From Oceanispirochaeta sp. (lineage in GTDB: Bacteria; Spirochaetota; Spirochaetia; DSM-2461): 64,000 nucleotides of DNA. The notes beneath the pieces were generated by a model, which did no database searches, was not told the DNA's origin, and saw only the letters and a list, made by a program, of their open reading frames with translations. The stretch spans positions 64,001 through 128,000 of the forward strand of contig CAXXOA010000002.1 of assembly GCA_963666275.2 (NCBI GenBank), given 5' to 3'. This document shows, piece by piece, positions 1-64,000 of the stretch (within the stretch, counting starts at the first letter, position 1; each line of letters opens with the position of its first letter). Position numbers and translations under genes: made by a program.

Positions 1-993
1 TCCCCGGGGTTCCAGGGAAGAGAGGTCATCGTATTCCGTAAAGACCTCTTCATAGACATGCTGAAGCCGTGGAATTGTCTCTCCCTTTGCCAGTTTGGTC
101 GCCAGAGTCAGAATCGCCGGACCTGTTTTGGGATTGCATTCAATGACGCAATTGACTTCCCCGTTTTTAAGGGCATCAATCGCCGCCTGCTCTGCATCAA
201 TGGTGATGATAACAATATCCTTTCCCGGCCGGATTCCCACTTCCTTCATAGCATCAATGGCCCCCAGGGTCATTCCGTCGTTATGGGAATACAGCACATC
301 AATGTCATGCCTCTGCGCCAGGAGATCCCTCATAATCTCGTATCCTCTGGAACGGAGGAAATCTCCGGACTCGCTAAAGACAATCTCAAAACCGGAATTC
401 CCGCCGATGATTTCCCGGAATCCGCCGGCCCGGCCCTCAGCCACGGAGGAACCTTCAGTTCCGCTTATTTCCATAATCTTCACCGGTTCTTCCGAAAGCG
501 GTTCATTGAACTTCTTTAACAGAAAAAGGCCGGCTTCCCGTCCTTCCTGGTTGCTGTCGGTGCCTATAAACCCCGCATAGAGATTCTCATCGGCTGTAGT
601 GATCTTCCTGTCTGTCACCAGGACAGGGATGCCCGCATTCTGCGCCTCTTTGAGCACATTGTCCCATCCGTCGGCAACGATGGGCACAAAGGCTATGACA
701 TCCACCTGATAAGCAATGAAGGAGCGTATGGCTTTGATCTGGTTTTCCTGTTTCTGTTCGGCATTTTCAAAGAGGAGCTGGATGCCTGCGTTTGCCGCCG
801 CGGCTTTGATAGACTGAGTGTTGCATGCCCTCCACGCACTTTCCGCTCCTATCTGGGAAAACCCCAGAATCAGCTTGTCATCTGCCGTTTCTTCCGTCAG
901 GTCTGGCTGATCGAAATACACCATGCCAATGATGACAGCGGCAATTCCAAGGATGAGGATAAGAATTCCTGTGATCTTCTTGTAATACAACAT
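1..993 (-). CDS. Sugar ABC-type substrate-binding protein (YtfQ/RbsB-like), N-terminal hydrophobic anchor; 3' end truncated by window edge
   Basis: Not in the ORF track because it has no stop in the window. Manual translation from ATG 993: MLYYKKITGILILILGIAAVIIGMVYF...LILGFSQIGAESAWRACNTQSIK...QKQENQIKAIRSFIAYQVDVIAFVPIVADGWDNVLKEA, which matches the YtfQ-type periplasmic binding protein N-terminus. The same frame reads ...HVYEEVFTEYDDLSSLEPRG at base 1. Confidence 0.85.
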   Translation of the reverse strand, partial: MLYYKKITGILILILGIAAVIIGMVYFDQPDLTEETADDKLILGFSQIGAESAWRACNTQSIKAAAANAGIQLLFENAEQKQENQIKAIRSFIAYQVDVIAFVPIVADGWDNVLKEAQNAGIPVLVTDRKITTADENLYAGFIGTDSNQEGREAGLFLLKKFNEPLSEEPVKIMEISGTEGSSVAEGRAGGFREIIGGNSGFEIVFSESGDFLRSRGYEIMRDLLAQRHDIDVLYSHNDGMTLGAIDAMKEVGIRPGKDIVIITIDAEQAAIDALKNGEVNCVIECNPKTGPAILTLATKLAKGETIPRLQHVYEEVFTEYDDLSSLEPRG

Positions 994-1187
994 TTTTTTT
1001 AACCAGGACCGGAGGGATGCCAGTACATGATACCTGACATTTACCCGGAACACAACAAATTATTGCATTGAAGAAGGCCTGAGGAGATGAGCATAAGTGA
1101 TGAAGAAGGGAGGCGGCAGCCGGAAGGCAGGTGGATATGAAATTCAGAGATAGAATAGAGTGAAATTTCCATTTCAACAATAAGATT

Positions 1188-1574
1188 TCAGATAAAGAGC
1201 TCGGGAGAAACACCATATTTATCAGAGAGTTTTCTGATATGCCCAAGGTTGAGCTGCCTTTTCCCGCTGAGAATCTCATTTATGACAGTCCGCGGAGCGA
1301 CATCTGTCAGGTCCCCCTGTTTATGGCCATGATTTTCCATAAGATGTTTTAATACTTCAATGGGAGAAATATCCTTTATCGGATAGTGCTCATCTTCAAA
1401 AGAGGAAATTAACGAAGTTAAATAATCAATGACATATTCCAACTCAGCTTCCCCGGATTCAAATCTATCAGTCAGCTCCATCAGGTATAGAATGGCATTA
1501 TCATTTTCTTCTTCTGTATGGATTTGAAGACGTTGCATGAATTTTCCTAATTCATTCTCTATGGCATAACTCAT
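1188..1574 (-). CDS. higA: HigA-family antitoxin (XRE HTH)
   Basis: LISSFEDEHYPI...PIEVLKHLMENHGHKQGDL...INEILSGKRQLNLGHIRKLSDKYGVSPELFI is a typical HigA C-terminal HTH. Start moved to ATG 1574, which has an AGGAGA SD. Confidence 0.88.
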   Translation of the reverse strand: MSYAIENELGKFMQRLQIHTEEENDNAILYLMELTDRFESGEAELEYVIDYLTSLISSFEDEHYPIKDISPIEVLKHLMENHGHKQGDLTDVAPRTVINEILSGKRQLNLGHIRKLSDKYGVSPELFI

Positions 1575-1585
1575 ATTAAATCTCC

Positions 1586-1870
1586 TTAACAATACTTCCT
1601 CGTATATTCCTCATGGGTCAAAAAATCAATGATGAAAACAGTTTTTCCCCAGGAATACCTGACAATCAGGCGGAACTCATTACATTTGATATTAATACAA
1701 ACATAATCAGACCCTTTAATGTTATCAGCAGAAGGATAAGCTTTTTTAAGCTCCATGATATTGTTGAAGTTTGACTTCTGATTGACTTTCAACCAACCTC
1801 GAAGACCGGTTTCTGCGGTTGGGTATGTTTGGATATACTCCTCAATGGTCTTCCTTTTGATGATAGTCAT
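1586..1870 (-). CDS. higB: HigB-family toxin (RelE superfamily mRNA interferase)
   Basis: 94 aa with MTIIKRKTIEEY, YPSAD, NIKCNEFRLIV and FLTHEEY motifs; lies directly upstream of higA (toxin-first order). Confidence 0.85.
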   Translation of the reverse strand: MTIIKRKTIEEYIQTYPTAETGLRGWLKVNQKSNFNNIMELKKAYPSADNIKGSDYVCINIKCNEFRLIVRYSWGKTVFIIDFLTHEEYTRKYC

Positions 1871-1888
1871 TAAATCTTCCCTACATTA

Positions 1889-1917
1889 ATTGTCGCATAT
1901 CGCGACACTTTTGTAAA
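1889..1917 (-). promoter_or_regulatory. higBA promoter with palindromic operator
   Basis: Minus strand TTTACA-17 bp-GACAAT, with the inverted repeat TGTCGC-N5-GCGACA (1891-1907) lying across the spacer and -10. Confidence 0.55.
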
Positions 1918-1999
1918 TAATACATCCCCCCTATAATAGCCCATCTTGTTCAGAGTAAACTTATAAACACAAAATGGGCTATTGCTATAGTTTAGATAC

Positions 2000-2404
2000 C
2001 TAAAGAGCCTCCATAGCCTCCCGGACCTCTTCTTCGCTGGGCTCTTCCGATGCAGCCTCATCCGTCTCATTGCCCGGGACTTGAGGCTTGAACTCCACAT
2101 GCTCCCCTACAATTTTAATCTTTGTCCGGGACTGGCCCTGATCGTCGGTCCATCGATCCTGTTTAAGCCGCCCTACAACCCGGACTCCCCTGCCCTTGTT
2201 CAGATACTTCTCGCAGGATTCTGCCACTTTGGACCAGACTTCCACATCAAAATAGGAAACCTCGCTGTTGCGGACGCCGTCCTGTTTGAAGTAGCGGTTG
2301 GTGGCTATGCAGAACTGGCACAGGGGAGTTCCCTTCGGGGTCAGCCTGCTCTCGGGATCCCGGACCAGATTTCCTTCTACAATAATACTGTTCAATTGGT
2401 TCAT
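2000..2404 (-). CDS. ssb: Single-stranded DNA-binding protein
   Basis: MNQLNSIIVEGNLVRDPE...LNKGRGVRVVGRLKQDRW (OB-fold SSB) with an acidic tail. ATG 2404 has a GGAGAGG SD. Confidence 0.95.
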   Translation of the reverse strand: MNQLNSIIVEGNLVRDPESRLTPKGTPLCQFCIATNRYFKQDGVRNSEVSYFDVEVWSKVAESCEKYLNKGRGVRVVGRLKQDRWTDDQGQSRTKIKIVGEHVEFKPQVPGNETDEAASEEPSEEEVREAMEAL

Positions 2405-2578
2405 ACACCTCTCCTTGTAAATTGACATTTACTATTCCTACAGAGAGAATTTCCGTGATGCTTCAATCTTCTGCATTTTTTTTACCGGAAAGAATCGTCA
2501 AATGATCCTGAACTGAGTTGACATTAGTACTAACTATTATTATTTTCCCTGGAGAATATATTACAAGGAGACTAATAT

Positions 2579-3202
2579 ATGAATATTGAAGTGTGGCTGG
2601 ATTTTGTCTGCCCCTTTTGCTATATAGGCGAAAAAAAACTGTCCATAGCTCTGGAACAGACAGGACTCAGTGATAAGGCGGAAATCCGGTACAGAAGTTT
2701 TCAGCTCGATGTGAATGCCAAACGGGATCCTTCCAGAGACATCCACCAGATGATCGCCGACAAGTACGGAATGCCCTACCAGCAGGCAAAAGGGATGAAC
2801 GACAGGATTGTCCAGGCCGCTGGAGAGATTGGATTGAACTTCGACCTTGACATTATTAAACCGGGAAATACAGCCCTGGCCCACCAGATGTATAAGTATG
2901 CCGAAACCCTGGGGAAAGGACAGGAAACGACAGAACTGCTCTTCCAGTCCCACTTTGAGAAGGGTGTTGATATCGGTTCTGAGGAAGAGCTGATCAGCCT
3001 TGCCGGACAGGTGGGGATCGACGGAAATGATCTGCGCAGAGTGTTCAGTGACACCCTCTTTCTGGAAGAAGTGATGAAAGATCAGGAAAAGGCTATGAAC
3101 ATGGGAATAACAGGAGTGCCCTTTTTTATCTTCAACGGGAAACAGACAGTCTCAGGGGCCCAGAGTATCGAACACTTCGAAAAGGTGCTGAAGGAAGCAT
3201 AG
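2579..3202 (+). CDS. DsbA/FrnE-family dithiol-disulfide oxidoreductase
   Basis: WLDFVCPFCYIG CxxC motif; GITGVPFF cis-Pro loop; AAGGAG SD. Confidence 0.9.
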   Translation: MNIEVWLDFVCPFCYIGEKKLSIALEQTGLSDKAEIRYRSFQLDVNAKRDPSRDIHQMIADKYGMPYQQAKGMNDRIVQAAGEIGLNFDLDIIKPGNTALAHQMYKYAETLGKGQETTELLFQSHFEKGVDIGSEEELISLAGQVGIDGNDLRRVFSDTLFLEEVMKDQEKAMNMGITGVPFFIFNGKQTVSGAQSIEHFEKVLKEA

Positions 3203-3241
3203 AAACGAAAATCAGAATCAGGACAGAAGGCCTTTCTGTAC

Positions 3242-4006
3242 TTATACTGTCATGATTCTTAATCCCTTCTCTTCCAGCTTCTGCAGAATAGAGGGATCAG
3301 CGCCCTGATCGGTAATCAGTAGATCTATATTCTTCACACTTCCAATCCTGGCAAAGTCGGTCCTGCCGATTTTTGTGGCGTCTGCCAGGACAATCACACG
3401 GCGGGAGCTCTCCAGGATGGCATGATAGATCCCTGTTTCCTGCATGCTGCCGCAGTAGAACTGCCCCTCCTCATCCAGACCGTTGATTCCTATAAAAGCG
3501 GTATCGAAGGAAAATCCCCGGATCATCTCTTCCGCATAGAACCCTACGCAGGAGATTGTATTTTTCCGCAGCTCCCCGCCGATCTGAATCACTGAAATGT
3601 TATTCCTTGTGTTCAGTTCATTGGCAATATTGGTGGCTTCCGAGGCAATCAGATAGCTTTTCTCGTTATCCAGCATCCGGGCCAGGCAGAAGACCGTAGA
3701 GCTGCTGTTCATAAAAATTTTCTCTCCGGGATTCATATATTTAAAGGCTTCCCTGGCAATAGCCTCTTTCTCAGCCATATGGCTGGCGATCCGGACATCA
3801 AAGGGCGCTTCATGGATCTGGCTGAAACCGGGAAGCACAGCGCCCCCATGAGTCCTGACCACCAGACCTTTCGAGGCGAGCTCATCCAGATCCCTCCGGA
3901 TCGTCATTTCCGTGACATTAAAGTCTCTGCAGAGGCTTGTTACCTCAACAGATTTTTCACTCTTCAGCAGACTGAGAATTTTTTCATGCCTCAACTGTTT
4001 CAGCAT
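3242..4006 (-). CDS. DeoR/GlpR-family transcriptional regulator
   Basis: VTEMTIRRDLDEL...RTHGGA HTH followed by the DeoR sensor domain. Start chosen at ATG 4006, which has an AAGGAGG SD. Confidence 0.92.
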   Translation of the reverse strand: MLKQLRHEKILSLLKSEKSVEVTSLCRDFNVTEMTIRRDLDELASKGLVVRTHGGAVLPGFSQIHEAPFDVRIASHMAEKEAIAREAFKYMNPGEKIFMNSSSTVFCLARMLDNEKSYLIASEATNIANELNTRNNISVIQIGGELRKNTISCVGFYAEEMIRGFSFDTAFIGINGLDEEGQFYCGSMQETGIYHAILESSRRVIVLADATKIGRTDFARIGSVKNIDLLITDQGADPSILQKLEEKGLRIMTV

Positions 4007-4073
4007 CACTGCCTCCTTGACCGTATTCCCAGTCCATTCTAACCGGACAGGGGTGTATTGAAAAGACATTATT

Positions 4074-4191
4074 TGTTTGTTTATGTTTTATTATGTTATT
4101 TATCAGTCTTTTTTTGTTTGACAACTCCTGTTTTCAGGTTTATGGTGAAACATATCTAACATTATAAAACACTTAAAAACAATTTAGAACA
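4074..4191. promoter_or_regulatory. Sigma70 promoter with phased AACA/TGTT boxes (candidate DeoR operators)
   Basis: TTGACA (4118-4123)-17 bp-TATGGT (4141-4146). AACA at 4149, 4158, 4168, 4178, 4188 and TGTT at 4074, 4084, 4094. Confidence 0.55.
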
Positions 4192-4202
4192 GAAGGTCGA
4201 AT

Positions 4203-5252
4203 ATGAAAATTCTTGTAATCGGAGACGGTTTTATTAAAACCGAAGTGTCCGTTCCCATCGTGGAGAAAATTATGGCCCCCTATGCTCCCGCAGAAATAGA
4301 GACATGTACATTTCAATGGCCCCTTTCTCCCTTTGTCAGCAATGATGAGATAAGGGAGTACGAAGGGGATGAACAGACTGTGATCGATCATATCACAGAT
4401 GCCGAACTGCTCCTTGTTCACGCTGCCCCCATAACGGAAAGAGTCCTTGAGGCGGCACCGAATCTGAAGGCTATCGGCGTGGTCCGTGGGGGCCCCACCA
4501 ATATCAATCTGGCCGCCGCTTCCAGAAGAGGAATTCCTGTATTCAACTCTCCCGGAAGGAATGCCCAGGCGGTGGTGGAATTTACCCTGGGCCTGCTGCT
4601 CAGCGAATGCCGCCATATTTCCCGGAGCCACAGGAACCTGATGGACAGGGAGTGGGCCTATGATTATTACAGCTATGAAAAATGCGGAGTCGAGCTGAAA
4701 GGCAAAACCATAGGTCTTGTAGGGTTCGGCAATATATCCTGGCGGCTGAGCCCTGTGCTGCTGGCCATGGGGATGGATGTGATCGCGTTCGATCCCTTTG
4801 TGGATAAAAAGAGAATGGCCTCCTATGAAGTGGAGAAAGTTACACTGGATGAACTGTATGCCCTGTCCGATGTGATCAGCGTTCATGCCCGGCTCACAGA
4901 GGAAACCAGGCATATGTTCAACAAAGAAGCTTTCTCAAAAATGAAGGACCGGGTGATCTTTGTGAACACCGCACGGGGAGGTCTTGTGAACTATGATGAC
5001 CTGACCGAAGCCCTGGAATCGGGAAAAGTCGGTTCTGCCGCTCTGGATGTGTTTCCCCGGGAGCCGGCCGACCTGACGGCGCCTCTCTTCGACAGAGACA
5101 ATGTCACAGTCACCCCCCACATTGCAGGAGCCACAAAGGACAGTGTGTCCTTCGGTATGACCAACCTGATGAACAGCCTCCTGGCCTACTTCAGGGAAGG
5201 ATCGCTTCAAAGCTGTATGAATCCGGAAGCCCTTGAGAAAACAAAAAGTTAA
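4203..5252 (+). CDS. D-isomer-specific 2-hydroxyacid dehydrogenase (SerA-like)
   Basis: GLVGFGNI NAD-binding motif, VNTARGG, ALDVFPREP, TPHIAG catalytic His. Confidence 0.9.
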   Translation: MKILVIGDGFIKTEVSVPIVEKIMAPYAPAEIETCTFQWPLSPFVSNDEIREYEGDEQTVIDHITDAELLLVHAAPITERVLEAAPNLKAIGVVRGGPTNINLAAASRRGIPVFNSPGRNAQAVVEFTLGLLLSECRHISRSHRNLMDREWAYDYYSYEKCGVELKGKTIGLVGFGNISWRLSPVLLAMGMDVIAFDPFVDKKRMASYEVEKVTLDELYALSDVISVHARLTEETRHMFNKEAFSKMKDRVIFVNTARGGLVNYDDLTEALESGKVGSAALDVFPREPADLTAPLFDRDNVTVTPHIAGATKDSVSFGMTNLMNSLLAYFREGSLQSCMNPEALEKTKS

Positions 5253-5294
5253 CGGTTGCGGAAAACCGTGAGATTATACTACTAGGAGAATTTT

Positions 5295-5954
5295 ATGACT
5301 TATCAGAAACAGCGGGATGATATTATAGAAACGGGAAAGCGTCTCTATACCCGAAACTATGTGGCTTCAAACGATGGGAATATCAGCATAAGACTGGATG
5401 AAAAGAGATTTCTGATCACCCCTTCAGGAGTTTCGAAAGGCTACATGGCTCCGGAGGATCTGCTTGTTGTGGATATGGAGGGGAATGTTCTCGAAGGGGA
5501 TAAAAAACCTTCTTCCGAGATGAAAATGCACAGGGAAGTGTTTACACGCCGGCCCGATGTAAACGCCATTGTCCATGCCCATCCCCAGATGGCTACAGCT
5601 TTTGCGGTGGCCCATAAGGTTTTTGACAAAATTATATTGCCCGAGATCATTTTTTCACTGGGAAAGGTATGCCTGGCTGATTACGGAACCCCCACTACGG
5701 AGCAGATCCCTCAGGCCGTGGCTAAATGCATTCAGGAGACTGATGCCCTTCTTCTGGCCAACCACGGCGCCCTGACTGCGGGCAGCGATGTGTATGACGC
5801 CTACTATAAAATGGAAACACTGGAGCATTTCGCCTGTATCTATTTCAATGTGATCCAGCTGGGCGGCGGAGTGGAACTGGACCGTAAAGAGATAGACACC
5901 CTCTATGAAATCCGGGACGGCGTCTATGGGAAGAAAACCCTGTCCCGGGTCTGA
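5295..5954 (+). CDS. Class II aldolase/adducin-family protein (FucA-like)
   Basis: DGNIS, TPSG, PSSEMKMH, VHAHP and LANHG Zn-binding motifs. Confidence 0.9.
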   Translation: MTYQKQRDDIIETGKRLYTRNYVASNDGNISIRLDEKRFLITPSGVSKGYMAPEDLLVVDMEGNVLEGDKKPSSEMKMHREVFTRRPDVNAIVHAHPQMATAFAVAHKVFDKIILPEIIFSLGKVCLADYGTPTTEQIPQAVAKCIQETDALLLANHGALTAGSDVYDAYYKMETLEHFACIYFNVIQLGGGVELDRKEIDTLYEIRDGVYGKKTLSRV

Positions 5955-5968
5955 AAGGAGATAAGAGA

Positions 5969-7522
5969 ATGTCCGGTTACTATCTGGGAGTGGACCTGGG
6001 AACCACCAATGTGAAAGCAGCTCTGTTTGACAGTCAGTACAACTGCATCGCTGAAGAGGGCTGCGAATACGATACCATCTACCCCCGCCCCGGTTGGGCT
6101 GAACAGGACCCGGAAAGCTGGTGGCTGGCGTTCTGCAGTGATATGAGAGTGTTATCAGGGAAATTTCCCGAAGAGATCGGCAGGCTCAGAGGGATTTCCA
6201 TAAGTTCCCACGCGCCCGCTGTAGTTCCTCTTGATGAAAGGGGGAAACCTCTGAGGAATGCCCTGATCTGGATGGACCGCCGGTCCGAACCTTTTATTCC
6301 GGAGATGCGGGAAACTCCCGGAGACGAAACGGTCCGGAAGATTACGGGAAACCGGATAGACCCCTACTACTCCTCTGCCAAACTCCGCTGGATGCGGCAT
6401 AACGAACCGGCCCTGTTTGCCCGGATACACTGTGTTCTTCAGGCCAACAGCTATCTGAACTACCGCCTGACCGGAGCCCAGTCCAATGACCTGGCCCATG
6501 CGGGACTGACCGGTCTCTTTGATATTGAAACCCAAAAGTGGTCCTCCCTGCTCTGCCGGGTCTGGGAGATTCCCGAGGCGATCCTCCCCCGGGTCAGCGC
6601 ATCCACAGAAATCATCGGCACTGTCTCGGACGAAGCGGCGGCAGCGGCGGGGATTCCCCGGGGCGTTCCTGTGATGGCGGGAACGGTAGATGCCTCTGCA
6701 GCTGCTCTGGAAGCAGGGGTTCTGGCTCCGGGAGAAGCCGTTGAAACGACAGGAACCTCCTCTGTCCTGATGATAGGCTGCCGGGAGATGCCCCGGACCC
6801 CTTCCCTGGTGGCACTCTACCACGCCCTGAAAGACAAAGCCCTTCTGATAGGCCCCATCAGTTCTACAGGCTCCTCCCTGAAGTGGTTCCGAGACACCCT
6901 GGGCCGGGCGGAATGCGAAGATGCGGATGACATAGGGGTAGATCCCTACACCATCATGGACAGGGAAGCCGGGTCCTGCGGCGAGGGCAGCAGCAATCTG
7001 ATTTTCCTTCCTTATATGAGCGGAGAAAGAGCTCCGCTCTGGGACACCGACGCCCGGGGCGTCTTTTTCGGACTTTCCCTGGGAACAGGAAGAGGAGAGA
7101 TGATCCGGGCGATACTGGAAGGCGGCGCCTTTGCCCTGAAACACAACCTTCTGGAGGCGGAAAAAGCGGGTCATCCCATTTCCCGCATTACCGCGGCAGG
7201 AGGAGGCGCGTCCTCGGATCTATGGCTGAAGATCAAAGCTTCCGTTCTGGGAATCCCCGTGGTAAGACTGAATAACAGCTGCAGCGGCGCTCTGGGCAAT
7301 GCCCTTGTTGCGGCCATGGGAGCAGGCGATCTTTCAGATCCCGAACCGGTCCTGGAGCGGTTTCTAAACTATGAGACAACCTTTGAACCGGAAGAGAAAC
7401 TGCAGAATCATCTGGAAGCCAAATACAGACTGTTCAGAGACCTTTATGAGCACACCCGGGAAGACTTTAAAAAAATGGCCCGCCTGGAAGCGCCGGCGGG
7501 TGTCAGCGGAAGGGTTCTATGA
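5969..7522 (+). CDS. FGGY-family carbohydrate kinase (xylulokinase-like)
   Basis: GVDLGTTNVK, ALIWMDRR, PYMSGERAPLWD, GGGASS motifs. Confidence 0.9.
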   Translation: MSGYYLGVDLGTTNVKAALFDSQYNCIAEEGCEYDTIYPRPGWAEQDPESWWLAFCSDMRVLSGKFPEEIGRLRGISISSHAPAVVPLDERGKPLRNALIWMDRRSEPFIPEMRETPGDETVRKITGNRIDPYYSSAKLRWMRHNEPALFARIHCVLQANSYLNYRLTGAQSNDLAHAGLTGLFDIETQKWSSLLCRVWEIPEAILPRVSASTEIIGTVSDEAAAAAGIPRGVPVMAGTVDASAAALEAGVLAPGEAVETTGTSSVLMIGCREMPRTPSLVALYHALKDKALLIGPISSTGSSLKWFRDTLGRAECEDADDIGVDPYTIMDREAGSCGEGSSNLIFLPYMSGERAPLWDTDARGVFFGLSLGTGRGEMIRAILEGGAFALKHNLLEAEKAGHPISRITAAGGGASSDLWLKIKASVLGIPVVRLNNSCSGALGNALVAAMGAGDLSDPEPVLERFLNYETTFEPEEKLQNHLEAKYRLFRDLYEHTREDFKKMARLEAPAGVSGRVL

Positions 7523-8982
7523 ATTATCTGTGCGCCGATGTGGGAACCTCCCGCATGAAGATTGCCCTTACCCGGCGGGACGGCCAGGTGATAGAATCGG
7601 CCTCACAGGATCTGACTGTGATCAAAGAGCAGGAAGGCTACTGCGAGATGGATATGGGAGAGGTCTGGTCAGCCTTTGCCGGACTCTGCCGGGAGCTGCA
7701 GGGGAAATGCCCGGAATCCTGGGAAGAACTCTCGGGTCTGGGCGTCACCGGACAGGGAGACGGACTCTGGCTGACCGACCCAGCCGGAACTCCTGTGAGA
7801 CCGGCGATTCTGTGGAACGACACCAGAACGAAAGAGCTGGAGAGCACCGGTCTGGATGAGTTCTGCACAGGCCGGTCGGCGAATGTGCCTTTTGCAGGAT
7901 CCTTTCATACGCTCCTTCAATGGCTTAAAATCCATGAACCGGAAAACTTCCGCCGGATCGGCCATATCTTCCACTGCAAAGACTGGATCAATTTTAATCT
8001 GACAGGGACTCCATCGGGAGATTATTCGGATGCCTCACTGGCCGGGTTCGATCTCTTTGACAAAGAGTACTGCGAAGAGATCTTTGATGAGATGGACATT
8101 GACAGCGCCGGCAGGGTTCTGCCTCCCCCGGCTCCTTCGGGCTCTGTGATTGGAACGGTCTCCTCAGAAGCATCTGACCGGACGGGCCTGCCCCGTGGCC
8201 TCCCTGTGATTGCAGGGGCTCTGGATGTCTGCGCTGTGGCCCATGGCGTGGGGGTCAGACAGCCGGGGGACACCTGTGTCATCGTGGGAACCACACTCTG
8301 TACAGAAGTGGTTGTGACGGAGGAGCAGGTGGATCTGAAACGGGGTATGGTGGCCTGTCATACAGTTCAGGACTACTACCTCAGCGTGATGCCCACCCTG
8401 AGCGGTACCACCTCCTTCGACTGGACCAAAAACCTTCTTTATCCACGGATGTCCTATAAAGAGATGGAAAAGGATATTGCGGACGTTCCGGTGGGAAGCC
8501 GGGGAATTATCTACCACCCCTTCCTTTACGGCGAGAGAGCCCCCTTCCGGAACCCCTTTGCCAGGGCCGGATTTTACGGACTGTCGGCGGTCCACGGACG
8601 CCGGGAGATGATGAGAGCGGTGTTTGAAGGAATAGCCCTCTCCCTGCGAGACTGCCTGTCCATCCTGCCCGAAGCGGGTGAAACCCTGACTGTCTGCGGC
8701 GGCGGCGCTGTGAGCGATCTTCTGTGCGGGATCATTGCGGACTGCACGGGCAGGACTGTGAAAAGGTCCCCCTGGAAGGAAGCGGGCATCAAAGGGATCG
8801 CCGATATCCTGTCGCAGGCTCTCGGCAGTGCCCCCTCACCGGAAAGTTATGCCGAATCAGAACCCACTCCGGAGGAGGTCATATTTATTGCGGATCCTGA
8901 AAAAACCAGGCTGTATGACCATCTTTATGAAGAATATGAACATCTGAAAGGGGGTATGGAGGCGTTCTGGTCGGAGAGATAA
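7519..8982 (+). CDS. FGGY-family carbohydrate kinase (L-xylulose/erythritol-kinase-like subgroup)
   Basis: DVGTS, TGQGDGLW, AILWND, DYSDAS, GERAPF motifs; ATGA overlap with the upstream kinase. Confidence 0.88.
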   Translation: MNYLCADVGTSRMKIALTRRDGQVIESASQDLTVIKEQEGYCEMDMGEVWSAFAGLCRELQGKCPESWEELSGLGVTGQGDGLWLTDPAGTPVRPAILWNDTRTKELESTGLDEFCTGRSANVPFAGSFHTLLQWLKIHEPENFRRIGHIFHCKDWINFNLTGTPSGDYSDASLAGFDLFDKEYCEEIFDEMDIDSAGRVLPPPAPSGSVIGTVSSEASDRTGLPRGLPVIAGALDVCAVAHGVGVRQPGDTCVIVGTTLCTEVVVTEEQVDLKRGMVACHTVQDYYLSVMPTLSGTTSFDWTKNLLYPRMSYKEMEKDIADVPVGSRGIIYHPFLYGERAPFRNPFARAGFYGLSAVHGRREMMRAVFEGIALSLRDCLSILPEAGETLTVCGGGAVSDLLCGIIADCTGRTVKRSPWKEAGIKGIADILSQALGSAPSPESYAESEPTPEEVIFIADPEKTRLYDHLYEEYEHLKGGMEAFWSER

Positions 8983-9010
8983 AAAAGGAGAGGATGAAAC
9001 CATCCTCTCC
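8981..9010. terminator. Rho-independent terminator between convergent operons
   Basis: Perfect 10-bp stem GGAGAGGATG-AAAC-CATCCTCTCC, with an A-run on the left (a U-tail for the minus strand). Confidence 0.75.
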
Positions 9011-9074
9011 GCATCAATAAAACTATATCATTCCAAAAGAATTATCAGGGCTTCAGATCAGAAGCTCTGTACTC

Positions 9075-11063
9075 TCAAAGGGCGAAAATTTTTCCCTGCT
9101 TATACTCTCCCCACACAGTTTCGAACCAGTGTTCCTCCCGGGGGATATCCCGGCAGGCTTCCCAGAAGATCCTGAGATCTCCCGAAGGAGTATCAAGGAC
9201 GATTTTCTGCATCTGAGCCTTCAGTTCAGGATTTTCATTCTTCACTGTAAAGCCTTCCTCCAGCTGTTCATGAAGAGCTGTCCCTCCGTCATCCAGGACT
9301 AGGAAGGATCCGCGGCTTCCGCCTCCCTGAGCCAGGTAATCCTCAATGGCTTTGAGATAGAACCAGTGGGAAATGGCCAGATGTCTCTGTTTCAGGGCAT
9401 AGGGTAGTCTGGACCGGCTGATCCTCAAGTCCCGGAAGGAGTCCACCAGGGATGCGGCCTCTTCCGTATGGAGAGAGATGGTTCTCATATCCCGGATAAG
9501 GGCTCCGTACTTACTCATTCTATACTGAAAATCCTCCGCATAGCGGCGTTCGCATTTTTCCTCAGGAGAAGCAGAGGTTATGGTCTCCACCAGGGTCATA
9601 AAAGAGCTCAGTGCCTCTTCAGCCGACTCCATTGCCCGCTCCAGATCAAGAGAGCTTTCCCGGTACTCCCTGGCGATTTTCTGACTGGCTCTCCAGGCAC
9701 CCACCTGACCTGCGTTGAGAGCAGTTCCCCCGGGACGATAAATCCCATGGGAACCATTGACTTCCCCAATGGGAAAGAAGTGCTTGAGATTGACCGATTC
9801 CCACCAGTGATCTCCTGCCAGACCGCCGTTATTATGCTGTGCCGCCACTGTGATCTGCAGGGGCTCATTAACAAGGTCTATATGATGATCCCTGTAGAGT
9901 TCCACAGCATCGGGATTCAGTTCAAACAGCCTGTCGATAGGCAGTTTTCCGGTCAGTCCGGACTGTTTCCAGTACTCCCGCGCCTCTTCAGAGAGGCTGT
10001 GGGGGGTGAAAACACCTATGGAAACATCTCCCACAGGATTTTCTCTGAAATCCATATAGACTTTGCGACCCAGAATTTCTTCTTCTCTGTATATGAGAAG
10101 ATCGATCAGGGAAGAGCCGTGATTCAGAATCCGTCCCGGGTCAAAAGGCCACTGATAGCCTTTCAGAAAAATAGCACTGGCAAGTTTATCCATGGAAGGA
10201 AAAAAGGCATTCAGAAAGTAATGCTTCTCTTCCGTTTCGGGATCAATGCTGTAATAGGACGGGATAACCTGCTGGTAGCTGCCTGACAGGTTCCAACGGA
10301 ATTTGACTGACCCGATACCGAACTGGGACTCTGTGAGATTCACGGCCTGTGCTCCCGCTTCCAGGGCAAGGCCTATTCCTCCTGTATGGGCAGGAGGATA
10401 AACAGAGTTTCTGTAAAGTCCTCCCGGGCCTCCCAGGCCGAATACCATATTATCGCAGAGAACAACTTTCACACCGTAGTTATTGGAATCGAGGTCCCTT
10501 TTATTCAGAACGATAGCGCCGACTATCCGGTTGTCCCCGGTCAGAAGTTTGACAACATCATGATGATCCCTGATACAGAGATCCAGATGATTCACTTCCT
10601 TTTCCAGAGCTTCTACCATCTTCTTTGATGTATAGGGCCCCAGAGAGGTGCCCCGGGCATTGGGATCGTGGTCCGTCTTGTAGCCGGTGTACCCGCCCCA
10701 GCGGTTGTAGGGGAAATCCACCCCCAGCCCTACCAGATGATAGAATCCGTTTTCCGAGCAGAGAGACTCCACCAGAGCAAGATCACCGTGAACAGCCCCT
10801 CCCTTGAATATGGACTGAGCCATCAGATAGGGAGAATCGGGCTGCCCTGAGGAATCTGACAATTTGTAATAGGTCTGTTTATCCGAACCTGTATTCCGGG
10901 AGGTCCCGCCTTTCATATTATCTGTAATAATGCAGATATCATCCACACCGGATCGCTTCAGCCGGACAGCAGCGGCAAGCGAGGCCGCTCCGCTTCCCAG
11001 CACAACAGTATGATGATAGAAGACTGGGACAGCAACTCCGTTCCAATCAATTGTATCGGTCAT
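9075..11063 (-). CDS. FAD-dependent oxidoreductase, SdhA/FrdA/NadB flavoprotein superfamily, unknown substrate
   Basis: VVLGSGAA dinucleotide motif, QHNNGGL, GEVNGSHGIYRPGG and a C-terminal SRG motif. Confidence 0.8.
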   Translation of the reverse strand: MTDTIDWNGVAVPVFYHHTVVLGSGAASLAAAVRLKRSGVDDICIITDNMKGGTSRNTGSDKQTYYKLSDSSGQPDSPYLMAQSIFKGGAVHGDLALVESLCSENGFYHLVGLGVDFPYNRWGGYTGYKTDHDPNARGTSLGPYTSKKMVEALEKEVNHLDLCIRDHHDVVKLLTGDNRIVGAIVLNKRDLDSNNYGVKVVLCDNMVFGLGGPGGLYRNSVYPPAHTGGIGLALEAGAQAVNLTESQFGIGSVKFRWNLSGSYQQVIPSYYSIDPETEEKHYFLNAFFPSMDKLASAIFLKGYQWPFDPGRILNHGSSLIDLLIYREEEILGRKVYMDFRENPVGDVSIGVFTPHSLSEEAREYWKQSGLTGKLPIDRLFELNPDAVELYRDHHIDLVNEPLQITVAAQHNNGGLAGDHWWESVNLKHFFPIGEVNGSHGIYRPGGTALNAGQVGAWRASQKIAREYRESSLDLERAMESAEEALSSFMTLVETITSASPEEKCERRYAEDFQYRMSKYGALIRDMRTISLHTEEAASLVDSFRDLRISRSRLPYALKQRHLAISHWFYLKAIEDYLAQGGGSRGSFLVLDDGGTALHEQLEEGFTVKNENPELKAQMQKIVLDTPSGDLRIFWEACRDIPREEHWFETVWGEYKQGKIFAL

Positions 11064-12433
11064 TACTTCAGACCTTTTTCCTTCGCGGCGGTCCGTCCCT
11101 TCTGAAGCTCCGCTTTATAAACCTCTCCATCCCGTACGGGACAGCCGTTTTTACCTAATACATCTTTCATGATCTGAGAACACAGGGAACAGGCCAGGCA
11201 GCATTTGCTCTTGTCCATTTCACCTGTTCTGATGATATCCGCAACAGAATCGGGATAGGCGAAACTACCCCTGCCCTGTCCCACCAGCCGGCACCAGTCC
11301 TGCTCGACCAGACCAGCCGCCACCTGGGGAAACAGGTTCTTCAGCCAGCCCAGGGCAGCGGTTGCCACAGGAACAGGGCTTATGGCTTTCTGAAGTTCTC
11401 TTCCCACCTGCTGGAACCGGACGATTCCCTCCAGGGGATGCTCCGGAGGAGTCTTGCCTCCGGCAATGGGATTATTAAAAGGCCTGTTCATATAGGGCGA
11501 TGTTCTGGGATATCCTATGGAAAAATTGAACACCGGCATGGATGTCTGATCCACCAGTTCCCTGGCAAACCTGAGAGGCTCAGTCAGATCCATTTCCCGG
11601 CTGCCCTTTTCGGGTTTGACACCCCATCCGTAGGGATAAACAGAAGGTTCATGCATGGTCAGACGGGCTGTGATGAAGTGATCGCTTCCCATTTCCTGCG
11701 CAATTCCCATGGAACAGTCCCGGACAAAGCGGGTTCTGTTCTCATAGCTGCCCCCGTATTTGCCCTCTCTGGTATGGGCACAGAGCATTTCACCTGTGAG
11801 ATAGCCGTGAACGGCTTTCATTTCCACACCGTCAAATCCGGCCCGGGCGGCAAGCTTGCTGTTATGAATGAAAAGATCCTTCATCCGGTCAAGCTGGTCA
11901 TCTGTTGCCGGAGGATAGGAATCATCGATTCCCGCCAGAGCATCCAGCTCCGGATTGTGATGGATAATAACAGGAACGGGAGTCCCCTCGGGCTTGCTCC
12001 ATCTTCCCGAATGGGAGAGCTGAAGCACAAGGACGACTTCATGTCCCCATTTATCAACCGCGGCCTTGCGGGTTTCCTGAACCAGTCTCTTCCAGACATC
12101 CAGGTTTTCCTCGGTAATCATAAGCTGCCTGGGATTACTCTTTCCATCCCTGGAAATAACAGCGGCTTCGAACCATATGAGCCCCGCTCCGCCGAGAGCG
12201 AACCTTTTATACCGGCGGAAGGTCAGTTCCGAAGGGGCGGAGGTTTCAGGATCCGCATCTATCCCTTCCATGGGCTGAACAACAAACCTGTTGGGCAGAG
12301 TCCATTTCCCAATGCTAACCTGTTCCGACAGGATTTTTGTATTTCCGCTTATCGGAAGGACCAGTCCCAGATCATCAAGCCTGGCTCTCAGATCTGAAAT
12401 ATCCTTCAATTTAAATCTTTCAAATTCTGACAT
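11063..12433 (-). CDS. NADH:flavin oxidoreductase / old yellow enzyme family with C-terminal Cys cluster
   Basis: NRFVVQPMEG, GGAGLIWFEA, QLSHSGR, AGFDGVEMKAVHGYL, YGGSYENR and CLACSLC...C. Start chosen at ATG 12433. Confidence 0.88.
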   Translation of the reverse strand: MSEFERFKLKDISDLRARLDDLGLVLPISGNTKILSEQVSIGKWTLPNRFVVQPMEGIDADPETSAPSELTFRRYKRFALGGAGLIWFEAAVISRDGKSNPRQLMITEENLDVWKRLVQETRKAAVDKWGHEVVLVLQLSHSGRWSKPEGTPVPVIIHHNPELDALAGIDDSYPPATDDQLDRMKDLFIHNSKLAARAGFDGVEMKAVHGYLTGEMLCAHTREGKYGGSYENRTRFVRDCSMGIAQEMGSDHFITARLTMHEPSVYPYGWGVKPEKGSREMDLTEPLRFARELVDQTSMPVFNFSIGYPRTSPYMNRPFNNPIAGGKTPPEHPLEGIVRFQQVGRELQKAISPVPVATAALGWLKNLFPQVAAGLVEQDWCRLVGQGRGSFAYPDSVADIIRTGEMDKSKCCLACSLCSQIMKDVLGKNGCPVRDGEVYKAELQKGRTAAKEKGLK

Positions 12434-13940
12434 CTTCTGTTTCCTCGTCTTCGCATTCAACTTTCGGTTTTTTCACAAGTTTCAGCAGAGAAGGACCTGC
12501 GAGGATTATCACTACAGTCAACAGGAATACAAGACTGATAGGACGGGTGACAAAAGTGGACCAGTGGCCTTCAGAAAGCATCAGAGACCGACGGAAGTTG
12601 GTTTCAAAGAGGGGTCCCAGAATCATTCCGAGAATGATGGGAGCCACGGAAAAGTGTATCTGTTTCAGAAAGAAACCGAGAACACCTGCAACGATCAGGA
12701 CAAAGACATCAAAAATCGAGTTATTGATGGCATAGGATCCAACGAGACAGAAGATAAATACCGCAGGGATCAGGATACTCTTCTTCACAGTAATGAGCCT
12801 GCTGAATACCCGGGCGCCGGCCAGGCCGATAACCAGCATGAAAACAACAGAGAGCAGAAGACTGATAAAGATGGAGGAAACAAAGGGCATCTGCTGCTGA
12901 AAAAGGATGGGACCGGGCCGCAGTCCCTGAATGATCAGACCGCCCATCAGAACGGCAGTCATGGGGTCTCCGGGAACTCCCAGGGTCATCATGGGAATCA
13001 GAGCGCCGCCGGTACTGGCGTTGTTGGCAGCTTCAGGTGCCGCCACTCCATCGATAATACCTGTCCCGAGAAGGTTTTTGTTCTTTCCGAGTTTTTTCTC
13101 CTGACCGTAGGCAACCAGGGATGCAATGGAGCCTCCCGCTGCGGGGATAGCGCCGATCATGGTTCCGATAAAGGAAGATCTTACGATAGAAGGAATCAGT
13201 CTTTTAATATCTTTCAGACTGGGAACAACCTTATCCAGTTTCTGGGTAATCACAGTTCTATGATCATCTTTGGCAATCTGGTTCAGCATTTCCGCGATAC
13301 CATAAACACCGATCATGACAGGAATGCTGTCTATACCGTCCAGCAGTTCGGCTTTACTGAAAACCATACGGGGAACGCTGGAGATAGGATCCAGACCGGC
13401 TGAACCGAGGATAAGACCGATCGTTCCTCCGATAAGACCTTTGACTGTGGAACCGGGACTGATAATGGCAATGACGCTCAAACCGATAAGGGCTATTCCC
13501 ACATACTCTTCAGCACTGAACTTCAGAGCCACGCTGGCAATCAGAGGAGCCGCCACACTCAGGACTAGAACACTGAACAGTCCCCCCAGGGCGGAGGCAA
13601 CGACGGAGATACCGATGGCTTCTCCGGCTCTTCCTTTCTGACAGAGAGGATAACCGTCAAAACTCGTGGCAATGGACGAAGGTGTACCGGGAATATTTAT
13701 AAGGATGGCGGAAATGGATCCCCCATAAACTGCTCCCGTATAGAGTCCCAGGAGAAATGCAAAAGACACAACAGGATCAAGACCGAATGTAAAAGGGATA
13801 AAAACCGCAATGGTCATGGTCGAAGTGAGTCCCGGAAGGGAACCGAAAACGATCCCCACAAGGACACCGAAAAATGATGTTATAAACATCATGGGATTGG
13901 CAAAGTAATGTAGACCGGCTACGTATAAATCGAATGACAT
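12420..13940 (-). CDS. tctA: Tripartite tricarboxylate transporter large membrane subunit
   Basis: YGGSISAILINIPGTPS, APEAANNA and TLGVPG signatures; 506 aa and highly hydrophobic. Confidence 0.95.
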   Translation of the reverse strand: MSFDLYVAGLHYFANPMMFITSFFGVLVGIVFGSLPGLTSTMTIAVFIPFTFGLDPVVSFAFLLGLYTGAVYGGSISAILINIPGTPSSIATSFDGYPLCQKGRAGEAIGISVVASALGGLFSVLVLSVAAPLIASVALKFSAEEYVGIALIGLSVIAIISPGSTVKGLIGGTIGLILGSAGLDPISSVPRMVFSKAELLDGIDSIPVMIGVYGIAEMLNQIAKDDHRTVITQKLDKVVPSLKDIKRLIPSIVRSSFIGTMIGAIPAAGGSIASLVAYGQEKKLGKNKNLLGTGIIDGVAAPEAANNASTGGALIPMMTLGVPGDPMTAVLMGGLIIQGLRPGPILFQQQMPFVSSIFISLLLSVVFMLVIGLAGARVFSRLITVKKSILIPAVFIFCLVGSYAINNSIFDVFVLIVAGVLGFFLKQIHFSVAPIILGMILGPLFETNFRRSLMLSEGHWSTFVTRPISLVFLLTVVIILAGPSLLKLVKKPKVECEDEETEDVRI

Positions 13941-13952
13941 AAACAGACTCCT

Positions 13953-14441
13953 CTAGAATAACAGGCCCGTAGGGAACGGGATTCGGAGAATAATTTTAAA
14001 AATAACGTACATAACAATCGTCAGGAGCAGTGTGGTTACCATGATCCTGATCATGTGCTTTTTCGGTTCATCCGTCAGAATGACAAGCATGATGGCAAGG
14101 AACAGGAAAGCGGCGAAAGCGAAGCCCAGATGCTCCAGAATCAGGGGATAAACCACAAGAAGGGCCAGGGTCAGGAACATGTTCAGTCCGCCCTTGGTCT
14201 TATACAGAGGAGCCTTTTTAACCGGAGGAGGACAGTCTTCCGGAACAGGAACTACCTTCAGTGAAGATCTCATCATTAAAAGGGAGAGAACTCCCAGTAA
14301 TACCGATAACATTTTGGGATAGAATCCAGCACTCATGGCAGCCGGAGCTCCTGCCCTTACAGGCAGTGTAGTCGTATAGGAAAACAACGCTACAGAAATA
14401 ACGAGAAATACGATACTGGCTGCCAGATCTTTCTTATTCAT
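13953..14441 (-). CDS. tctB: Tripartite tricarboxylate transporter small subunit
   Basis: Small membrane protein with FYP, LGF and C-terminal PTG; lies between tctC and tctA. Confidence 0.88.
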   Translation of the reverse strand: MNKKDLAASIVFLVISVALFSYTTTLPVRAGAPAAMSAGFYPKMLSVLLGVLSLLMMRSSLKVVPVPEDCPPPVKKAPLYKTKGGLNMFLTLALLVVYPLILEHLGFAFAAFLFLAIMLVILTDEPKKHMIRIMVTTLLLTIVMYVIFKIILRIPFPTGLLF

Positions 14442-14565
14442 GGAACATACTCCTTGGACTTTTTGAGTTTTTTGTCATGTATCATTAAATGAGTATAAAA
14501 GGAAAAAAAATCAATTGTGTGAAAAAGGGGGAAACTGGGGGCTCACAGCCCCCATTAAGAACTTT

Positions 14566-15537
14566 TTAATCGTCTACAAACTCGACACCGAGATCATTAA
14601 CAAGATAGTTCAGCTGCGCTTCAGCAGCATTAACAACTTCATGGAATTCCATGCGGTTGCTGTAAAGGGGCTGATATCCGGCTTTCAGAAGGAAGTCACG
14701 GATGGCAGGATCTTCCAGACATTTACCGATGGCTTCATCAAGGATCCGGATTTTTTCGGGATCAGTATCAGCAGGAGCTACAAAACCGGAGTAGTTACCC
14801 AGAACAATATCAAAGCCCTTCTCTTTCAGAGTGGGGACATCGGGATAGTCGGGGTGACGTTCCGCAGAAGCAATGGCCAGCAGTCTCAGATCTCCGGAAG
14901 CCACGTGCTGTGCTACGTCGGGAAGAGGAATATTGGTGGAATCAACATGACCGCCCAGAAGTGCGGTTACACCTTCGGCATATCCGTCATAGGGAATGTG
15001 ATTCAGTTCAATCCCGGCTTCAGCAGCAAAGATTTCCGCATAGATGTGGGCACTGGCACCATTTCCGGAGTTGGAGTTTTTCAGTTCACCGGGGTGAGCT
15101 TTCGCATATTCCACATACTCTTCAATGGTCTGCCAGGGGCTGTCCGCATTAACTGTAACAGTCGCAGGAATTGTAATTACCTGAGAAATCAGTTCTACAT
15201 TTTTAATATCGGGGTAAACAGGTGAAATATATTTAGCCGATATGGTGGACATAGAAGTTGTACCGATAACATAACCGTCGTTGTTACTGTTTTCGATAAG
15301 CAGTGAACCGACAACTCCGCCACCGCCGGGTTTGTTTTCAACAATAAAGTTTACTCCGAAGTAATCTTCCAGCCAGGATGTAATCGGTCTGGTCAGAACG
15401 TCAGTCATACCGCCTACGGACCAGGGAATGATGACCTTGACATCTTTACTCGGATAAGAAGCTTCTTCCTGAGAACCTTCTGCAAAAATTGTGAATGTGA
15501 GTGTGATTGCAAATACAATCGCCAGCATCCTTTTCAT
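14566..15537 (-). CDS. tctC: Tripartite tricarboxylate transporter substrate-binding protein (Bug/TctC)
   Basis: YPSKDVKVIIPWSVGGMTD, VENKPGGGG, PDVPTLKE; signal peptide from ATG 15537 with a GGAGG SD. Confidence 0.92.
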   Translation of the reverse strand: MKRMLAIVFAITLTFTIFAEGSQEEASYPSKDVKVIIPWSVGGMTDVLTRPITSWLEDYFGVNFIVENKPGGGGVVGSLLIENSNNDGYVIGTTSMSTISAKYISPVYPDIKNVELISQVITIPATVTVNADSPWQTIEEYVEYAKAHPGELKNSNSGNGASAHIYAEIFAAEAGIELNHIPYDGYAEGVTALLGGHVDSTNIPLPDVAQHVASGDLRLLAIASAERHPDYPDVPTLKEKGFDIVLGNYSGFVAPADTDPEKIRILDEAIGKCLEDPAIRDFLLKAGYQPLYSNRMEFHEVVNAAEAQLNYLVNDLGVEFVDD

Positions 15538-15558
15538 GTAAATCCTCCAATGATTTTC

Positions 15559-15643
15559 TTGCATGCAACTAAAAATCAGATTATACCCGATGGTACGGTT
15601 TGTCAATAAAAAATTATCCAGAAACCGTTTAATGCATGCAACT
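15559..15643. promoter_or_regulatory. tctC promoter flanked by two TGCATGCAA operator-like palindromes
   Basis: TTGCATGCAACT at 15559 and ATGCATGCAACT at 15632 flank the minus-strand TTGACA (15606-15601)-17 bp-TAATCT. Confidence 0.6.
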
Positions 15644-15680
15644 ATCTATCCTATTTCACTATCTCATAGCGATTTAAGAT

Positions 15681-16682
15681 TCATAAAAAAATTGTGTTTC
15701 CTTCCAGATATTCCCCTGTAAGTACCGAACGCAGGGGTTTGACGGATTTTTCAATAATATAGCCGTTCAGCCAGCTGCCTGCGGTTCTTCCCAGTTCGTG
15801 AATGGAGAGGGACACTGTGTCGATTCTTCGGTCCAGCAGCCCCTGAATGGGGGAATCGTCCACTCCGGCCAGAGAGATGTCCTCGGGAAAGCGGAATCCC
15901 CGTGCCTGGGCAGTCTGAAGGAAAGAGACTGCCACGATATCGTTAAAGGCAAAAACCGCGTTGAAACGGTGCTCCTCTACCCAGCCCATAACGGACTGGG
16001 AAATTTCATGAAAGTCGGAAACATCAAACCGGGAGTGAGCTCCCATGGCAAGTCCTCCGGCTTCAAAGGAACCGGAAATGACTTCATACCGCTTATCTGA
16101 AATTTCAGGAAGCCCCCTGTACCCTATAAAACAGGGCCTGAGATCTTTCCTGCGGGATTCCATAAGCCTCCCGGCGATCTTTGTTAACCCTTCAGAGACG
16201 TCGTACATAACATAACTGCCGCTGCGGGCTTTTCTGTTCAGAAGAATATAGGGGATCTCCCTCTCTTTCAGCGTGGCCGTCAGTTCTCTGCCGGGTTTGG
16301 TAAAAGCAAAAACACAACCGTCAATCTGTCCTGTTTTTTTCCGTTCCAGAAAATCCAGGTTTCCATCGTTTACCCGGGTGATGAAATTAAGCTTCACATC
16401 ACCGAAACCTTCCTGTATGGATTCGATCAGTTCTGATATATTGTAGAAGAAGTGGGTAATCGTGGAGTGCCCATGGGGAAGAAAGAGATGAATATTCAGA
16501 ATCGCTCTGGACACATGCTTTTTAATGGCCCTCTTCTGATACCCCATTTTTTCTGCGGTTTCCAGAATCTGTCTGGACCGTTCATCACTGATCAGGGTGG
16601 ACTTATTCAGTACCCTGGAAACAGTACTGGGAGAGATATCAAGCTCTTTTGCAATATCATATACAGTTATACGTTTTCCCAT
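15681..16682 (-). CDS. LacI-family transcriptional regulator
   Basis: TVYDIAKELDISPSTVSRVLN HTH; FND, PEDISLAGVDD effector-domain motifs. Confidence 0.9.
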   Translation of the reverse strand: MGKRITVYDIAKELDISPSTVSRVLNKSTLISDERSRQILETAEKMGYQKRAIKKHVSRAILNIHLFLPHGHSTITHFFYNISELIESIQEGFGDVKLNFITRVNDGNLDFLERKKTGQIDGCVFAFTKPGRELTATLKEREIPYILLNRKARSGSYVMYDVSEGLTKIAGRLMESRRKDLRPCFIGYRGLPEISDKRYEVISGSFEAGGLAMGAHSRFDVSDFHEISQSVMGWVEEHRFNAVFAFNDIVAVSFLQTAQARGFRFPEDISLAGVDDSPIQGLLDRRIDTVSLSIHELGRTAGSWLNGYIIEKSVKPLRSVLTGEYLEGNTIFL

Positions 16683-16691
16683 TTTTGCCCC

Positions 16692-16744
16692 TTGACAGAT
16701 TTATTGCGTGCAATTAACTTACAATAGATTTCCATTTTTGTCAA
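16692..16744. promoter_or_regulatory. Overlapping divergent sigma70 promoters (lacI / SDR) containing a third operator copy
   Basis: Plus strand TTGACA (16692)-17 bp-TAACTT; minus strand TTGACA (16744)-17 bp-TAAGTT; ATTGCGTGCAAT at 16703-16714. Confidence 0.6.
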
Positions 16745-16769
16745 AATATACTTCAGGAGGAACAGGAAT

Positions 16770-17561
16770 ATGAAGTCTCTGGAAAAAAAAGTTGTCCTTG
16801 TGACAGGTTCCAGCCGGGGGATCGGAAGAGGGATCGCGCTGGAAATGGCCGCTTCCGGATTCAGTGTTGCCATCAACTACAGCGGAAACAGAGAGGCTGC
16901 GGATGAAACCCTGAAGTTATGCCGGGAACAGGCGGTTTCCGACTCCCAGAGTTTTGCCGTCTTTCAGGCGGATATAAGCAGAGAAGAGGACAGGACAAGA
17001 CTCCTGAAGGAAGTGATCGAAGAGTTCGGTGATATTCACAGCCTTGTGAACAATGCGGGTGTGGCTCCCAAAGAGCGTCTGGATCTGCTTGAAATGAGCG
17101 AGGGGTCCTTTGACAGGCTGATGACCATAAATCTCAAGGGGGCGTTTTTCCTTTCCCAGGCTGTGTCCCGATACTGGCTCTCTAAACCGGAGTTACGTTC
17201 TGAATTCAGGAGCCTCATTTTTGTGACATCCGTCTCTTCCGAGATGGTTTCCATCAACAGAGGGGAATACTGCATAGCCAAAACAGGCCTCTCCATGTCG
17301 GCGAAACTGTTTGCCCGACGCCTGGCGGCTGATAATGTCGGCGTCTATGAGATTCGTCCGGGGATCATCCAGACCGACATGACCGGAACTGTCAAAGACA
17401 AGTACGATCAATTAATCGCAGACGGTCTGGTTCCCCAGAAAAGATGGGGATTTCCCAAAGACATAGGAAGCGCCGCCGCATCCCTCAGCAGAGGAGACTT
17501 CTCCTACTCGAGCGGAACAGTCATTCATGTCGACGGCGGTCTGCACATACCGGAGCTCTGA
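16770..17561 (+). CDS. Short-chain dehydrogenase/reductase (3-ketoacyl-ACP reductase-like)
   Basis: TGSSRGIG, NNAG, YCIAK (YxxxK) and VDGG motifs. Confidence 0.9.
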   Translation: MKSLEKKVVLVTGSSRGIGRGIALEMAASGFSVAINYSGNREAADETLKLCREQAVSDSQSFAVFQADISREEDRTRLLKEVIEEFGDIHSLVNNAGVAPKERLDLLEMSEGSFDRLMTINLKGAFFLSQAVSRYWLSKPELRSEFRSLIFVTSVSSEMVSINRGEYCIAKTGLSMSAKLFARRLAADNVGVYEIRPGIIQTDMTGTVKDKYDQLIADGLVPQKRWGFPKDIGSAAASLSRGDFSYSSGTVIHVDGGLHIPEL

Positions 17562-17594
17562 TCCCTATCCGAAGAGCACACCCAGGAGTAAACA

Positions 17595-18446
17595 ATGAAT
17601 AAAATTCTTGCAAAGACACAGCTGTCGGCTGATGTATTCCGTATGAAAATCGAAGCCCCTCTCATTGCGGAAGAGAGACAGGCGGGGCAGTTTCTGATCC
17701 TGCAGGTGGACAAGGAGTACGGAGAACGGATTCCTCTGACCATTGCCAACGCCGATGCGGAAGAAGGATTTATTGAGATCATCTTCCAGGCTGTGGGGGC
17801 GACCACCCTGAAACTGAGCCGTAAAAATGCCGGTGATACCATCGAAACCGTCCTGGGCCCTCTTGGACAGCCTACGCATATTGAAAAAATGGACGGCCCC
17901 GTGGTCTGTGTGGGAGGCGGTATCGGCGTGGCTCCCATGCACCCGATCGTTCAGGCCCACAAAGAAGCGGGCAATCGGGTCATTGTGATTATGGGCGCTC
18001 GGAACAAAGACCTTCTGATTATGAAGGAAGAGATGGAAGCCCTGGCGGATGAACTTATCATCTGTACCGACGACGGCTCCTACGGCCGGAAAGATCTGGT
18101 CACGGTCCCCCTGAAGGAACTCTGCGAAAAAGACGTTCCCCCGGCGGAAGTGGTGGCCATCGGCCCCCCGATCATGATGAAATTCTGCGCCGAAACCACA
18201 AGGCCCTACAAAGTCCCCACCACAGTCTCCCTGAATACAATCATGGTGGACGGTACGGGTATGTGCGGCGGCTGCCGGGTCACTATCGGCGGCAAAACCA
18301 AATTCGTCTGTGTAGACGGCCCCGAGTTTGACGGTCACCTGGTGGACTTTGACAATATGATGTCCCGTCTGAAAGCCTACAAGGGCCAGGAGAGCCACCG
18401 CTGCAACCTGGACGCCCAGGCGGAGAAACTGGAGAAGAACAAATGA
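17595..18446 (+). CDS. nfnA: Electron-bifurcating transhydrogenase small subunit NfnA (FAD, 2Fe-2S)
   Basis: GQF, ERIPLTI, GPLG, GGGIG, TDDGSYG and DGTGMCGGC...CVDGPEF motifs. Confidence 0.88.
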   Translation: MNKILAKTQLSADVFRMKIEAPLIAEERQAGQFLILQVDKEYGERIPLTIANADAEEGFIEIIFQAVGATTLKLSRKNAGDTIETVLGPLGQPTHIEKMDGPVVCVGGGIGVAPMHPIVQAHKEAGNRVIVIMGARNKDLLIMKEEMEALADELIICTDDGSYGRKDLVTVPLKELCEKDVPPAEVVAIGPPIMMKFCAETTRPYKVPTTVSLNTIMVDGTGMCGGCRVTIGGKTKFVCVDGPEFDGHLVDFDNMMSRLKAYKGQESHRCNLDAQAEKLEKNK

Positions 18447-19933
18447 GTGCATATAAATCCCCCGAAACACTCCACAGGGAAGCGGAAGAGCTCCTGAAGG
18501 AACTGAAAGATAAAGAGCTGACAGCCAAATCCCGCCGGGACATTCCCCAGCAGGATATGCCCTCCCAGGATCCGGCGGTCCGCCGGGGCAATATGGAAGA
18601 GGTCGCCCTGGGATACAGCGAAGAGCAGGTGCTTGTGGAGTCCCTGCGCTGTCTCCAGTGCAAAAACGCCCCCTGCATCAAGGGCTGTCCCGTGAGTATT
18701 GATATCCCCGGGTTTATAGACCAGGCGGGAGCGGGAGACTTCAAAGGCGCCATTGCCACCATCAAAGAGAGCAGCATGCTCCCGGCGATCTGCGGACGGG
18801 TCTGCCCCCAGGAAAAGCAGTGCATGGAACAGTGCACCCTGGGCAAGATCCTTAAGGATCCGGAAAAGTCGGTGGCCATCGGCCGGATCGAACGGTTCCT
18901 GGCGGACCGGGAGAGAGAAAACGGCGACAAGCCTGCTGTTCAGATCGCTTCCGAAACAGGGAAAAAAGTGGCCATCATCGGCAGCGGGCCTTCGGGGCTG
19001 ACCGCCGCGGCGGACCTGAGAAAGGCCGGCCACGGGGTCACCATTTTCGAGGCCTTCCACAAACCCGGCGGCGTAACAGTTTACGGAATCCCCGAATTCC
19101 GTCTGCCCAAGGAGATTGTGGACCTGGAGGTTCAGGGCCTCAGGGAGATGGGCGTTGAGATCGAAACCAACTTCCTGGTGGGCCGGACCAGAAAACTGAA
19201 AGACCTGATGGAGAAGGACGGCTATGATGCGGTCTATATCTCCTCGGGAGCGGGACTGCCCAAGTTTATGCACATTGAGGGCGAGAACCTGGTGGGGGTC
19301 TTTTCGGCCAACGAATACCTGACCCGGTCGAACCTGATGAAAGCCTACGATGACAGCAATTCGGAAACCCCCATCTACAAGGGGACCCGTGTGGCCGTTT
19401 TCGGCGGGGGCAATGTGGCCATGGATGCAGCCAGAACAGCGGTCCGTCTGGGAGCCGAAGAGGTTCATATCATCTACCGCCGGACCGAGAAAGAGATGCC
19501 CGCCCGTGTGGAAGAGGTGCATCATGCCCGGGAAGAGGGCTTGATTATTAATATGCTCACCAACCCTGTGCGGATCCTGGGCGATGACGAGGGCCGGGTA
19601 CGGGCCATCGAGTGCCTGAAATACGAACTGGGAGAACCCGACGCTTCGGGCAGAAGGCGTCCTGTGGCCGTTGAAGGTAGTGAGTTCGAGATTCCCGTGG
19701 ATGTGTGCATACCCGCCATCGGAAACGCCTCGAATCCTCTGATCAAACAGACAACCCCGGGGCTGGAGTTTACCGAATGGGGAACTGTCAAGGTCGATGA
19801 AAACCAGAAGACCTCACTGGACATGGTCTATGCGGGGGGAGATATCTCCCAGGGAGCCGCCACGGTCATCCTGGCCATGGGAGACGGACGCAGGGCCGCA
19901 GAGGCTATCAACAGAGCCCTTGTAAATAACTAG
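18443..19933 (+). CDS. nfnB: Electron-bifurcating transhydrogenase large subunit NfnB (GltD-like)
   Basis: RCLQCKNAPCIKGCP, CGRVCPQEKQC, YGIPEFRLPK, GGGNVAMD; translationally coupled to nfnA, with no gltB nearby. Confidence 0.88.
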   Translation: MSAYKSPETLHREAEELLKELKDKELTAKSRRDIPQQDMPSQDPAVRRGNMEEVALGYSEEQVLVESLRCLQCKNAPCIKGCPVSIDIPGFIDQAGAGDFKGAIATIKESSMLPAICGRVCPQEKQCMEQCTLGKILKDPEKSVAIGRIERFLADRERENGDKPAVQIASETGKKVAIIGSGPSGLTAAADLRKAGHGVTIFEAFHKPGGVTVYGIPEFRLPKEIVDLEVQGLREMGVEIETNFLVGRTRKLKDLMEKDGYDAVYISSGAGLPKFMHIEGENLVGVFSANEYLTRSNLMKAYDDSNSETPIYKGTRVAVFGGGNVAMDAARTAVRLGAEEVHIIYRRTEKEMPARVEEVHHAREEGLIINMLTNPVRILGDDEGRVRAIECLKYELGEPDASGRRRPVAVEGSEFEIPVDVCIPAIGNASNPLIKQTTPGLEFTEWGTVKVDENQKTSLDMVYAGGDISQGAATVILAMGDGRRAAEAINRALVNN

Positions 19934-19956
19934 CAAACGCGTTTTTAGAAAACCTT

Positions 19957-19991
19957 ATACCGCCGGACGGATTTCCGGCGGTATTTTTTTT
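19957..19991 (+). terminator. Rho-independent terminator after nfnB
   Basis: 11-bp stem ATACCGCCGGA/TCCGGCGGTAT followed by a T-run. Confidence 0.85.
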
Positions 19992-20016
19992 GCTGCAACA
20001 GTCTTCTATGCTGTTT

Positions 20017-21150
20017 TCAGCCCCAGACTTCCTCAGCAATCTCTTTCACAAGGCGCATCTTTTTCCACTGATCCTCTTCGGTCAGGATATTTCCCTCTTC
20101 GGTAGAGGCAAATCCGCACTGGGGGCTCAGAGAGAGCCGTTCCAGGGGAATGTATTCTGCGGCTTCCCGTATCCGCTTTTTGATTGTCTCCTTGTCTTCC
20201 AGCTGGGGCCGTTTGCTTGTTACCAGTCCGAGTACGACCTTTTTGGAGCTGTCCAGAAAGCGGAGGGGTTCGAAGTTCCCGGACCTTTCGTCGTCAAACT
20301 CCAGAAAATAGGTTTCCACATCTTCCTTCCCGAACAGGCGCTCTCCCACAGGTTCGTACCCGCCTGAAGTGGCATAGGTGGAGTGATAATTCCCCCGGCA
20401 GACATGGGTTGAAACTTTAAGATCCTCTGGCAGATCTTTAAGGGAGTTATTATTCAGTTCCAGATAGAGTTCCTGAATCTGATCCGGGTCAAATCCCGCC
20501 CCGGCCATGAGTTTCCAGAAATCCCTGTCGCAGAGCATACCCCAGGTACAGTCATCCAGTTTGATATCCCGGCAGCCCAGGTCATAGAAAGCCAGAATCG
20601 AATCCCTGAAAGCATTGCATAGATCTTCTATAAAATCCTTCCGCTCCGGGTAGATTTCATTCACCTTATTCTCATTGGCTCCCCGTACCAGTTCCGCATA
20701 AAACTGGGAGGGAGCGGGTATGCTTAACCGTGCGCTGCCGTCCTCTCCGGCTGCCTCTTTCAGAAAGCTGTAATGCTTCAGAAAGGGATGGGCATCGGAA
20801 AAACGGATTTTCCCGTTCAACCGGGCCGAATCATCCCGGGTTTCCTCATCGTGAAACTTATAACCTTCTCCGAAATGGATATGCTCCACCCCTTCAAAGC
20901 CCCAGAAGTAGTCCAGATGCCAGTAGCTCCTCCTGAATTCTCCGTCGCTTACATTTTTATAGCCAAGCTCTTTCTGTCTGGCCACAAGCTTCAGGATCTC
21001 CTCATCTTCCACATGGGTCAGTTCCGCTTCTGTTATCTTTCCATCCGCATAATCCGCCCGGGCTCTGACCAGGGTTTCGGGGCGCAGGAAGCTCCCTACG
21101 TGATCGTAATGGGAATGGACTCCCGATCTGTCTGTATTCTCAACTGCCAT
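20017..21150 (-). CDS. Cobalamin-independent methionine synthase II family, single-barrel (YxjH-like)
   Basis: DHVGSFLRP, SDGEFRR, HVCRGN (Zn-binding HxC), LEFD, SPQCGFAS; 377 aa. Confidence 0.9.
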   Translation of the reverse strand: MAVENTDRSGVHSHYDHVGSFLRPETLVRARADYADGKITEAELTHVEDEEILKLVARQKELGYKNVSDGEFRRSYWHLDYFWGFEGVEHIHFGEGYKFHDEETRDDSARLNGKIRFSDAHPFLKHYSFLKEAAGEDGSARLSIPAPSQFYAELVRGANENKVNEIYPERKDFIEDLCNAFRDSILAFYDLGCRDIKLDDCTWGMLCDRDFWKLMAGAGFDPDQIQELYLELNNNSLKDLPEDLKVSTHVCRGNYHSTYATSGGYEPVGERLFGKEDVETYFLEFDDERSGNFEPLRFLDSSKKVVLGLVTSKRPQLEDKETIKKRIREAAEYIPLERLSLSPQCGFASTEEGNILTEEDQWKKMRLVKEIAEEVWG

Positions 21151-21340
21151 CTGCTCTCTCCTATAAAAGACAGGGGGGGTCTCTATGACTCCGCCGTCTC
21201 TGCTGTGTGATGATAAAAAAGGGAACCTCTCCTATCATTCCTTCTGGTATTTTTATTGTTCCGGTTGTCATACTCCCGGTATAGAAAAGAGCATAGAATA
21301 AATAATAAATTATTAAAAATGATAGTTTCTCATGAATTCA

Positions 21341-21353
21341 TGAATTATATTCA
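21341..21353. promoter_or_regulatory. MetR-box-like LysR site
   Basis: TGAA-TTATA-TTCA matches the TGAA-N5-TTCA MetR consensus and lies between the divergent metE-like gene and metR. Confidence 0.7.
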
Positions 21354-21358
21354 TAGAT

Positions 21359-22258
21359 ATGATTGAAAAAATCCATTTGATGATCCTTTCCGGAGTCCAC
21401 TCCACCGGAACCTTAACAGCTGCCGCCAGTGAGCTCAACCTGACCCAGTCGGCACTTACCCATGCCATAAGAAAGCTCGAAGGACAGATTGGGACTCCCA
21501 TCTGGGAAAAAGAGGGCCGGAAACTGAAACTCACCCGGAGCGGACTGCTCCTCCTCGAACTGGCCGAAACCATACTGCCCCAGATCGAACATGCCGAATC
21601 CCTTCTGAAACAGATAGCCGGGGGCAGAAGAGGAATACTCAGGATCGGCATGGAATGCCATCCCTGTTACCGATGGCTCCAGAACATACTGCCTCCCTTT
21701 CTCCAGGCATGGCCGGATGTGGAAGTGGAACTGAAACAGCAGTTCAACGGGATCAAAGCCCTGATCCGTCAGGACGTGGACATCCTGATAACACCGGATC
21801 CCTTCTTCAGTGAGAGGCTGGAATATTTTTCCGTCTTCAATTACAGGCAGGTTCTGGCAGTATCGGAGAATCATCCGCTGGCAGCAAAGGCTTTTGTACT
21901 GCCGCAGGATCTTACCGAGGAGACACTGTTCTCCTATCCGGTCAGCCTGGACAGACTGACTGTTTTTACAGATTTTCTCAAACCCGCCTCCTGCCGGCCG
22001 GCCCGTATAAAAACAGTAGAGACAACGGAGATTCTGCTTCAGATGGTCGCCGCCGGCAGGGGCGTCACCGCCCTTCCTGATTTCCTGATCGAGGAATATA
22101 AAAAAAAGCTCCCCCTCAGATCTGTAAAACTGGGAAAGACGGGAATCAGCAGGAGCATCTTCATCGGCAGGAAAATCTCGGAAAAACACCCTCTGTATCT
22201 GGATAGTTTCATTGAGATGGCAGAACAGGGTAATGAAATTGAATCAATAAGCGGTTAA
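21359..22258 (+). CDS. metR: LysR-family regulator MetR
   Basis: LTQSALTH HTH, LRIGMECHPCYRWL (MetR-like ECH.C), and divergent position from a methionine synthase gene. Confidence 0.85.
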   Translation: MIEKIHLMILSGVHSTGTLTAAASELNLTQSALTHAIRKLEGQIGTPIWEKEGRKLKLTRSGLLLLELAETILPQIEHAESLLKQIAGGRRGILRIGMECHPCYRWLQNILPPFLQAWPDVEVELKQQFNGIKALIRQDVDILITPDPFFSERLEYFSVFNYRQVLAVSENHPLAAKAFVLPQDLTEETLFSYPVSLDRLTVFTDFLKPASCRPARIKTVETTEILLQMVAAGRGVTALPDFLIEEYKKKLPLRSVKLGKTGISRSIFIGRKISEKHPLYLDSFIEMAEQGNEIESISG

Positions 22259-22263
22259 TATCT

Positions 22264-22302
22264 CTACCAGAAAGCCGACCCGTAGTTCTCCAGAAATATC
22301 AT
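22264..22302 (-). pseudogene. Remnant of a PIN-domain (VapC) toxin with an internal deletion
   Basis: 12-codon ORF MIFLENYGSAFW* overlapping the antitoxin stop (ATGA). It resembles a VapC N-terminus (MIxL-D) joined to a VapC C-terminus (..NY..A-F/V-W*). Confidence 0.55.
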
Positions 22303-22532
22303 TCAGGCAATTTCCCGTTCCAGGACTGATCCCAGTGAATATTTTCCAAACTGACCGAACTGTCCCGTTCGATATCATGAGGTTCAAGCCTGGCAAGCCG
22401 GCTGGTTGTTCCTTCCGGGATAATTTTCAACCGTTTACCATGTCGTTCAATCTCAACGGGTATTCCTGATTCAAGGATGGAATCCAGAACAGCGTAGATA
22501 TTTTTTCGCAAAGCAGTTGCAGAATAAATCAT
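22299..22532 (-). CDS. Phd/YefM-family antitoxin (orphan)
   Basis: SATALRKNIYAVLDSILESGIPVEIERHGKRLKIIP is a Phd/YefM N-terminal pattern. Confidence 0.85.
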   Translation of the reverse strand: MIYSATALRKNIYAVLDSILESGIPVEIERHGKRLKIIPEGTTSRLARLEPHDIERDSSVSLENIHWDQSWNGKLPE

Positions 22533-22564
22533 TTTTTTTCCTTTTCGTCTTCAATTATAAGCCA

Positions 22565-22598
22565 AATGCGTACGTATTAAAATATTCACGTACGCATT
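22565..22598. promoter_or_regulatory. Antitoxin operator-like inverted repeat
   Basis: Perfect 11-bp inverted repeat AATGCGTACGT-N12-ACGTACGCATT upstream of the phd gene; each arm contains the palindrome CGTACG. Confidence 0.65.
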
Positions 22599-22657
22599 AA
22601 AAAGCATCAGGACTCTTTTCTTCTTAAAAGAAGGAGTTCATTATCGGAGCTTTTTAT

Positions 22658-22692
22658 TTGACAAGCAATTGGTACAGTGTTAATGTACCAAT
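22658..22692 (+). promoter_or_regulatory. GRE operon promoter with overlapping palindromic operator
   Basis: TTGACA (22658)-17 bp-TAATGT (22681); inverted repeat ATTGGTACA-N7-TGTACCAAT (22668-22692). Confidence 0.7.
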
Positions 22693-22693
22693 C

Positions 22694-23566
22694 ATGAATA
22701 TCTCCCTTTTTCAGACAGGATGGAACTACTCTCAGGACGGTCCGGGCAACAGAATGATCCTCCACTTTCAGGGGTGCAACTTCGACTGCCCCTGGTGCAG
22801 CAATCCCGAAGGCAGGAACATCAGAGGAAGTCTCTTTGTCCGGAAGGAACTTCTGACCGGAGAGGTCTGTCCCCATGGAGCCATCAGGGATGGTCAGCTG
22901 AACCGCGTTCTCTGCGGAACCTGCGTTCCAAAAGAGTGCCTGAAGGAGAACCGAAATCAGGGAATCCGCTTTTCCGCCTCCTCCGTCCCTCTGGAGGAAA
23001 TTGTCAGAACAGCGGTAGAATCCAAGCCCCTGTTCTACGACGGAGGCGGCGTTACCATCACAGGGGGAGAAGCAACCCTGCAGTTTTCCGCTCTGAAGGA
23101 GCTGCTGACGGCCCTGAAAAGAGAGGGGATTCATACCGCTCTGGAAACCAACGGGAGCCACAAAAAGCTGCCGGAGCTGTTCCCCCTGCTGGATCTTCTG
23201 ATTCTGGATATCAAACACTGGGATAGCAGGATATTTGCCGAGACTGCTGGAGCAGGACCGGGGAGTCTTATGGAAAATCTGATGATTGCCAACAGCTCCC
23301 CTACCCCCATGCTTACAAGGATTACTCTTATTCCGGGATTCAACAACGCCCCTGCAGACATTGAGGGATTCCTCAAGCTCTTCCAGTCACTGCCGAAGCC
23401 GGAGCTATTTCAACTGGAACTGCTGGCCTATCATCAGTACGGAAGAGAGAAATGGGAAGCCATAGGCGAACCCTACAGAGGACCGGATGATTCAATTTCC
23501 GATGAAGAAATGAAAGCGCATAAAACCCTTTTTAAAGAAAAAGGCATTACAATTATAAGTACCTGA
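22694..23566 (+). CDS. Glycyl-radical enzyme activating protein (radical SAM)
   Basis: QDGPGNR...QGCNFDCPWCSNPE (CxxxCxxC), GGVTITGGEA, HTALETNG, DIKH, LIPGFN, YHQYG. ATG 22694 is preferred over the TTG at 22658, which is the -35 box. Confidence 0.92.
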   Translation: MNISLFQTGWNYSQDGPGNRMILHFQGCNFDCPWCSNPEGRNIRGSLFVRKELLTGEVCPHGAIRDGQLNRVLCGTCVPKECLKENRNQGIRFSASSVPLEEIVRTAVESKPLFYDGGGVTITGGEATLQFSALKELLTALKREGIHTALETNGSHKKLPELFPLLDLLILDIKHWDSRIFAETAGAGPGSLMENLMIANSSPTPMLTRITLIPGFNNAPADIEGFLKLFQSLPKPELFQLELLAYHQYGREKWEAIGEPYRGPDDSISDEEMKAHKTLFKEKGITIIST

Positions 23567-23586
23567 AACAGGAATAGAGGTTGAAG

Positions 23587-25971
23587 ATGAAAAACTGGAA
23601 AGACATATATCCCGATGGAGCCCGGGCAGCGGCACTGGCCGATGCGGTATTCCATGAACAGAAACAGACCACCGTCCTGAACGGCTGGTTCAAAGTCCTG
23701 GAGATCCACATGAATGCCATGAAGGAGATCCCCTCTGAGACGGGAGAGGAGATGCTGGCGGCTTTGAAACTGAAGGCTGTGGCGGAAAATCTCCCCCTTG
23801 AGATAAGCGATCACGCGGTTTTTGCGGGGACCCAGAACGACGGTTTTTCGAGCAGTTACGCTCTGATTCACCCTTCCTTCAAAGTAGAGGATTTCAAGGG
23901 ATACTGTGATCCCCTGGCAGTGTTCAATGATCTGGGCGAAGAGGAAGATCTGACCCCGGAAAGGATCAACCGTGTCCGGGATTACTATGCCGGAACAGAC
24001 TATGTGAATGACCTGAATAAGGTTTATGACACCTGCCGGGAGCAGACGGAGGAAGCCCTTTTTTTTGTCGAGCAGGTGACAGGCCACCTTATTCCTGATT
24101 TTTCCCGCATCATACGGGACGGTTCTGAAGCCCTGAAATCTGACCTCCAGAATAAGGCAGAAGCCGAATCAGACGGGGAAAAAGCCGAAACCTACAGGGC
24201 CATGGAGATAACCCTGGAGGCTCTTGAAATTCTGGCTGGTCGATACGGAACAATAGCCCGGAAAAAGGCAGCGGAAAATGCGGAACGCCGGGACGAGTGG
24301 GAGCTCCTGGCAGAGACCCTGGAAAGAGTTCCTTTCCAGGGGGCATCCACCCTGTTTGAAGCGATCCAGGTCTATATACTCTGCTGGCAGGCAATGTGCC
24401 TGGAACAGAGCCCCAACCCCTATGCGTTTTCCGCTGGAAATATAGACAGGCTTTTTGAGCCCTACCGGGCGGCGGACCAGGCGGACCGTGCCGCTGCCTC
24501 CGGCCTGATCCAGGCCCTTCTGGCCTTCTACAATGTGGGAGACAGAAGCTGGGCCATATCCCAGAACATGCTCCTCAGCGGAAAGAGCTTTGTGAACAAA
24601 GACCTGACCAACACCATGACCTATGCCGTTCTGGATGCCTTTTACAGAGGCAGATACCCCCAGCCCATCCTATCGGTAAGGCTCCATGAGAAGTCTCCGG
24701 CAGCCCTTTTCCGGGAAATGGGCCGTTTTTTCTTTACCCCCGGACAGCTGACTCCTTCGCTTTTCAACGATGACTCACTGATCCCTATCCTTATAAATCA
24801 GGGAGTGGCTGCGGAAGATGCGGAAAACTACGCCGTGGCAGGCTGTCAGGAACCCCTTATAATGGGAAAAGACAACGGCAATACAACAAACAGCTGGCTG
24901 AACCTGGCCAAGGTTCTGGAGGTCACCCTCAATGAGGGACACTCTACTATCACAGGAAGAAAACTGGCCTCTTCGCCTCAGGAACTCATGGATGAAGATC
25001 TCAGCGACAGGGACCTTCTGATCCGGATCAGGGAAGTCTACTACAAACAGCTGGACAAGGTGATCGGAGAAATGACAGCCGCCGCTGACGGCTGCTCCCG
25101 GGCTCTCTCCCACCTGAGGGTTCCCTTCCTCTCTACGGCTATGGGCGGTCTCGATTCGGGGATTGATCTCAGGCATCCGGAAAAGCAGGGAACCAGCTAT
25201 AACGGCAGCGGCTGTCTGATACACGGCCTCTCTGTTCTGGCGGACTCCTTTCAGGCCATCAGCGATGTGGCGGACAATAAGTCTGCCGAAGAGTGCTCCT
25301 CCCTGCTGGAGGCCCTGAGACTGAATTTTGAAGACAGAGAAGCCCTGAGGCAGTACCTGCTGAGCAGCCCCAAATACGGCAATTACGTTGAATCCGTTGA
25401 CAATGAGGCTGTTGAGATTGTGGCCAGAGTCTCCGACAGGATCAGGGAACAGAAAAACTACCTGGGCAATCCCTTCCGCCCCGACTGGAGCTCCCCGTCT
25501 ACCCATCTGCTGTATGGTTACTGGACAGGTGCGACACCCGACGGAAGAAAAGCCAGGACCATGCTGGGATACGGCGTGGACCCCCTGTACGGAGAAGCCA
25601 CCGCCGGACTGAACTATAAGATCCTCTCCCTGCGGAAGCTGCCATATAAAAAAATGAGCGGCGGATGTGCCTGCCATCTGGGCATCAATCCCTCCTCATT
25701 TCCCGAGCTGACACTAGAGGACAAGGGTATAGCCTTTGCCAAAAAGATTCTGAATCCCCTGTTCAATCTCTCCGGAGCCAACGGAAGGATCGAACCTTTT
25801 TACCTTTATGTGAATGTAACAACCGCAGACACCCTGAGAAAAGTCCTGGATAAACCGGAAAAGTATGCCCCTTCGGGGGTATATATCATGAGAATCCACG
25901 GTACCTTTGTGAACTTTCTGGATCTATCCCCTGCCATACAGGAGGATATCATCCTGCGGCTGGATAACTAG
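23587..25971 (+). CDS. Glycyl radical enzyme (PFL superfamily), unclassified
   Basis: TGHLIPD, LFEAIQ, GNIDR, QPILSVR, Cys loop AGCQEP, PKYGN, GATPDGR, and a C-terminal Gly loop MRIHGTFVNFLDLSPAIQEDIILR; adjacent to an activase. Confidence 0.85.
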   Translation: MKNWKDIYPDGARAAALADAVFHEQKQTTVLNGWFKVLEIHMNAMKEIPSETGEEMLAALKLKAVAENLPLEISDHAVFAGTQNDGFSSSYALIHPSFKVEDFKGYCDPLAVFNDLGEEEDLTPERINRVRDYYAGTDYVNDLNKVYDTCREQTEEALFFVEQVTGHLIPDFSRIIRDGSEALKSDLQNKAEAESDGEKAETYRAMEITLEALEILAGRYGTIARKKAAENAERRDEWELLAETLERVPFQGASTLFEAIQVYILCWQAMCLEQSPNPYAFSAGNIDRLFEPYRAADQADRAAASGLIQALLAFYNVGDRSWAISQNMLLSGKSFVNKDLTNTMTYAVLDAFYRGRYPQPILSVRLHEKSPAALFREMGRFFFTPGQLTPSLFNDDSLIPILINQGVAAEDAENYAVAGCQEPLIMGKDNGNTTNSWLNLAKVLEVTLNEGHSTITGRKLASSPQELMDEDLSDRDLLIRIREVYYKQLDKVIGEMTAAADGCSRALSHLRVPFLSTAMGGLDSGIDLRHPEKQGTSYNGSGCLIHGLSVLADSFQAISDVADNKSAEECSSLLEALRLNFEDREALRQYLLSSPKYGNYVESVDNEAVEIVARVSDRIREQKNYLGNPFRPDWSSPSTHLLYGYWTGATPDGRKARTMLGYGVDPLYGEATAGLNYKILSLRKLPYKKMSGGCACHLGINPSSFPELTLEDKGIAFAKKILNPLFNLSGANGRIEPFYLYVNVTTADTLRKVLDKPEKYAPSGVYIMRIHGTFVNFLDLSPAIQEDIILRLDN

Positions 25972-25980
25972 AGGTTTGCA

Positions 25981-27036
25981 GTGCCCCTGAAAAACCTGAA
26001 TGACAACTCACTCTATCAGGAAATACTTCTGGATTTCTTCAGAAAGGTCTATGAGGGAGAAATTCAGCCGGATCACCAGTTTCCTCCGGAAAGGAAGCAG
26101 GCAGAGGAGCTTTCCGTCAGCCGGGGAACCGTCCGGAAGGCCCGCCAGCTTCTGGAGGAGGCCGGATACATATCCAACACTCAGGGCCGGGGAGCCGTCT
26201 ATACCCCTCTGAAAGGAAGAGCTCCCGGAAAAATGGAAATCATTGCCGTTGTGGTCCCGGTTCATAATCCTTTTTTTATGGCCTACTACAGAGCCTTTGA
26301 AAGGGAAGCTGAGAAATGCGGGATCCTGGTGGTGATTAAACAGCTGGACCTTGAAAATGCCGCAGGGCTGAAACATGTTCTGTTTTCACTCTTTCTCAAG
26401 GGAATCAGGGATATTGTTTTCTGGCCCTATGACATCCAGCTGGAGGACAGGTATATCGAACGGCTGAGCGGCCTGGGTATGAATTTTCTCTTCTTTGATG
26501 CGGTCAGGAATGACAGATTCTGCGACTATGTGAGCGTTGATAACCGGGATGCCCTGAACAGGCTGTACCAGGCCCTGAAGACCAGAGGGGCAGAACGGAT
26601 TGCCTATCTGGGATGGGACAATCAGATCCTCTCAAGCAACAGAGAGAGAGAAAAATGCTTCCGGAATCTGATGTCCTCAAAAGATATTATCCTAAGACTG
26701 CCCTGGAATCAGGAAACCATCCCGTCAGAGAGTCTGAGCGATCTTGTCCCCCTTCCGGCCTGTATCAGAGAAGACAAAATCGGAGGATTTCTCTGCGGAA
26801 ACGGCCATATCGGCATTCTCCTTAAAAAGTATCTGCGGGAGAACGGATTTGATCGCATCCCTGTTGCCACTGTGGACAACTACCCGGCCTCGGGGGATCT
26901 GGATATAACGGTCTATGAACAGCCCTTCCAGAAAATGGGAGAGTTTTCCTTTCGCAGGCTGAAGGACAGAAGCGAATCTCCTGAACAGTGGATTTCAAAA
27001 ACGACCTTTCTGAAGGGAACTCTTATCGAGAGGTAA
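25981..27036 (+). CDS. GntR wHTH plus LacI-type sensor domain regulator (AraR-like)
   Basis: FPPERKQAEELSVSRGTVRKA...QGRG wHTH, followed by NPFF and DYVSVDN periplasmic-binding-like domain. Confidence 0.88.
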   Translation: MPLKNLNDNSLYQEILLDFFRKVYEGEIQPDHQFPPERKQAEELSVSRGTVRKARQLLEEAGYISNTQGRGAVYTPLKGRAPGKMEIIAVVVPVHNPFFMAYYRAFEREAEKCGILVVIKQLDLENAAGLKHVLFSLFLKGIRDIVFWPYDIQLEDRYIERLSGLGMNFLFFDAVRNDRFCDYVSVDNRDALNRLYQALKTRGAERIAYLGWDNQILSSNREREKCFRNLMSSKDIILRLPWNQETIPSESLSDLVPLPACIREDKIGGFLCGNGHIGILLKKYLRENGFDRIPVATVDNYPASGDLDITVYEQPFQKMGEFSFRRLKDRSESPEQWISKTTFLKGTLIER

Positions 27037-27077
27037 AAAAAATGCTGCCCCGTTACCGGAGCAGCTACATTTAATGC

Positions 27078-28010
27078 TTATTTGGCAGAGTATTTGCCAC
27101 TCATCTGATCGGAAATAACACAGAACTGATCAATTTCCATCTTCTGAGATTCGGTCATCTGTCTCAGACGGGCATCCTGTCTCCGGCTGATAAGGTTGGT
27201 AAATACACCTTCCTTCATCAGGGAGTAACGGGCATTGGCCGGATAGAACTGGCACTCAATGGTGGAGGCATTTCCGAGATAGCTCTGAAGAACTTCAGCC
27301 TCATCACCCATTTCCTTCCAGCTGCTGCACAGTTTATGGTACAGATCCGTGTGGAAGTTGGTCATAATACCGCTGTATCCGGAATAGCCGGCTTTCAGGC
27401 TGTACAGAAGAGTCGCCGCATTGGCATTGAAAAGTTTCAGGCTGGAACCTTTTACAATTTCCGCTCTTTCCGTAATCATTTCAGGAGAACAGCAGGTGTC
27501 CTTAACAAACTCAAAACGTCCTGTCTTCACAAGTTCTTTCATCACTTCTGCGGAAAGGACCCGTTTGTAGGGATAGGGGCATTCATAAAATCCCAGGGGG
27601 ATATCCGAAGGAAGCAGTTTAATCAGCTTTTCCAGATTACTCAGCCAGATATCATCCCCTTCCCAGGGCGCGGCAAGACGGTTGGAAACCAGAACAAGAG
27701 CATCCGCTCCCGCTTCGGCCATATCATTCAGGTCCTGAGCCTGCTCTTCAATCACATCGGAAACATGACCTGAAGCCATCACAGGGTACCGGCCGGCAGT
27801 GATTTCCACGGTTTTACGGCACAGTTCTTTCCTCTCATTCCGGGAAAGTTCAAACATGGCACTGGACTGACAGACTGCGAACAGACCGTCAATTCCTCTA
27901 CCGATGTACCACTCAATAAGTCTTTCCAGAGCGGCGTAGTCGATGGACAGATCTGTATTGAAAGGGGTTAACATTGTCGGATAAACCCCGCTTACAATTT
28001 CTTTTCTCAT
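27078..28010 (-). CDS. Dihydrodipicolinate synthase/N-acetylneuraminate lyase-family class I aldolase
   Basis: GVYPTMLTPF, YECPYP, VKDT (Schiff-base Lys); CQSS in place of GTTGE. Confidence 0.88.
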   Translation of the reverse strand: MRKEIVSGVYPTMLTPFNTDLSIDYAALERLIEWYIGRGIDGLFAVCQSSAMFELSRNERKELCRKTVEITAGRYPVMASGHVSDVIEEQAQDLNDMAEAGADALVLVSNRLAAPWEGDDIWLSNLEKLIKLLPSDIPLGFYECPYPYKRVLSAEVMKELVKTGRFEFVKDTCCSPEMITERAEIVKGSSLKLFNANAATLLYSLKAGYSGYSGIMTNFHTDLYHKLCSSWKEMGDEAEVLQSYLGNASTIECQFYPANARYSLMKEGVFTNLISRRQDARLRQMTESQKMEIDQFCVISDQMSGKYSAK

Positions 28011-28046
28011 TCTATTTAATTCCTCTAAATATATAATCCGGAAGTC

Positions 28047-29342
28047 CTACATCCCCAGAAGTCTGGGAAGGAACAGAACAACACCCGGTACATAGGTAAC
28101 AAAAAACAGTACCCCGAAAAGCACAAGGAGCATGGGCAGGATCTCTTTAATAACCTCTTTCAGAGGAGTTTTGGAGATACCCGAAACAACAAAAAGGAGC
28201 ATACCGAAGGGCGGCGTCGAAAGACCGATCATCATGTTCAGAGTGATCATAACGCCGAAGTGGACAAGGTCGATCCCCAGGGCATTGATCAGCGGAAGAA
28301 CAATGGGGATGAAAACCAGAGTGATACACATGGTGTCAATGAACATACCCAGAATGATAAATACAATGTTGATCAGAAGCAGAAGAACATACTTGTTGTT
28401 TGTTACTGTCAGCAGCCAGCCGGCCACAGCGTCGGGAATGTGTTCAATCGCAACGATATAGGAAAAGGCATAGGCTGTTCCTACAAGAAGCGAAAGAGTT
28501 CCCGTTGTTTTTACTGTGTTGAGAACAACAGTGCCCAGCTGCTTGATTCCCATAGCCTTGTAGACAAAAAAGGAAACAAGGATGGCATAAAGGGCAGCCA
28601 GAGCTCCCGCCTCGGTGGGGGTTACGATTCCCGTATAGATACCGCCAAGGAGAACAATCACAGAAAGGAGAGCCGGCATGGCTTTTCCCGTAATGGACAT
28701 GGTTTCTTTGAAAGAGAGTTTTTCACCTCTGGGGTAGTTCCGGATTTTGGCAATCACCGCAATGTAGACCATAAGGGCGGCGCCCACAAGAAGTCCCGGG
28801 ATCATACCACCGATAAAAAGAGCCCCGATAGAAGCTCCCGAAAGCATGGAGTAGAAGATCATGGGAATACTGGGAGGAAAGATCGGGCCGATTGTCGCGG
28901 AAGCGGCGGTTACGGCACTGCTGAATCCTCTTTCGTATCCATTGTCGTTCATGGCTTTGATTTCCATCATTCCCAGTCCGGAAGCATCTGCCAGAGCAGA
29001 ACCGGTCATACCTGAAAAGATAATGGACGCTACAACATTCACATGCCCCAGGGCACCCCTTCTCCGGCCGACGACTGCGTTGGCAAATTTGAAGATCATA
29101 TCGGTCACTCTACCTGTATTCATGACTTCAGCCATAAAAACAAAAAGAGGCACAGCGATAAGAACAAATTTGGAGTTCATGTTGGTCAGGAACTGTGTGG
29201 CCGCCATTCCCATATCTGCCGCAGGACCGGTAGCCAGGGCAAAGTAGAAAAGAGACGCCATAAGCATACCCGGAGCGATAGGAATCCGGATGAGAAAAAT
29301 CAGGACAAAACAGATGAGAAAAACTAACAAGGGCAGACTCAT
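28047..29342 (-). CDS. dctM: TRAP transporter large permease
   Basis: AVPLF, SGMTGSALADA, PIFPPSIP, TPTEA and TPPFG motifs. Confidence 0.95.
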   Translation of the reverse strand: MSLPLLVFLICFVLIFLIRIPIAPGMLMASLFYFALATGPAADMGMAATQFLTNMNSKFVLIAVPLFVFMAEVMNTGRVTDMIFKFANAVVGRRRGALGHVNVVASIIFSGMTGSALADASGLGMMEIKAMNDNGYERGFSSAVTAASATIGPIFPPSIPMIFYSMLSGASIGALFIGGMIPGLLVGAALMVYIAVIAKIRNYPRGEKLSFKETMSITGKAMPALLSVIVLLGGIYTGIVTPTEAGALAALYAILVSFFVYKAMGIKQLGTVVLNTVKTTGTLSLLVGTAYAFSYIVAIEHIPDAVAGWLLTVTNNKYVLLLLINIVFIILGMFIDTMCITLVFIPIVLPLINALGIDLVHFGVMITLNMMIGLSTPPFGMLLFVVSGISKTPLKEVIKEILPMLLVLFGVLFFVTYVPGVVLFLPRLLGM

Positions 29343-29833
29343 ATTTTATACTCTCCTGATTTTAAAAGTTTCAGATCTTTGACAACATCTATGGTGAACC
29401 GACCAATCATAAAAGCCAGAAAAATGACAAAGGGGAAGAAAACTATATCCATCGGAATTTTCAGAACATTCGATTTTTTATAGTTCATGAAGTGAACATA
29501 ATTCCAAGACGGAATCAGTCCGATAATAAAGGAAACAATCAGCAGAATATTTCCTGAGATTCTCATCCAGAGTTGAGCTAAAGGACCCACCGAATCGTAT
29601 AACATGGTGAACATAACATGGGAATCATCTCTTTTGGCAAAAATTCCCCCCAGCAGGGAGGTCCAGATAAAACACATAAGAGAGAGTTCCAGGGTCCATG
29701 TGAGGGGTCTGAAAAAGTAACGGAATACAATCCCCAGTATAAAAACAAGGAATAAAACAGAAAAAGCGGTAAAGGGAATATAGACCTCTACCGTATCAAC
29801 TAGGAATTTACCTATTTTTTGAATTTTCTTCAT
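29339..29833 (-). CDS. dctQ: TRAP transporter small permease
   Basis: About 4 TM segments; RY..PLTWTLEL and SH motifs; lies between dctP and dctM. Confidence 0.9.
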   Translation of the reverse strand: MKKIQKIGKFLVDTVEVYIPFTAFSVLFLVFILGIVFRYFFRPLTWTLELSLMCFIWTSLLGGIFAKRDDSHVMFTMLYDSVGPLAQLWMRISGNILLIVSFIIGLIPSWNYVHFMNYKKSNVLKIPMDIVFFPFVIFLAFMIGRFTIDVVKDLKLLKSGEYKI

Positions 29834-29898
29834 ATATAAAGCCTTCTATCAATAGTTAATCCCGTCCGGAGCTTCTCCGGACAGGACCTTATCTACTA

Positions 29899-30927
29899 TT
29901 AATCTACCAGAGCCTGAACTTCTGCATACAGATCCATATCCCAGTCTTTTGAGATATCTTTGCTGTCATTCAGATAGGAGTTCTGAGCGTATTCGGCAAA
30001 TGCCTGAACATCCGGATCATCGATAATAGTCATACCTTCGCCTCTGAAGAAATCCAGGATTCCCGCTTCGGTTTCAAGGTTGGTTGTATCACAGTATTCA
30101 CGAGCTACATCTACAGCCTGAAGAACCCATTCTTTCTGCTGATCAGTAAAGGACTGCCATTTCTTTTCGTTGATTGTAGGCCAGGTGGAATCAACAACAT
30201 GGTTGGTCAGTACGATGTATTTTGTTACTTCGTAGAATTTGGCGTTTTTGTCGGTTGCCAGGGGGTTATCCTGACCTTCAACAGCGCCGGTTTTCAGTCC
30301 CATGTAAACTTCATTGAAAGACATGGGAGTGGGGTTGCCGCCGAGAGCTTTTCCAAGGGCAATCCATGAAGGAGATCCGGGAACTCTCAGTTTAACACCG
30401 TCCATATCGGCAGGAGTTCTGACAGGACCCACTTTGTCAACAAGGTTCAGCTGTCTGGTACCGAGGTAGTAAGCTCCGAGAGGTCTGATCCCCTGAGAAT
30501 CCACAACATCCTGGAAAACCTTCTGTCCGATCTCGCCATTGAAAACTTTGGTCATGTGCTCATAACCCTGAAAGGTATAAACAGCAGAGAACATGGAAAG
30601 GTAGGGAACAAACTCAGCCAGCCAGGGAGCACTGGTGTAAACCATATCAACAGTTCCCTGACGAACGGCAGCCTGCTCACCTTCCTGTGAATAGAGCTGA
30701 CCGGAGTGATAAACATTCACGATCATGGATCCGTCGGAGATTTTCTCCAGTTCTTCTTTGAATACAGTCATAGCTTCAGTATGGGCATCGCCTGGAACAC
30801 TGACTGAAGAGAAGTTGATTTCAATAGGTTCGGATGAGGCAGCCGCTGTCTGGCTTTCATCCTTCTGTTTACAGCCGCCGAAAACAATCAGGCCTGCAAG
30901 CAGCAGAAAAAATACAGTCTTTTTCAT
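29899..30927 (-). CDS. dctP: TRAP substrate-binding lipoprotein (DctP/SiaP-like)
   Basis: Lipobox-like FGGC, GVKLRVP (carboxylate-binding Arg), PTPMSFNEVY, GQDNP. Confidence 0.92.
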   Translation of the reverse strand: MKKTVFFLLLAGLIVFGGCKQKDESQTAAASSEPIEINFSSVSVPGDAHTEAMTVFKEELEKISDGSMIVNVYHSGQLYSQEGEQAAVRQGTVDMVYTSAPWLAEFVPYLSMFSAVYTFQGYEHMTKVFNGEIGQKVFQDVVDSQGIRPLGAYYLGTRQLNLVDKVGPVRTPADMDGVKLRVPGSPSWIALGKALGGNPTPMSFNEVYMGLKTGAVEGQDNPLATDKNAKFYEVTKYIVLTNHVVDSTWPTINEKKWQSFTDQQKEWVLQAVDVAREYCDTTNLETEAGILDFFRGEGMTIIDDPDVQAFAEYAQNSYLNDSKDISKDWDMDLYAEVQALVD

Positions 30928-30985
30928 CGATTAAGACTCCTTTTGTCTTATTTGGAATTTTCTGATCTCTTTGATCACGTCACCT

Positions 30986-31058
30986 ATAGTAATATGACTT
31001 ATGTCACATGTCAACTTATAAATATAACAGTTGACATATGTCGCAGGCAGGGTAAAAT
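30986..31058. promoter_or_regulatory. Back-to-back promoters with TGAC-N4-GTC palindromes (candidate FadR operators)
   Basis: TGACTTATGTCA (30995) and TGACATATGTCG (31032); minus strand TTGACA (31014)-17 bp-TACTAT; plus strand TTGACA (31031)-16 bp-TAAAAT. Confidence 0.6.
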
Positions 31059-31089
31059 AAAGGAAATATTTCTTGTATAATGGACAATT

Positions 31090-31818
31090 ATGGAAAAGAT
31101 GAGAGGAATTACTCCTTTAAAGAAAATGAAGATTTCTGACGAAGTCACACATGCAATAGAGAATATGATCATTGAGAACAACCTCTGCCCGGGAGACAAG
31201 CTTCCTTCTCAGGCGGAACTGTCCGAACAGCTCCAGGTAGGAACGCGGTCCATACGCGAGGCCATCCGGACCCTGGAATCCCGGGGCATGGTGGAAACCC
31301 TTCAGGGCAAAGGGGTTTTTGTTAAAGAGAACAACATGGACTACTTTATGGAAACCCTGATGGGTTCCTTTGTATTCCATTTCCCCGAGCAGAAGGACCT
31401 GCTGGTGGATCTAACCAACACAAGACGGGTCATAGAATCCCAGTCTATCCATGATGTAGCGGAAAACCCGCCCAAGGGATTCATCTCTTTCTTTTCCAGA
31501 CTCATTGAAGAACTGGACGAAAAGGCTCTTCAGAAAGATATCGATGCCTACAACATGCTGGATATGGAGCTCCACCGCAGCATCATAGACGCCACTGAGA
31601 ACAAGATTCTGATCTCACTGTATAAACACCTGACTGATCTTCTTATCCGCTCATTCAGCCGGACAGGGCAGGTCAGAGGCAGCCTGGAAACCAGCATCAG
31701 AGACCACCACAACATGCTCCAGGCCATAACGGCCAGAGACGGCGACACAGCAAAAGAGATAATGGAAAAACACATCAATATGACACTGGATAAAATCAGG
31801 GAAATGTCTGTGGTTTAA
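31090..31818 (+). CDS. GntR/FadR-family regulator
   Basis: PGDKLPSQAELSEQLQVGTRSIREA...GKGVFV wHTH, plus an FCD domain (DxELH, N, HH, H). Confidence 0.92.
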   Translation: MEKMRGITPLKKMKISDEVTHAIENMIIENNLCPGDKLPSQAELSEQLQVGTRSIREAIRTLESRGMVETLQGKGVFVKENNMDYFMETLMGSFVFHFPEQKDLLVDLTNTRRVIESQSIHDVAENPPKGFISFFSRLIEELDEKALQKDIDAYNMLDMELHRSIIDATENKILISLYKHLTDLLIRSFSRTGQVRGSLETSIRDHHNMLQAITARDGDTAKEIMEKHINMTLDKIREMSVV

Positions 31819-32933
31819 AGGCCGTCCGCCAGCTGCAGAAGCCCTGAATTATGATGGGAGGTTCTGTTCCTTCCCGCCTTTTTGGATTTATAGAGGGCTT
31901 TGTCCGCCCTTTTTATCATCGTACTGCTCTCCAGCTGTTCATAGCCGTTATGAGTCGCCACTCCCAGGCTCACAGTCACTTTGAGAGTATTCCCCTGATA
32001 GATAGTAACCATTTTCTCAATGGATGTCCTTATCCTTTCCGCTGCGATCTGAGCTTCCTGCCTTCCGGAATTGCACAGGAGGACAGTAAACTCCTCTCCG
32101 CCGAACCGGGAGATGATATCCCCCTCTCTGACACAGGTTTTTAATTGAGAGGCAAGGTGGAGAATGACCTCGTCTCCCGCCAGATGACCAAAGGTATCAT
32201 TGAATGTCTTGAACTTATCAATATCCATGACAATCACCGAAAAAGGAAGTTTGTTCCGCTGACTCCGGGAAATCTGTTCATTCAGACGATGAATGAAAAA
32301 GTTATGATTATACAGCCCGGTTTTAGAATCCTTCACAGAGTGTTCATAGTGGATGGTATTCTGGATGGCAATGGAAGTCAGACGCATAAGCCTGTCCATA
32401 TAGGCGATTTCCTTGGCCGAATACTCTTCACCCAGAACCTTGGAACCGAACAGGATGATTCCGTAAAGTCCTGAGATGCCCAGGACGGGAACGACAATCT
32501 CAGGGTTCAGATTTTTCAGTTCAGCAAGAACTCCGCTGCCGGCGATTTCCTGTTCCAGAATCAGAAAACTTGTGGTTCCCCTGTATTTCTGAAAGAAGAG
32601 ATCCAGCTCCTCCAGGGATGTGATAGACAGTCCGGGATCGCATATTTTCATATTGTTATACCCCAGGACTTTGATCCTGTTGATCATAATCCCTTCATTC
32701 AGGATGAATGTAAGAGTCGAGGGAATGAATTTATCCGAAAGGATTCTGATGATCAAATCTATCAGCTCCTCAATGGATTCCTTACGGAAAATCCTGTCGG
32801 CATCCATGAGAAGCTCCTCCAGCTCGATATTCGCTTTCTTCTGTTCCTGTATCAGATCCAGGACACCGGTTTCGCTGAAGAGATTATAATTCTGAATCAC
32901 CAGAGGATTCTGTGAAATTTCTTTCCAATCCAT
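31815..32933 (-). CDS. Diguanylate cyclase (GAF-like plus GGDEF)
   Basis: DSKTGLYN, DIDKFKTFNDTFGHLAGD, REGD (RxxD I-site), RFGGEEF, ADKALY. Confidence 0.92.
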   Translation of the reverse strand: MDWKEISQNPLVIQNYNLFSETGVLDLIQEQKKANIELEELLMDADRIFRKESIEELIDLIIRILSDKFIPSTLTFILNEGIMINRIKVLGYNNMKICDPGLSITSLEELDLFFQKYRGTTSFLILEQEIAGSGVLAELKNLNPEIVVPVLGISGLYGIILFGSKVLGEEYSAKEIAYMDRLMRLTSIAIQNTIHYEHSVKDSKTGLYNHNFFIHRLNEQISRSQRNKLPFSVIVMDIDKFKTFNDTFGHLAGDEVILHLASQLKTCVREGDIISRFGGEEFTVLLCNSGRQEAQIAAERIRTSIEKMVTIYQGNTLKVTVSLGVATHNGYEQLESSTMIKRADKALYKSKKAGRNRTSHHNSGLLQLADGL

Positions 32934-33322
32934 AATCAGAAGGCATTATACTTCAAAAACCCCGATTTTTAAATAAAACTTTCTCTGTTCACTCAAGTGA
33001 AAACAACTTCTGCCATGTCCTTCAGGGGTGAATCAAAAATGAATTAAAGGGATTTATCCTCCCCCACAGGGGCTGCCGTATTGTGGATATTCCTAAAAAT
33101 AAACGCGGATATAGATCGAAATAACAGGAATGTAGGAATAATTTCCCTCCCGGGGACTTTCCACCGGATTGATTGTTCAATTAGCAATAAAAGAGATAGC
33201 AACTACCTGCTATCAGGAAATTTTTCTACACAAATGTAATTAGAATACGCATTTCCCACATGCAAGTCGGGTTTTTTCGTAAAACGACAGGATCTCTTCC
33301 CATTTCTACTGAAAAGAACAAT

Positions 33323-33338
33323 TGGCATAGGAATTGCA
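33323..33338 (+). promoter_or_regulatory. Sigma54 (-24/-12) promoter of aapJQMP
   Basis: TGGCATAGGAATTGCA has GG-N10-GC spacing and ends 36 bp before the aapJ start. Confidence 0.75.
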
Positions 33339-33374
33339 CATACTTATCAAAACCAATTTCAACTGGAGAAATGT

Positions 33375-34466
33375 ATGTTCAAAAATTTTTTTTCAAAAGC
33401 AACTGTTCTGTCTGCTGCTCTGTTTATCAGTGCCGCATTCCTGTTTGTTTCCTGCGGATCAGAATCTGAATCCACAGAGACCGCTGCCGCAGCTCCCGCG
33501 GTAGAAGAAGTGAAATCTACTCTGGACCTTGTAAAGGAACGGGGAAAAGTTATTGTCGGTGTCACAGCCGGTGTACCCGGATATTCAGCACCTAACAGCG
33601 AAGGTGTCTGGGAAGGATTCGATGTCGACCTGGGAAGAGCTGTTGCGGCCGCTGTCCTTGGTGATGCCGATGCGATTGAATGCCGTCCTCTGAGCGCAAA
33701 AGAGAGATTTACTGCCCTGCAGTCCGGAGAGATCGATGTACTGAGCCGTGTAACAACATGGACTGCAACCAGAGACAGCCAGCTGGGTGTTAACTTTGCC
33801 GGCGTAAACTACTACGACGGTCAGGGATTCATGGTTGCCAAAGATTCAGGGATTACCTCTCTGGCAGACCTTGACGGAGCAACCATTGCTGTACAGTCAG
33901 GAACTACAACTGAGCTGAACCTTTCCGACTATTTCCGTAAAGAGGGAATGGAACTGGAACTCATTACTTTCGAAAAGAACGACCAGGCCTCTGCCGCTCT
34001 TGAAGCCGGACGTGCCGATGCTGTTACCAGCGACCAGTCACAGCTCTACGCTCTGAGAACCAAATTCCAGAATCCTGATAACTTTGTAATGCTCCCCGAG
34101 CTGATCTCAAAAGAACCCCTCGGACCCGTTGTCCGCCAGGGAGATGACCAGTGGTTCAACATTGTAAAATGGTGTCTTAATGTTATGCTGAATGCCGAAG
34201 AGTACGGTGTAACTTCCGCTAACGTGGATGAAATGAAAGCCAGCAGCACCAACCCCAATGTGAAAAGAATGCTCGGTGTGGAAGGAAAAGTGGCAGAAGG
34301 TTTCGGACTTTCCGATGACTTCGGTTACAACATCATCAAACTCGTAGGAAACTACGGTGAAAGCTTTGAAAGAAACCTGGGAATGGATTCTCCCCTGAAA
34401 ATCTCAAGAGGATTCAATGCACTGTGGACTGACGGCGGTCTTCAGTACGGAATGCCTATCCGCTAA
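33375..34466 (+). CDS. aapJ: General L-amino acid ABC transporter substrate-binding lipoprotein
   Basis: ERFTALQSGEIDVLSR, YYDGQGFM, ISKEPLGP, GNYGESFERN, LWTDGGLQY; lipobox-like FVSC. Confidence 0.92.
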   Translation: MFKNFFSKATVLSAALFISAAFLFVSCGSESESTETAAAAPAVEEVKSTLDLVKERGKVIVGVTAGVPGYSAPNSEGVWEGFDVDLGRAVAAAVLGDADAIECRPLSAKERFTALQSGEIDVLSRVTTWTATRDSQLGVNFAGVNYYDGQGFMVAKDSGITSLADLDGATIAVQSGTTTELNLSDYFRKEGMELELITFEKNDQASAALEAGRADAVTSDQSQLYALRTKFQNPDNFVMLPELISKEPLGPVVRQGDDQWFNIVKWCLNVMLNAEEYGVTSANVDEMKASSTNPNVKRMLGVEGKVAEGFGLSDDFGYNIIKLVGNYGESFERNLGMDSPLKISRGFNALWTDGGLQYGMPIR

Positions 34467-34482
34467 TCAGCAGTAATCCGTT

Positions 34483-34509
34483 TTCCCCGGGCTGTTATGG
34501 TCCGGGGAA
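34483..34509 (+). terminator. Intra-operon hairpin after aapJ
   Basis: TTCCCCGG...CCGGGGAA stem with no clear U-tail; probably a stability or attenuation hairpin. Confidence 0.5.
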
Positions 34510-34541
34510 GTATCCATCCTTTTATACAGGTTTAATAATTC

Positions 34542-35711
34542 ATGAACAAATCAAAAGTCAAAAGCCTGAGTATGCAGACGGCTATCCTGGTACTTCTACT
34601 GGGAATGTTTGTCTACTTCGGCTTTAACTATATCGAAAACATCACCAAAAGGAATATCGGTTTCGGATACGGCTTTATGGACGACACAGCCGGATTTTCC
34701 ATAAGCCAGACCCTGATATCCTACACTGAAGCCGATACATTCGGCCGGACTTTTGTCATCGGACTTCTCAATACCCTGCTGGCGTCTTTTATAGGAATAC
34801 TGCTGGCAACTCTTCTGGGATTTCTCGTGGGACTGATGAGGATGTCAAAAAACAAACTCATAAGCGGTACAGCTCTGTTTTATGTGGAAATGCTGAGAAA
34901 TATCCCTCCCCTGCTCCATGTCCTATTCTGGTATCAGGTTGTTTTTCTGAATATTCTTCCCCCTTTTAAAGAGTCTTTCAAAGTGGGGGAATGGCTATAT
35001 ATCAATGTACGGGGCATTACGATTCCGTCCTTTATCCCCCAGGCGAATTCCTATACATACAACCTCATGATATTTGTCTGTATCATAGCGATTATCTACG
35101 TCAGTTATATGAAAAAACAGCTGATCCTCAGGGGTGTGCATAAAAGATTATGGCCCTGGCAGCTTCTGGCAGTGATCGGTCCTGTGGTAGCGGCGTTCAT
35201 AATGAGACCCTATGATGTTGTTCTGCCGGAACTGACAAAGTTCAAATTCTCCACAGGAATGACAATCCGTCCCGAGCTATTTTCCGTTGTTGTGGCTCTG
35301 GGAACCTACACCTCAACCTACATCTCGGAAATTGTCCGCAGTTCTATTCTGGCTGTCCCCAAAGGTCAGCTGGAAGCGGCTAAAAGTCTGGGTTTTGCTC
35401 CCTACAGGAGACTGCAGCTTGTCATTATTCCCCAGGCTATGAGGACAATGATTCCCCCTGTGACAAACCAGTACCTGAACCTCATAAAGAATACATCTCT
35501 CGGTATGGCTGTGGCCTATCCCGATCTGACCTCCATATTTGCGGGAACCACACTGAACCAGACCGGAAGAGCCCTGGAAGTAATGGCTCTTGTCATGATC
35601 ACCTACCTGAGTATCAGCCTTGTGACTTCCATACTGATGAACTGGTACAACAAAAGCATCATTGACCGCAAAGGAGATATGCTGAAGAAGGAGGATATCC
35701 CCCTTGACTGA
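34542..35711 (+). CDS. aapQ: Amino acid ABC transporter permease
   Basis: GLLNTL, RNIPPL, EIVRS, GQLEAA (EAA loop), NQYLNLIKN, LNQTGRA. Confidence 0.9.
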   Translation: MNKSKVKSLSMQTAILVLLLGMFVYFGFNYIENITKRNIGFGYGFMDDTAGFSISQTLISYTEADTFGRTFVIGLLNTLLASFIGILLATLLGFLVGLMRMSKNKLISGTALFYVEMLRNIPPLLHVLFWYQVVFLNILPPFKESFKVGEWLYINVRGITIPSFIPQANSYTYNLMIFVCIIAIIYVSYMKKQLILRGVHKRLWPWQLLAVIGPVVAAFIMRPYDVVLPELTKFKFSTGMTIRPELFSVVVALGTYTSTYISEIVRSSILAVPKGQLEAAKSLGFAPYRRLQLVIIPQAMRTMIPPVTNQYLNLIKNTSLGMAVAYPDLTSIFAGTTLNQTGRALEVMALVMITYLSISLVTSILMNWYNKSIIDRKGDMLKKEDIPLD

Positions 35712-36789
35712 TAAAATCAAAGGCACAATCCACACGATAAGAAAAGATTTTTTCAATACCCCGGGCAATGCCATACTTTCACTGCTGATGCTCTTCTTCG
35801 TTGTAAAAGTAGGTATATGGTTTATCAACTGGGCATTTATCAACGCCGTCTGGATAGGCGATACCAACGAAGTTGCCAGTCCCGACGGAGCCACCTGGGC
35901 GTTTATCATCAATAAACTGAGATTTTTCATGTTCGGGTTTTATCCTAAAGCCCATCTCTGGAGAATCATTGCCACTCTCCTTCTGATGGCAGCCACAATG
36001 ATTCCCTACTTTCTGAAGGCTATCAAACATAAAGTCCTTGTATTTGCCGGACAGATGGTAATCTGGCCTCTGATCATAGGCTTTTTCCTGGCTGGCGGCA
36101 TGGGACTTGAAAAAGTATCCACCAATGACTGGGGCGGCCTGACTCTGACATTTATCCTGTCGGCCCTGGGTCTGATGTACTCTTTTCCCGTAGGTATATT
36201 CCTGGCTCTGGGAAGAAGAAGCGAAAAAAAAATCATCCGGTCTCTCAGTATTGCCTATATTGAGTTTTTCCGCGGGATCCCTCTGATTACCATCCTGTTT
36301 ATGGCATCGGTGGTTGTCCCCTTCTTTCTCCCCAGTCAGGTTTCCATTGACAAGATTATCCGTGTTGTTATCGGTATGACCTTTTTCCAGTCGGCCTATC
36401 TGGCGGAGGTCATAAGGGGCGGTCTTCAGGCCATCCCCAAGGGACAGTATGAAGCGGCGGATTCTCTGGGTTTCCGCTTCGGACTGCAGCAGTACCTGGT
36501 AATCATGCCTCAGGTTCTTAAAGTGACTGTTTCGAATATCGGCGGGATTTCCATCTCCTTTATCAAGGACACCACGCTGGTACTGATCATCGGAATGTTT
36601 GACCTTCTGGGAATTGTAAGCCCCCTTGCCAGCGACAGCAACTGGCTGGGAATGGAGCCGGAAGGACTGATTTTTGCCGGGATCGTATACTGGATTATCT
36701 GTTTCAGTATTTCCCGTCTCACCTACAAGGTGGAAGAAAAAGTGAATACACTGCCTGTAACGACAGCAGGTGGAGGAGCAAAGAAATGA
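35704..36789 (+). CDS. aapM: Amino acid ABC transporter permease
   Basis: [46 protein letters not shown]. Confidence 0.9.
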
Positions 36790-37571
36790 CAGAACTGAAA
36801 GAAAAACCCGCAGTCAGCGAAACTGCCAATCCCGACCATATTATATCTATCTCCAATCTCAACAAATGGTACGATGAGTTTCATGTACTGATCGATGTGA
36901 ACCTGAATGTTGCCCCGGGTGAAAAAATCGTTATCTGCGGTCCCTCGGGATCCGGAAAATCCACCCTGATCCGCTGTATAAACCGTCTGGAAAAGCACCA
37001 GAAGGGTGTTATCAACGTAATGGGTAACGAACTGACCGAAGATACCAAAGATGTCTCTCTGATCAGACAGGAAGTAGGGATGGTATTTCAGAGCTTCAAC
37101 CTGTTCCCCCATCTGACAATCCTGCAGAATCTGACTCTGGCTCCCATCTGGATCAGAAAAATGTCCCAGAAAGAGGCGGAGAAGATAGCCTGGAAATATC
37201 TGAAAAGGGTTAATATCGCCGAACACGCCCTGAAATTCCCGACACAGCTTTCGGGAGGTCAGCAGCAGCGGGCCGCCATTGCCAGGAGCCTGTGCATGCA
37301 GCCGAAAATCATGCTCTTTGATGAACCCACATCCGCTCTGGATCCGGAAATGGTAAATGAAGTTCTGGATGTTATGGTGACCCTGGCGGATGAGGGAATG
37401 ACCATGCTCTGCGTAACCCATGAGATGGGTTTTGCCCGCCGGGTTGCTGACCACGTTATTTTTATGGACGAAGGAAGAATCGTGGAGAGACAGGTTCCGG
37501 AGAAGTTCTTTACAGAACCGGAAAATGAAAGAACACGGCAGTTCCTCAAACAGATCCACGCCATCTCCTGA
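36786..37571 (+). CDS. aapP: Amino acid ABC transporter ATP-binding protein
   Basis: [29 protein letters not shown]. Confidence 0.95.
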
Positions 37572-37577
37572 TCTGTT

Positions 37578-38198
37578 ATGACGATTGCGGCGCTTTCCGG
37601 TTTTTCCGCTGCCATGTTCGTTCTGGCAGCATCTCCCGGCCCGGGAGTATTGGCAGTGATAAGTCAGTCTCTGTCATCCGGGCTGAGAAAAAGCCTCTAT
37701 ATTGTCGCCGGAATCGTCACTGGTGATCTTCTCTATCTGATTTTTGCCCTTACAGGACTGACCTATATTGCCAGAAACATGGACTTCCTTTTCCTGCTCA
37801 TCCGCCTGGCAGGTGGTTTCTATCTTATCCTGATGGGACTAAGAGCTGTGTTCGGCAAAGAATCATCCGATTCAGAAGAGAGCCGGACTTCCGGAAAAGG
37901 GTCTCCGTCCAGGATCTATCTGAGCGGTCTGACGGTCACACTCTCCAATCCGAAGGCCATACTTTTCTACTGCGGATTTCTACCGGCTTTTACCGATCTG
38001 ACAGGGTTAACATTCCGGGATGGTTTTATCATTTCTGTTCTGATAACCCTCATACTGGGGAGCGTTATGATATTCTATGCTTTTCTGGCGGCTTCGGCAG
38101 GACAGAGACTGAGTTCTCCGAAAGGGAAAAAATGGCTGAACCGGGGAGCCGGCAGTATCATGACACTGGCAGGAACCATGCTGATTGTAAAAAAATAG
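37578..38198 (+). CDS. LysE/RhtB-family amino acid exporter
   Basis: SPGP, GD, LSNPKAILF motifs; hydrophobic. Confidence 0.92.
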   Translation: MTIAALSGFSAAMFVLAASPGPGVLAVISQSLSSGLRKSLYIVAGIVTGDLLYLIFALTGLTYIARNMDFLFLLIRLAGGFYLILMGLRAVFGKESSDSEESRTSGKGSPSRIYLSGLTVTLSNPKAILFYCGFLPAFTDLTGLTFRDGFIISVLITLILGSVMIFYAFLAASAGQRLSSPKGKKWLNRGAGSIMTLAGTMLIVKK

Positions 38199-38213
38199 GA
38201 ATGAAGTGCCCCT

Positions 38214-38693
38214 CTAATCATCCTGGCTGAGGATCCTATCCAGCAGAACACAGGCAAATGAAATCATATTCTTGCAGGTGGACTCGAAGATTTCCGATTC
38301 CCGGACTTTCTGCAGACCACCGGGTTCATGGAAATTCACCCCTACCAGTTCCAGGCAGTTGACGGAGTGGTATTTCTTCTCGAAAGTTTTAATAAAAGTC
38401 TGGGTTTTTTCAAAAATGAGCTGTCTGCTTCCGAAAATTTCTTCATCCGAATAGTAGTAGTTCCCTATAACCATTGCCGCACCTGTAATAATACCGCAAA
38501 CAGACTGAACAGTCCCGAGACCGTAACCGAAGGCAGACGCATTCCTGAGGGCCGCATCCTTATCCATTCCGATTTTTTCACTGAAAGCAAACAGGATGGA
38601 CTGAGAACTGTTGTACCCTTTTCTATGAAGAGAAATCGCCTTTTCCGCAGCGCTGAGGAGCTTTGTCGATTTTAATGCCTGAGTACCCGCCAT
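38214..38693 (-). CDS. C-GCAxxG-C-C family putative redox protein (first Cys absent)
   Basis: GYNSSQS, FGYG, VCG, SVNC, STC pattern. Confidence 0.75.
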   Translation of the reverse strand: MAGTQALKSTKLLSAAEKAISLHRKGYNSSQSILFAFSEKIGMDKDAALRNASAFGYGLGTVQSVCGIITGAAMVIGNYYYSDEEIFGSRQLIFEKTQTFIKTFEKKYHSVNCLELVGVNFHEPGGLQKVRESEIFESTCKNMISFACVLLDRILSQDD

Positions 38694-38908
38694 AGAAAAA
38701 CCGCCTTTCAGGATCTAGTGATCCATTAATAATAGGACGGGTGTAGACGGAAGACAATACAACTTTAGTTCCATAATCTTTTTTTTTAATATTTCATTAA
38801 TATAATCAGAAAGGGATGAGACAAAAAAGTAAATAAAATCCACAGAAAAGGGAGTATATCTCCGGAACAGATCCCCTGCTTCGGGCTCAGCTCCGGAGAG
38901 TAAAGGGT

Positions 38909-39973
38909 TTATTTATCCGAAAAGAATTCCGCTGCGGCTTTCACCTGCTGGGAAGCACCCTTTTTACAGACAAGGAGTTTTCCCTTTTCCATGACCACAA
39001 TAAGGTCATCAACTCCGCAGAAGGCCACGGGGATATCTCCGTAGACGAAATTCCCTGATCCTCCTGTTTCGAATACAGGCTGTCTGGAGGGGGGATTCAG
39101 CTGAGCGATAACATCCCAGCTACCCACATCGTTCCAGTCAAACCCGGCGCTGACCATGGCAATCTTCCCGCTCTTTTCCATCAGGGCATAATCGATACTG
39201 TCTCTGGGCAGGCCTTTATAAAGCTCAGTCAGCTGAGCATCGGGATTCACAAAGGTGACTTTACCGGAAACTTCTCCGGCAGGGAATGGGAATCCCTTTT
39301 CAAAGGGCAGGACCATCTCCGGAGTACCCGCTTTCAGTTCCTCTGTAAAAGTATCAAGCCTGTAGGTAAACATTCCGGAATTCCAGAAGAAGTTTCCTGC
39401 ATTCAGGAACTCTTCCGCAGTTTTCTGATCCGGCTTCTCCTTAAAAGAGAGAACCCTGTAACCGGGGGCTTCTTTCTCTCCCGCTTCAATATATCCGTAA
39501 CCGGTTGAAGGGAAGCCCGGTTTGATGCCGAAAACCACAAGAAACCCTTTCTCCGCCAGCAAAGAGGCATCTTCCGCATCTTTGCCGAAGGCCTCTACAT
39601 TCTCTATCAGATGATCCGCCGCCAGAACGAGAACAACGGCCCTGTCATTTCCGCCCGCTTTCTTCAGCCAGGCGGCTGCATAGGAAAGAGCCGGTGCTGT
39701 GTTGCGGGCTTCTGGTTCCGCCAGGAGAATCAGCTTGCTTCTGATCTCTTCCGGCAGGGAGGAGGCATCCTCCAGCGCCGCGGGGACATGATCCTTGTGG
39801 GTAACCACAACAATTTTTCCGGAGAGATTCAGCGAAGCTGCCCTTTCCACCGTGGAGCAGAAGAGAGAAGACTCTCCCTGTACTGTCATAAACTGCTTGG
39901 GCCGTTCCGCGTGTGAGGCGGGCCAAAGTCGTTTTCCTGCTCCGCCTGCCATAATAATTACATGATCAATCAA
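38909..39973 (-). CDS. manC: Mannose-1-phosphate guanylyltransferase (no cupin/PMI domain)
   Basis: MAGGAGKRLWP..PKQF, EPEARNTAP, DH, GYGYI, FKEKP, WNSGMF, SIDYALME, WNDVGSW. Confidence 0.92.
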   Translation of the reverse strand: MIDHVIIMAGGAGKRLWPASHAERPKQFMTVQGESSLFCSTVERAASLNLSGKIVVVTHKDHVPAALEDASSLPEEIRSKLILLAEPEARNTAPALSYAAAWLKKAGGNDRAVVLVLAADHLIENVEAFGKDAEDASLLAEKGFLVVFGIKPGFPSTGYGYIEAGEKEAPGYRVLSFKEKPDQKTAEEFLNAGNFFWNSGMFTYRLDTFTEELKAGTPEMVLPFEKGFPFPAGEVSGKVTFVNPDAQLTELYKGLPRDSIDYALMEKSGKIAMVSAGFDWNDVGSWDVIAQLNPPSRQPVFETGGSGNFVYGDIPVAFCGVDDLIVVMEKGKLLVCKKGASQQVKAAAEFFSDK

Positions 39974-40092
39974 AATAATCCTTCCTTGTTTAATTCTTCT
40001 AATCGGGATCTAAATTTCATCAGGAACGCTCGACTAATGTCTCTATCCATTATAATATTGGAAATTATCTTGAATTTCTACAGGAGACTTAT

Positions 40093-41178
40093 ATGGCTTT
40101 TACGCTGTCCATCTACCCCTGGGTATACGTTGGAAAATATGAAAATACTTGGACCGGAAAATACTTGGAACAGGAACATCTGACACCTGAAGAAGAGGCC
40201 CGGCTCAGCGAAAAAGACCATAGTGCTCTGATGGAAAAAAGGAACTCTTTTCCTGAGCTCCCGCTGGTAAACTATACCAGTCAGTACGGGATGGGCTGTT
40301 TCGAAGGTGCCAAGGCCCTGCCCCAGAAAGACGGCGGCCTGAAGGTGTTCCGCCCTGAAGAAAATGCGAAACGGATGGCCAGATCCATGGAAGGCCTCCA
40401 CATGCCTCCTGTAGATGTTGACTTCTGTACAGATGCGATCCTCGGAGTCCCCGGAAGAAACGAAAAACTGGGATTTTCCGTACAATACGACAGTGCCTGG
40501 GAAAAGGACAACTTTCTGAATGCCGGATCCATCTACCTGAGACCTTTTACATGGTCAGAACCGGGAATCGGAATCGGCCTGGCTCAGAAACCCTGGCTGG
40601 TTGTTGTCTCCACTCCTGTATCCGCCTATTTCACCTCATCCAATTTTGATGCGGTCACCACGGATATGATCCGGGCCACCCCGAAGGGAACAGGATGGAT
40701 CAAATGCGACGCCAATTATGTAATCCCCGCCCTGGCAAAGAAAAAAGCCGGTGAAAAGGGATACATGGAGGCTATTTTCCTGGACTCCAGAGAGGGGAAA
40801 TACATTGAAGAAGGTTCCTCCTGCAACTTCTTCTGCCTGACTTCAGAGGGAACTCTTGTCACTCCCGAACTGGGAGATACAATTCTGCCCGGTATCACAA
40901 GAAAGAGTATTATCCAGCTGGCACAGGACAGAGGTATAAAGGTAGAGGAGAGAAAACTCTCCATTGAAGAGGTTCAGGACAGCGCAGCAGAATGCTTTGT
41001 CACCGGAACAGCTGCCGGCATAACACCCATAACCTCCATAACCCATCGGGGAAGGAAAAGTGTTTTCGGAAACGGAGATCCCCAGGAACTGACCATGTCT
41101 CTTCTTCAGGAACTCAAAGGGATTCAGTACGGTGTGATAGAAGACCGTTACGGATGGATGGTTCCTGTAAAAAGCTGA
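40093..41178 (+). CDS. ilvE: Branched-chain amino acid aminotransferase (fold-type IV)
   Basis: CFEGAKA, YLRP, IKCDANY (PLP Lys), EEGSSCN, ILPGITR, GTAA. Confidence 0.88.
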   Translation: MAFTLSIYPWVYVGKYENTWTGKYLEQEHLTPEEEARLSEKDHSALMEKRNSFPELPLVNYTSQYGMGCFEGAKALPQKDGGLKVFRPEENAKRMARSMEGLHMPPVDVDFCTDAILGVPGRNEKLGFSVQYDSAWEKDNFLNAGSIYLRPFTWSEPGIGIGLAQKPWLVVVSTPVSAYFTSSNFDAVTTDMIRATPKGTGWIKCDANYVIPALAKKKAGEKGYMEAIFLDSREGKYIEEGSSCNFFCLTSEGTLVTPELGDTILPGITRKSIIQLAQDRGIKVEERKLSIEEVQDSAAECFVTGTAAGITPITSITHRGRKSVFGNGDPQELTMSLLQELKGIQYGVIEDRYGWMVPVKS

Positions 41179-41219
41179 GTTCATTCCATTCTATAGAGAG
41201 ATTATACAGCCAGAAAGAA

Positions 41220-41248
41220 GGCCTCCCGGGAAGGGAGGCCGTTTTTTT
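41220..41248 (+). terminator. Rho-independent terminator after ilvE
   Basis: GGCCTCCC-GGGAA-GGGAGGCC followed by T7. Confidence 0.85.
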
Positions 41249-44200
41249 CAGTTATTCAGCAGGAGTTTTTCCGGATCCCGGGGAATTTCATCCATCATAT
41301 AGATATCTGTTTCAGGGAGAGGCCTCAGAAGCGCCATGGTATTGAGAAAAACCAGACTCTCCTCTGGTCTTGTTCTGACACCCGTATTGGGATCCCTGTC
41401 GATCCTGTCCGCATAGTCTGCGGCTTTTGTCAGATACACAAGAGCCTGACTCTGTCTCTGGGGATCCCGGCTCCTTGTGGAGAGCTGATACTCCACATAC
41501 CCCAGATTATTGTAGACCATGATAAAATAGTTCACCAGAGATCGGTGCTCAATGATATCTTCCGGAGCCAGATAGGGAAGACTGCTCTCTTCCAGTTTCA
41601 GGTCCCTGAGCAGATCATTATACATACTCCTGGCTCCGAAAAGGTTGTGTCGTTTCAGCATGGTATTGGCCAGAGCAAAACGGGAGCCCCTTTTATTCTG
41701 TAGTGCTCCTACAGCCTTTTCAAATTCCAGCACGGCCTGATCGTACTCTTCTCTGTCGTAAAGCACATACCCTTTTTTGTAGGACAGATTCCCCGATGTA
41801 TACTGATTTTGTTCAGCCAGGGTGAAATATTCCAGTGCGCCGCCCAGATCGTTATGCACATCAAAAAGAAGATTACCCATATCGGCATAAAGGAGACCGA
41901 CATTTTCCCGGGAACCGACCATTCCCCGCAAACGGCTGTTTTCAAGAAGCTGAATACCCATGATAAATTCATTTTCAGCCATATCGTAGTTGCCTTCCAC
42001 CATCTGAAGCTCTCCCCTTCTCCGGTGGATATCAATATTCATATACAATTCATCCCCGGTCAGCAGGGATTTCTGGTCCAGGTAGAACAGAGCCTTCTGG
42101 AGAGCCGATTTCTCCTGTCCCGTGTTATAGGTTTTATTGAAGTACCTTGCCAGCTGGTAGTGAACCTCCGGAACAGTAGCATCCAGCTCCTCCGCCCGGA
42201 AGAGATAGTCCTTGGCTTCGGAGACTTCGTTGGTATCGATAAAGTATCCACCCAGTTTGGCAATGGTTTCAGAAGCGTAATAGGGATCTGCCTTGATGGA
42301 GCCTTTGGACTGAAAAACCCCTCCCATCATCCTGATATTCTGATCATCCCGGCGGATCAGGAAGTAGCGCAGCATCCGAAGAACAACTTCGTCCCGGTTA
42401 TTGTACCTGGCCATGACACTGGCATACTGATAACGGGCATCTTCCAGTTTGGAGGGGTCTTCATGAGCCCATTCCAGATAGTTATCTCCCAGAGCCAGCA
42501 TAAGATCATAATTGTACATATCCTGATCAAGCCCCATAGAGAGGATTTCAGCGGACCTGGCATACTCACCCTTTTCCCTGGTAAGAAACTTTCCGAACTC
42601 CAGGTAACCATCCACATAGTCCCTGTATTCACCTATGAGGCCTTCATACATTTCCTGGGCATTGTTGTAGCTTCTCTGATCACTGAAAGCCTCGGCATAA
42701 TCCAGGAACTGTCCCTTCAGAGGCCATCCTTCAATATCGAGGAAATTCATAATGGTCCATCCGAAATAGGCCTTATTGAAATACTCTTTGGCTTCATCAA
42801 ATTCAAGTTCCTCGATTTTATCCAGGCCCTGGTTATAAAAGACAAGAGCCTGAAGCGGTCTGTAGAGGAATTGAAAACTCAGATAGACAAGAAATCCCAG
42901 TCCCACAAGGATCAGAGAAATAATTCGGAGAAGAGGCCAGCCCTTTTCTTTGAACTGATAGATAAATCCGGTTTTCTTTTGTTCAAAGACCCTGCCGCTC
43001 TGCCTCTGGTATCCTTTAGGGAGCGGTATCTTTTTACCGGTTATATTAAAAAATTCATTGGCAATAATCCGGGGAGTACTGCCTTTGATGAGGAGTTCTA
43101 TTAACTTCTTATAGCGCTCACTTGTAAGATCAGCCTCCGAGAGCGCATCCTGAATATTGAGCTTAAGATTGAGAGGAAGGGCTCTGAGAGAATCCTGAAG
43201 AGATTCCATATTCTCTTCTGAAATTTCAAACAGATCCTCATCTTCGATCAGATCTTCCTGATCCTCCATAAGGAAGGTGTCATCCAGAGTATCAAGACTG
43301 TCCAGAGAAGCTTCCAGATCGTCGTCAAAGTTGATCCCTTCCTGAAAGTTGAACTGATCTCCCAGATCCCCCATGGAGAACTGCATGGCACTGTCATCAT
43401 CATCCATGGACAGATCATCCATACCGCCTATTTCCGGGATCTCCTCGTCGGGAGAGGTAAGATCAATCTCTTCGTCCGGTGATGTGAGATCAAACTCCTC
43501 GGGAGAATCATCGAGTTCACTGAGGTCAACCTCTTCAGGTTCTTCAATACCGGCATCCTCAGAAACAGAAAGATCTCCCAGTTCCTGAATCTCTTCAGCA
43601 TCCTCTTCAGAAGACCCTGATGATCCCATACCCGGCAATCCAAGATCTCCGAAGCCCTCCAGATCCTCGTCTGAAGCGGAAAGAGAGTCCAGATCTCCGA
43701 AGCTGCTCAGATCATCCAGGTCATCGAACCCTCCCGGCCCTTCTTCAAAGGCACTGTCATCAACAGGCTCCTCTCCAAGATCTTCCATCTCTCCGAGATC
43801 TTCCATCTCTCCGAGATCTTCCATCTCTCCGAGATCTTCCATCCCGCCGAGATCTTCCATCTCTCCGAGATCTTCCATCCCTCCGAGATCTTCCATCTCT
43901 CCGAGATCTTCCATCTCTCCGAGATCTTCCATCTCACCGAGATCTTCCATCCCGCCGAGATCTTCCATCTCACCGAGATCTTCCATCCCGCCGAGATCTT
44001 CCATCCCTCCGAGATCTTCCATCCCTCCGAGATCTTCCATCCCTCCAAGATCTTCCATCCCGCCGAGATCATCCATCCCGCCGAGATCATCCATCCCGCC
44101 GAGATCATCCATCCCGCCGAGATCTTCCATCCCGTCAGAATCATCGGAGAGCCCCAGTCCTGCCAGAGCTTCAATCCCTGCCAGCTCCTCCATATCAAAA

Positions 44201-44442
44201 GAGCTGTCACTCTCCGAAGGCGCTGTTTCAGGGCTGTCATCTTCAAACCCGGCCTGACCCAGAAGTTCATCAAGAGAGAGATCCTCCCCGTCAAACTGGT
44301 CCATACCCAGGGTTTCTTCAAGAGATGGTTCAGGGGGCTGAACGTCTTCGATCTCTTCACCGAGACCGGCAAGGACAGCGGGTTCGTCTCCCCATTGGTT
44401 AATTGTGTTTTTAAAACTCTCTATGTCTTCTCGGCTTGGCAT
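41248..44442 (-). CDS. flcA: Periplasmic flagellar collar protein FlcA-like (acidic N-terminus, one TM, C-terminal TPRs)
   Basis: MPSREDIESFK...DEP start, long Asp/Glu-rich region, LPLNLKLNIQD, a single TM, then TPR-like helices. This architecture matches my recollection of spirochete FlcA. Confidence 0.7.
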   Translation of the reverse strand: MPSREDIESFKNTINQWGDEPAVLAGLGEEIEDVQPPEPSLEETLGMDQFDGEDLSLDELLGQAGFEDDSPETAPSESDSSFDMEELAGIEALAGLGLSDDSDGMEDLGGMDDLGGMDDLGGMDDLGGMEDLGGMEDLGGMEDLGGMEDLGGMEDLGEMEDLGGMEDLGEMEDLGEMEDLGEMEDLGGMEDLGEMEDLGGMEDLGEMEDLGEMEDLGEMEDLGEEPVDDSAFEEGPGGFDDLDDLSSFGDLDSLSASDEDLEGFGDLGLPGMGSSGSSEEDAEEIQELGDLSVSEDAGIEEPEEVDLSELDDSPEEFDLTSPDEEIDLTSPDEEIPEIGGMDDLSMDDDDSAMQFSMGDLGDQFNFQEGINFDDDLEASLDSLDTLDDTFLMEDQEDLIEDEDLFEISEENMESLQDSLRALPLNLKLNIQDALSEADLTSERYKKLIELLIKGSTPRIIANEFFNITGKKIPLPKGYQRQSGRVFEQKKTGFIYQFKEKGWPLLRIISLILVGLGFLVYLSFQFLYRPLQALVFYNQGLDKIEELEFDEAKEYFNKAYFGWTIMNFLDIEGWPLKGQFLDYAEAFSDQRSYNNAQEMYEGLIGEYRDYVDGYLEFGKFLTREKGEYARSAEILSMGLDQDMYNYDLMLALGDNYLEWAHEDPSKLEDARYQYASVMARYNNRDEVVLRMLRYFLIRRDDQNIRMMGGVFQSKGSIKADPYYASETIAKLGGYFIDTNEVSEAKDYLFRAEELDATVPEVHYQLARYFNKTYNTGQEKSALQKALFYLDQKSLLTGDELYMNIDIHRRRGELQMVEGNYDMAENEFIMGIQLLENSRLRGMVGSRENVGLLYADMGNLLFDVHNDLGGALEYFTLAEQNQYTSGNLSYKKGYVLYDREEYDQAVLEFEKAVGALQNKRGSRFALANTMLKRHNLFGARSMYNDLLRDLKLEESSLPYLAPEDIIEHRSLVNYFIMVYNNLGYVEYQLSTRSRDPQRQSQALVYLTKAADYADRIDRDPNTGVRTRPEESLVFLNTMALLRPLPETDIYMMDEIPRDPEKLLLNN
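43771..44130 (-). repeat. Coding tandem repeat, 20 x 18 bp, encoding M(E/D)DLG(G/E)
   Basis: Twenty contiguous units of about GAGATCTTCCATC(C/T)C(G/T)CC on the + strand, counted from the translation. Confidence 0.95.
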
Positions 44443-44620
44443 ATAAATCCCATCTTCATATGATTTTCGGCATTTATTCAAGGGAGCAAAAGTTTTTTCA
44501 AAGCCAGGTCAACTTCCGGAGGAAAAAAACCGAAATTCTAAGAACACAGCATTGAAATCCAACACATGAAATAAACAGACCTGAAAGAGAAAGCGATTTC
44601 GGGAAGACAGGAATTCTAAT

Positions 44621-45313
44621 ATGAGAAAACAGCTGCTATCACTTCTACTGCCTCTGATGCTTCTGGGACAGATTCAGGCCCTGGAAATTCAGGATGTCCA
44701 GCTCCATCTGAAAATTACAGGGATGACAGAAGCAAAAGCACCGGAGATCTGGCGGGAATATCTGATACTGACCTATAAGCCGGAAAAACCGATACGGTAT
44801 GTGGGAGCCGCTTTTTCAACAGAAGACTTCCGGGAAATCCATAACTATATGTACAACAGCAACGGAATCTACTTTCTGATTCTCCCTGCCCCCGCAGAAG
44901 AGCTGATTACCTATCGTCTTGTTGTAGACGGCATCTGGGAGACAGATCCTCAGAACCCCCGGACACAGTCCGACAGAAACGGCCTACTCCTTTCAAAACT
45001 GGAATTCAGTCAGCCGGCCGAATCAGGTTCTCTGAGCCCCGTACTGATGGACAGCTCCAGGGTCAGGTTTCATATCAGGACATCTCCTGGCCGGCAGGTT
45101 TATCTGGCTGGTGATTTTAATAACTGGGACCCCTATATGACCGATATGGATGAAATTGAACCGGGAACCTACAGTGTGACCCTGAATATAAAACCGGGAC
45201 GATACGGGTATTACTACCTCATAGACGGAGAGCCGCTGACCGATCCGCTCAATTTCCAGAAATCCAGATCAAATGCGGGGGAGGATATATCCATCCTCTA
45301 TATTCCCGGCTGA
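44621..45313 (+). CDS. Secreted protein with tandem glycogen-binding (CBM48/AMPK-beta-like) domains
   Basis: Signal peptide; YRLVVDGIWETDPQNP; VYLAGDFNNWDP...YYYLIDGEPLTDPLN. Confidence 0.78.
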   Translation: MRKQLLSLLLPLMLLGQIQALEIQDVQLHLKITGMTEAKAPEIWREYLILTYKPEKPIRYVGAAFSTEDFREIHNYMYNSNGIYFLILPAPAEELITYRLVVDGIWETDPQNPRTQSDRNGLLLSKLEFSQPAESGSLSPVLMDSSRVRFHIRTSPGRQVYLAGDFNNWDPYMTDMDEIEPGTYSVTLNIKPGRYGYYYLIDGEPLTDPLNFQKSRSNAGEDISILYIPG

Positions 45314-46278
45314 ATCCCCCGGGGGACCTGAAACACCGGTGCCCCTTCCACAAGAGCTGCATAGGCATTCATGGCCGTTTTCCGTTTAAGATCCACCACG
45401 GACTGTTCGCTGAAATAGGCTTCATGGTCGGTTAAAACAACATTATCCAGAGACAGAAGCGGATTCCCCTGATCCGGGGGTTCAGATTCAAAAACATCCA
45501 GGGCCGCCGCTCTCAGCGGACCTGATGTCAGGGCTTTATACAGAGCTTTTTCGCAAAGAAGACCACCCCTGGCTGTATTGACCAGAACACTACCCGGTTT
45601 CATGGCCATCAGCTGCTCTTCCCCCAGAAGGCCTCTTGTTTCCTCGTTCAGAGGGAGATGGATCGTCAGATAGTCGGAGGAGGAGATCAGTTCCTCCAGA
45701 GAAACCGCAAGGGCGCCGTTCTCCAGGATCTGTCCGGGTTTGAGGCTGCGGGAACAGACGAGTATCCGGGAAAACCCGAATCCCCCCACCTGCCGATGCA
45801 TGGCCTGTCCGGTCTGACCGTACCCCAGAATGCCCAGATTGGATCCATTGATCCTGTGGATCCGATGGCCCGGAGAGTCCCGCCAGTGCCCTTTTCTGAC
45901 AAGACTGTGACGCTGGGGAATCCGGCGGGCACAGCTCAAAAGAAGAGCCGCCGCATGTTCCGCCACCTCTGTGACGCAGTAATCCGGAACAATCCCCACA
46001 GGGATTCCTTTTTCAGCTGCCGCAGCAACATCCACATTGTCGTAGCCGATACCGTAGCGGGAAATGATCCGGCATCTGTCCAGAGATTCAATCAGTTCTC
46101 TGTCAATCCGGGCCATATTGACCAGAAGGGCATCGGCTCCTTTCACAACCTTCAGAAGCTCATCCCTTTTCAGATGCCTGTAGGATTCCAGTACAAAGCG
46201 GTCATCAGAAAAAACCTCTTCCTCCTCATGGGTGTGATCAAAAAGGTTATCTGTTATAACTATGCGGTATCGACTCAT
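45298..46278 (-). CDS. CtBP-like D-2-hydroxyacid dehydrogenase
   Basis: RYGIGYDNVD, VPDYCVTEVAEH, GILGYGQTG, NTARGG, ALDVFESEP. Start chosen at ATG 46278. Confidence 0.88.
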   Translation of the reverse strand: MSRYRIVITDNLFDHTHEEEEVFSDDRFVLESYRHLKRDELLKVVKGADALLVNMARIDRELIESLDRCRIISRYGIGYDNVDVAAAAEKGIPVGIVPDYCVTEVAEHAAALLLSCARRIPQRHSLVRKGHWRDSPGHRIHRINGSNLGILGYGQTGQAMHRQVGGFGFSRILVCSRSLKPGQILENGALAVSLEELISSSDYLTIHLPLNEETRGLLGEEQLMAMKPGSVLVNTARGGLLCEKALYKALTSGPLRAAALDVFESEPPDQGNPLLSLDNVVLTDHEAYFSEQSVVDLKRKTAMNAYAALVEGAPVFQVPRGIQPGI

Positions 46279-46324
46279 AGAGGGAGTATAGACCAAGAGG
46301 TTTGATCTGGCAATTCCGGGAACT

Positions 46325-46642
46325 CTACTCGTTTTCGATGGTCACCGAGACATCCTTCGGAAGAGCCAGGGAAGCTGCGGCCTCAATCGTTTTTAGAATC
46401 CCCATAGGGACGGGGCAGGCGGCATGGGAGCAGTGCTCCACAGCGAGCTTGTAAACCGGAGAATCAGTCATTTTTCCGAATACAGCCGAAAAGGCATCCA
46501 CTTCCTGAAGGGATTCTGCTATTTTCTGAATATCCGGACAGTCCGATCTGATCTGAAGCGAGACATTCTGTCCGTCACGGCTTTCCGCTTTTACTGTTGT
46601 TTTGAATCCGCATGCACCTGCATTGATTACCGATTTAGTCAT
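46325..46642 (-). CDS. Small Cys-containing conserved hypothetical protein
   Basis: 105 aa with GACG, SDC and HCSHAACPVP; AGGAG SD. Confidence 0.7.
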   Translation of the reverse strand: MTKSVINAGACGFKTTVKAESRDGQNVSLQIRSDCPDIQKIAESLQEVDAFSAVFGKMTDSPVYKLAVEHCSHAACPVPMGILKTIEAAASLALPKDVSVTIENE

Positions 46643-46785
46643 GAGATCTCCTGAGACATTAGAATATAGATATAATTATAGCTCCCGTATGTTCGGGAAA
46701 GCTCAGAAAAAATCAGGGATTTTTTGGAATATTCCGACAGGGAAGAGCCTGTACCGGCCCTCTCCTGCCTATTGGGCAGAATAAA

Positions 46786-47241
46786 CTACTGGTCATCCGG
46801 ATCGGGACAGCCCGGGGCGGGCCCGGCAATGGAGTGGGGTCTTGAAACCTGATCGAAGTCTTCCAGCTGGGAACGGAGAGTGTCCATTTTCGGCAGAGGA
46901 GTCTTCTCCCCTTTGCAGGCGATACTGACAAAGGTCACGATTGTGGAAAACACAAGTTTTTCCTGAGTGGCTCCCGGTTCATCTGCAAAGACATCCACCT
47001 GATAGCGGGCGCTGCTGGTTCCCTGATCCACGGGAAGGATATGAAACCTGAGGATCGATCCGTTGACAACGGACTCTTCAAAGCTGATCCGGTCCATCCC
47101 CCTGGTGACCAGCCTGTACCCGGGAAAATCCCGGGAAGCTGTCAGCCAGGCGAATTCATCGACCCAGAAGAGCATCTGCCCTCCGAAAAGATATCCGTGA
47201 TGATTAAGATGCTCCGAGCGGACTGAGGTATAGGTGTTCAA
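46786..47241 (-). CDS. Acyl-CoA thioesterase (HotDog fold, YciA-like)
   Basis: HLNHHGYLFGGQMLFWVDE motif. Confidence 0.88.
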   Translation of the reverse strand: MNTYTSVRSEHLNHHGYLFGGQMLFWVDEFAWLTASRDFPGYRLVTRGMDRISFEESVVNGSILRFHILPVDQGTSSARYQVDVFADEPGATQEKLVFSTIVTFVSIACKGEKTPLPKMDTLRSQLEDFDQVSRPHSIAGPAPGCPDPDDQ

Positions 47242-47654
47242 AAGGCGGTGATGGCCTCCATCCCGTTACTCCTGATGATATCAAGACCATGATCGATGTC
47301 CTCAACCTTGAACATAATGACAACTTTTCCCTCTTCCATCATCAAGGTGGAGTAAAGGTACTCGATATTGACGCTGTTCTTCTCAAAGATCTCCATCACG
47401 TCATGAAGGGCGCCGGGTTTATCATCCAGACGGACTCCGATAACTTCTGTCACCCGGGCTGTGAAGTTGTGGCTCTGCAGGAGCTCCAGAGTCTTTTCAG
47501 GCTGCTCCGAGATAATCCTGAGGATGCCGAAATCCGCGGTGTCCGCAATGGTCATAGCCTTCAGGGAGATATCCCCTTCTGCCATAATGCGTGTTACTTC
47601 GGCCAGACGGCCGTTTTTATTTTCAAGAAAGACTGAAATCTGTTTTACTTTCAT
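47238..47654 (-). CDS. Tandem ACT-domain protein
   Basis: QISVFLENKNGRL..ADTADFGILR and DDKPGAL..NIEYLY. Start chosen at ATG 47654. Confidence 0.9.
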   Translation of the reverse strand: MKVKQISVFLENKNGRLAEVTRIMAEGDISLKAMTIADTADFGILRIISEQPEKTLELLQSHNFTARVTEVIGVRLDDKPGALHDVMEIFEKNSVNIEYLYSTLMMEEGKVVIMFKVEDIDHGLDIIRSNGMEAITAF

Positions 47655-47673
47655 CAGTGGTCTCCTTCTGCTT

Positions 47674-48975
47674 TTAGATTTTTCTCTTGTCGATAACCCG
47701 TTTCGCCTTACCCTCGGACCGGGCAATGGACTTGGGCTCCACCAGTTTGATCATCATGCTGATCCCCAGCTCCTGCTTGATCTCCGCATGAATCTTGTTC
47801 TTGATCTTTTCAAGAGTTTTCGTTTCATCCGTAAAGAAACTGGGTTCCACTTCTACCTGGAGTTCCACTTCATCCAGATGGGTTTCTCCCCGTTCAATAA
47901 CGATCTGATAATGGGGCTCGGTCTCTTCAATCCTCATCAGAACATTCTCGATCTGACTGGGGAAGACATTGACCCCTCTGAGAATGAGCATATCATCGGT
48001 TCTTCCCAGGAGGCGGTGCATTTTCACAGTAGTCCTTCCGCAGGGACACTCATCATGCCACAGCCAGGTGATATCCCTGGTCCGGTACCGGATGATAGGA
48101 GTCCCTTCCCGGGTAATTGTTGTAAAAACAAGCTCTCCCTTCTCGCCTTCAGGCAGGACTTCCCCTGTTTCGGGATTGATGATTTCAGGATAGAAATGAT
48201 CTTCATTGACGTGGAGACCGTTATGGGCTTCGCACTCGTTGGAGACACCGGGACCGACAATTTCCGTGAGTCCGTAGATATCGAAGGCCTGAAGGTTCAG
48301 TTTCTCTTCGATCTCTTTCCTCATATTGTCACTCCAGGGCTCGGCCCCGAAAATTCCGGATTTGAGTGAGAGCTGTTTAAAGTCTATTCCCATCTCTTTG
48401 GCGACTTCCGCCATATAGAGAGAGTAGGAGGGAGTACAGGTCAGCATGGTGGACTTGAAATCCCGCATCAGCATCAGCTGCCTTTTGGTATTGCCTGAGG
48501 CAGCGGGGATTGTATTGCATCCCAGAGTATGGGAACCGTAATGGACTCCCAGTCCTCCTGTGAACATTCCGTATCCGTAGGCATTCTGAACCACATCATC
48601 GGGAGTTCCCCCGGCCATACAGAGACAGCGGGCCATCACTTCCGACCACATGGCGATATCCGCTTTGGTATAGGCGCCCAGAACAGGAGTTCCCGTTGTG
48701 CCCGAAGAGGTATGGATCTCGACAATATCCTTTTCAACCACAGCCAGGAGACCGTAGGGATAGGTTTCCCGCATTTCATCTTTGGTTGTAAAAGGCAGTT
48801 TGGCAATATCTTCGATGGAATTGATATCATCGGGTTTCACCCCGATTTCATCCATTTTTTTCGTATAGAACGGGATGTTCTCATACACATGCCGAACCAT
48901 CTTCTTCAAGTTGTAAAGCTGCTGAACTTTCCGGTCTTCCCGATTGTCACACTCGGCTTTTGGATTCCAGATCAC
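47674..48975 (-). CDS. paaK: Phenylacetate-CoA ligase family protein (copy 2)
   Basis: [41 protein letters not shown] 48975 has an AAGGAGG SD. Confidence 0.9.
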
Positions 48976-49015
48976 AATATCCTCCTTATGCTGCAAATAA
49001 CAGTAGTTCTATCCT

Positions 49016-50332
49016 CTAGTAGAGTCCTTTCCTCTCGTCCACAACCCGTATGGCCTTTCCCTGCTGAACCGGTAGAAAACCGGGTTCGTGCAGTTCCACT
49101 GCAGGATTGATGGTAATATAGGCTCTCAGTTCCTCTTTTATTCTCTCTTTCAGAGAATTCAAGTCCCGGGCATCGTCCGAAAAGAGCTCCGCTCCGACTT
49201 CGGTCTGAATCGTCAGTCTGTCCAGGGTTCCCTCTTTCTGAACCTTGATCAGATAATTGGTCCCGATACCGGGCATCTTCATGATCACTTCTTCGATCTG
49301 GGAGGGAAATACATTCACTCCGTTGATAATAAGCATATCATCGGTTCTGCCCTTGATCCTTGTAATCCTCCGGCTGGTTCTTCCGCAGCTGCAGGGTTCG
49401 GGTACGATTTTTGTAAGATCCTTTGTTCTGTAGCGCAGGAGGGGGGTTCCCGTTCTGATCAGTATTGTCAGGACAAGCTCCCCTTCCACACCCTCGTCCA
49501 CAGGTTCCAGAGTGGTCCGGTCTATGGTTTCAAGATAATAGGCATCTTCCCATACATGCATCCCGTTTTTCTCTTCGCATTCAAAGGCCACACTGGGACC
49601 GTTCATTTCGGACAATCCGTAGGAGTTGTAGGCATCGATTCCGTAAAGTTCCTCGATCTTCTGCCGGATCTCTTCCGAATGGGGTTCTGCTCCTATGAGA
49701 GCTCTTTTCAGATTGAAATCGTCCATGGAGTATCCGAACTCTTCCATCCGGCTATACAGGTGCAGCATATAGCTGGGAGTGGCATGAACCGTTGTGGTTT
49801 TGAAATCTTTCATTAGCTGAAACTGGCGCTTCGTGTTCCCGCTGGAAGCGGGAATGACAAGCATTCCCAGTTTTTCCGCCCCGTAGTGAAGACCGATCCC
49901 CCCGGTAAAGAGACCATAGGTCATCATGTTCTGAAAAACATCGCCCTTATGGCATCCTGTCGCTTTCAGGGAACGGACGGTCATATTGGTCCAGTTGTCC
50001 AGATCATTCTGGGTATGGTAGATCACCGTGGGAGTTCCCGTGGTGCCGCTGGAGGCATGCATCCTGACGATTTCATCCAGATCCACCGAAAGAAGACCAT
50101 AGGGATAGGCTTCCCTCAAATCATCTTTGGTGGTATAGGGAATCTTCTGAATATCCTCAAGACAGCTTATATCTTCTGCCGAAACAATCCCCACACCGTT
50201 GAGCCTCTCCCTGTAGAAAGGAGTGGTCAGAGCTGTGGCGACAGTTTTTTTCAATCTCAGAAGCTGAAGGGCCTGAAGGGCTTCCCTGTCCAGGCGCTCC
50301 ACCTCTTCATCTTTATAGAGATCATGAATCAT
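49016..50332 (-). CDS. paaK: Phenylacetate-CoA ligase family protein (copy 1)
   Basis: HASSGTTG, FTGGIGLHYG, GAEPH, YGLSE, RYRTKD, GRTDDM. Confidence 0.9.
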   Translation of the reverse strand: MIHDLYKDEEVERLDREALQALQLLRLKKTVATALTTPFYRERLNGVGIVSAEDISCLEDIQKIPYTTKDDLREAYPYGLLSVDLDEIVRMHASSGTTGTPTVIYHTQNDLDNWTNMTVRSLKATGCHKGDVFQNMMTYGLFTGGIGLHYGAEKLGMLVIPASSGNTKRQFQLMKDFKTTTVHATPSYMLHLYSRMEEFGYSMDDFNLKRALIGAEPHSEEIRQKIEELYGIDAYNSYGLSEMNGPSVAFECEEKNGMHVWEDAYYLETIDRTTLEPVDEGVEGELVLTILIRTGTPLLRYRTKDLTKIVPEPCSCGRTSRRITRIKGRTDDMLIINGVNVFPSQIEEVIMKMPGIGTNYLIKVQKEGTLDRLTIQTEVGAELFSDDARDLNSLKERIKEELRAYITINPAVELHEPGFLPVQQGKAIRVVDERKGLY

Positions 50333-50897
50333 AGGAAGCCGCTCCCAGTTCCAGGGCTTTGAAGTTGACCTTTATGATATCCTCCCCCTTCCGGGCAAAG
50401 AGTTTGGAAACAGCCTTTTTCAGATCATCCATGGACACAGGAAGGTGGGGAGACGCGGCTCCCACAATCACCATGTTTCCCGCTCTGGCTGATCCGGCTT
50501 CCCTGGCGATTTCCGCATCATTCACAAGACGAACATTGGGAAGGGCCTTCACGGCTTTATGAACTTCTTCCAGTTCAGGATAGTTGGGAATATTGATAAC
50601 CGGTCCTGCAGAGGTGACGAGCAGGCCTGATTCAGAAAGCCAGGGAAGGTAGCGGAGGCTTTCCAGGGGTTCCATACTGAGAACCATGTCCGCCGTGCCC
50701 TGAGCAATCAGATCCGAATAGATCTCCCCGTCGGAAATTCTCATATGAGCCATCACGGCACCGCCCCTCTGGGCCATACCATGAACTTCCGACTGCCTGA
50801 CATTGAATCCCGCTTCGGCCGCAGCAGAAGCAATCACAGCGGCAAGGGAGAGAACTCCCTGCCCGCCTACTCCGGAAAGAATTATATCGTACTTCAC
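50322..50897 (-). CDS. iorB: Indolepyruvate:ferredoxin oxidoreductase beta subunit
   Basis: GVGGQG, SEVHGMAQRGGAV. Confidence 0.92.
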   Translation of the reverse strand: MKYDIILSGVGGQGVLSLAAVIASAAAEAGFNVRQSEVHGMAQRGGAVMAHMRISDGEIYSDLIAQGTADMVLSMEPLESLRYLPWLSESGLLVTSAGPVINIPNYPELEEVHKAVKALPNVRLVNDAEIAREAGSARAGNMVIVGAASPHLPVSMDDLKKAVSKLFARKGEDIIKVNFKALELGAASYDS

Positions 50898-52498
50898 TCT
50901 GCTGCCTCCTTTTTCTTTCCTTTCCGTGCGGTTTCAATACATTCCCGAACGGCTATCACAACTGAAACCCCTTTATAGGCCAGTTCTTTTTTCAGTTTTT
51001 CCTTATTTTCTTCATGGAACTTCCGGTGGGCCGGAATGGTTATCAGGTGGGCTTCGTCCACACCGATCCCGCGAACCACATTTTCCAAACGGGATGAAGG
51101 CAGGATCGTGGTCTGCCCTCCCGTCATAGCGACGGTTTCATTGTCTACTATAATGATTGTCAGATCGGTTCCGCAGGAGACACAGTCCACCAGCCCGGTC
51201 AGTCCGGAATGGAGGAATGTGCTGTCTCCTATGACTGCCATGACATTTTTCAGTCCCGCTTCGGATGCGCCTTTGGCGGCGGTTATGGAAGCGCCCATGC
51301 AGATAATGGTCTCAGGAACGCCCAGGGGAGGAAGAGCTCCCAGAGCATAGCATCCGATGTCGGAAGTAACCGTACTCTCTTCCAGCTCAGCCTGAACCTC
51401 TTTGATAACCTTATATGTATCATCGTGTGGACATCCCCTGCAGAGCTGGGGAGGCCGTCCGGGCAGGTCCATGGAAGCGGTGGGACCTGATCGTTCGGGC
51501 AGCCCCAGCACCGGACGGATATTATCCGGATTGAGCTCTCCCTGACGGGGAACAGCCTGATCCATCTTTCCCTTGACGGAAACATCCATGGGAAGGATTC
51601 CCCTCAACAGGCGTTCCACATAGGGATACCCCTCCTCCAGGAGGATGATTTCATCCACGCCGGAAGCCAGCTGACGGATCTTTTTCTCGGGAATGGGATA
51701 GGCCCCGATATGCAGATGGGAAGGAGAGTCTTTCAGTTCCCCTTCGTTTTCTTTGAAGTAGTTATATCCCAGACCGGTTGTTATAACCCCTCTGGTTGTA
51801 TTTTCCTTATTTAAAACCATTGGGTTGAAGTCTGTTGATTCTGTATAGGCAAGCATATCGCTCTGCCTGTCCAGAAGACTGGCCCAGCGCCTTCTCGCAT
51901 TGGCCGGCAGGAGCATCCAGTCCTGTTTGTTCAGGGCCTTGTCCAGAGGATTCTCCGCCCTGGCATCTCTTGTTCTGATGGAAGCTCTTGAGTGGGAGAG
52001 CCTTGTAACCAGGCGCAGGATCACAGGGACATGGAATTTTTCCGAAAGCTCAAAGGCTTCCCGGGTCATATCGTAGGCCTGCTGCTGATTCACCGGTTCC
52101 AGACAGGGGATCCTGGCAAAATCGGCGTAAAAGCGGGTATCCTGTTCATTCTGGGAAGAGTGCATCCCCGGGTCATCCGCCACGACAATCAGAAGACCTC
52201 CTCTGATATCCAGAAGGGATCCGTTCATAAATGCATCAGCGGCCACATTGAGCCCTACATGCTTCATAGTAACGATGGCCCGTTTCCCCGCAAAAGAGGT
52301 CCCCAGAGCTTCTTCCAGAGCGGTTTTCTCGTTACTGGACCATCTGGCAAAGGGGGCTCCGTTCTTTTCACTGAACTCCAAGAGATATTCCATAATTTCG
52401 GTAGAGGGGGTCCCGGGGTAACCGTAACAGGAGGAAACTCCTCCATGAACAGCACCTATGGCAACCGCTTCATCACCGAGCACAACCATTTCAGACAT
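50894..52498 (-). CDS. iorA: Indolepyruvate:ferredoxin oxidoreductase alpha subunit (no C-terminal ferredoxin domain)
   Basis: YPGTPSTE, NEK, KHVGLNVAAD, SSQNEQD, CRGCPH, DIGCY, GDSTF, DN..AMTGGQ. Confidence 0.92.
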   Translation of the reverse strand: MSEMVVLGDEAVAIGAVHGGVSSCYGYPGTPSTEIMEYLLEFSEKNGAPFARWSSNEKTALEEALGTSFAGKRAIVTMKHVGLNVAADAFMNGSLLDIRGGLLIVVADDPGMHSSQNEQDTRFYADFARIPCLEPVNQQQAYDMTREAFELSEKFHVPVILRLVTRLSHSRASIRTRDARAENPLDKALNKQDWMLLPANARRRWASLLDRQSDMLAYTESTDFNPMVLNKENTTRGVITTGLGYNYFKENEGELKDSPSHLHIGAYPIPEKKIRQLASGVDEIILLEEGYPYVERLLRGILPMDVSVKGKMDQAVPRQGELNPDNIRPVLGLPERSGPTASMDLPGRPPQLCRGCPHDDTYKVIKEVQAELEESTVTSDIGCYALGALPPLGVPETIICMGASITAAKGASEAGLKNVMAVIGDSTFLHSGLTGLVDCVSCGTDLTIIIVDNETVAMTGGQTTILPSSRLENVVRGIGVDEAHLITIPAHRKFHEENKEKLKKELAYKGVSVVIAVRECIETARKGKKKEAAE

Positions 52499-52765
52499 GT
52501 GAACTCCTTTAGACTTATGATGTGATCCACCCTAAAGGGGCAGAAGTTATTCATTAGATTTTTTTAGGTATAAGAACAGGGATCCGTTGTTTAGAATCCC
52601 CATTGTCATCCTGTAACCTAATATTTATACCATGGCCCAGAGAGGAGAGAAAGCGGGAAATTTGCATTTGTATTTCTGATTGAGGAATATAATGATGAAA
52701 AAAGAGGCATGTAGCCCGGGAGAATCGCTTTTCAGAGATGCAGAGGCAGATTCAGAAGTCCCATA

Positions 52766-53296
52766 TCAGCAGGAGCAGTTATAGACATTCCTGTATATAG
52801 TGAGCCTGACTTTTTCAAAATCCGGCATATCGAGCCTTTGGGGATAACTCATAAGGAAAAGGGGGACATCTTTCTTGCCTTCTTCCATGGGAGGCTGAAT
52901 ATAATCGTACACATTCAGATGGAACCCCAGGGATTCATAGAAACCGATCCTTCTGACAGCATCGCAATTGACTGGCCGTTCCACTTCCAGAATCACCGGT
53001 TTCCCTTCCGATTCCAGGAGCTCCCGCATAATGGAGGAACCGATACCGCTTCCCCTCACTTCGGGAACCACAGCCATGTGGTCGACAAAGACAAAATCTG
53101 TAAAATGAAAAGTGTTGATAAACCCCTGATACAGATCATCGGATTTGTAGTGGCGTATCCTGAAGGCGGGATGAGACATTATCTCTTTCTGGAGATCCAG
53201 TCCCCTTTTTTCATCCTCGGGGAATGCCTGATTGTACAGATCCCAGAAGTTATCAAAGTCACTTGTTTTTGTATCTATCATAAAACTGAGAGTCAT
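52766..53296 (-). CDS. GNAT-family acetyltransferase
   Basis: AFPEDEKR, VRGSGIGS, LEVE, RRIGFYE, YIQPP. Confidence 0.88.
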   Translation of the reverse strand: MTLSFMIDTKTSDFDNFWDLYNQAFPEDEKRGLDLQKEIMSHPAFRIRHYKSDDLYQGFINTFHFTDFVFVDHMAVVPEVRGSGIGSSIMRELLESEGKPVILEVERPVNCDAVRRIGFYESLGFHLNVYDYIQPPMEEGKKDVPLFLMSYPQRLDMPDFEKVRLTIYRNVYNCSC

Positions 53297-53359
53297 AAAA
53301 GCAGGAAAGCCCCCCTCCCGTCAAGACAGAAAGGGGACATCCCGTACAATTAGAGCAAA

Positions 53360-55225
53360 TCAGGTTCTGAATTTACCGAATTCTGTGTTAAGCAATTCCA
53401 CAATTTCACTGAGCTTCTCGGTAGTTGTCACCACGCCTTCGATAGCACTGGTGATTCCCGAAGATTTATCAGTTATACTGGCGACCTTCTCGGAAACACT
53501 GGTGGAAACAGCTTTCACAGAGGAGGAATTCTCCATCATTGTCTGAACGCCGCTTTTTATCTCGATAGATCCGTCCCGGATCACTGCCGTCACGTTATTG
53601 ATCTCCTGAGAGGCATTCATGATCTGAGACCCCCCTGTATTCAGTTCGGAAATAGAGTACTCAATCTCCTTAAAGGCTCCGACAGTCGATTCAATCTCCT
53701 GACTGATTTTTGTAAAGGCATCGTCAATACTGATAACATTCTCATTGGTATTCTGGATTCCCGATGCGATATCGCCCACAACCTTGGCTATGTTGGTAGA
53801 GGATATGGATGTGGAATCCGCAAGTTTCCGGATCTCTTCCGCTACAACGGCGAACCCTTTCCCGGACTCTCCCGCATGGGCCGCTTCAATAGCGGCATTC
53901 ATGGACAGGAGGTTAGTCTGACTGGCAATGGAACTGATAATATTGGCTAGCTCATTGATCGAACCGATCTTGGTAACCACACCGGAAAAATCCGTTCTCA
54001 TATGTTCCAGAAGATCTTTTCCCTCGGTCATCTGAACCTGGAGTTTCTCTATGGAAGACCTTTTATTTTTGGTTATGCCATCTACACTGTTCAGAGAGGA
54101 CATCATTTCATTGATGGCGGATGTGGATTCCTCCACCATCTGAGCCTGGCTCTCGATCTGAGAATCAAAAGAGTTGATATTTGATGTTATCTCTTCTGTG
54201 GCAGTAACACTGCTGTGAATGTTCTCGTTCAGCACTTGAAGCTGCTGTTCCATTTCCTGTATATCGCTGCTTATGCCGGAGATCGAACTGCTTGTAGTGA
54301 CTGTCGATTCCTGAAGGGAGTTCTGAAGCTCAACAGTGGTCTGAACAGCGCCCTGAGTCTCCTGGACAAGCAGCCTCAGTTTACCCACGAAATCATTGAA
54401 CCGGGAAGCAACCGTACCGATCTCATCTTTTGATGATACATCGATCTGAGCGGTCAGATCCGCGTCTCCCGAGGCAATGGCTGTAATGGATTCGGCAATC
54501 GATTTAAGAGGATTTATAAAGCGCCGTAAAATAAGAGCCAGAAGGACAAGACCGACAGTCAGATAGACCAGCTGAATGAGAAGGAATATCAACTGAAAAC
54601 GATTGATGGTAAGCTGTAAATCCTGAGAGAATTCATTGTTTTTGGTTTCAATGTCCCCGATGTACTCCCCCACTCCGAAAAAGAACTGGTATCCATCAAT
54701 CTCAAAAGGCGTATAGTAACCAACCTTGGGTTCCACAGTCTCTGATCTGGGGTTGTTCCAGTAGTAGGTTGTAAATCCGCCGCCCGATTTAGCCGCTTCG
54801 ATCATATCCCGGACAAGATAGTTCCCCAGTTCATCCTGGGCATCGTAAAGATTGCTTTTCATTTCCGTGTCAGGCGCAAGCTGATAGGAGATCCTCAGTC
54901 CTTCATAATCATAGGCAAAGTAATATCCCACATCGCCGAAGGAGGCGTCCCGGATAACCTTTCTCACGACACTCAATTTCTCTTCAGTCCCCAATCCCTG
55001 CCGATCCAGATCAGTCACCAGCCCCTGAAGGAGAGTTTCAAGAGTTTCACTCTGGAACTGAAGGGCCCTTTTCCTGGCATCCAGGAGAAAATCATAGTTG
55101 ATCGTCATGACCTGGGTATTAATATTTCTAAAAATACTGGAAAGAGAAAGAAAAATGATCCCGAAAAAAAGGATGTAGGATCCGAAGACTATAAGTAGGA
55201 TCCTTTTCAAGAAAATATTTTTCAC
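53360..55225 (-). CDS. Methyl-accepting chemotaxis protein (Cache-TM-HAMP-MA)
   Basis: GYYF...D..G...[12 protein letters not shown] Cache domain; [42 protein letters not shown]. Confidence 0.95.
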
Positions 55226-55394
55226 TCGCTAAACTCCTGATTTATCTGCATATGCATTATTAAAAGTATATAATCGCTCTTTATATCTACACTATTTAAA
55301 TAATCGAATATCAGAAACTGCAATTCAATGAATTATTTGTGTAGAGATAGTGGAGTTGTCTATAATAGAGTTTAGGAAAACTAGGAGTTAAAAA

Positions 55395-56069
55395 ATGAAA
55401 AAAATCAGTCTTTTCCTATTTATGATTTTCTGTATTTCCTTTTCTGTGAATGCCATGGAGGCCGGAACTGGAATTTCCGTTTTTGTTCCCGAATCTCTCT
55501 ATACCTACGGAGAAGGCAGTGTCAGCCTGGAACAGAGCCTTGAGTTCAGCCTGGGGCTGGGGGAGTATCTGTCTATACCGGTGGGCTTCACCTACAATAC
55601 CAACTACGGCCTTATGGTTGACGGAGAGGATAAAGCCGACAGCCCCTGGTTTTATACAGATTCCATTCTCCCCTATGCCATGCTGAAAGCCCATGTTCCC
55701 CTGGGATACCTTTTTATTGAACTTTTCGGCGGCGTGGGAGCCAATTTCAACTTTACCCTGAGAGCTCTGGAAGGGAACATGGAAAAAGATCTTTCTACAG
55801 ACTCAGAACAGGTTGTTTTCGAAGACGGGACTCTGGAATATGACAAGCTCTGGGGCCTGGGATACCTGGCCGGAGCCGGAATCGGAGTGACCATAGACCA
55901 GATCAGTGTGCAGATCTCCTGCCTTTACAGGAATATTCAGCACCAGCTGAACATGTCTGCCGACTATGCGGATGTTTCGGATGTTCAGGGGTCCTACGAT
56001 CCCGGAGAGGATGTCACCCTGCTGATGAGAGGAATTTCCATCGGCCTGGGTGGAAGTTTCGCATTTTAA
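55395..56069 (+). CDS. Putative small outer-membrane beta-barrel protein
   Basis: Signal peptide, amphipathic Gly/aromatic strands, and a C-terminal ISIGLGGSFAF beta-signal-like end. Confidence 0.55.
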   Translation: MKKISLFLFMIFCISFSVNAMEAGTGISVFVPESLYTYGEGSVSLEQSLEFSLGLGEYLSIPVGFTYNTNYGLMVDGEDKADSPWFYTDSILPYAMLKAHVPLGYLFIELFGGVGANFNFTLRALEGNMEKDLSTDSEQVVFEDGTLEYDKLWGLGYLAGAGIGVTIDQISVQISCLYRNIQHQLNMSADYADVSDVQGSYDPGEDVTLLMRGISIGLGGSFAF

Positions 56070-56149
56070 TAGTAAATATCTTATAATTTATAGTAGCTGA
56101 ATATCACTTTGCATCTTGCGTGGTTTTTTGAATACAGGAGGGTGAAAAA

Positions 56150-56326
56150 GTGAAAGAACTGGCAGGCCAATGGTTCATTGTGGAAGGCATAATGGACTAC
56201 AGAGCAGTCAGACAGGTACTTGAATTTCAGAGACACGGCGATCACAGAAGATTTGGAGAGATAGCTCTCTCCCGCCATCTGATAAACGGGAAAGACTTAC
56301 AGCGCTATATCTATTCGCTGGGCTGA
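56150..56326 (+). CDS. 58-aa stand-alone MshEN-like protein (absent from the ORF track)
   Basis: AGGAGG SD, then GTG: MKELAGQWFIVEGIMDYRAVRQVLEFQRHGDHRRFGEIALSRHLINGKDLQRYIYSLG*; followed by a hairpin. Confidence 0.7.
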   Translation: MKELAGQWFIVEGIMDYRAVRQVLEFQRHGDHRRFGEIALSRHLINGKDLQRYIYSLG

Positions 56327-56333
56327 AAAAGAC

Positions 56334-56368
56334 CTGAAGGGGCTGTAGGAAGAGAACAGCCCTTTCAG
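56334..56368. terminator. Hairpin terminator between convergent genes
   Basis: CTGAAGGGGCTGT/ACAGCCCTTTCAG stem. Confidence 0.6.
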
Positions 56369-56377
56369 CTGAAAAAC

Positions 56378-57241
56378 CTATTCTGAAGAACTATCCTCAA
56401 CCGGCAGCTTTTCGACTTTCTCCTTGAGCGTGGAGGAAAAGCGGAAAACCGGGCTCATATGCTCGTCTTTGGCAGGAATGGTAATCTCTTCACCGGTCTG
56501 GGGGTTCCGTCCCAGACGGGCCTTCCGGCGGGGAGTTTTTTTCAATGAGAAACGCCCCATCCTGCCCAGTGAAACACTTTTGCCCAGAAGCAGTCCTGTT
56601 TCGAGCATATAGCTGTAGTCATCCATAATCATCCTGACTTTTTCCTGGCTTAAGCCGCTCTTTCTGGACAGATAGGAAACAATATTCTTTTTATTGAACT
56701 GATCCGTATCCACCCCCTGCAGGGGCATGGTAACTTCTCTATTGAGATGAACAAAGGAATTGGTCAGGAAAACAGTGGCCTCCCTGACCCGTTTATCCTG
56801 CTCCGCCGGAGAGACATCTTCCGAACAGACTACAATTTTATAGAGGGCTGAGGTTTTCTTTAAAGGCCCCAGAGTGAACTGTGCGACCTTTCCCCGCTGA
56901 AGATCCTCTGCCAGAGCTGTTTTATCGCAGTTGACAATATCCGGAACATCAGACCGCATTTTGATGCTGGCATATTCCATCCAGCGCTCACTGCCATAGC
57001 CCAGACTGACAAGGGAGCCTGAAAATGTAAGGAGCAGGGCTCCCCTTTTGTCTCCTTTCTCCAGAGAGGGAACACTCTCCATTCCCAGAAGAGAGATCTG
57101 TTCGTCAAAAAGGGTATCTTTTTTCAGCCAGAGGGCTTCCAGTCTATCCAGGGCTTCGGGGTCTTTACTCCACTCCTCCCGGGAGGATTCCAGAATCCTT
57201 TTCAGATGAGCCCTGATTTCTTCAGGCAGTTTCTGTTCCAT
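56378..57241 (-). CDS. Protein with an unknown N-terminal domain fused to a C-terminal HU/IHF domain
   Basis: C-terminal NKKNIV...VSLGRMGRF...RKARLGRNPQTGEEITIPA...PVFRFSSTLKEKV is the HU signature; about 180 extra aa at the N-terminus. Confidence 0.8.
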   Translation of the reverse strand: MEQKLPEEIRAHLKRILESSREEWSKDPEALDRLEALWLKKDTLFDEQISLLGMESVPSLEKGDKRGALLLTFSGSLVSLGYGSERWMEYASIKMRSDVPDIVNCDKTALAEDLQRGKVAQFTLGPLKKTSALYKIVVCSEDVSPAEQDKRVREATVFLTNSFVHLNREVTMPLQGVDTDQFNKKNIVSYLSRKSGLSQEKVRMIMDDYSYMLETGLLLGKSVSLGRMGRFSLKKTPRRKARLGRNPQTGEEITIPAKDEHMSPVFRFSSTLKEKVEKLPVEDSSSE

Positions 57242-57283
57242 ATCATTCTCCAGATTTCAGGTTTTATATTAATATATACCTGT

Positions 57284-58189
57284 TTAGGTATTTTTTACAC
57301 TTTCTTCAGGATTCAGCATCTTTTTTCTCTGTTTCACTATGGTCAGAATTACAATAATCAGAGCGACAGGCCACAGGGGGGTCATGAAGAGAAAAATGAC
57401 AAGGAAAAAGGGAAATTTCTTTTTCTTCTCTCCCGGACTGGCCGAACCGGTCAGAGAGGATTTCAGCTGGTCTGCGGAGTGATTCCCTGTAAGGGCCCTG
57501 AAATCCTCCTGGGTAAATTCAGGATGCTCCTTCCCGTACTGCTGGAGCCTTTTTATCTTTTCAATCAGTCCGATGGATTTATCTTTCATGATCGCTTCCA
57601 CTTGGGGGGGCATTTTTTTTACACCCTCCGGGCCGGTTCCTCCGGCGGGGACAGAAGGGATATTCTCAGACCGGGGAGCTTCTGATGCCTTGGGAGCAGC
57701 GTCCCTCACAATGGCTCGTCCTTCCTGTGCGGAAGAATCTGGTGAAACATAGGAACGCTCGTAGGGATTCTTCTTTCCCTTCATACGGACAGTATCTCCC
57801 TCCAGAGAGATTCCCAGGGAGTCTATACGGGCCAGTTTCCGGATAAGGGTTCTCAAACGGGGAGCGGAGATTCCTGTGGTCATGGCCAGCTGATCAACCG
57901 TGTTTTTCCGCGAGTACTGCATGGCATCGAGGATTTTCAGGCTCTGCTTCTCTTTATAGCGGACCACCCTCCCTACCAGCTGGGACAGAATGACCCCGAC
58001 AGCGTAAAGGAGGACTGTACTGAGCCGGTTTCCCAGGATATCCGGTGCGGATTTCAGAAATGCAGGAAAATCCTCCACCCGGGGGATAAGACTCAGCCAG
58101 GGCCAGGCAAAAATGGCCGTGGGAAGGAGCATGAGAAAAGAGGCGATAATGAGGATATCATCCATTTTATAGATATTCCGGTTTTCCAT
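57284..58189 (-). CDS. Hypothetical membrane protein (N- and C-terminal TM, central helical/wHTH-like segment)
   Basis: Hydrophobic ends, TVDQLAMTTGISAPRLRTLIRKL, and a Pro-rich linker. Start uncertain (58189 or 58213). Confidence 0.6.
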   Translation of the reverse strand: MENRNIYKMDDILIIASFLMLLPTAIFAWPWLSLIPRVEDFPAFLKSAPDILGNRLSTVLLYAVGVILSQLVGRVVRYKEKQSLKILDAMQYSRKNTVDQLAMTTGISAPRLRTLIRKLARIDSLGISLEGDTVRMKGKKNPYERSYVSPDSSAQEGRAIVRDAAPKASEAPRSENIPSVPAGGTGPEGVKKMPPQVEAIMKDKSIGLIEKIKRLQQYGKEHPEFTQEDFRALTGNHSADQLKSSLTGSASPGEKKKKFPFFLVIFLFMTPLWPVALIIVILTIVKQRKKMLNPEESVKNT

Positions 58190-58302
58190 AGTATTTACAT
58201 CTCCGACAGACACTGTTTCTCTTCTATTATACTCCCCTTTGAAAAGGAAACAACTGATTCTCTCTATAGACCATAAATACGGCTCTGCCTATAATGCCGG
58301 AT

Positions 58303-59175
58303 ATGTCAGAAAGCAATTATGAATTCCTGGATTGCGGCAGAGGCCGGCGGCTGGAGAGAATCGGAAGATGGCTCATAGACAGGCCGGCTCCCCAGGCGGA
58401 ATGGAGCCCCGGCCTGATGGAAACGGAATGGAACAGAGCGGATGCGGTCTACAGAGGTCAGGGAAAATCCGGTCACTGGGATTTCAGAAACCCGGAGCTG
58501 GACCAGGATCCGGAGGATTTCCGTTTTACAATGGATTCGATCGTCATGGATCTCCGGTTTTCTGAAAACGGCCAGATCGGAATCTATCCGGAGCAGATCC
58601 CCAACTGGGAGTGGCTGAGAATGCAGACAGACCGGGCGGAATCTCCCCTGAAAGTCCTGAACGGATTTGCCTATACCGGAGGATCCACCCTTTTCTCCTC
58701 TCTGGGAGGAGCCGGAAAAAACAGAATCGAGACCTGCCATGTGGATGCGTCAAAAAGCTCAGTCAACTGGGCCCGGAACAACCGGGATCTTTCAGGCCTG
58801 CAGGAAGAGACGATCCGCTTTGTGGTTGAGGATATACTCCGTTTTATGGAAAGGGAAATAAAAAGGGGAAGGACCTATCAGGGACTGATCCTGGATCCTC
58901 CCGCTTTCGGGAGAGCCCCCGGGGGCAGAACCTGGGTATTGAAAAAAGACCTGTTCACCCTGATAGACCTGAGTATCCGGCTTATGGGAGATGATCCCCG
59001 GTTTATCCTTCTCTCCTGTCACGACCCTGAAATTACCCCGGAGATTCTGGCCCAGCAGATGGCAAGATTTCCCCGAGTCAGAACCGGAGATATAGAAACA
59101 CTCAATCTGGAACTGTCTGCCAAGAGGGGCAGATCCCTCCCCAACGGCATCGCCGCAAGGTGGTCCCGCCTTTAA
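58303..59175 (+). CDS. Class I SAM-dependent methyltransferase (RlmI/RlmK-like)
   Basis: GIYPEQ, VLNGFAYTGG, HVDAS, ILDPPAFGR. Start chosen at ATG 58303. Confidence 0.88.
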   Translation: MSESNYEFLDCGRGRRLERIGRWLIDRPAPQAEWSPGLMETEWNRADAVYRGQGKSGHWDFRNPELDQDPEDFRFTMDSIVMDLRFSENGQIGIYPEQIPNWEWLRMQTDRAESPLKVLNGFAYTGGSTLFSSLGGAGKNRIETCHVDASKSSVNWARNNRDLSGLQEETIRFVVEDILRFMEREIKRGRTYQGLILDPPAFGRAPGGRTWVLKKDLFTLIDLSIRLMGDDPRFILLSCHDPEITPEILAQQMARFPRVRTGDIETLNLELSAKRGRSLPNGIAARWSRL

Positions 59176-59185
59176 AACAGGGAAG

Positions 59186-59240
59186 GGACCGGAGCGTAGT
59201 CCACTACGTGAGGACCCGGCGCAGGTCTCTAACGCAGGAT
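59186..59240. repeat. Possible REP-like intergenic element (single copy here)
   Basis: GACCGGAGCGTAG-TCCA-CTACGTGAGGA hairpin core between convergent genes. Confidence 0.3.
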
Positions 59241-59260
59241 ATGGGCTAAAGATCATCTGG

Positions 59261-60094
59261 TTACATCATTTTCATGGTGCCCTTGTATAACAGCACCGGC
59301 GTTACAAAAAGAGCAGCTCCCTGCTTTTTATTAAGATCCCCTGTAATGGACTCGATCCCTTCCACAACATCAGCCACCCTGGACTCGGGAACCAGCACTT
59401 GAATGGTTTTACTCCGGTTGGTCAGATCGTTCATAAAACCAAGGAAGCCCGCAAAAAGAGGAACGCTGGAGATATACTCTCCCATACCGAAGGATTCTGT
59501 AATATTGGCCCCTTCGATGCCTCTCTGTATGAACATCTCCAGAATATCGTAGATCAGGTCCAGATCAAAAAGGATCAGAGAGAGAAGGTTCATACGCTCT
59601 TTTTTCTCTTCCTTCGACGGGGCCTCTCCGGCAGGGCGGAGGTGAGAGACAAAAGCTTCAAAAAGGGCTGTTTCCGTTGGAGCCGCCAGCATTTCGGGCC
59701 GGACCCCGGGCAGGGAGAGTGTCCGGGAGATCATAGCCAGGATCTTCAGATGGTTGGCGGCCTCTCCCATGGGGGCCAGGATCATAAAAAAGAGGCGGGC
59801 TTTCTTATTATCAATAGCCTGAAAGTCCACGCCTTTCTGACTGGTGGCTATGACCACAACAAAATCCTCCAGGCCGGGAACTTCCGCATGGGGGATCGCC
59901 AGATGATTACCGATCCCCGTGGAACCTTTTCCCTCCCTGGCATGGACATTGGTCAGAAGTATTTTTTTATCAACATTGGCTGCTGCCGGGTGTTTCATTG
60001 CCAGATCAGCCAGATTTTCCAGAATTTCCTCTTTTGTCGCCCCGGGGATACCGGCTTTACAACTGTCGGGGTGCACCATATTCAATAGATCCAT
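59261..60094 (-). CDS. PTS EIIA (Ntr/Fru-type) domain fused to a C-terminal PII-like domain
   Basis: RE..GSTGIGNHLAIPHA (phospho-His) and HLKILA; C-terminal GIEGANITESFGMG...SKTIQVLV...GAALFVTPV follows the PII-fold pattern. Confidence 0.8.
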   Translation of the reverse strand: MDLLNMVHPDSCKAGIPGATKEEILENLADLAMKHPAAANVDKKILLTNVHAREGKGSTGIGNHLAIPHAEVPGLEDFVVVIATSQKGVDFQAIDNKKARLFFMILAPMGEAANHLKILAMISRTLSLPGVRPEMLAAPTETALFEAFVSHLRPAGEAPSKEEKKERMNLLSLILFDLDLIYDILEMFIQRGIEGANITESFGMGEYISSVPLFAGFLGFMNDLTNRSKTIQVLVPESRVADVVEGIESITGDLNKKQGAALFVTPVLLYKGTMKMM

Positions 60095-60097
60095 TTC

Positions 60098-61351
60098 TCA
60101 TTCCTCCATATTATTTCCGCGTATCAGGGCAAACTTGGAAATGGGCGGCCCGAATATCTCGTTTATAAAAACTGACATTAAAATGATACTGTTTAAAGCA
60201 ATGATTGCAGAAGCCGCTTCCGGAGGAGTGCCTTCTCCCAGATGCATTTCCGAGACAATATCCATCAAACCGATAGCCACACCCGCCTGGGGCAGCATAC
60301 AGAAGCCCAGATAGTTCCGGATTCTGGCATCTGTCCCAACCATCCGGCAACCCAGATAAACCCCGCCGTACTTGCCCAGAGCCCGGAAAATGATATACAC
60401 CGAACCCATCAGCAGGATCACGGGATTCAGGAACTGAACAGGATCCAGCTCCATTCCGGCCAGGACAAAGAACATGGCGTACAGAGGCGGAGTGATAGGC
60501 TGCAGCGCCTTGAAAATACGATGATTCCGGGGAGACATATTGATCAGGATTGTTCCGGCGGCCATATTGGTCAGAAGCGGAGACATTCCCAGCCCCATGA
60601 CAAGAACGGTATAGGAGAAGAAAAACCCCAGGGTGATGATCTGAACTTCGTTCTCGCTGCGGAGCCGGCATGTAGCCTGATGAATCAGATAGCCTCCGAC
60701 GGCTCCCAGTCCGATCTCCAGAAGTATATGCCCCAGGGCGGCACCGATGCCGTGACCGCTGCCGCTGATTCCCAGCATGGAACCGGCCATGGAGAAAATG
60801 ACACTGAAAAGGATAACACAGCCCGCATCATCCAGGGCGACTACCCCGTAGAGCATATCTACAAAGGTTCCATGGGCCTTCAGGGTCTGAACAATATGCA
60901 CTGTGGCGGCCGGAGCTGTGGCTGATGCGATCGCCCCCGCCAGAAGAGCCACAGGCAGAGGCAGACGGAGAGCCCACAGGGCCAGGGAGACCATGAGAAA
61001 GGCAGCTGTAATCTGAATTACCGTAACAACAGCCACATTTTTTCCCAGTCTTTTCAGCTTGGAAAAGGAGAACTCTCCCCCGATCGTGAGGGCAATGAGT
61101 CCCAGAGCAATCTGGGTAAAGATCCCCAGTGAGCGCTCCACTTCATGCGGAACAATGTGCAGGAATGACTTCCCTACAAGAAGACCGGCAAAAATATACC
61201 CTGTGATTTCCGGCAGTTTGACAACTCTGGCCATGCGGCCCAGATAGTACCCGGCAACCAGAATAACGCCAGCGGCAAAAAGCGGATGGACGTGCAGGTA
61301 TTCCCAAAGATGATGGAGTTCACTATTTAATTCGTTCATGGATAAGACCAT
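60098..61351 (-). CDS. Cation:proton antiporter (CPA family)
   Basis: LPEITGY, IGGEF, SATAPA, VALDD, FFVLAG, RALGK, PQAGVAIG. Start is 61351 or 61339. Confidence 0.9.
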   Translation of the reverse strand: MVLSMNELNSELHHLWEYLHVHPLFAAGVILVAGYYLGRMARVVKLPEITGYIFAGLLVGKSFLHIVPHEVERSLGIFTQIALGLIALTIGGEFSFSKLKRLGKNVAVVTVIQITAAFLMVSLALWALRLPLPVALLAGAIASATAPAATVHIVQTLKAHGTFVDMLYGVVALDDAGCVILFSVIFSMAGSMLGISGSGHGIGAALGHILLEIGLGAVGGYLIHQATCRLRSENEVQIITLGFFFSYTVLVMGLGMSPLLTNMAAGTILINMSPRNHRIFKALQPITPPLYAMFFVLAGMELDPVQFLNPVILLMGSVYIIFRALGKYGGVYLGCRMVGTDARIRNYLGFCMLPQAGVAIGLMDIVSEMHLGEGTPPEAASAIIALNSIILMSVFINEIFGPPISKFALIRGNNMEE

Positions 61352-61461
61352 TATAGGAGCAGACCCTGAAATTGGAAATCAAAAAAAAACCTGAAACACA
61401 GGAAACTCTCCAGAAGTTTATTATATACTGGTAAGTAATTCAGACAGGGAGTGAAATACAT

Positions 61462-63078
61462 ATGAAAAAAACATTGCCCACAACAGCCTATTTCTGCATG
61501 GAATACGGGCTTCATAATGACTTGAAAATATACGCCGGAGGCCTGGGAATTCTGGCAGGAGACTACCTGAAAGGCGCCCGGGACGAAGGCTACCCTGTTA
61601 TCGGCCTGGGAATAAAATGGAAGCAGGGCTATACAGATCAGTACATTGATAAAGAGGGGAAACCCTATGACAGTTATAAAAACTACGAATACGATCTGGA
61701 AGAGACGGGCGTGGAAATTCCTGTGACCATAAGGGACCGGGAAGTCTGGATCAAAGTCTGGAAAACCGAAGCCTACGGGAATGCCCCCCTTTACCTGCTC
61801 GATACGGACATTGATAAGAACAATGGAGAGGACCGCTGGATCTGCGGGCAGCTTTACGGATGGTTTAAAGAGGAGAGACTGGCTCAGGAGATTGTCCTGG
61901 GTATCGGAGGAGTCCGGGCACTGAGAGCTCTGAAGATCCCCGTGGATGTCTACCATTTCAACGAGGGGCATGCCCTTCTGGCGGCCATGGAACTGATCGA
62001 AGAAAAAAAAGCCGAAGGGCTCGGGTTTGAGGACGCCCTGGCAGCCACCCGGGAGTCGGTGGTATTCACAACCCATACCCCGGTTGTCCAGGGAAATGAA
62101 TCCCATGACCTGAGGACCATGGAATATATGGGAGCCTTCAGAGGCCTCAGCAGAAAACAGATGACAGCCATCGGGGGGGCCCCTTTCAATATGACAGTGG
62201 GGGCTCTGAGAGTTTCCCGGAAATCCAACGCGGTGGCCATGCTCCATGCGGAAACTGCGAATAAAATGTGGGCCCATGTAGAGGGCCGGTGTGACATCAT
62301 CGGGATAACCAACTGCATCCATACCCCCACATGGGTGGATGCACGCATTACAGAGGCCTATAAAAAGGGGAAAGAGATCCTTCCTGTTCACAATGAAATC
62401 AAGCAGGAGCTCATAGATTTTATAAAAGAGAGAACCGGATCATGCCTGAAGAAAGAGAAAATCCTCATAGGTTTCAGCCGCCGGGCAGCTCCCTACAAAA
62501 GGAGTGACCTGATTTTCTCGGACCCTGAGATCATTGAACCCTATCTGAAAAGCGGAGATCTTCAGATTGTCTTCTCCGGGAAGGCTCATCCCCAGGATGA
62601 CACAGGAAAAGGGATTGTTGCCAATCTTGTCAAGATGATGAAAACCTATCCTGACGCGGTTGTGTTCCTGGAGAACTACGACATGACCATCGGAAAAATG
62701 CTGACCAGAGGTTCTGACGTGTGGCTCAACAATCCGAGAAGACCCCAGGAAGCCAGCGGAACCAGCGGCATGAAAGCATCCATGAACGGAGTCCTGAACT
62801 GTTCTATCCTGGACGGCTGGTGGCCAGAGGCCTGTCTGGATGGGGAAAACGGCTGGCAGATCGGGGATGCCTTTGAATCGGACTCTATGGAAGAGCAGGA
62901 CGCCCACGACCTGAAAGCCCTCTATGATGTTCTCCTCAACAAAGTTCTGCCCACCTACTACAAAGACAAGGCAAAATGGGAGGAAATGATGAAGAAAAGC
63001 ATCAGCACCACCACGGAACCATTCGGTATGAAAAGGATGCTGGAAGACTACTTCCGGAAACTCTATACAGGAGAATAA
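61462..63078 (+). CDS. glgP: Alpha-glucan (glycogen/maltodextrin) phosphorylase, short form
   Basis: YAGGLGILAGD, HFNEGH, FTTHT, RRAAPYKR, GKAHP, EASGTSGMK (PLP Lys). Confidence 0.93.
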   Translation: MKKTLPTTAYFCMEYGLHNDLKIYAGGLGILAGDYLKGARDEGYPVIGLGIKWKQGYTDQYIDKEGKPYDSYKNYEYDLEETGVEIPVTIRDREVWIKVWKTEAYGNAPLYLLDTDIDKNNGEDRWICGQLYGWFKEERLAQEIVLGIGGVRALRALKIPVDVYHFNEGHALLAAMELIEEKKAEGLGFEDALAATRESVVFTTHTPVVQGNESHDLRTMEYMGAFRGLSRKQMTAIGGAPFNMTVGALRVSRKSNAVAMLHAETANKMWAHVEGRCDIIGITNCIHTPTWVDARITEAYKKGKEILPVHNEIKQELIDFIKERTGSCLKKEKILIGFSRRAAPYKRSDLIFSDPEIIEPYLKSGDLQIVFSGKAHPQDDTGKGIVANLVKMMKTYPDAVVFLENYDMTIGKMLTRGSDVWLNNPRRPQEASGTSGMKASMNGVLNCSILDGWWPEACLDGENGWQIGDAFESDSMEEQDAHDLKALYDVLLNKVLPTYYKDKAKWEEMMKKSISTTTEPFGMKRMLEDYFRKLYTGE

Positions 63079-63091
63079 AGGAGTGACAGAA

Positions 63092-63439
63092 ATGGAAAAA
63101 GTCATGTTTTTCGCCTTTCAGGGAGAACCCGTCTGTTTTGCCCATGCCATGATGAATGTCCTGGAAATGCACAGCCGGGGATTTGAAGTAAAACTGATCA
63201 TAGAAGGAAAGGCCACGGCCCTGGTAGAGGACCTGGCCCGGGAGGACCATCCTCAGCATGCCCCCTATCAGAAGATTCTCGACCTGGGGCTGCTGGAAGG
63301 GGTCTGTCAGGCCTGCTGCCATCAGATGGGAACCCTGGATTTTGCCAGGGAGGCGGGGCTTACTCTGCTGTCCGATATGAACGGACACCCGGCCATGGGC
63401 CCCTACATTGAAAAAGGATTCAGAATTCTGACTCTCTGA
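63092..63439 (+). CDS. DsrE/DsrF-like protein
   Basis: FAF.GEPVCFAHA, EG, VCQAC, GHP motifs. ATG 63092 has an AGGAG SD. Confidence 0.75.
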   Translation: MEKVMFFAFQGEPVCFAHAMMNVLEMHSRGFEVKLIIEGKATALVEDLAREDHPQHAPYQKILDLGLLEGVCQACCHQMGTLDFAREAGLTLLSDMNGHPAMGPYIEKGFRILTL

Positions 63440-63480
63440 CTTCAAATCCAGAGGAAATCTGTCTTAGAATAGTAATTAGT

Positions 63481-64000
63481 ATGATACAAAAGAAAGCAGA
63501 AACTCCGGGAATAGGTGAAGAAAACAAATATATAAGCAAAGCGAGAAGCCGCTTTCTCATGGAAAACATTCCCTATTCGATCCTGGCAAACGCCATACTG
63601 GCACTTCTGCTGTTTCTTATACTGAGAAATGATGTTCCTCTGAAAAGGATCGCTGTCACAGCCGGTACGATCTATTTCATTCTAGTGATGAGAGGGATAA
63701 CTTTTGTTCTGTTCAAAAAAGACAAGCCATTTCTGCATGTAAAAATTTGGAGGATTTCATACATAACAGGCATAGGACTTACAACCTTCGCCTGGAGTAT
63801 GACCTCCTGGTACTCTTTTCCGGTTGATTCGCCTATTTCTCAATTTTATCTTGTCCTGATCCTCTCGGGTATGATATCAGGATCACTGTTGAGCCTCTCT
63901 TCAGAATTCTGGATACTGATATCCTATGTGCAGCTCCTTCTGATCCCCCTTATCCTCAGGAATATTCTACTTCCCCAGGCTCACAGTACAGAGCTCATTA
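63481..64000 (+). CDS. Multi-pass membrane protein, probably the sensor domain of a signal-transduction protein; truncated by window edge
   Basis: Open from ATG 63481 to the end: MIQKKAE...SILANAILALLLFLIL...GIGLTTFAWS...LILSGMISGSL..., with several TM helices. Confidence 0.6.
   Translation, partial: MIQKKAETPGIGEENKYISKARSRFLMENIPYSILANAILALLLFLILRNDVPLKRIAVTAGTIYFILVMRGITFVLFKKDKPFLHVKIWRISYITGIGLTTFAWSMTSWYSFPVDSPISQFYLVLILSGMISGSLLSLSSEFWILISYVQLLLIPLILRNILLPQAHSTELI

Follow-up and report, generated by a model that had tools for sequence, protein, structure and literature searches.

A GCQE/RIHGT glycyl radical enzyme in an activase–GRE–regulator operon of Oceanispirochaeta sp., probably serving the breakdown of a fructose- or mannose-like compound

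Gene organization and control of the operon

The window analyzed here is a 64,000-nucleotide stretch of the genome of Oceanispirochaeta sp. (contig CAXXOA010000002.1, positions 64,001 to 128,000), and its relevant features are collected in Table 1. Three co-oriented genes, for an activase, a glycyl radical enzyme (GRE) and a GntR-LacI regulator, look like one transcription unit; beyond them lie a convergent DHDPS-family gene and a TRAP transporter. The first-pass annotation had described an operon free of microcompartment (BMC) shell, transporter and dehydrogenase genes, and the domain scan of the window agreed: none of these was found within the three-gene operon, and no microcompartment shell gene was found among the 12 window proteins scanned.

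Table 1. Features of the operon and of a possible partner block, numbered from the first nucleotide of the window
Feature	Position	Strand	Description
Sigma-70-type promoter (inferred)	22658..22686	+	TTGACA at 22658-22663, 17 nt, TG-n-TAATGT (-10 at 22681-22686)
Palindromic operator candidate	22668..22692		ATTGGTAY-N9-RTACCAAT, perfect 9-bp inverted repeat
GRE-activating radical-SAM enzyme	22694..23566	+	290 aa, four-Cys insert
Glycyl radical enzyme (GRE)	23587..25971	+	ORF, 794 aa, PF02901
Cys codon of the GRE Cys loop	24844-24846		C420
Gly codon of the GRE Gly loop	25900-25902		G772
GntR-LacI hybrid regulator	25981..27036	+	GntR N-terminus and Peripla_BP_3
Hairpin	27044..27065		Separates the regulator gene from the convergent DHDPS-family gene; terminator-like on the - strand according to the scanner
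Possible partner block (may be linked)	3242..8982		DeoR regulator (-); 2-hydroxyacid dehydrogenase, class II aldolase and two FGGY kinases (+)

ATG 22694, rather than TTG 22658, is the most likely start of the activase, because this TTG opens the TTGACA -35-like box and same-genus relatives use the equivalent codon; the unit start at 22658 given earlier was therefore moved. The enzyme lies next to the GRE gene and carries the radical-SAM motif C28-x3-C32-x2-C35, in keeping with the dedicated upstream activase proposed from the first reading. Its Cys-bearing insert (C59, C74, C77 and C82) had also been recognized, as a degenerate one; the cysteines stand, but the spacing C-x14-C-x2-C-x4-C is conserved, being kept in 11/11 of the long-insert activases listed, out of 32 with an insert, so that the degeneracy is at least not a random one. 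An insert is missing from 64 of the 96 activases counted. In the present enzyme it could hold one auxiliary [4Fe-4S] cluster.

The proposed promoter matches the -10 consensus at 3/6 positions, and the consensus promoter scanner did not list it. The same layout is repeated in 6 same-genus loci, and Firmicutes such as L024 carry TTGACA-17-TATAAT in that register and have a ribosome-binding site after it. Here the -10 ends 7 nt before the activase ATG and a Shine-Dalgarno sequence is absent; since the predicted transcription start falls at about this ATG, the activase mRNA is probably leaderless.

The operator candidate overlaps the promoter spacer, the -10 and the start site. Among the 76 loci with a locatable activase start, the motif, with 2 mismatches at most, was present upstream of the activase in 17 of the 19 that carry a GntR-LacI gene and in 1 of the 57 that do not, and this tracking ties the regulator to the operon. 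The downstream gene does encode the GntR/LacI hybrid that had been noted, with a product that likely represses the operon. The exact palindrome occurs once in this genome and once in each of 10 others; with one exact site per genome in these 11 genomes and one-mismatch sites at the control level, the search revealed no wider regulon and pointed to no transporter or kinase.

Conservation of the glycyl radical enzyme

The GRE gene bears out the earlier description of a PFL-superfamily protein of about 795 aa; its product scored 319 bits against PF02901, with PF01228 unreported in the same domain scan. The single-Cys loop (A-G-C420-Q-E422-P) and the radical loop (M-R-I-H-G772-T-F) read as first noted. 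To judge their conservation, whose absence the first-pass annotation had named as a refutation, the query was aligned with the best 120 of the 3420 matches that a protein search returned at E<=1e-100 among 8000 candidates scored (53-93% identity to the query), and both GCQE and RIHGTF were invariant in 121/121 proteins. C420, E422, G772 and H167 were all invariant in the same 121, and so were R320, W322, C543, H546, D633, H640 and H697.

Measured against the published GRE fingerprint, given in the accessible part of a 2026 review (PMC13450708) as RVxG[FWY]x6-8[FL]x4Qx2[IV]x2R, the Gly loop deviates in V->I and aromatic->T only. Its His occupies the fingerprint's free position. CXE, the motif of eliminases and isomerases, is retained. 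The loop is thus non-canonical, as had been claimed, at these two positions, but not at the others, which fit the fingerprint.

Compared with the closest relative of the same layout (L001), the GRE is under purifying selection (dN 0.13, dS about 2.8). The corresponding dN/dS values (GRE about 0.05, activase 0.12, regulator 0.10) were obtained at a dS close to saturation, so that the GRE value is a rough one. A decaying gene was ruled out by the motif invariance in 121/121 proteins together with the low dN/dS against L001.

Relation to characterized GRE classes

The 10-stranded barrel of GREs is supported by the PF02901 match and by an AlphaFold model (pLDDT 89, pTM 0.93) whose alignments to the solved GREs listed gave TM 0.77-0.84 at 18-24% identity and singled out none of them; in the alignment to 1r8w, the positions of G772 and C420 coincide with its two radical loops. 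The protein missed the cut-off of every curated GRE model in NCBIfam (62-263 bits vs 678-1150). The top model was TIGR01774 (263 bits, cut-off 678), and the other models for glycerol/propanediol dehydratase, HypD, HpfG/HpsG, CutC, IAD and HPAD gave 62-188 bits against 1000-1150. PRK09983 gave 188 bits (cut-off 1109), short of a family-level match to YbiW/PflD, and the PFL model TIGR01255 gave 74 (cut-off 994); the Cys-Cys pair of PFL is absent, with GCQE in its place. Six GREs were recognized by motif in this genome, including a CC-type PFL (RVSGYAV) and a YbiW-like protein. PFL identity was rejected on the single Cys and on this separate PFL, and the named GRE classes on the sub-cut-off scores and the low structural identity.

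It could still be argued that the protein is a divergent member of a characterized class such as PFL, glycerol/propanediol dehydratase or choline lyase, given that database names for it include pyruvate formate-lyase and choline trimethylamine-lyase and that its best PDB sequence match is glycerol dehydratase (206 bits). We consider this most improbable in the face of the single Cys, the separate CC/RVSGYAV PFL, the curated scores, the 18-24% structural identity and a pocket in which His164 and Glu435 alone are retained from glycerol dehydratase. B12-independent glycerol dehydratase (1r8w) and GRE propanediol dehydratase (5i2g, 9rco) are the top matches in sequence and structure (TM 0.82-0.84), with equivalents of the catalytic Cys, Glu and His164 retained; they differ at 23-24% identity, and the operon here has no alcohol/aldehyde dehydrogenase or shell genes.

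YbiW and PflD (8id7, 8id0, 8yjo; 134-167 bits in the PDB sequence search) are also among the closest known systems. According to the accessible text of the review, these are the GRE isomerases of anhydroglycolysis and act on PTS-phosphorylated 1,5-anhydrohexitols (PMC13450708). They share with the present GRE the PFL-like fold, a single Cys with CXE, a His at the His164 position and a sugar-catabolic context, and fructose-6-phosphate aldolase (FSA) neighbors the GRE in 6/165 loci (described below). YbiW has in addition the same Thr at Cys+14 and Ser on strand 8. However, identity is 21-23%, their motifs are GC[IV]E/RVAGY rather than GCQE/RIHGT, and the GRE here has a cap-helix segment about 11 residues shorter and FGGY kinase and mannose-6-phosphate (M6P)-isomerase-like partners. 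Most likely, to go by these comparisons, the GRE works like the YbiW/PflD sugar isomerases and yet is not a member of them. The aminoacyl radical enzymes, as far as they are described in the accessible part of PMC11528403, are likewise GRE homologues found through an altered radical-loop fingerprint, but there Gly is replaced by Ala, Ser or Thr; in the present protein Gly is retained at G772 and the flanking residues are altered.

The GCQE/RxHG branch

A profile search over 50%-identity representatives returned a few full-length members of the family, several sisters at about 430-590 bits and one more GCQE protein at 278 bits; no other GRE exceeded 349 bits. In the sisters, GCQE is paired with RIHGQ, RVHGM, RVHGY or RVHGF. 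GCQE and RxHG occurred together in 7/106 full-length representatives and apart in none (0/99 others). In a FastTree tree of 77 rows, built without bootstrap from the first 55 qualifying representatives only, a branch with support 100 splits the 26 GCQE rows from all the others; the characterized enzymes are represented in it only via this genome's own YbiW-like and PflD-like proteins, which sit on branches apart from the GRE. The GCQE/RxHG enzymes thus form, at the sequence level, one branch. Together with the sub-cut-off scores and the 18-24% structural identity, this upholds the earlier proposal of a distinct GRE group. Since the Gln/His pairing has a single origin, it is not independent evidence of contact between the Cys loop and the Gly loop. 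The branch is large and was found across Bacillota, Bacteroidota and Spirochaetota, with cultured gut isolates among the carriers, and a scan of species genomes gave 500 confirmed stretches that carry it.

Active-site pocket and cap helix

Pocket residues were assigned by alignment and not from model coordinates. On this basis C433, E435 and H164 of glycerol dehydratase correspond to C420, E422 and H167 of the GRE. H281, S282, Y339, D447 and Y640, which we take to line the glycerol pocket of glycerol dehydratase, are replaced by Y/F279, A280, W322, T434 and S635. The accessible part of the review names His164 as the proposed acid and CXE as common to all C-O eliminases and isomerases (PMC13450708). 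Two pocket positions of the GRE match YbiW and not glycerol dehydratase, namely Thr at Cys+14 and Ser/Ala on strand 8; at Cys+12, YbiW and the RVHG sisters have Arg and the GRE family has Asn. A second invariant cysteine, C543, is missing in the RVHGY sisters.

The segment between strands 2 and 3, whose cap helix is called conserved and sometimes substrate-binding in the text available from PMC13450708, falls short of its counterparts in 1r8w, 9rco, 2f3o, 8yjo and 5i2a by about 11 residues, and just a 3-residue helix is left of it in the AlphaFold model. This segment (D287-G332) measures 46 aa in 121/121 proteins against a mode of 61 (44/98) in the other representatives, a short form that is not unique to the family, as 29/98 other uncharacterized representatives are likewise 45-52 long. 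The wider, more aromatic pocket would suit a sugar ring, and the invariant W322 together with F/Y279 could stack on it. The invariant R320 and several His could bind a phosphate, which would favor a kinase acting first.

Sugar kinases and other neighbors across the family

For the survey of RIHGT homologs that had been suggested, neighborhoods were compared in 165 loci, made up of the top 80 among 500 in species genomes, the top 80 among 113 in metagenomes and 5 in relatives (7 cut loci were set aside), and 82 of the 118 RIHGT loci had 3 kb on both sides ("well-flanked"). Within 3 kb, an activase was present in 81/82 and an FGGY kinase in 77/82 well-flanked RIHGT loci (69 sedoheptulokinase-like, an automatic label, and 9 XylB-like), and an XylB-like kinase in 10/11 well-flanked RIHGQ loci; these FGGY kinases belong to two lineages. 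An M6P-isomerase-like cupin gene lay within the same distance in 33 of the 82 loci and the GntR-LacI gene in 19. The isomerase-like gene (54/165 loci) spans the RIHGT and RIHGQ groups, and the combination of kinase and isomerase therefore looks ancestral. The sugar-related role suggested at first is strengthened by these two partners; the self-contained operon is not, because a sugar kinase adjoins in 77/82 loci and 6/7 GRE-bearing relatives keep it.

The remaining neighbors among the 165 loci were GH32 (6), FSA (6), rhamnose isomerase (6), psicose 3-epimerase (4, above the cut-off in L133 and L161), GH38 (4), 1-phosphofructokinase-like kinases (4, adjoining RVHGY/RIHGF sisters) and GatZ (1), with 6-phospho-3-hexuloisomerase and a mannitol-dehydrogenase-family gene as further rare ones. 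GH32 clusters were seen in the Bacteroidota loci L002, L176 and L184, the second of which also has a separate pfkB kinase; a recurring Bacteroidota neighbor is annotated in the Atlas only as "GH32-like hypothetical" and the kinase as "sedoheptulokinase family". An apiosidase-like gene was found in L186/L187 and a RuBisCO-like gene in L123. In L096 and L225, sedoheptulokinase-like genes without a GRE adjoin psicose-epimerase-family genes, which suggests kinases of free ketoses. By their annotation, GH32, psicose 3-epimerase, 6-phospho-3-hexuloisomerase, FSA, GatZ, the mannitol-dehydrogenase-family gene, GH38 and the 1-phosphofructokinase-like kinases point to fructose/ketohexose metabolism. Apart from the isomerase, however, every fructose-type neighbor is rare, stems from related genomes and was counted without a background control.

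Loss of the kinase in this genome

The GRE was found in 8/61 genomes searched. Five same-genus genomes have activase-GRE-regulator-kinase, and a sixth relative has GRE-regulator-kinase on a short contig; in the window, the hairpin stands where relatives hold the sedoheptulokinase-like kinase (after the regulator, L089-L093). An orthologue of this cassette kinase was absent from this genome (97% complete) and from G004 (95%), both of which have only paralogues of 32-36% identity. Because the family nearly always has an adjoining kinase and 6/7 GRE-bearing relatives keep it, the three-gene form is most simply read as a derived loss. Relocation of the cassette kinase within the genome was rejected: the two sedoheptulokinase-like kinases present are 32-36% identical to it and behave as paralogues on their own branch in a quick, unfinished tree.

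At the locus of the closest relative (L001, which matches G004), a block of DeoR regulator, dehydrogenase, aldolase and two kinases ends 86 bp before the activase. The same block in the window is parted from the operon by 13.7 kb of modules that are sited elsewhere in relatives, and it has its own regulator and terminator-like hairpin. Its second kinase occurs in 2/61 genomes, the same two that are without the cassette kinase. The block would fit as a replacement for the lost kinase and equally well as a sign of shared ancestry, the basis being two related genomes.

If the kinase was lost, the operon of this genome might be a relic without a working pathway. The cassette kinase was not found in a 97%-complete genome, and in the same-genus genome G006 the kinase is kept while the other three genes are gone at the matching site, a reverse partial loss which indicates that the cassette does break up. 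A relic is nevertheless very unlikely given that the three ORFs, the operator and the catalytic residues are all intact and that dN/dS is low in the comparison with the relative that shares the kinase-less layout (GRE about 0.05, activase 0.12, regulator 0.10).

Proposed function and mechanism

As relatives of the GRE nearly always adjoin a sugar kinase, this oxygen-sensitive radical enzyme probably takes an anaerobic step in the breakdown of a fructose- or mannose-like compound. From the observed genes, motifs, conservation, fold, neighborhood and operator pattern we infer a chemistry, an order of steps and a substrate. Our tentative preference, at somewhat under an even chance, is a functional GRE system that cleaves a C-O bond in a free, six-carbon-size sugar derivative of fructose or mannose configuration, with the kinase acting afterwards. 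A sugar effector would lift the GntR-LacI repression of the promoter at the palindrome, and the activase would install the radical on Gly772, from where it would move to Cys420. The Cys420 thiyl radical would take H from a carbinol carbon; Glu422 would deprotonate the carbinol hydroxyl and His167 would protonate the oxygen of the adjacent carbon as the C-O bond breaks. The outcome, whether by opening of an anhydro-sugar ring or by dehydration of a polyol, would be a deoxy-ketose, and the FGGY kinase would phosphorylate the product for an isomerase or aldolase, the kinase step being supplied from elsewhere in this genome.

The cap segment shorter by about 11 residues, the interchangeable kinases and the conservation of the GRE after kinase loss (dN 0.13, dS about 2.8) speak for a free sugar first. 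Against the preferred reading stand the operon here without kinase, transporter or aldolase, the FSA gene in only 6/165 loci, and the commonest partner after the kinase, the M6P-isomerase-like enzyme, which cannot use a 1-deoxy-ketose. A simple non-PTS copy of anhydroglycolysis thus fails to explain the module, and it is chiefly the isomerase partner that the proposed pathway leaves unaccounted for.

The same C-O chemistry could also follow phosphorylation, in which case the FGGY kinase, alone or together with the isomerase, would make a sugar or polyol phosphate for the GRE. Kinase and phosphosugar isomerase are a natural feeder pair, R320, H546, H640 and H697 are invariant in the 121-row alignment, and the sister groups share the Arg of YbiW at Cys+12. 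YbiW presumably binds phosphate through the cap-helix segment and this Arg, but the present family is without most of the segment and has Asn at Cys+12, and the kinase is gone from the operon in two genomes in which the GRE is still conserved. In favor of a kinase acting first, the sole characterized sugar GREs act on phosphorylated substrates, according to the accessible part of PMC13450708. We regard this order as somewhat unlikely.

Other radical chemistry on a sugar-like compound could take several forms: an amino- or imino-sugar might undergo C-N cleavage, a branched sugar might be rearranged in its carbon skeleton, or the step might be a radical aldose-to-ketose or glycoside ring opening. 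The branch is long and separate, the Cys-loop Gln and Gly-loop His go together (7/7, against 0/99 other full-length representatives), D633 and C543 are invariant, and a product retaining C1-O/C2=O would account for the M6P-isomerase-like partner; the apiosidase-like and RuBisCO-like genes would be in keeping with such substrates. However, CXE with His167 is the ordinary eliminase/isomerase set, the Gln/His pairing has a single tree origin, C543 is missing in the RVHGY sisters and the branched-sugar neighbors are single cases, and we hold such chemistry to be unlikely. Also quite unlikely is that GCQE/RxHG marks a new functional GRE class acting on free sugars or glycosides to give a product that keeps C1-O/C2=O. 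Such a class would be set apart by the reduced cap helix and by a Cys-loop Gln paired with a Gly-loop His, and might carry out radical ring opening of C-/O-glycosides or rearrangement of branched sugars into the fructose series; kinase and M6P-isomerase-like partner would pass the product into glycolysis.

Significance

To our knowledge, every GRE branch with an assigned function has brought to light an anaerobic pathway that had been missed before. Our search of the openly accessible literature returned no functional study of the RIHG/GCQE branch, and neither an RIHG/GCQE enzyme nor a pairing of GRE and FGGY kinase is described in the accessible parts of PMC13450708 and PMC11528403. The branch likely appears unnamed in a published network or tree, and it may have been characterized recently. 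Whole GRE clades lack validation and activase specificity is tied to the Gly-loop sequence, as the 2026 review states in its accessible part (PMC13450708); the altered Gly loop bears on that specificity. The pair of operator and regulator and the interchangeable kinases offer direct handles on the substrate. If the reading as a new class were true, the branch would represent a widespread anaerobic sugar pathway with a chemistry undescribed for GREs.

DNA flanking the operon

The genes which follow the glycyl radical enzyme (GRE) operon were found to be syntenic with those of L001, the closest relative, and they form a cluster of their own, of sugar-acid type. On the upstream side, the kinase pair is separated from the activase by a long block, the modules of which are scattered at separate sites in relatives. 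A second perfect inverted repeat, with 11-bp arms and a 12-nt gap, was also observed about 100 bp 5′ of the activase; it occurs once in the whole genome, and it was not found in the short intergenic region of L001.

Features flanking the operon and in compared loci (L-numbers)
Feature	Position	Content
Downstream cluster	window 27078-31818	DHDPS-family lyase, TRAP transporter, divergent GntR-FCD regulator
Inverted repeat	window 22565-22598	
Upstream block	window 9075-22258	FAD-dependent oxidoreductase-like and flavin oxidoreductase-like genes with tripartite transporter, LacI and SDR; NfnAB-like pair; short MetE-like gene with LysR
RIHGQ subfamily	L135-L166 (metagenomes)	M6P-isomerase-like gene, ABC transporter, XylB-like kinase, GRE
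RVHGY/RIHGF sister group	L123, L128-L130	Adjoining 1-phosphofructokinase-like kinase and DeoR; in L123 also RuBisCO-like protein, ThDP enzyme pair, SIS isomerase, lyxose isomerase, class II FBP aldolase
665-696-aa protein	L176:4910-6973; L184:6044-8131; L002:13725-15773; L015:7234-9228	
YbiW-like GRE region	L095:12525-14909 and L096:1-5821 (genome contig G000:C1, about 190-204 kb)	Divergent from the GRE: DeoR, LacI, ABC transporter, SDR, Zn-dehydrogenase, D-psicose 3-epimerase, sedoheptulokinase-like kinase
Second, unrelated GRE-activase pair	L080:4572-7834	

Neighborhoods of related enzymes

The GRE cassette is repeatedly adjoined by a protein of 665-696 aa, and a weak N-terminal match to GH32 was obtained in three of the four examples tabulated; this neighbor may release the substrate of the GRE. 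In the RIHGQ subfamily, the activase is encoded by the other strand, in a tail-to-tail arrangement.

Additional GREs were also encountered. The YbiW-like enzyme scored 922 bits against 8id7 (a YbiW/PflD structure), with a PflD-like GRE 5 kb away. Since no PTS gene was seen within either of the two loci, L095 and L096, this gene set possibly represents a non-PTS form of anhydroglycolysis. The extra pair in L080 is located immediately upstream of the RIHGT cassette.

As to the activases, the ferredoxin-like insert was present in 32 and absent in 64 of the 96 counted (L001-L202). Its presence and absence inside one enzyme group provide a natural test of the role of the putative auxiliary cluster.
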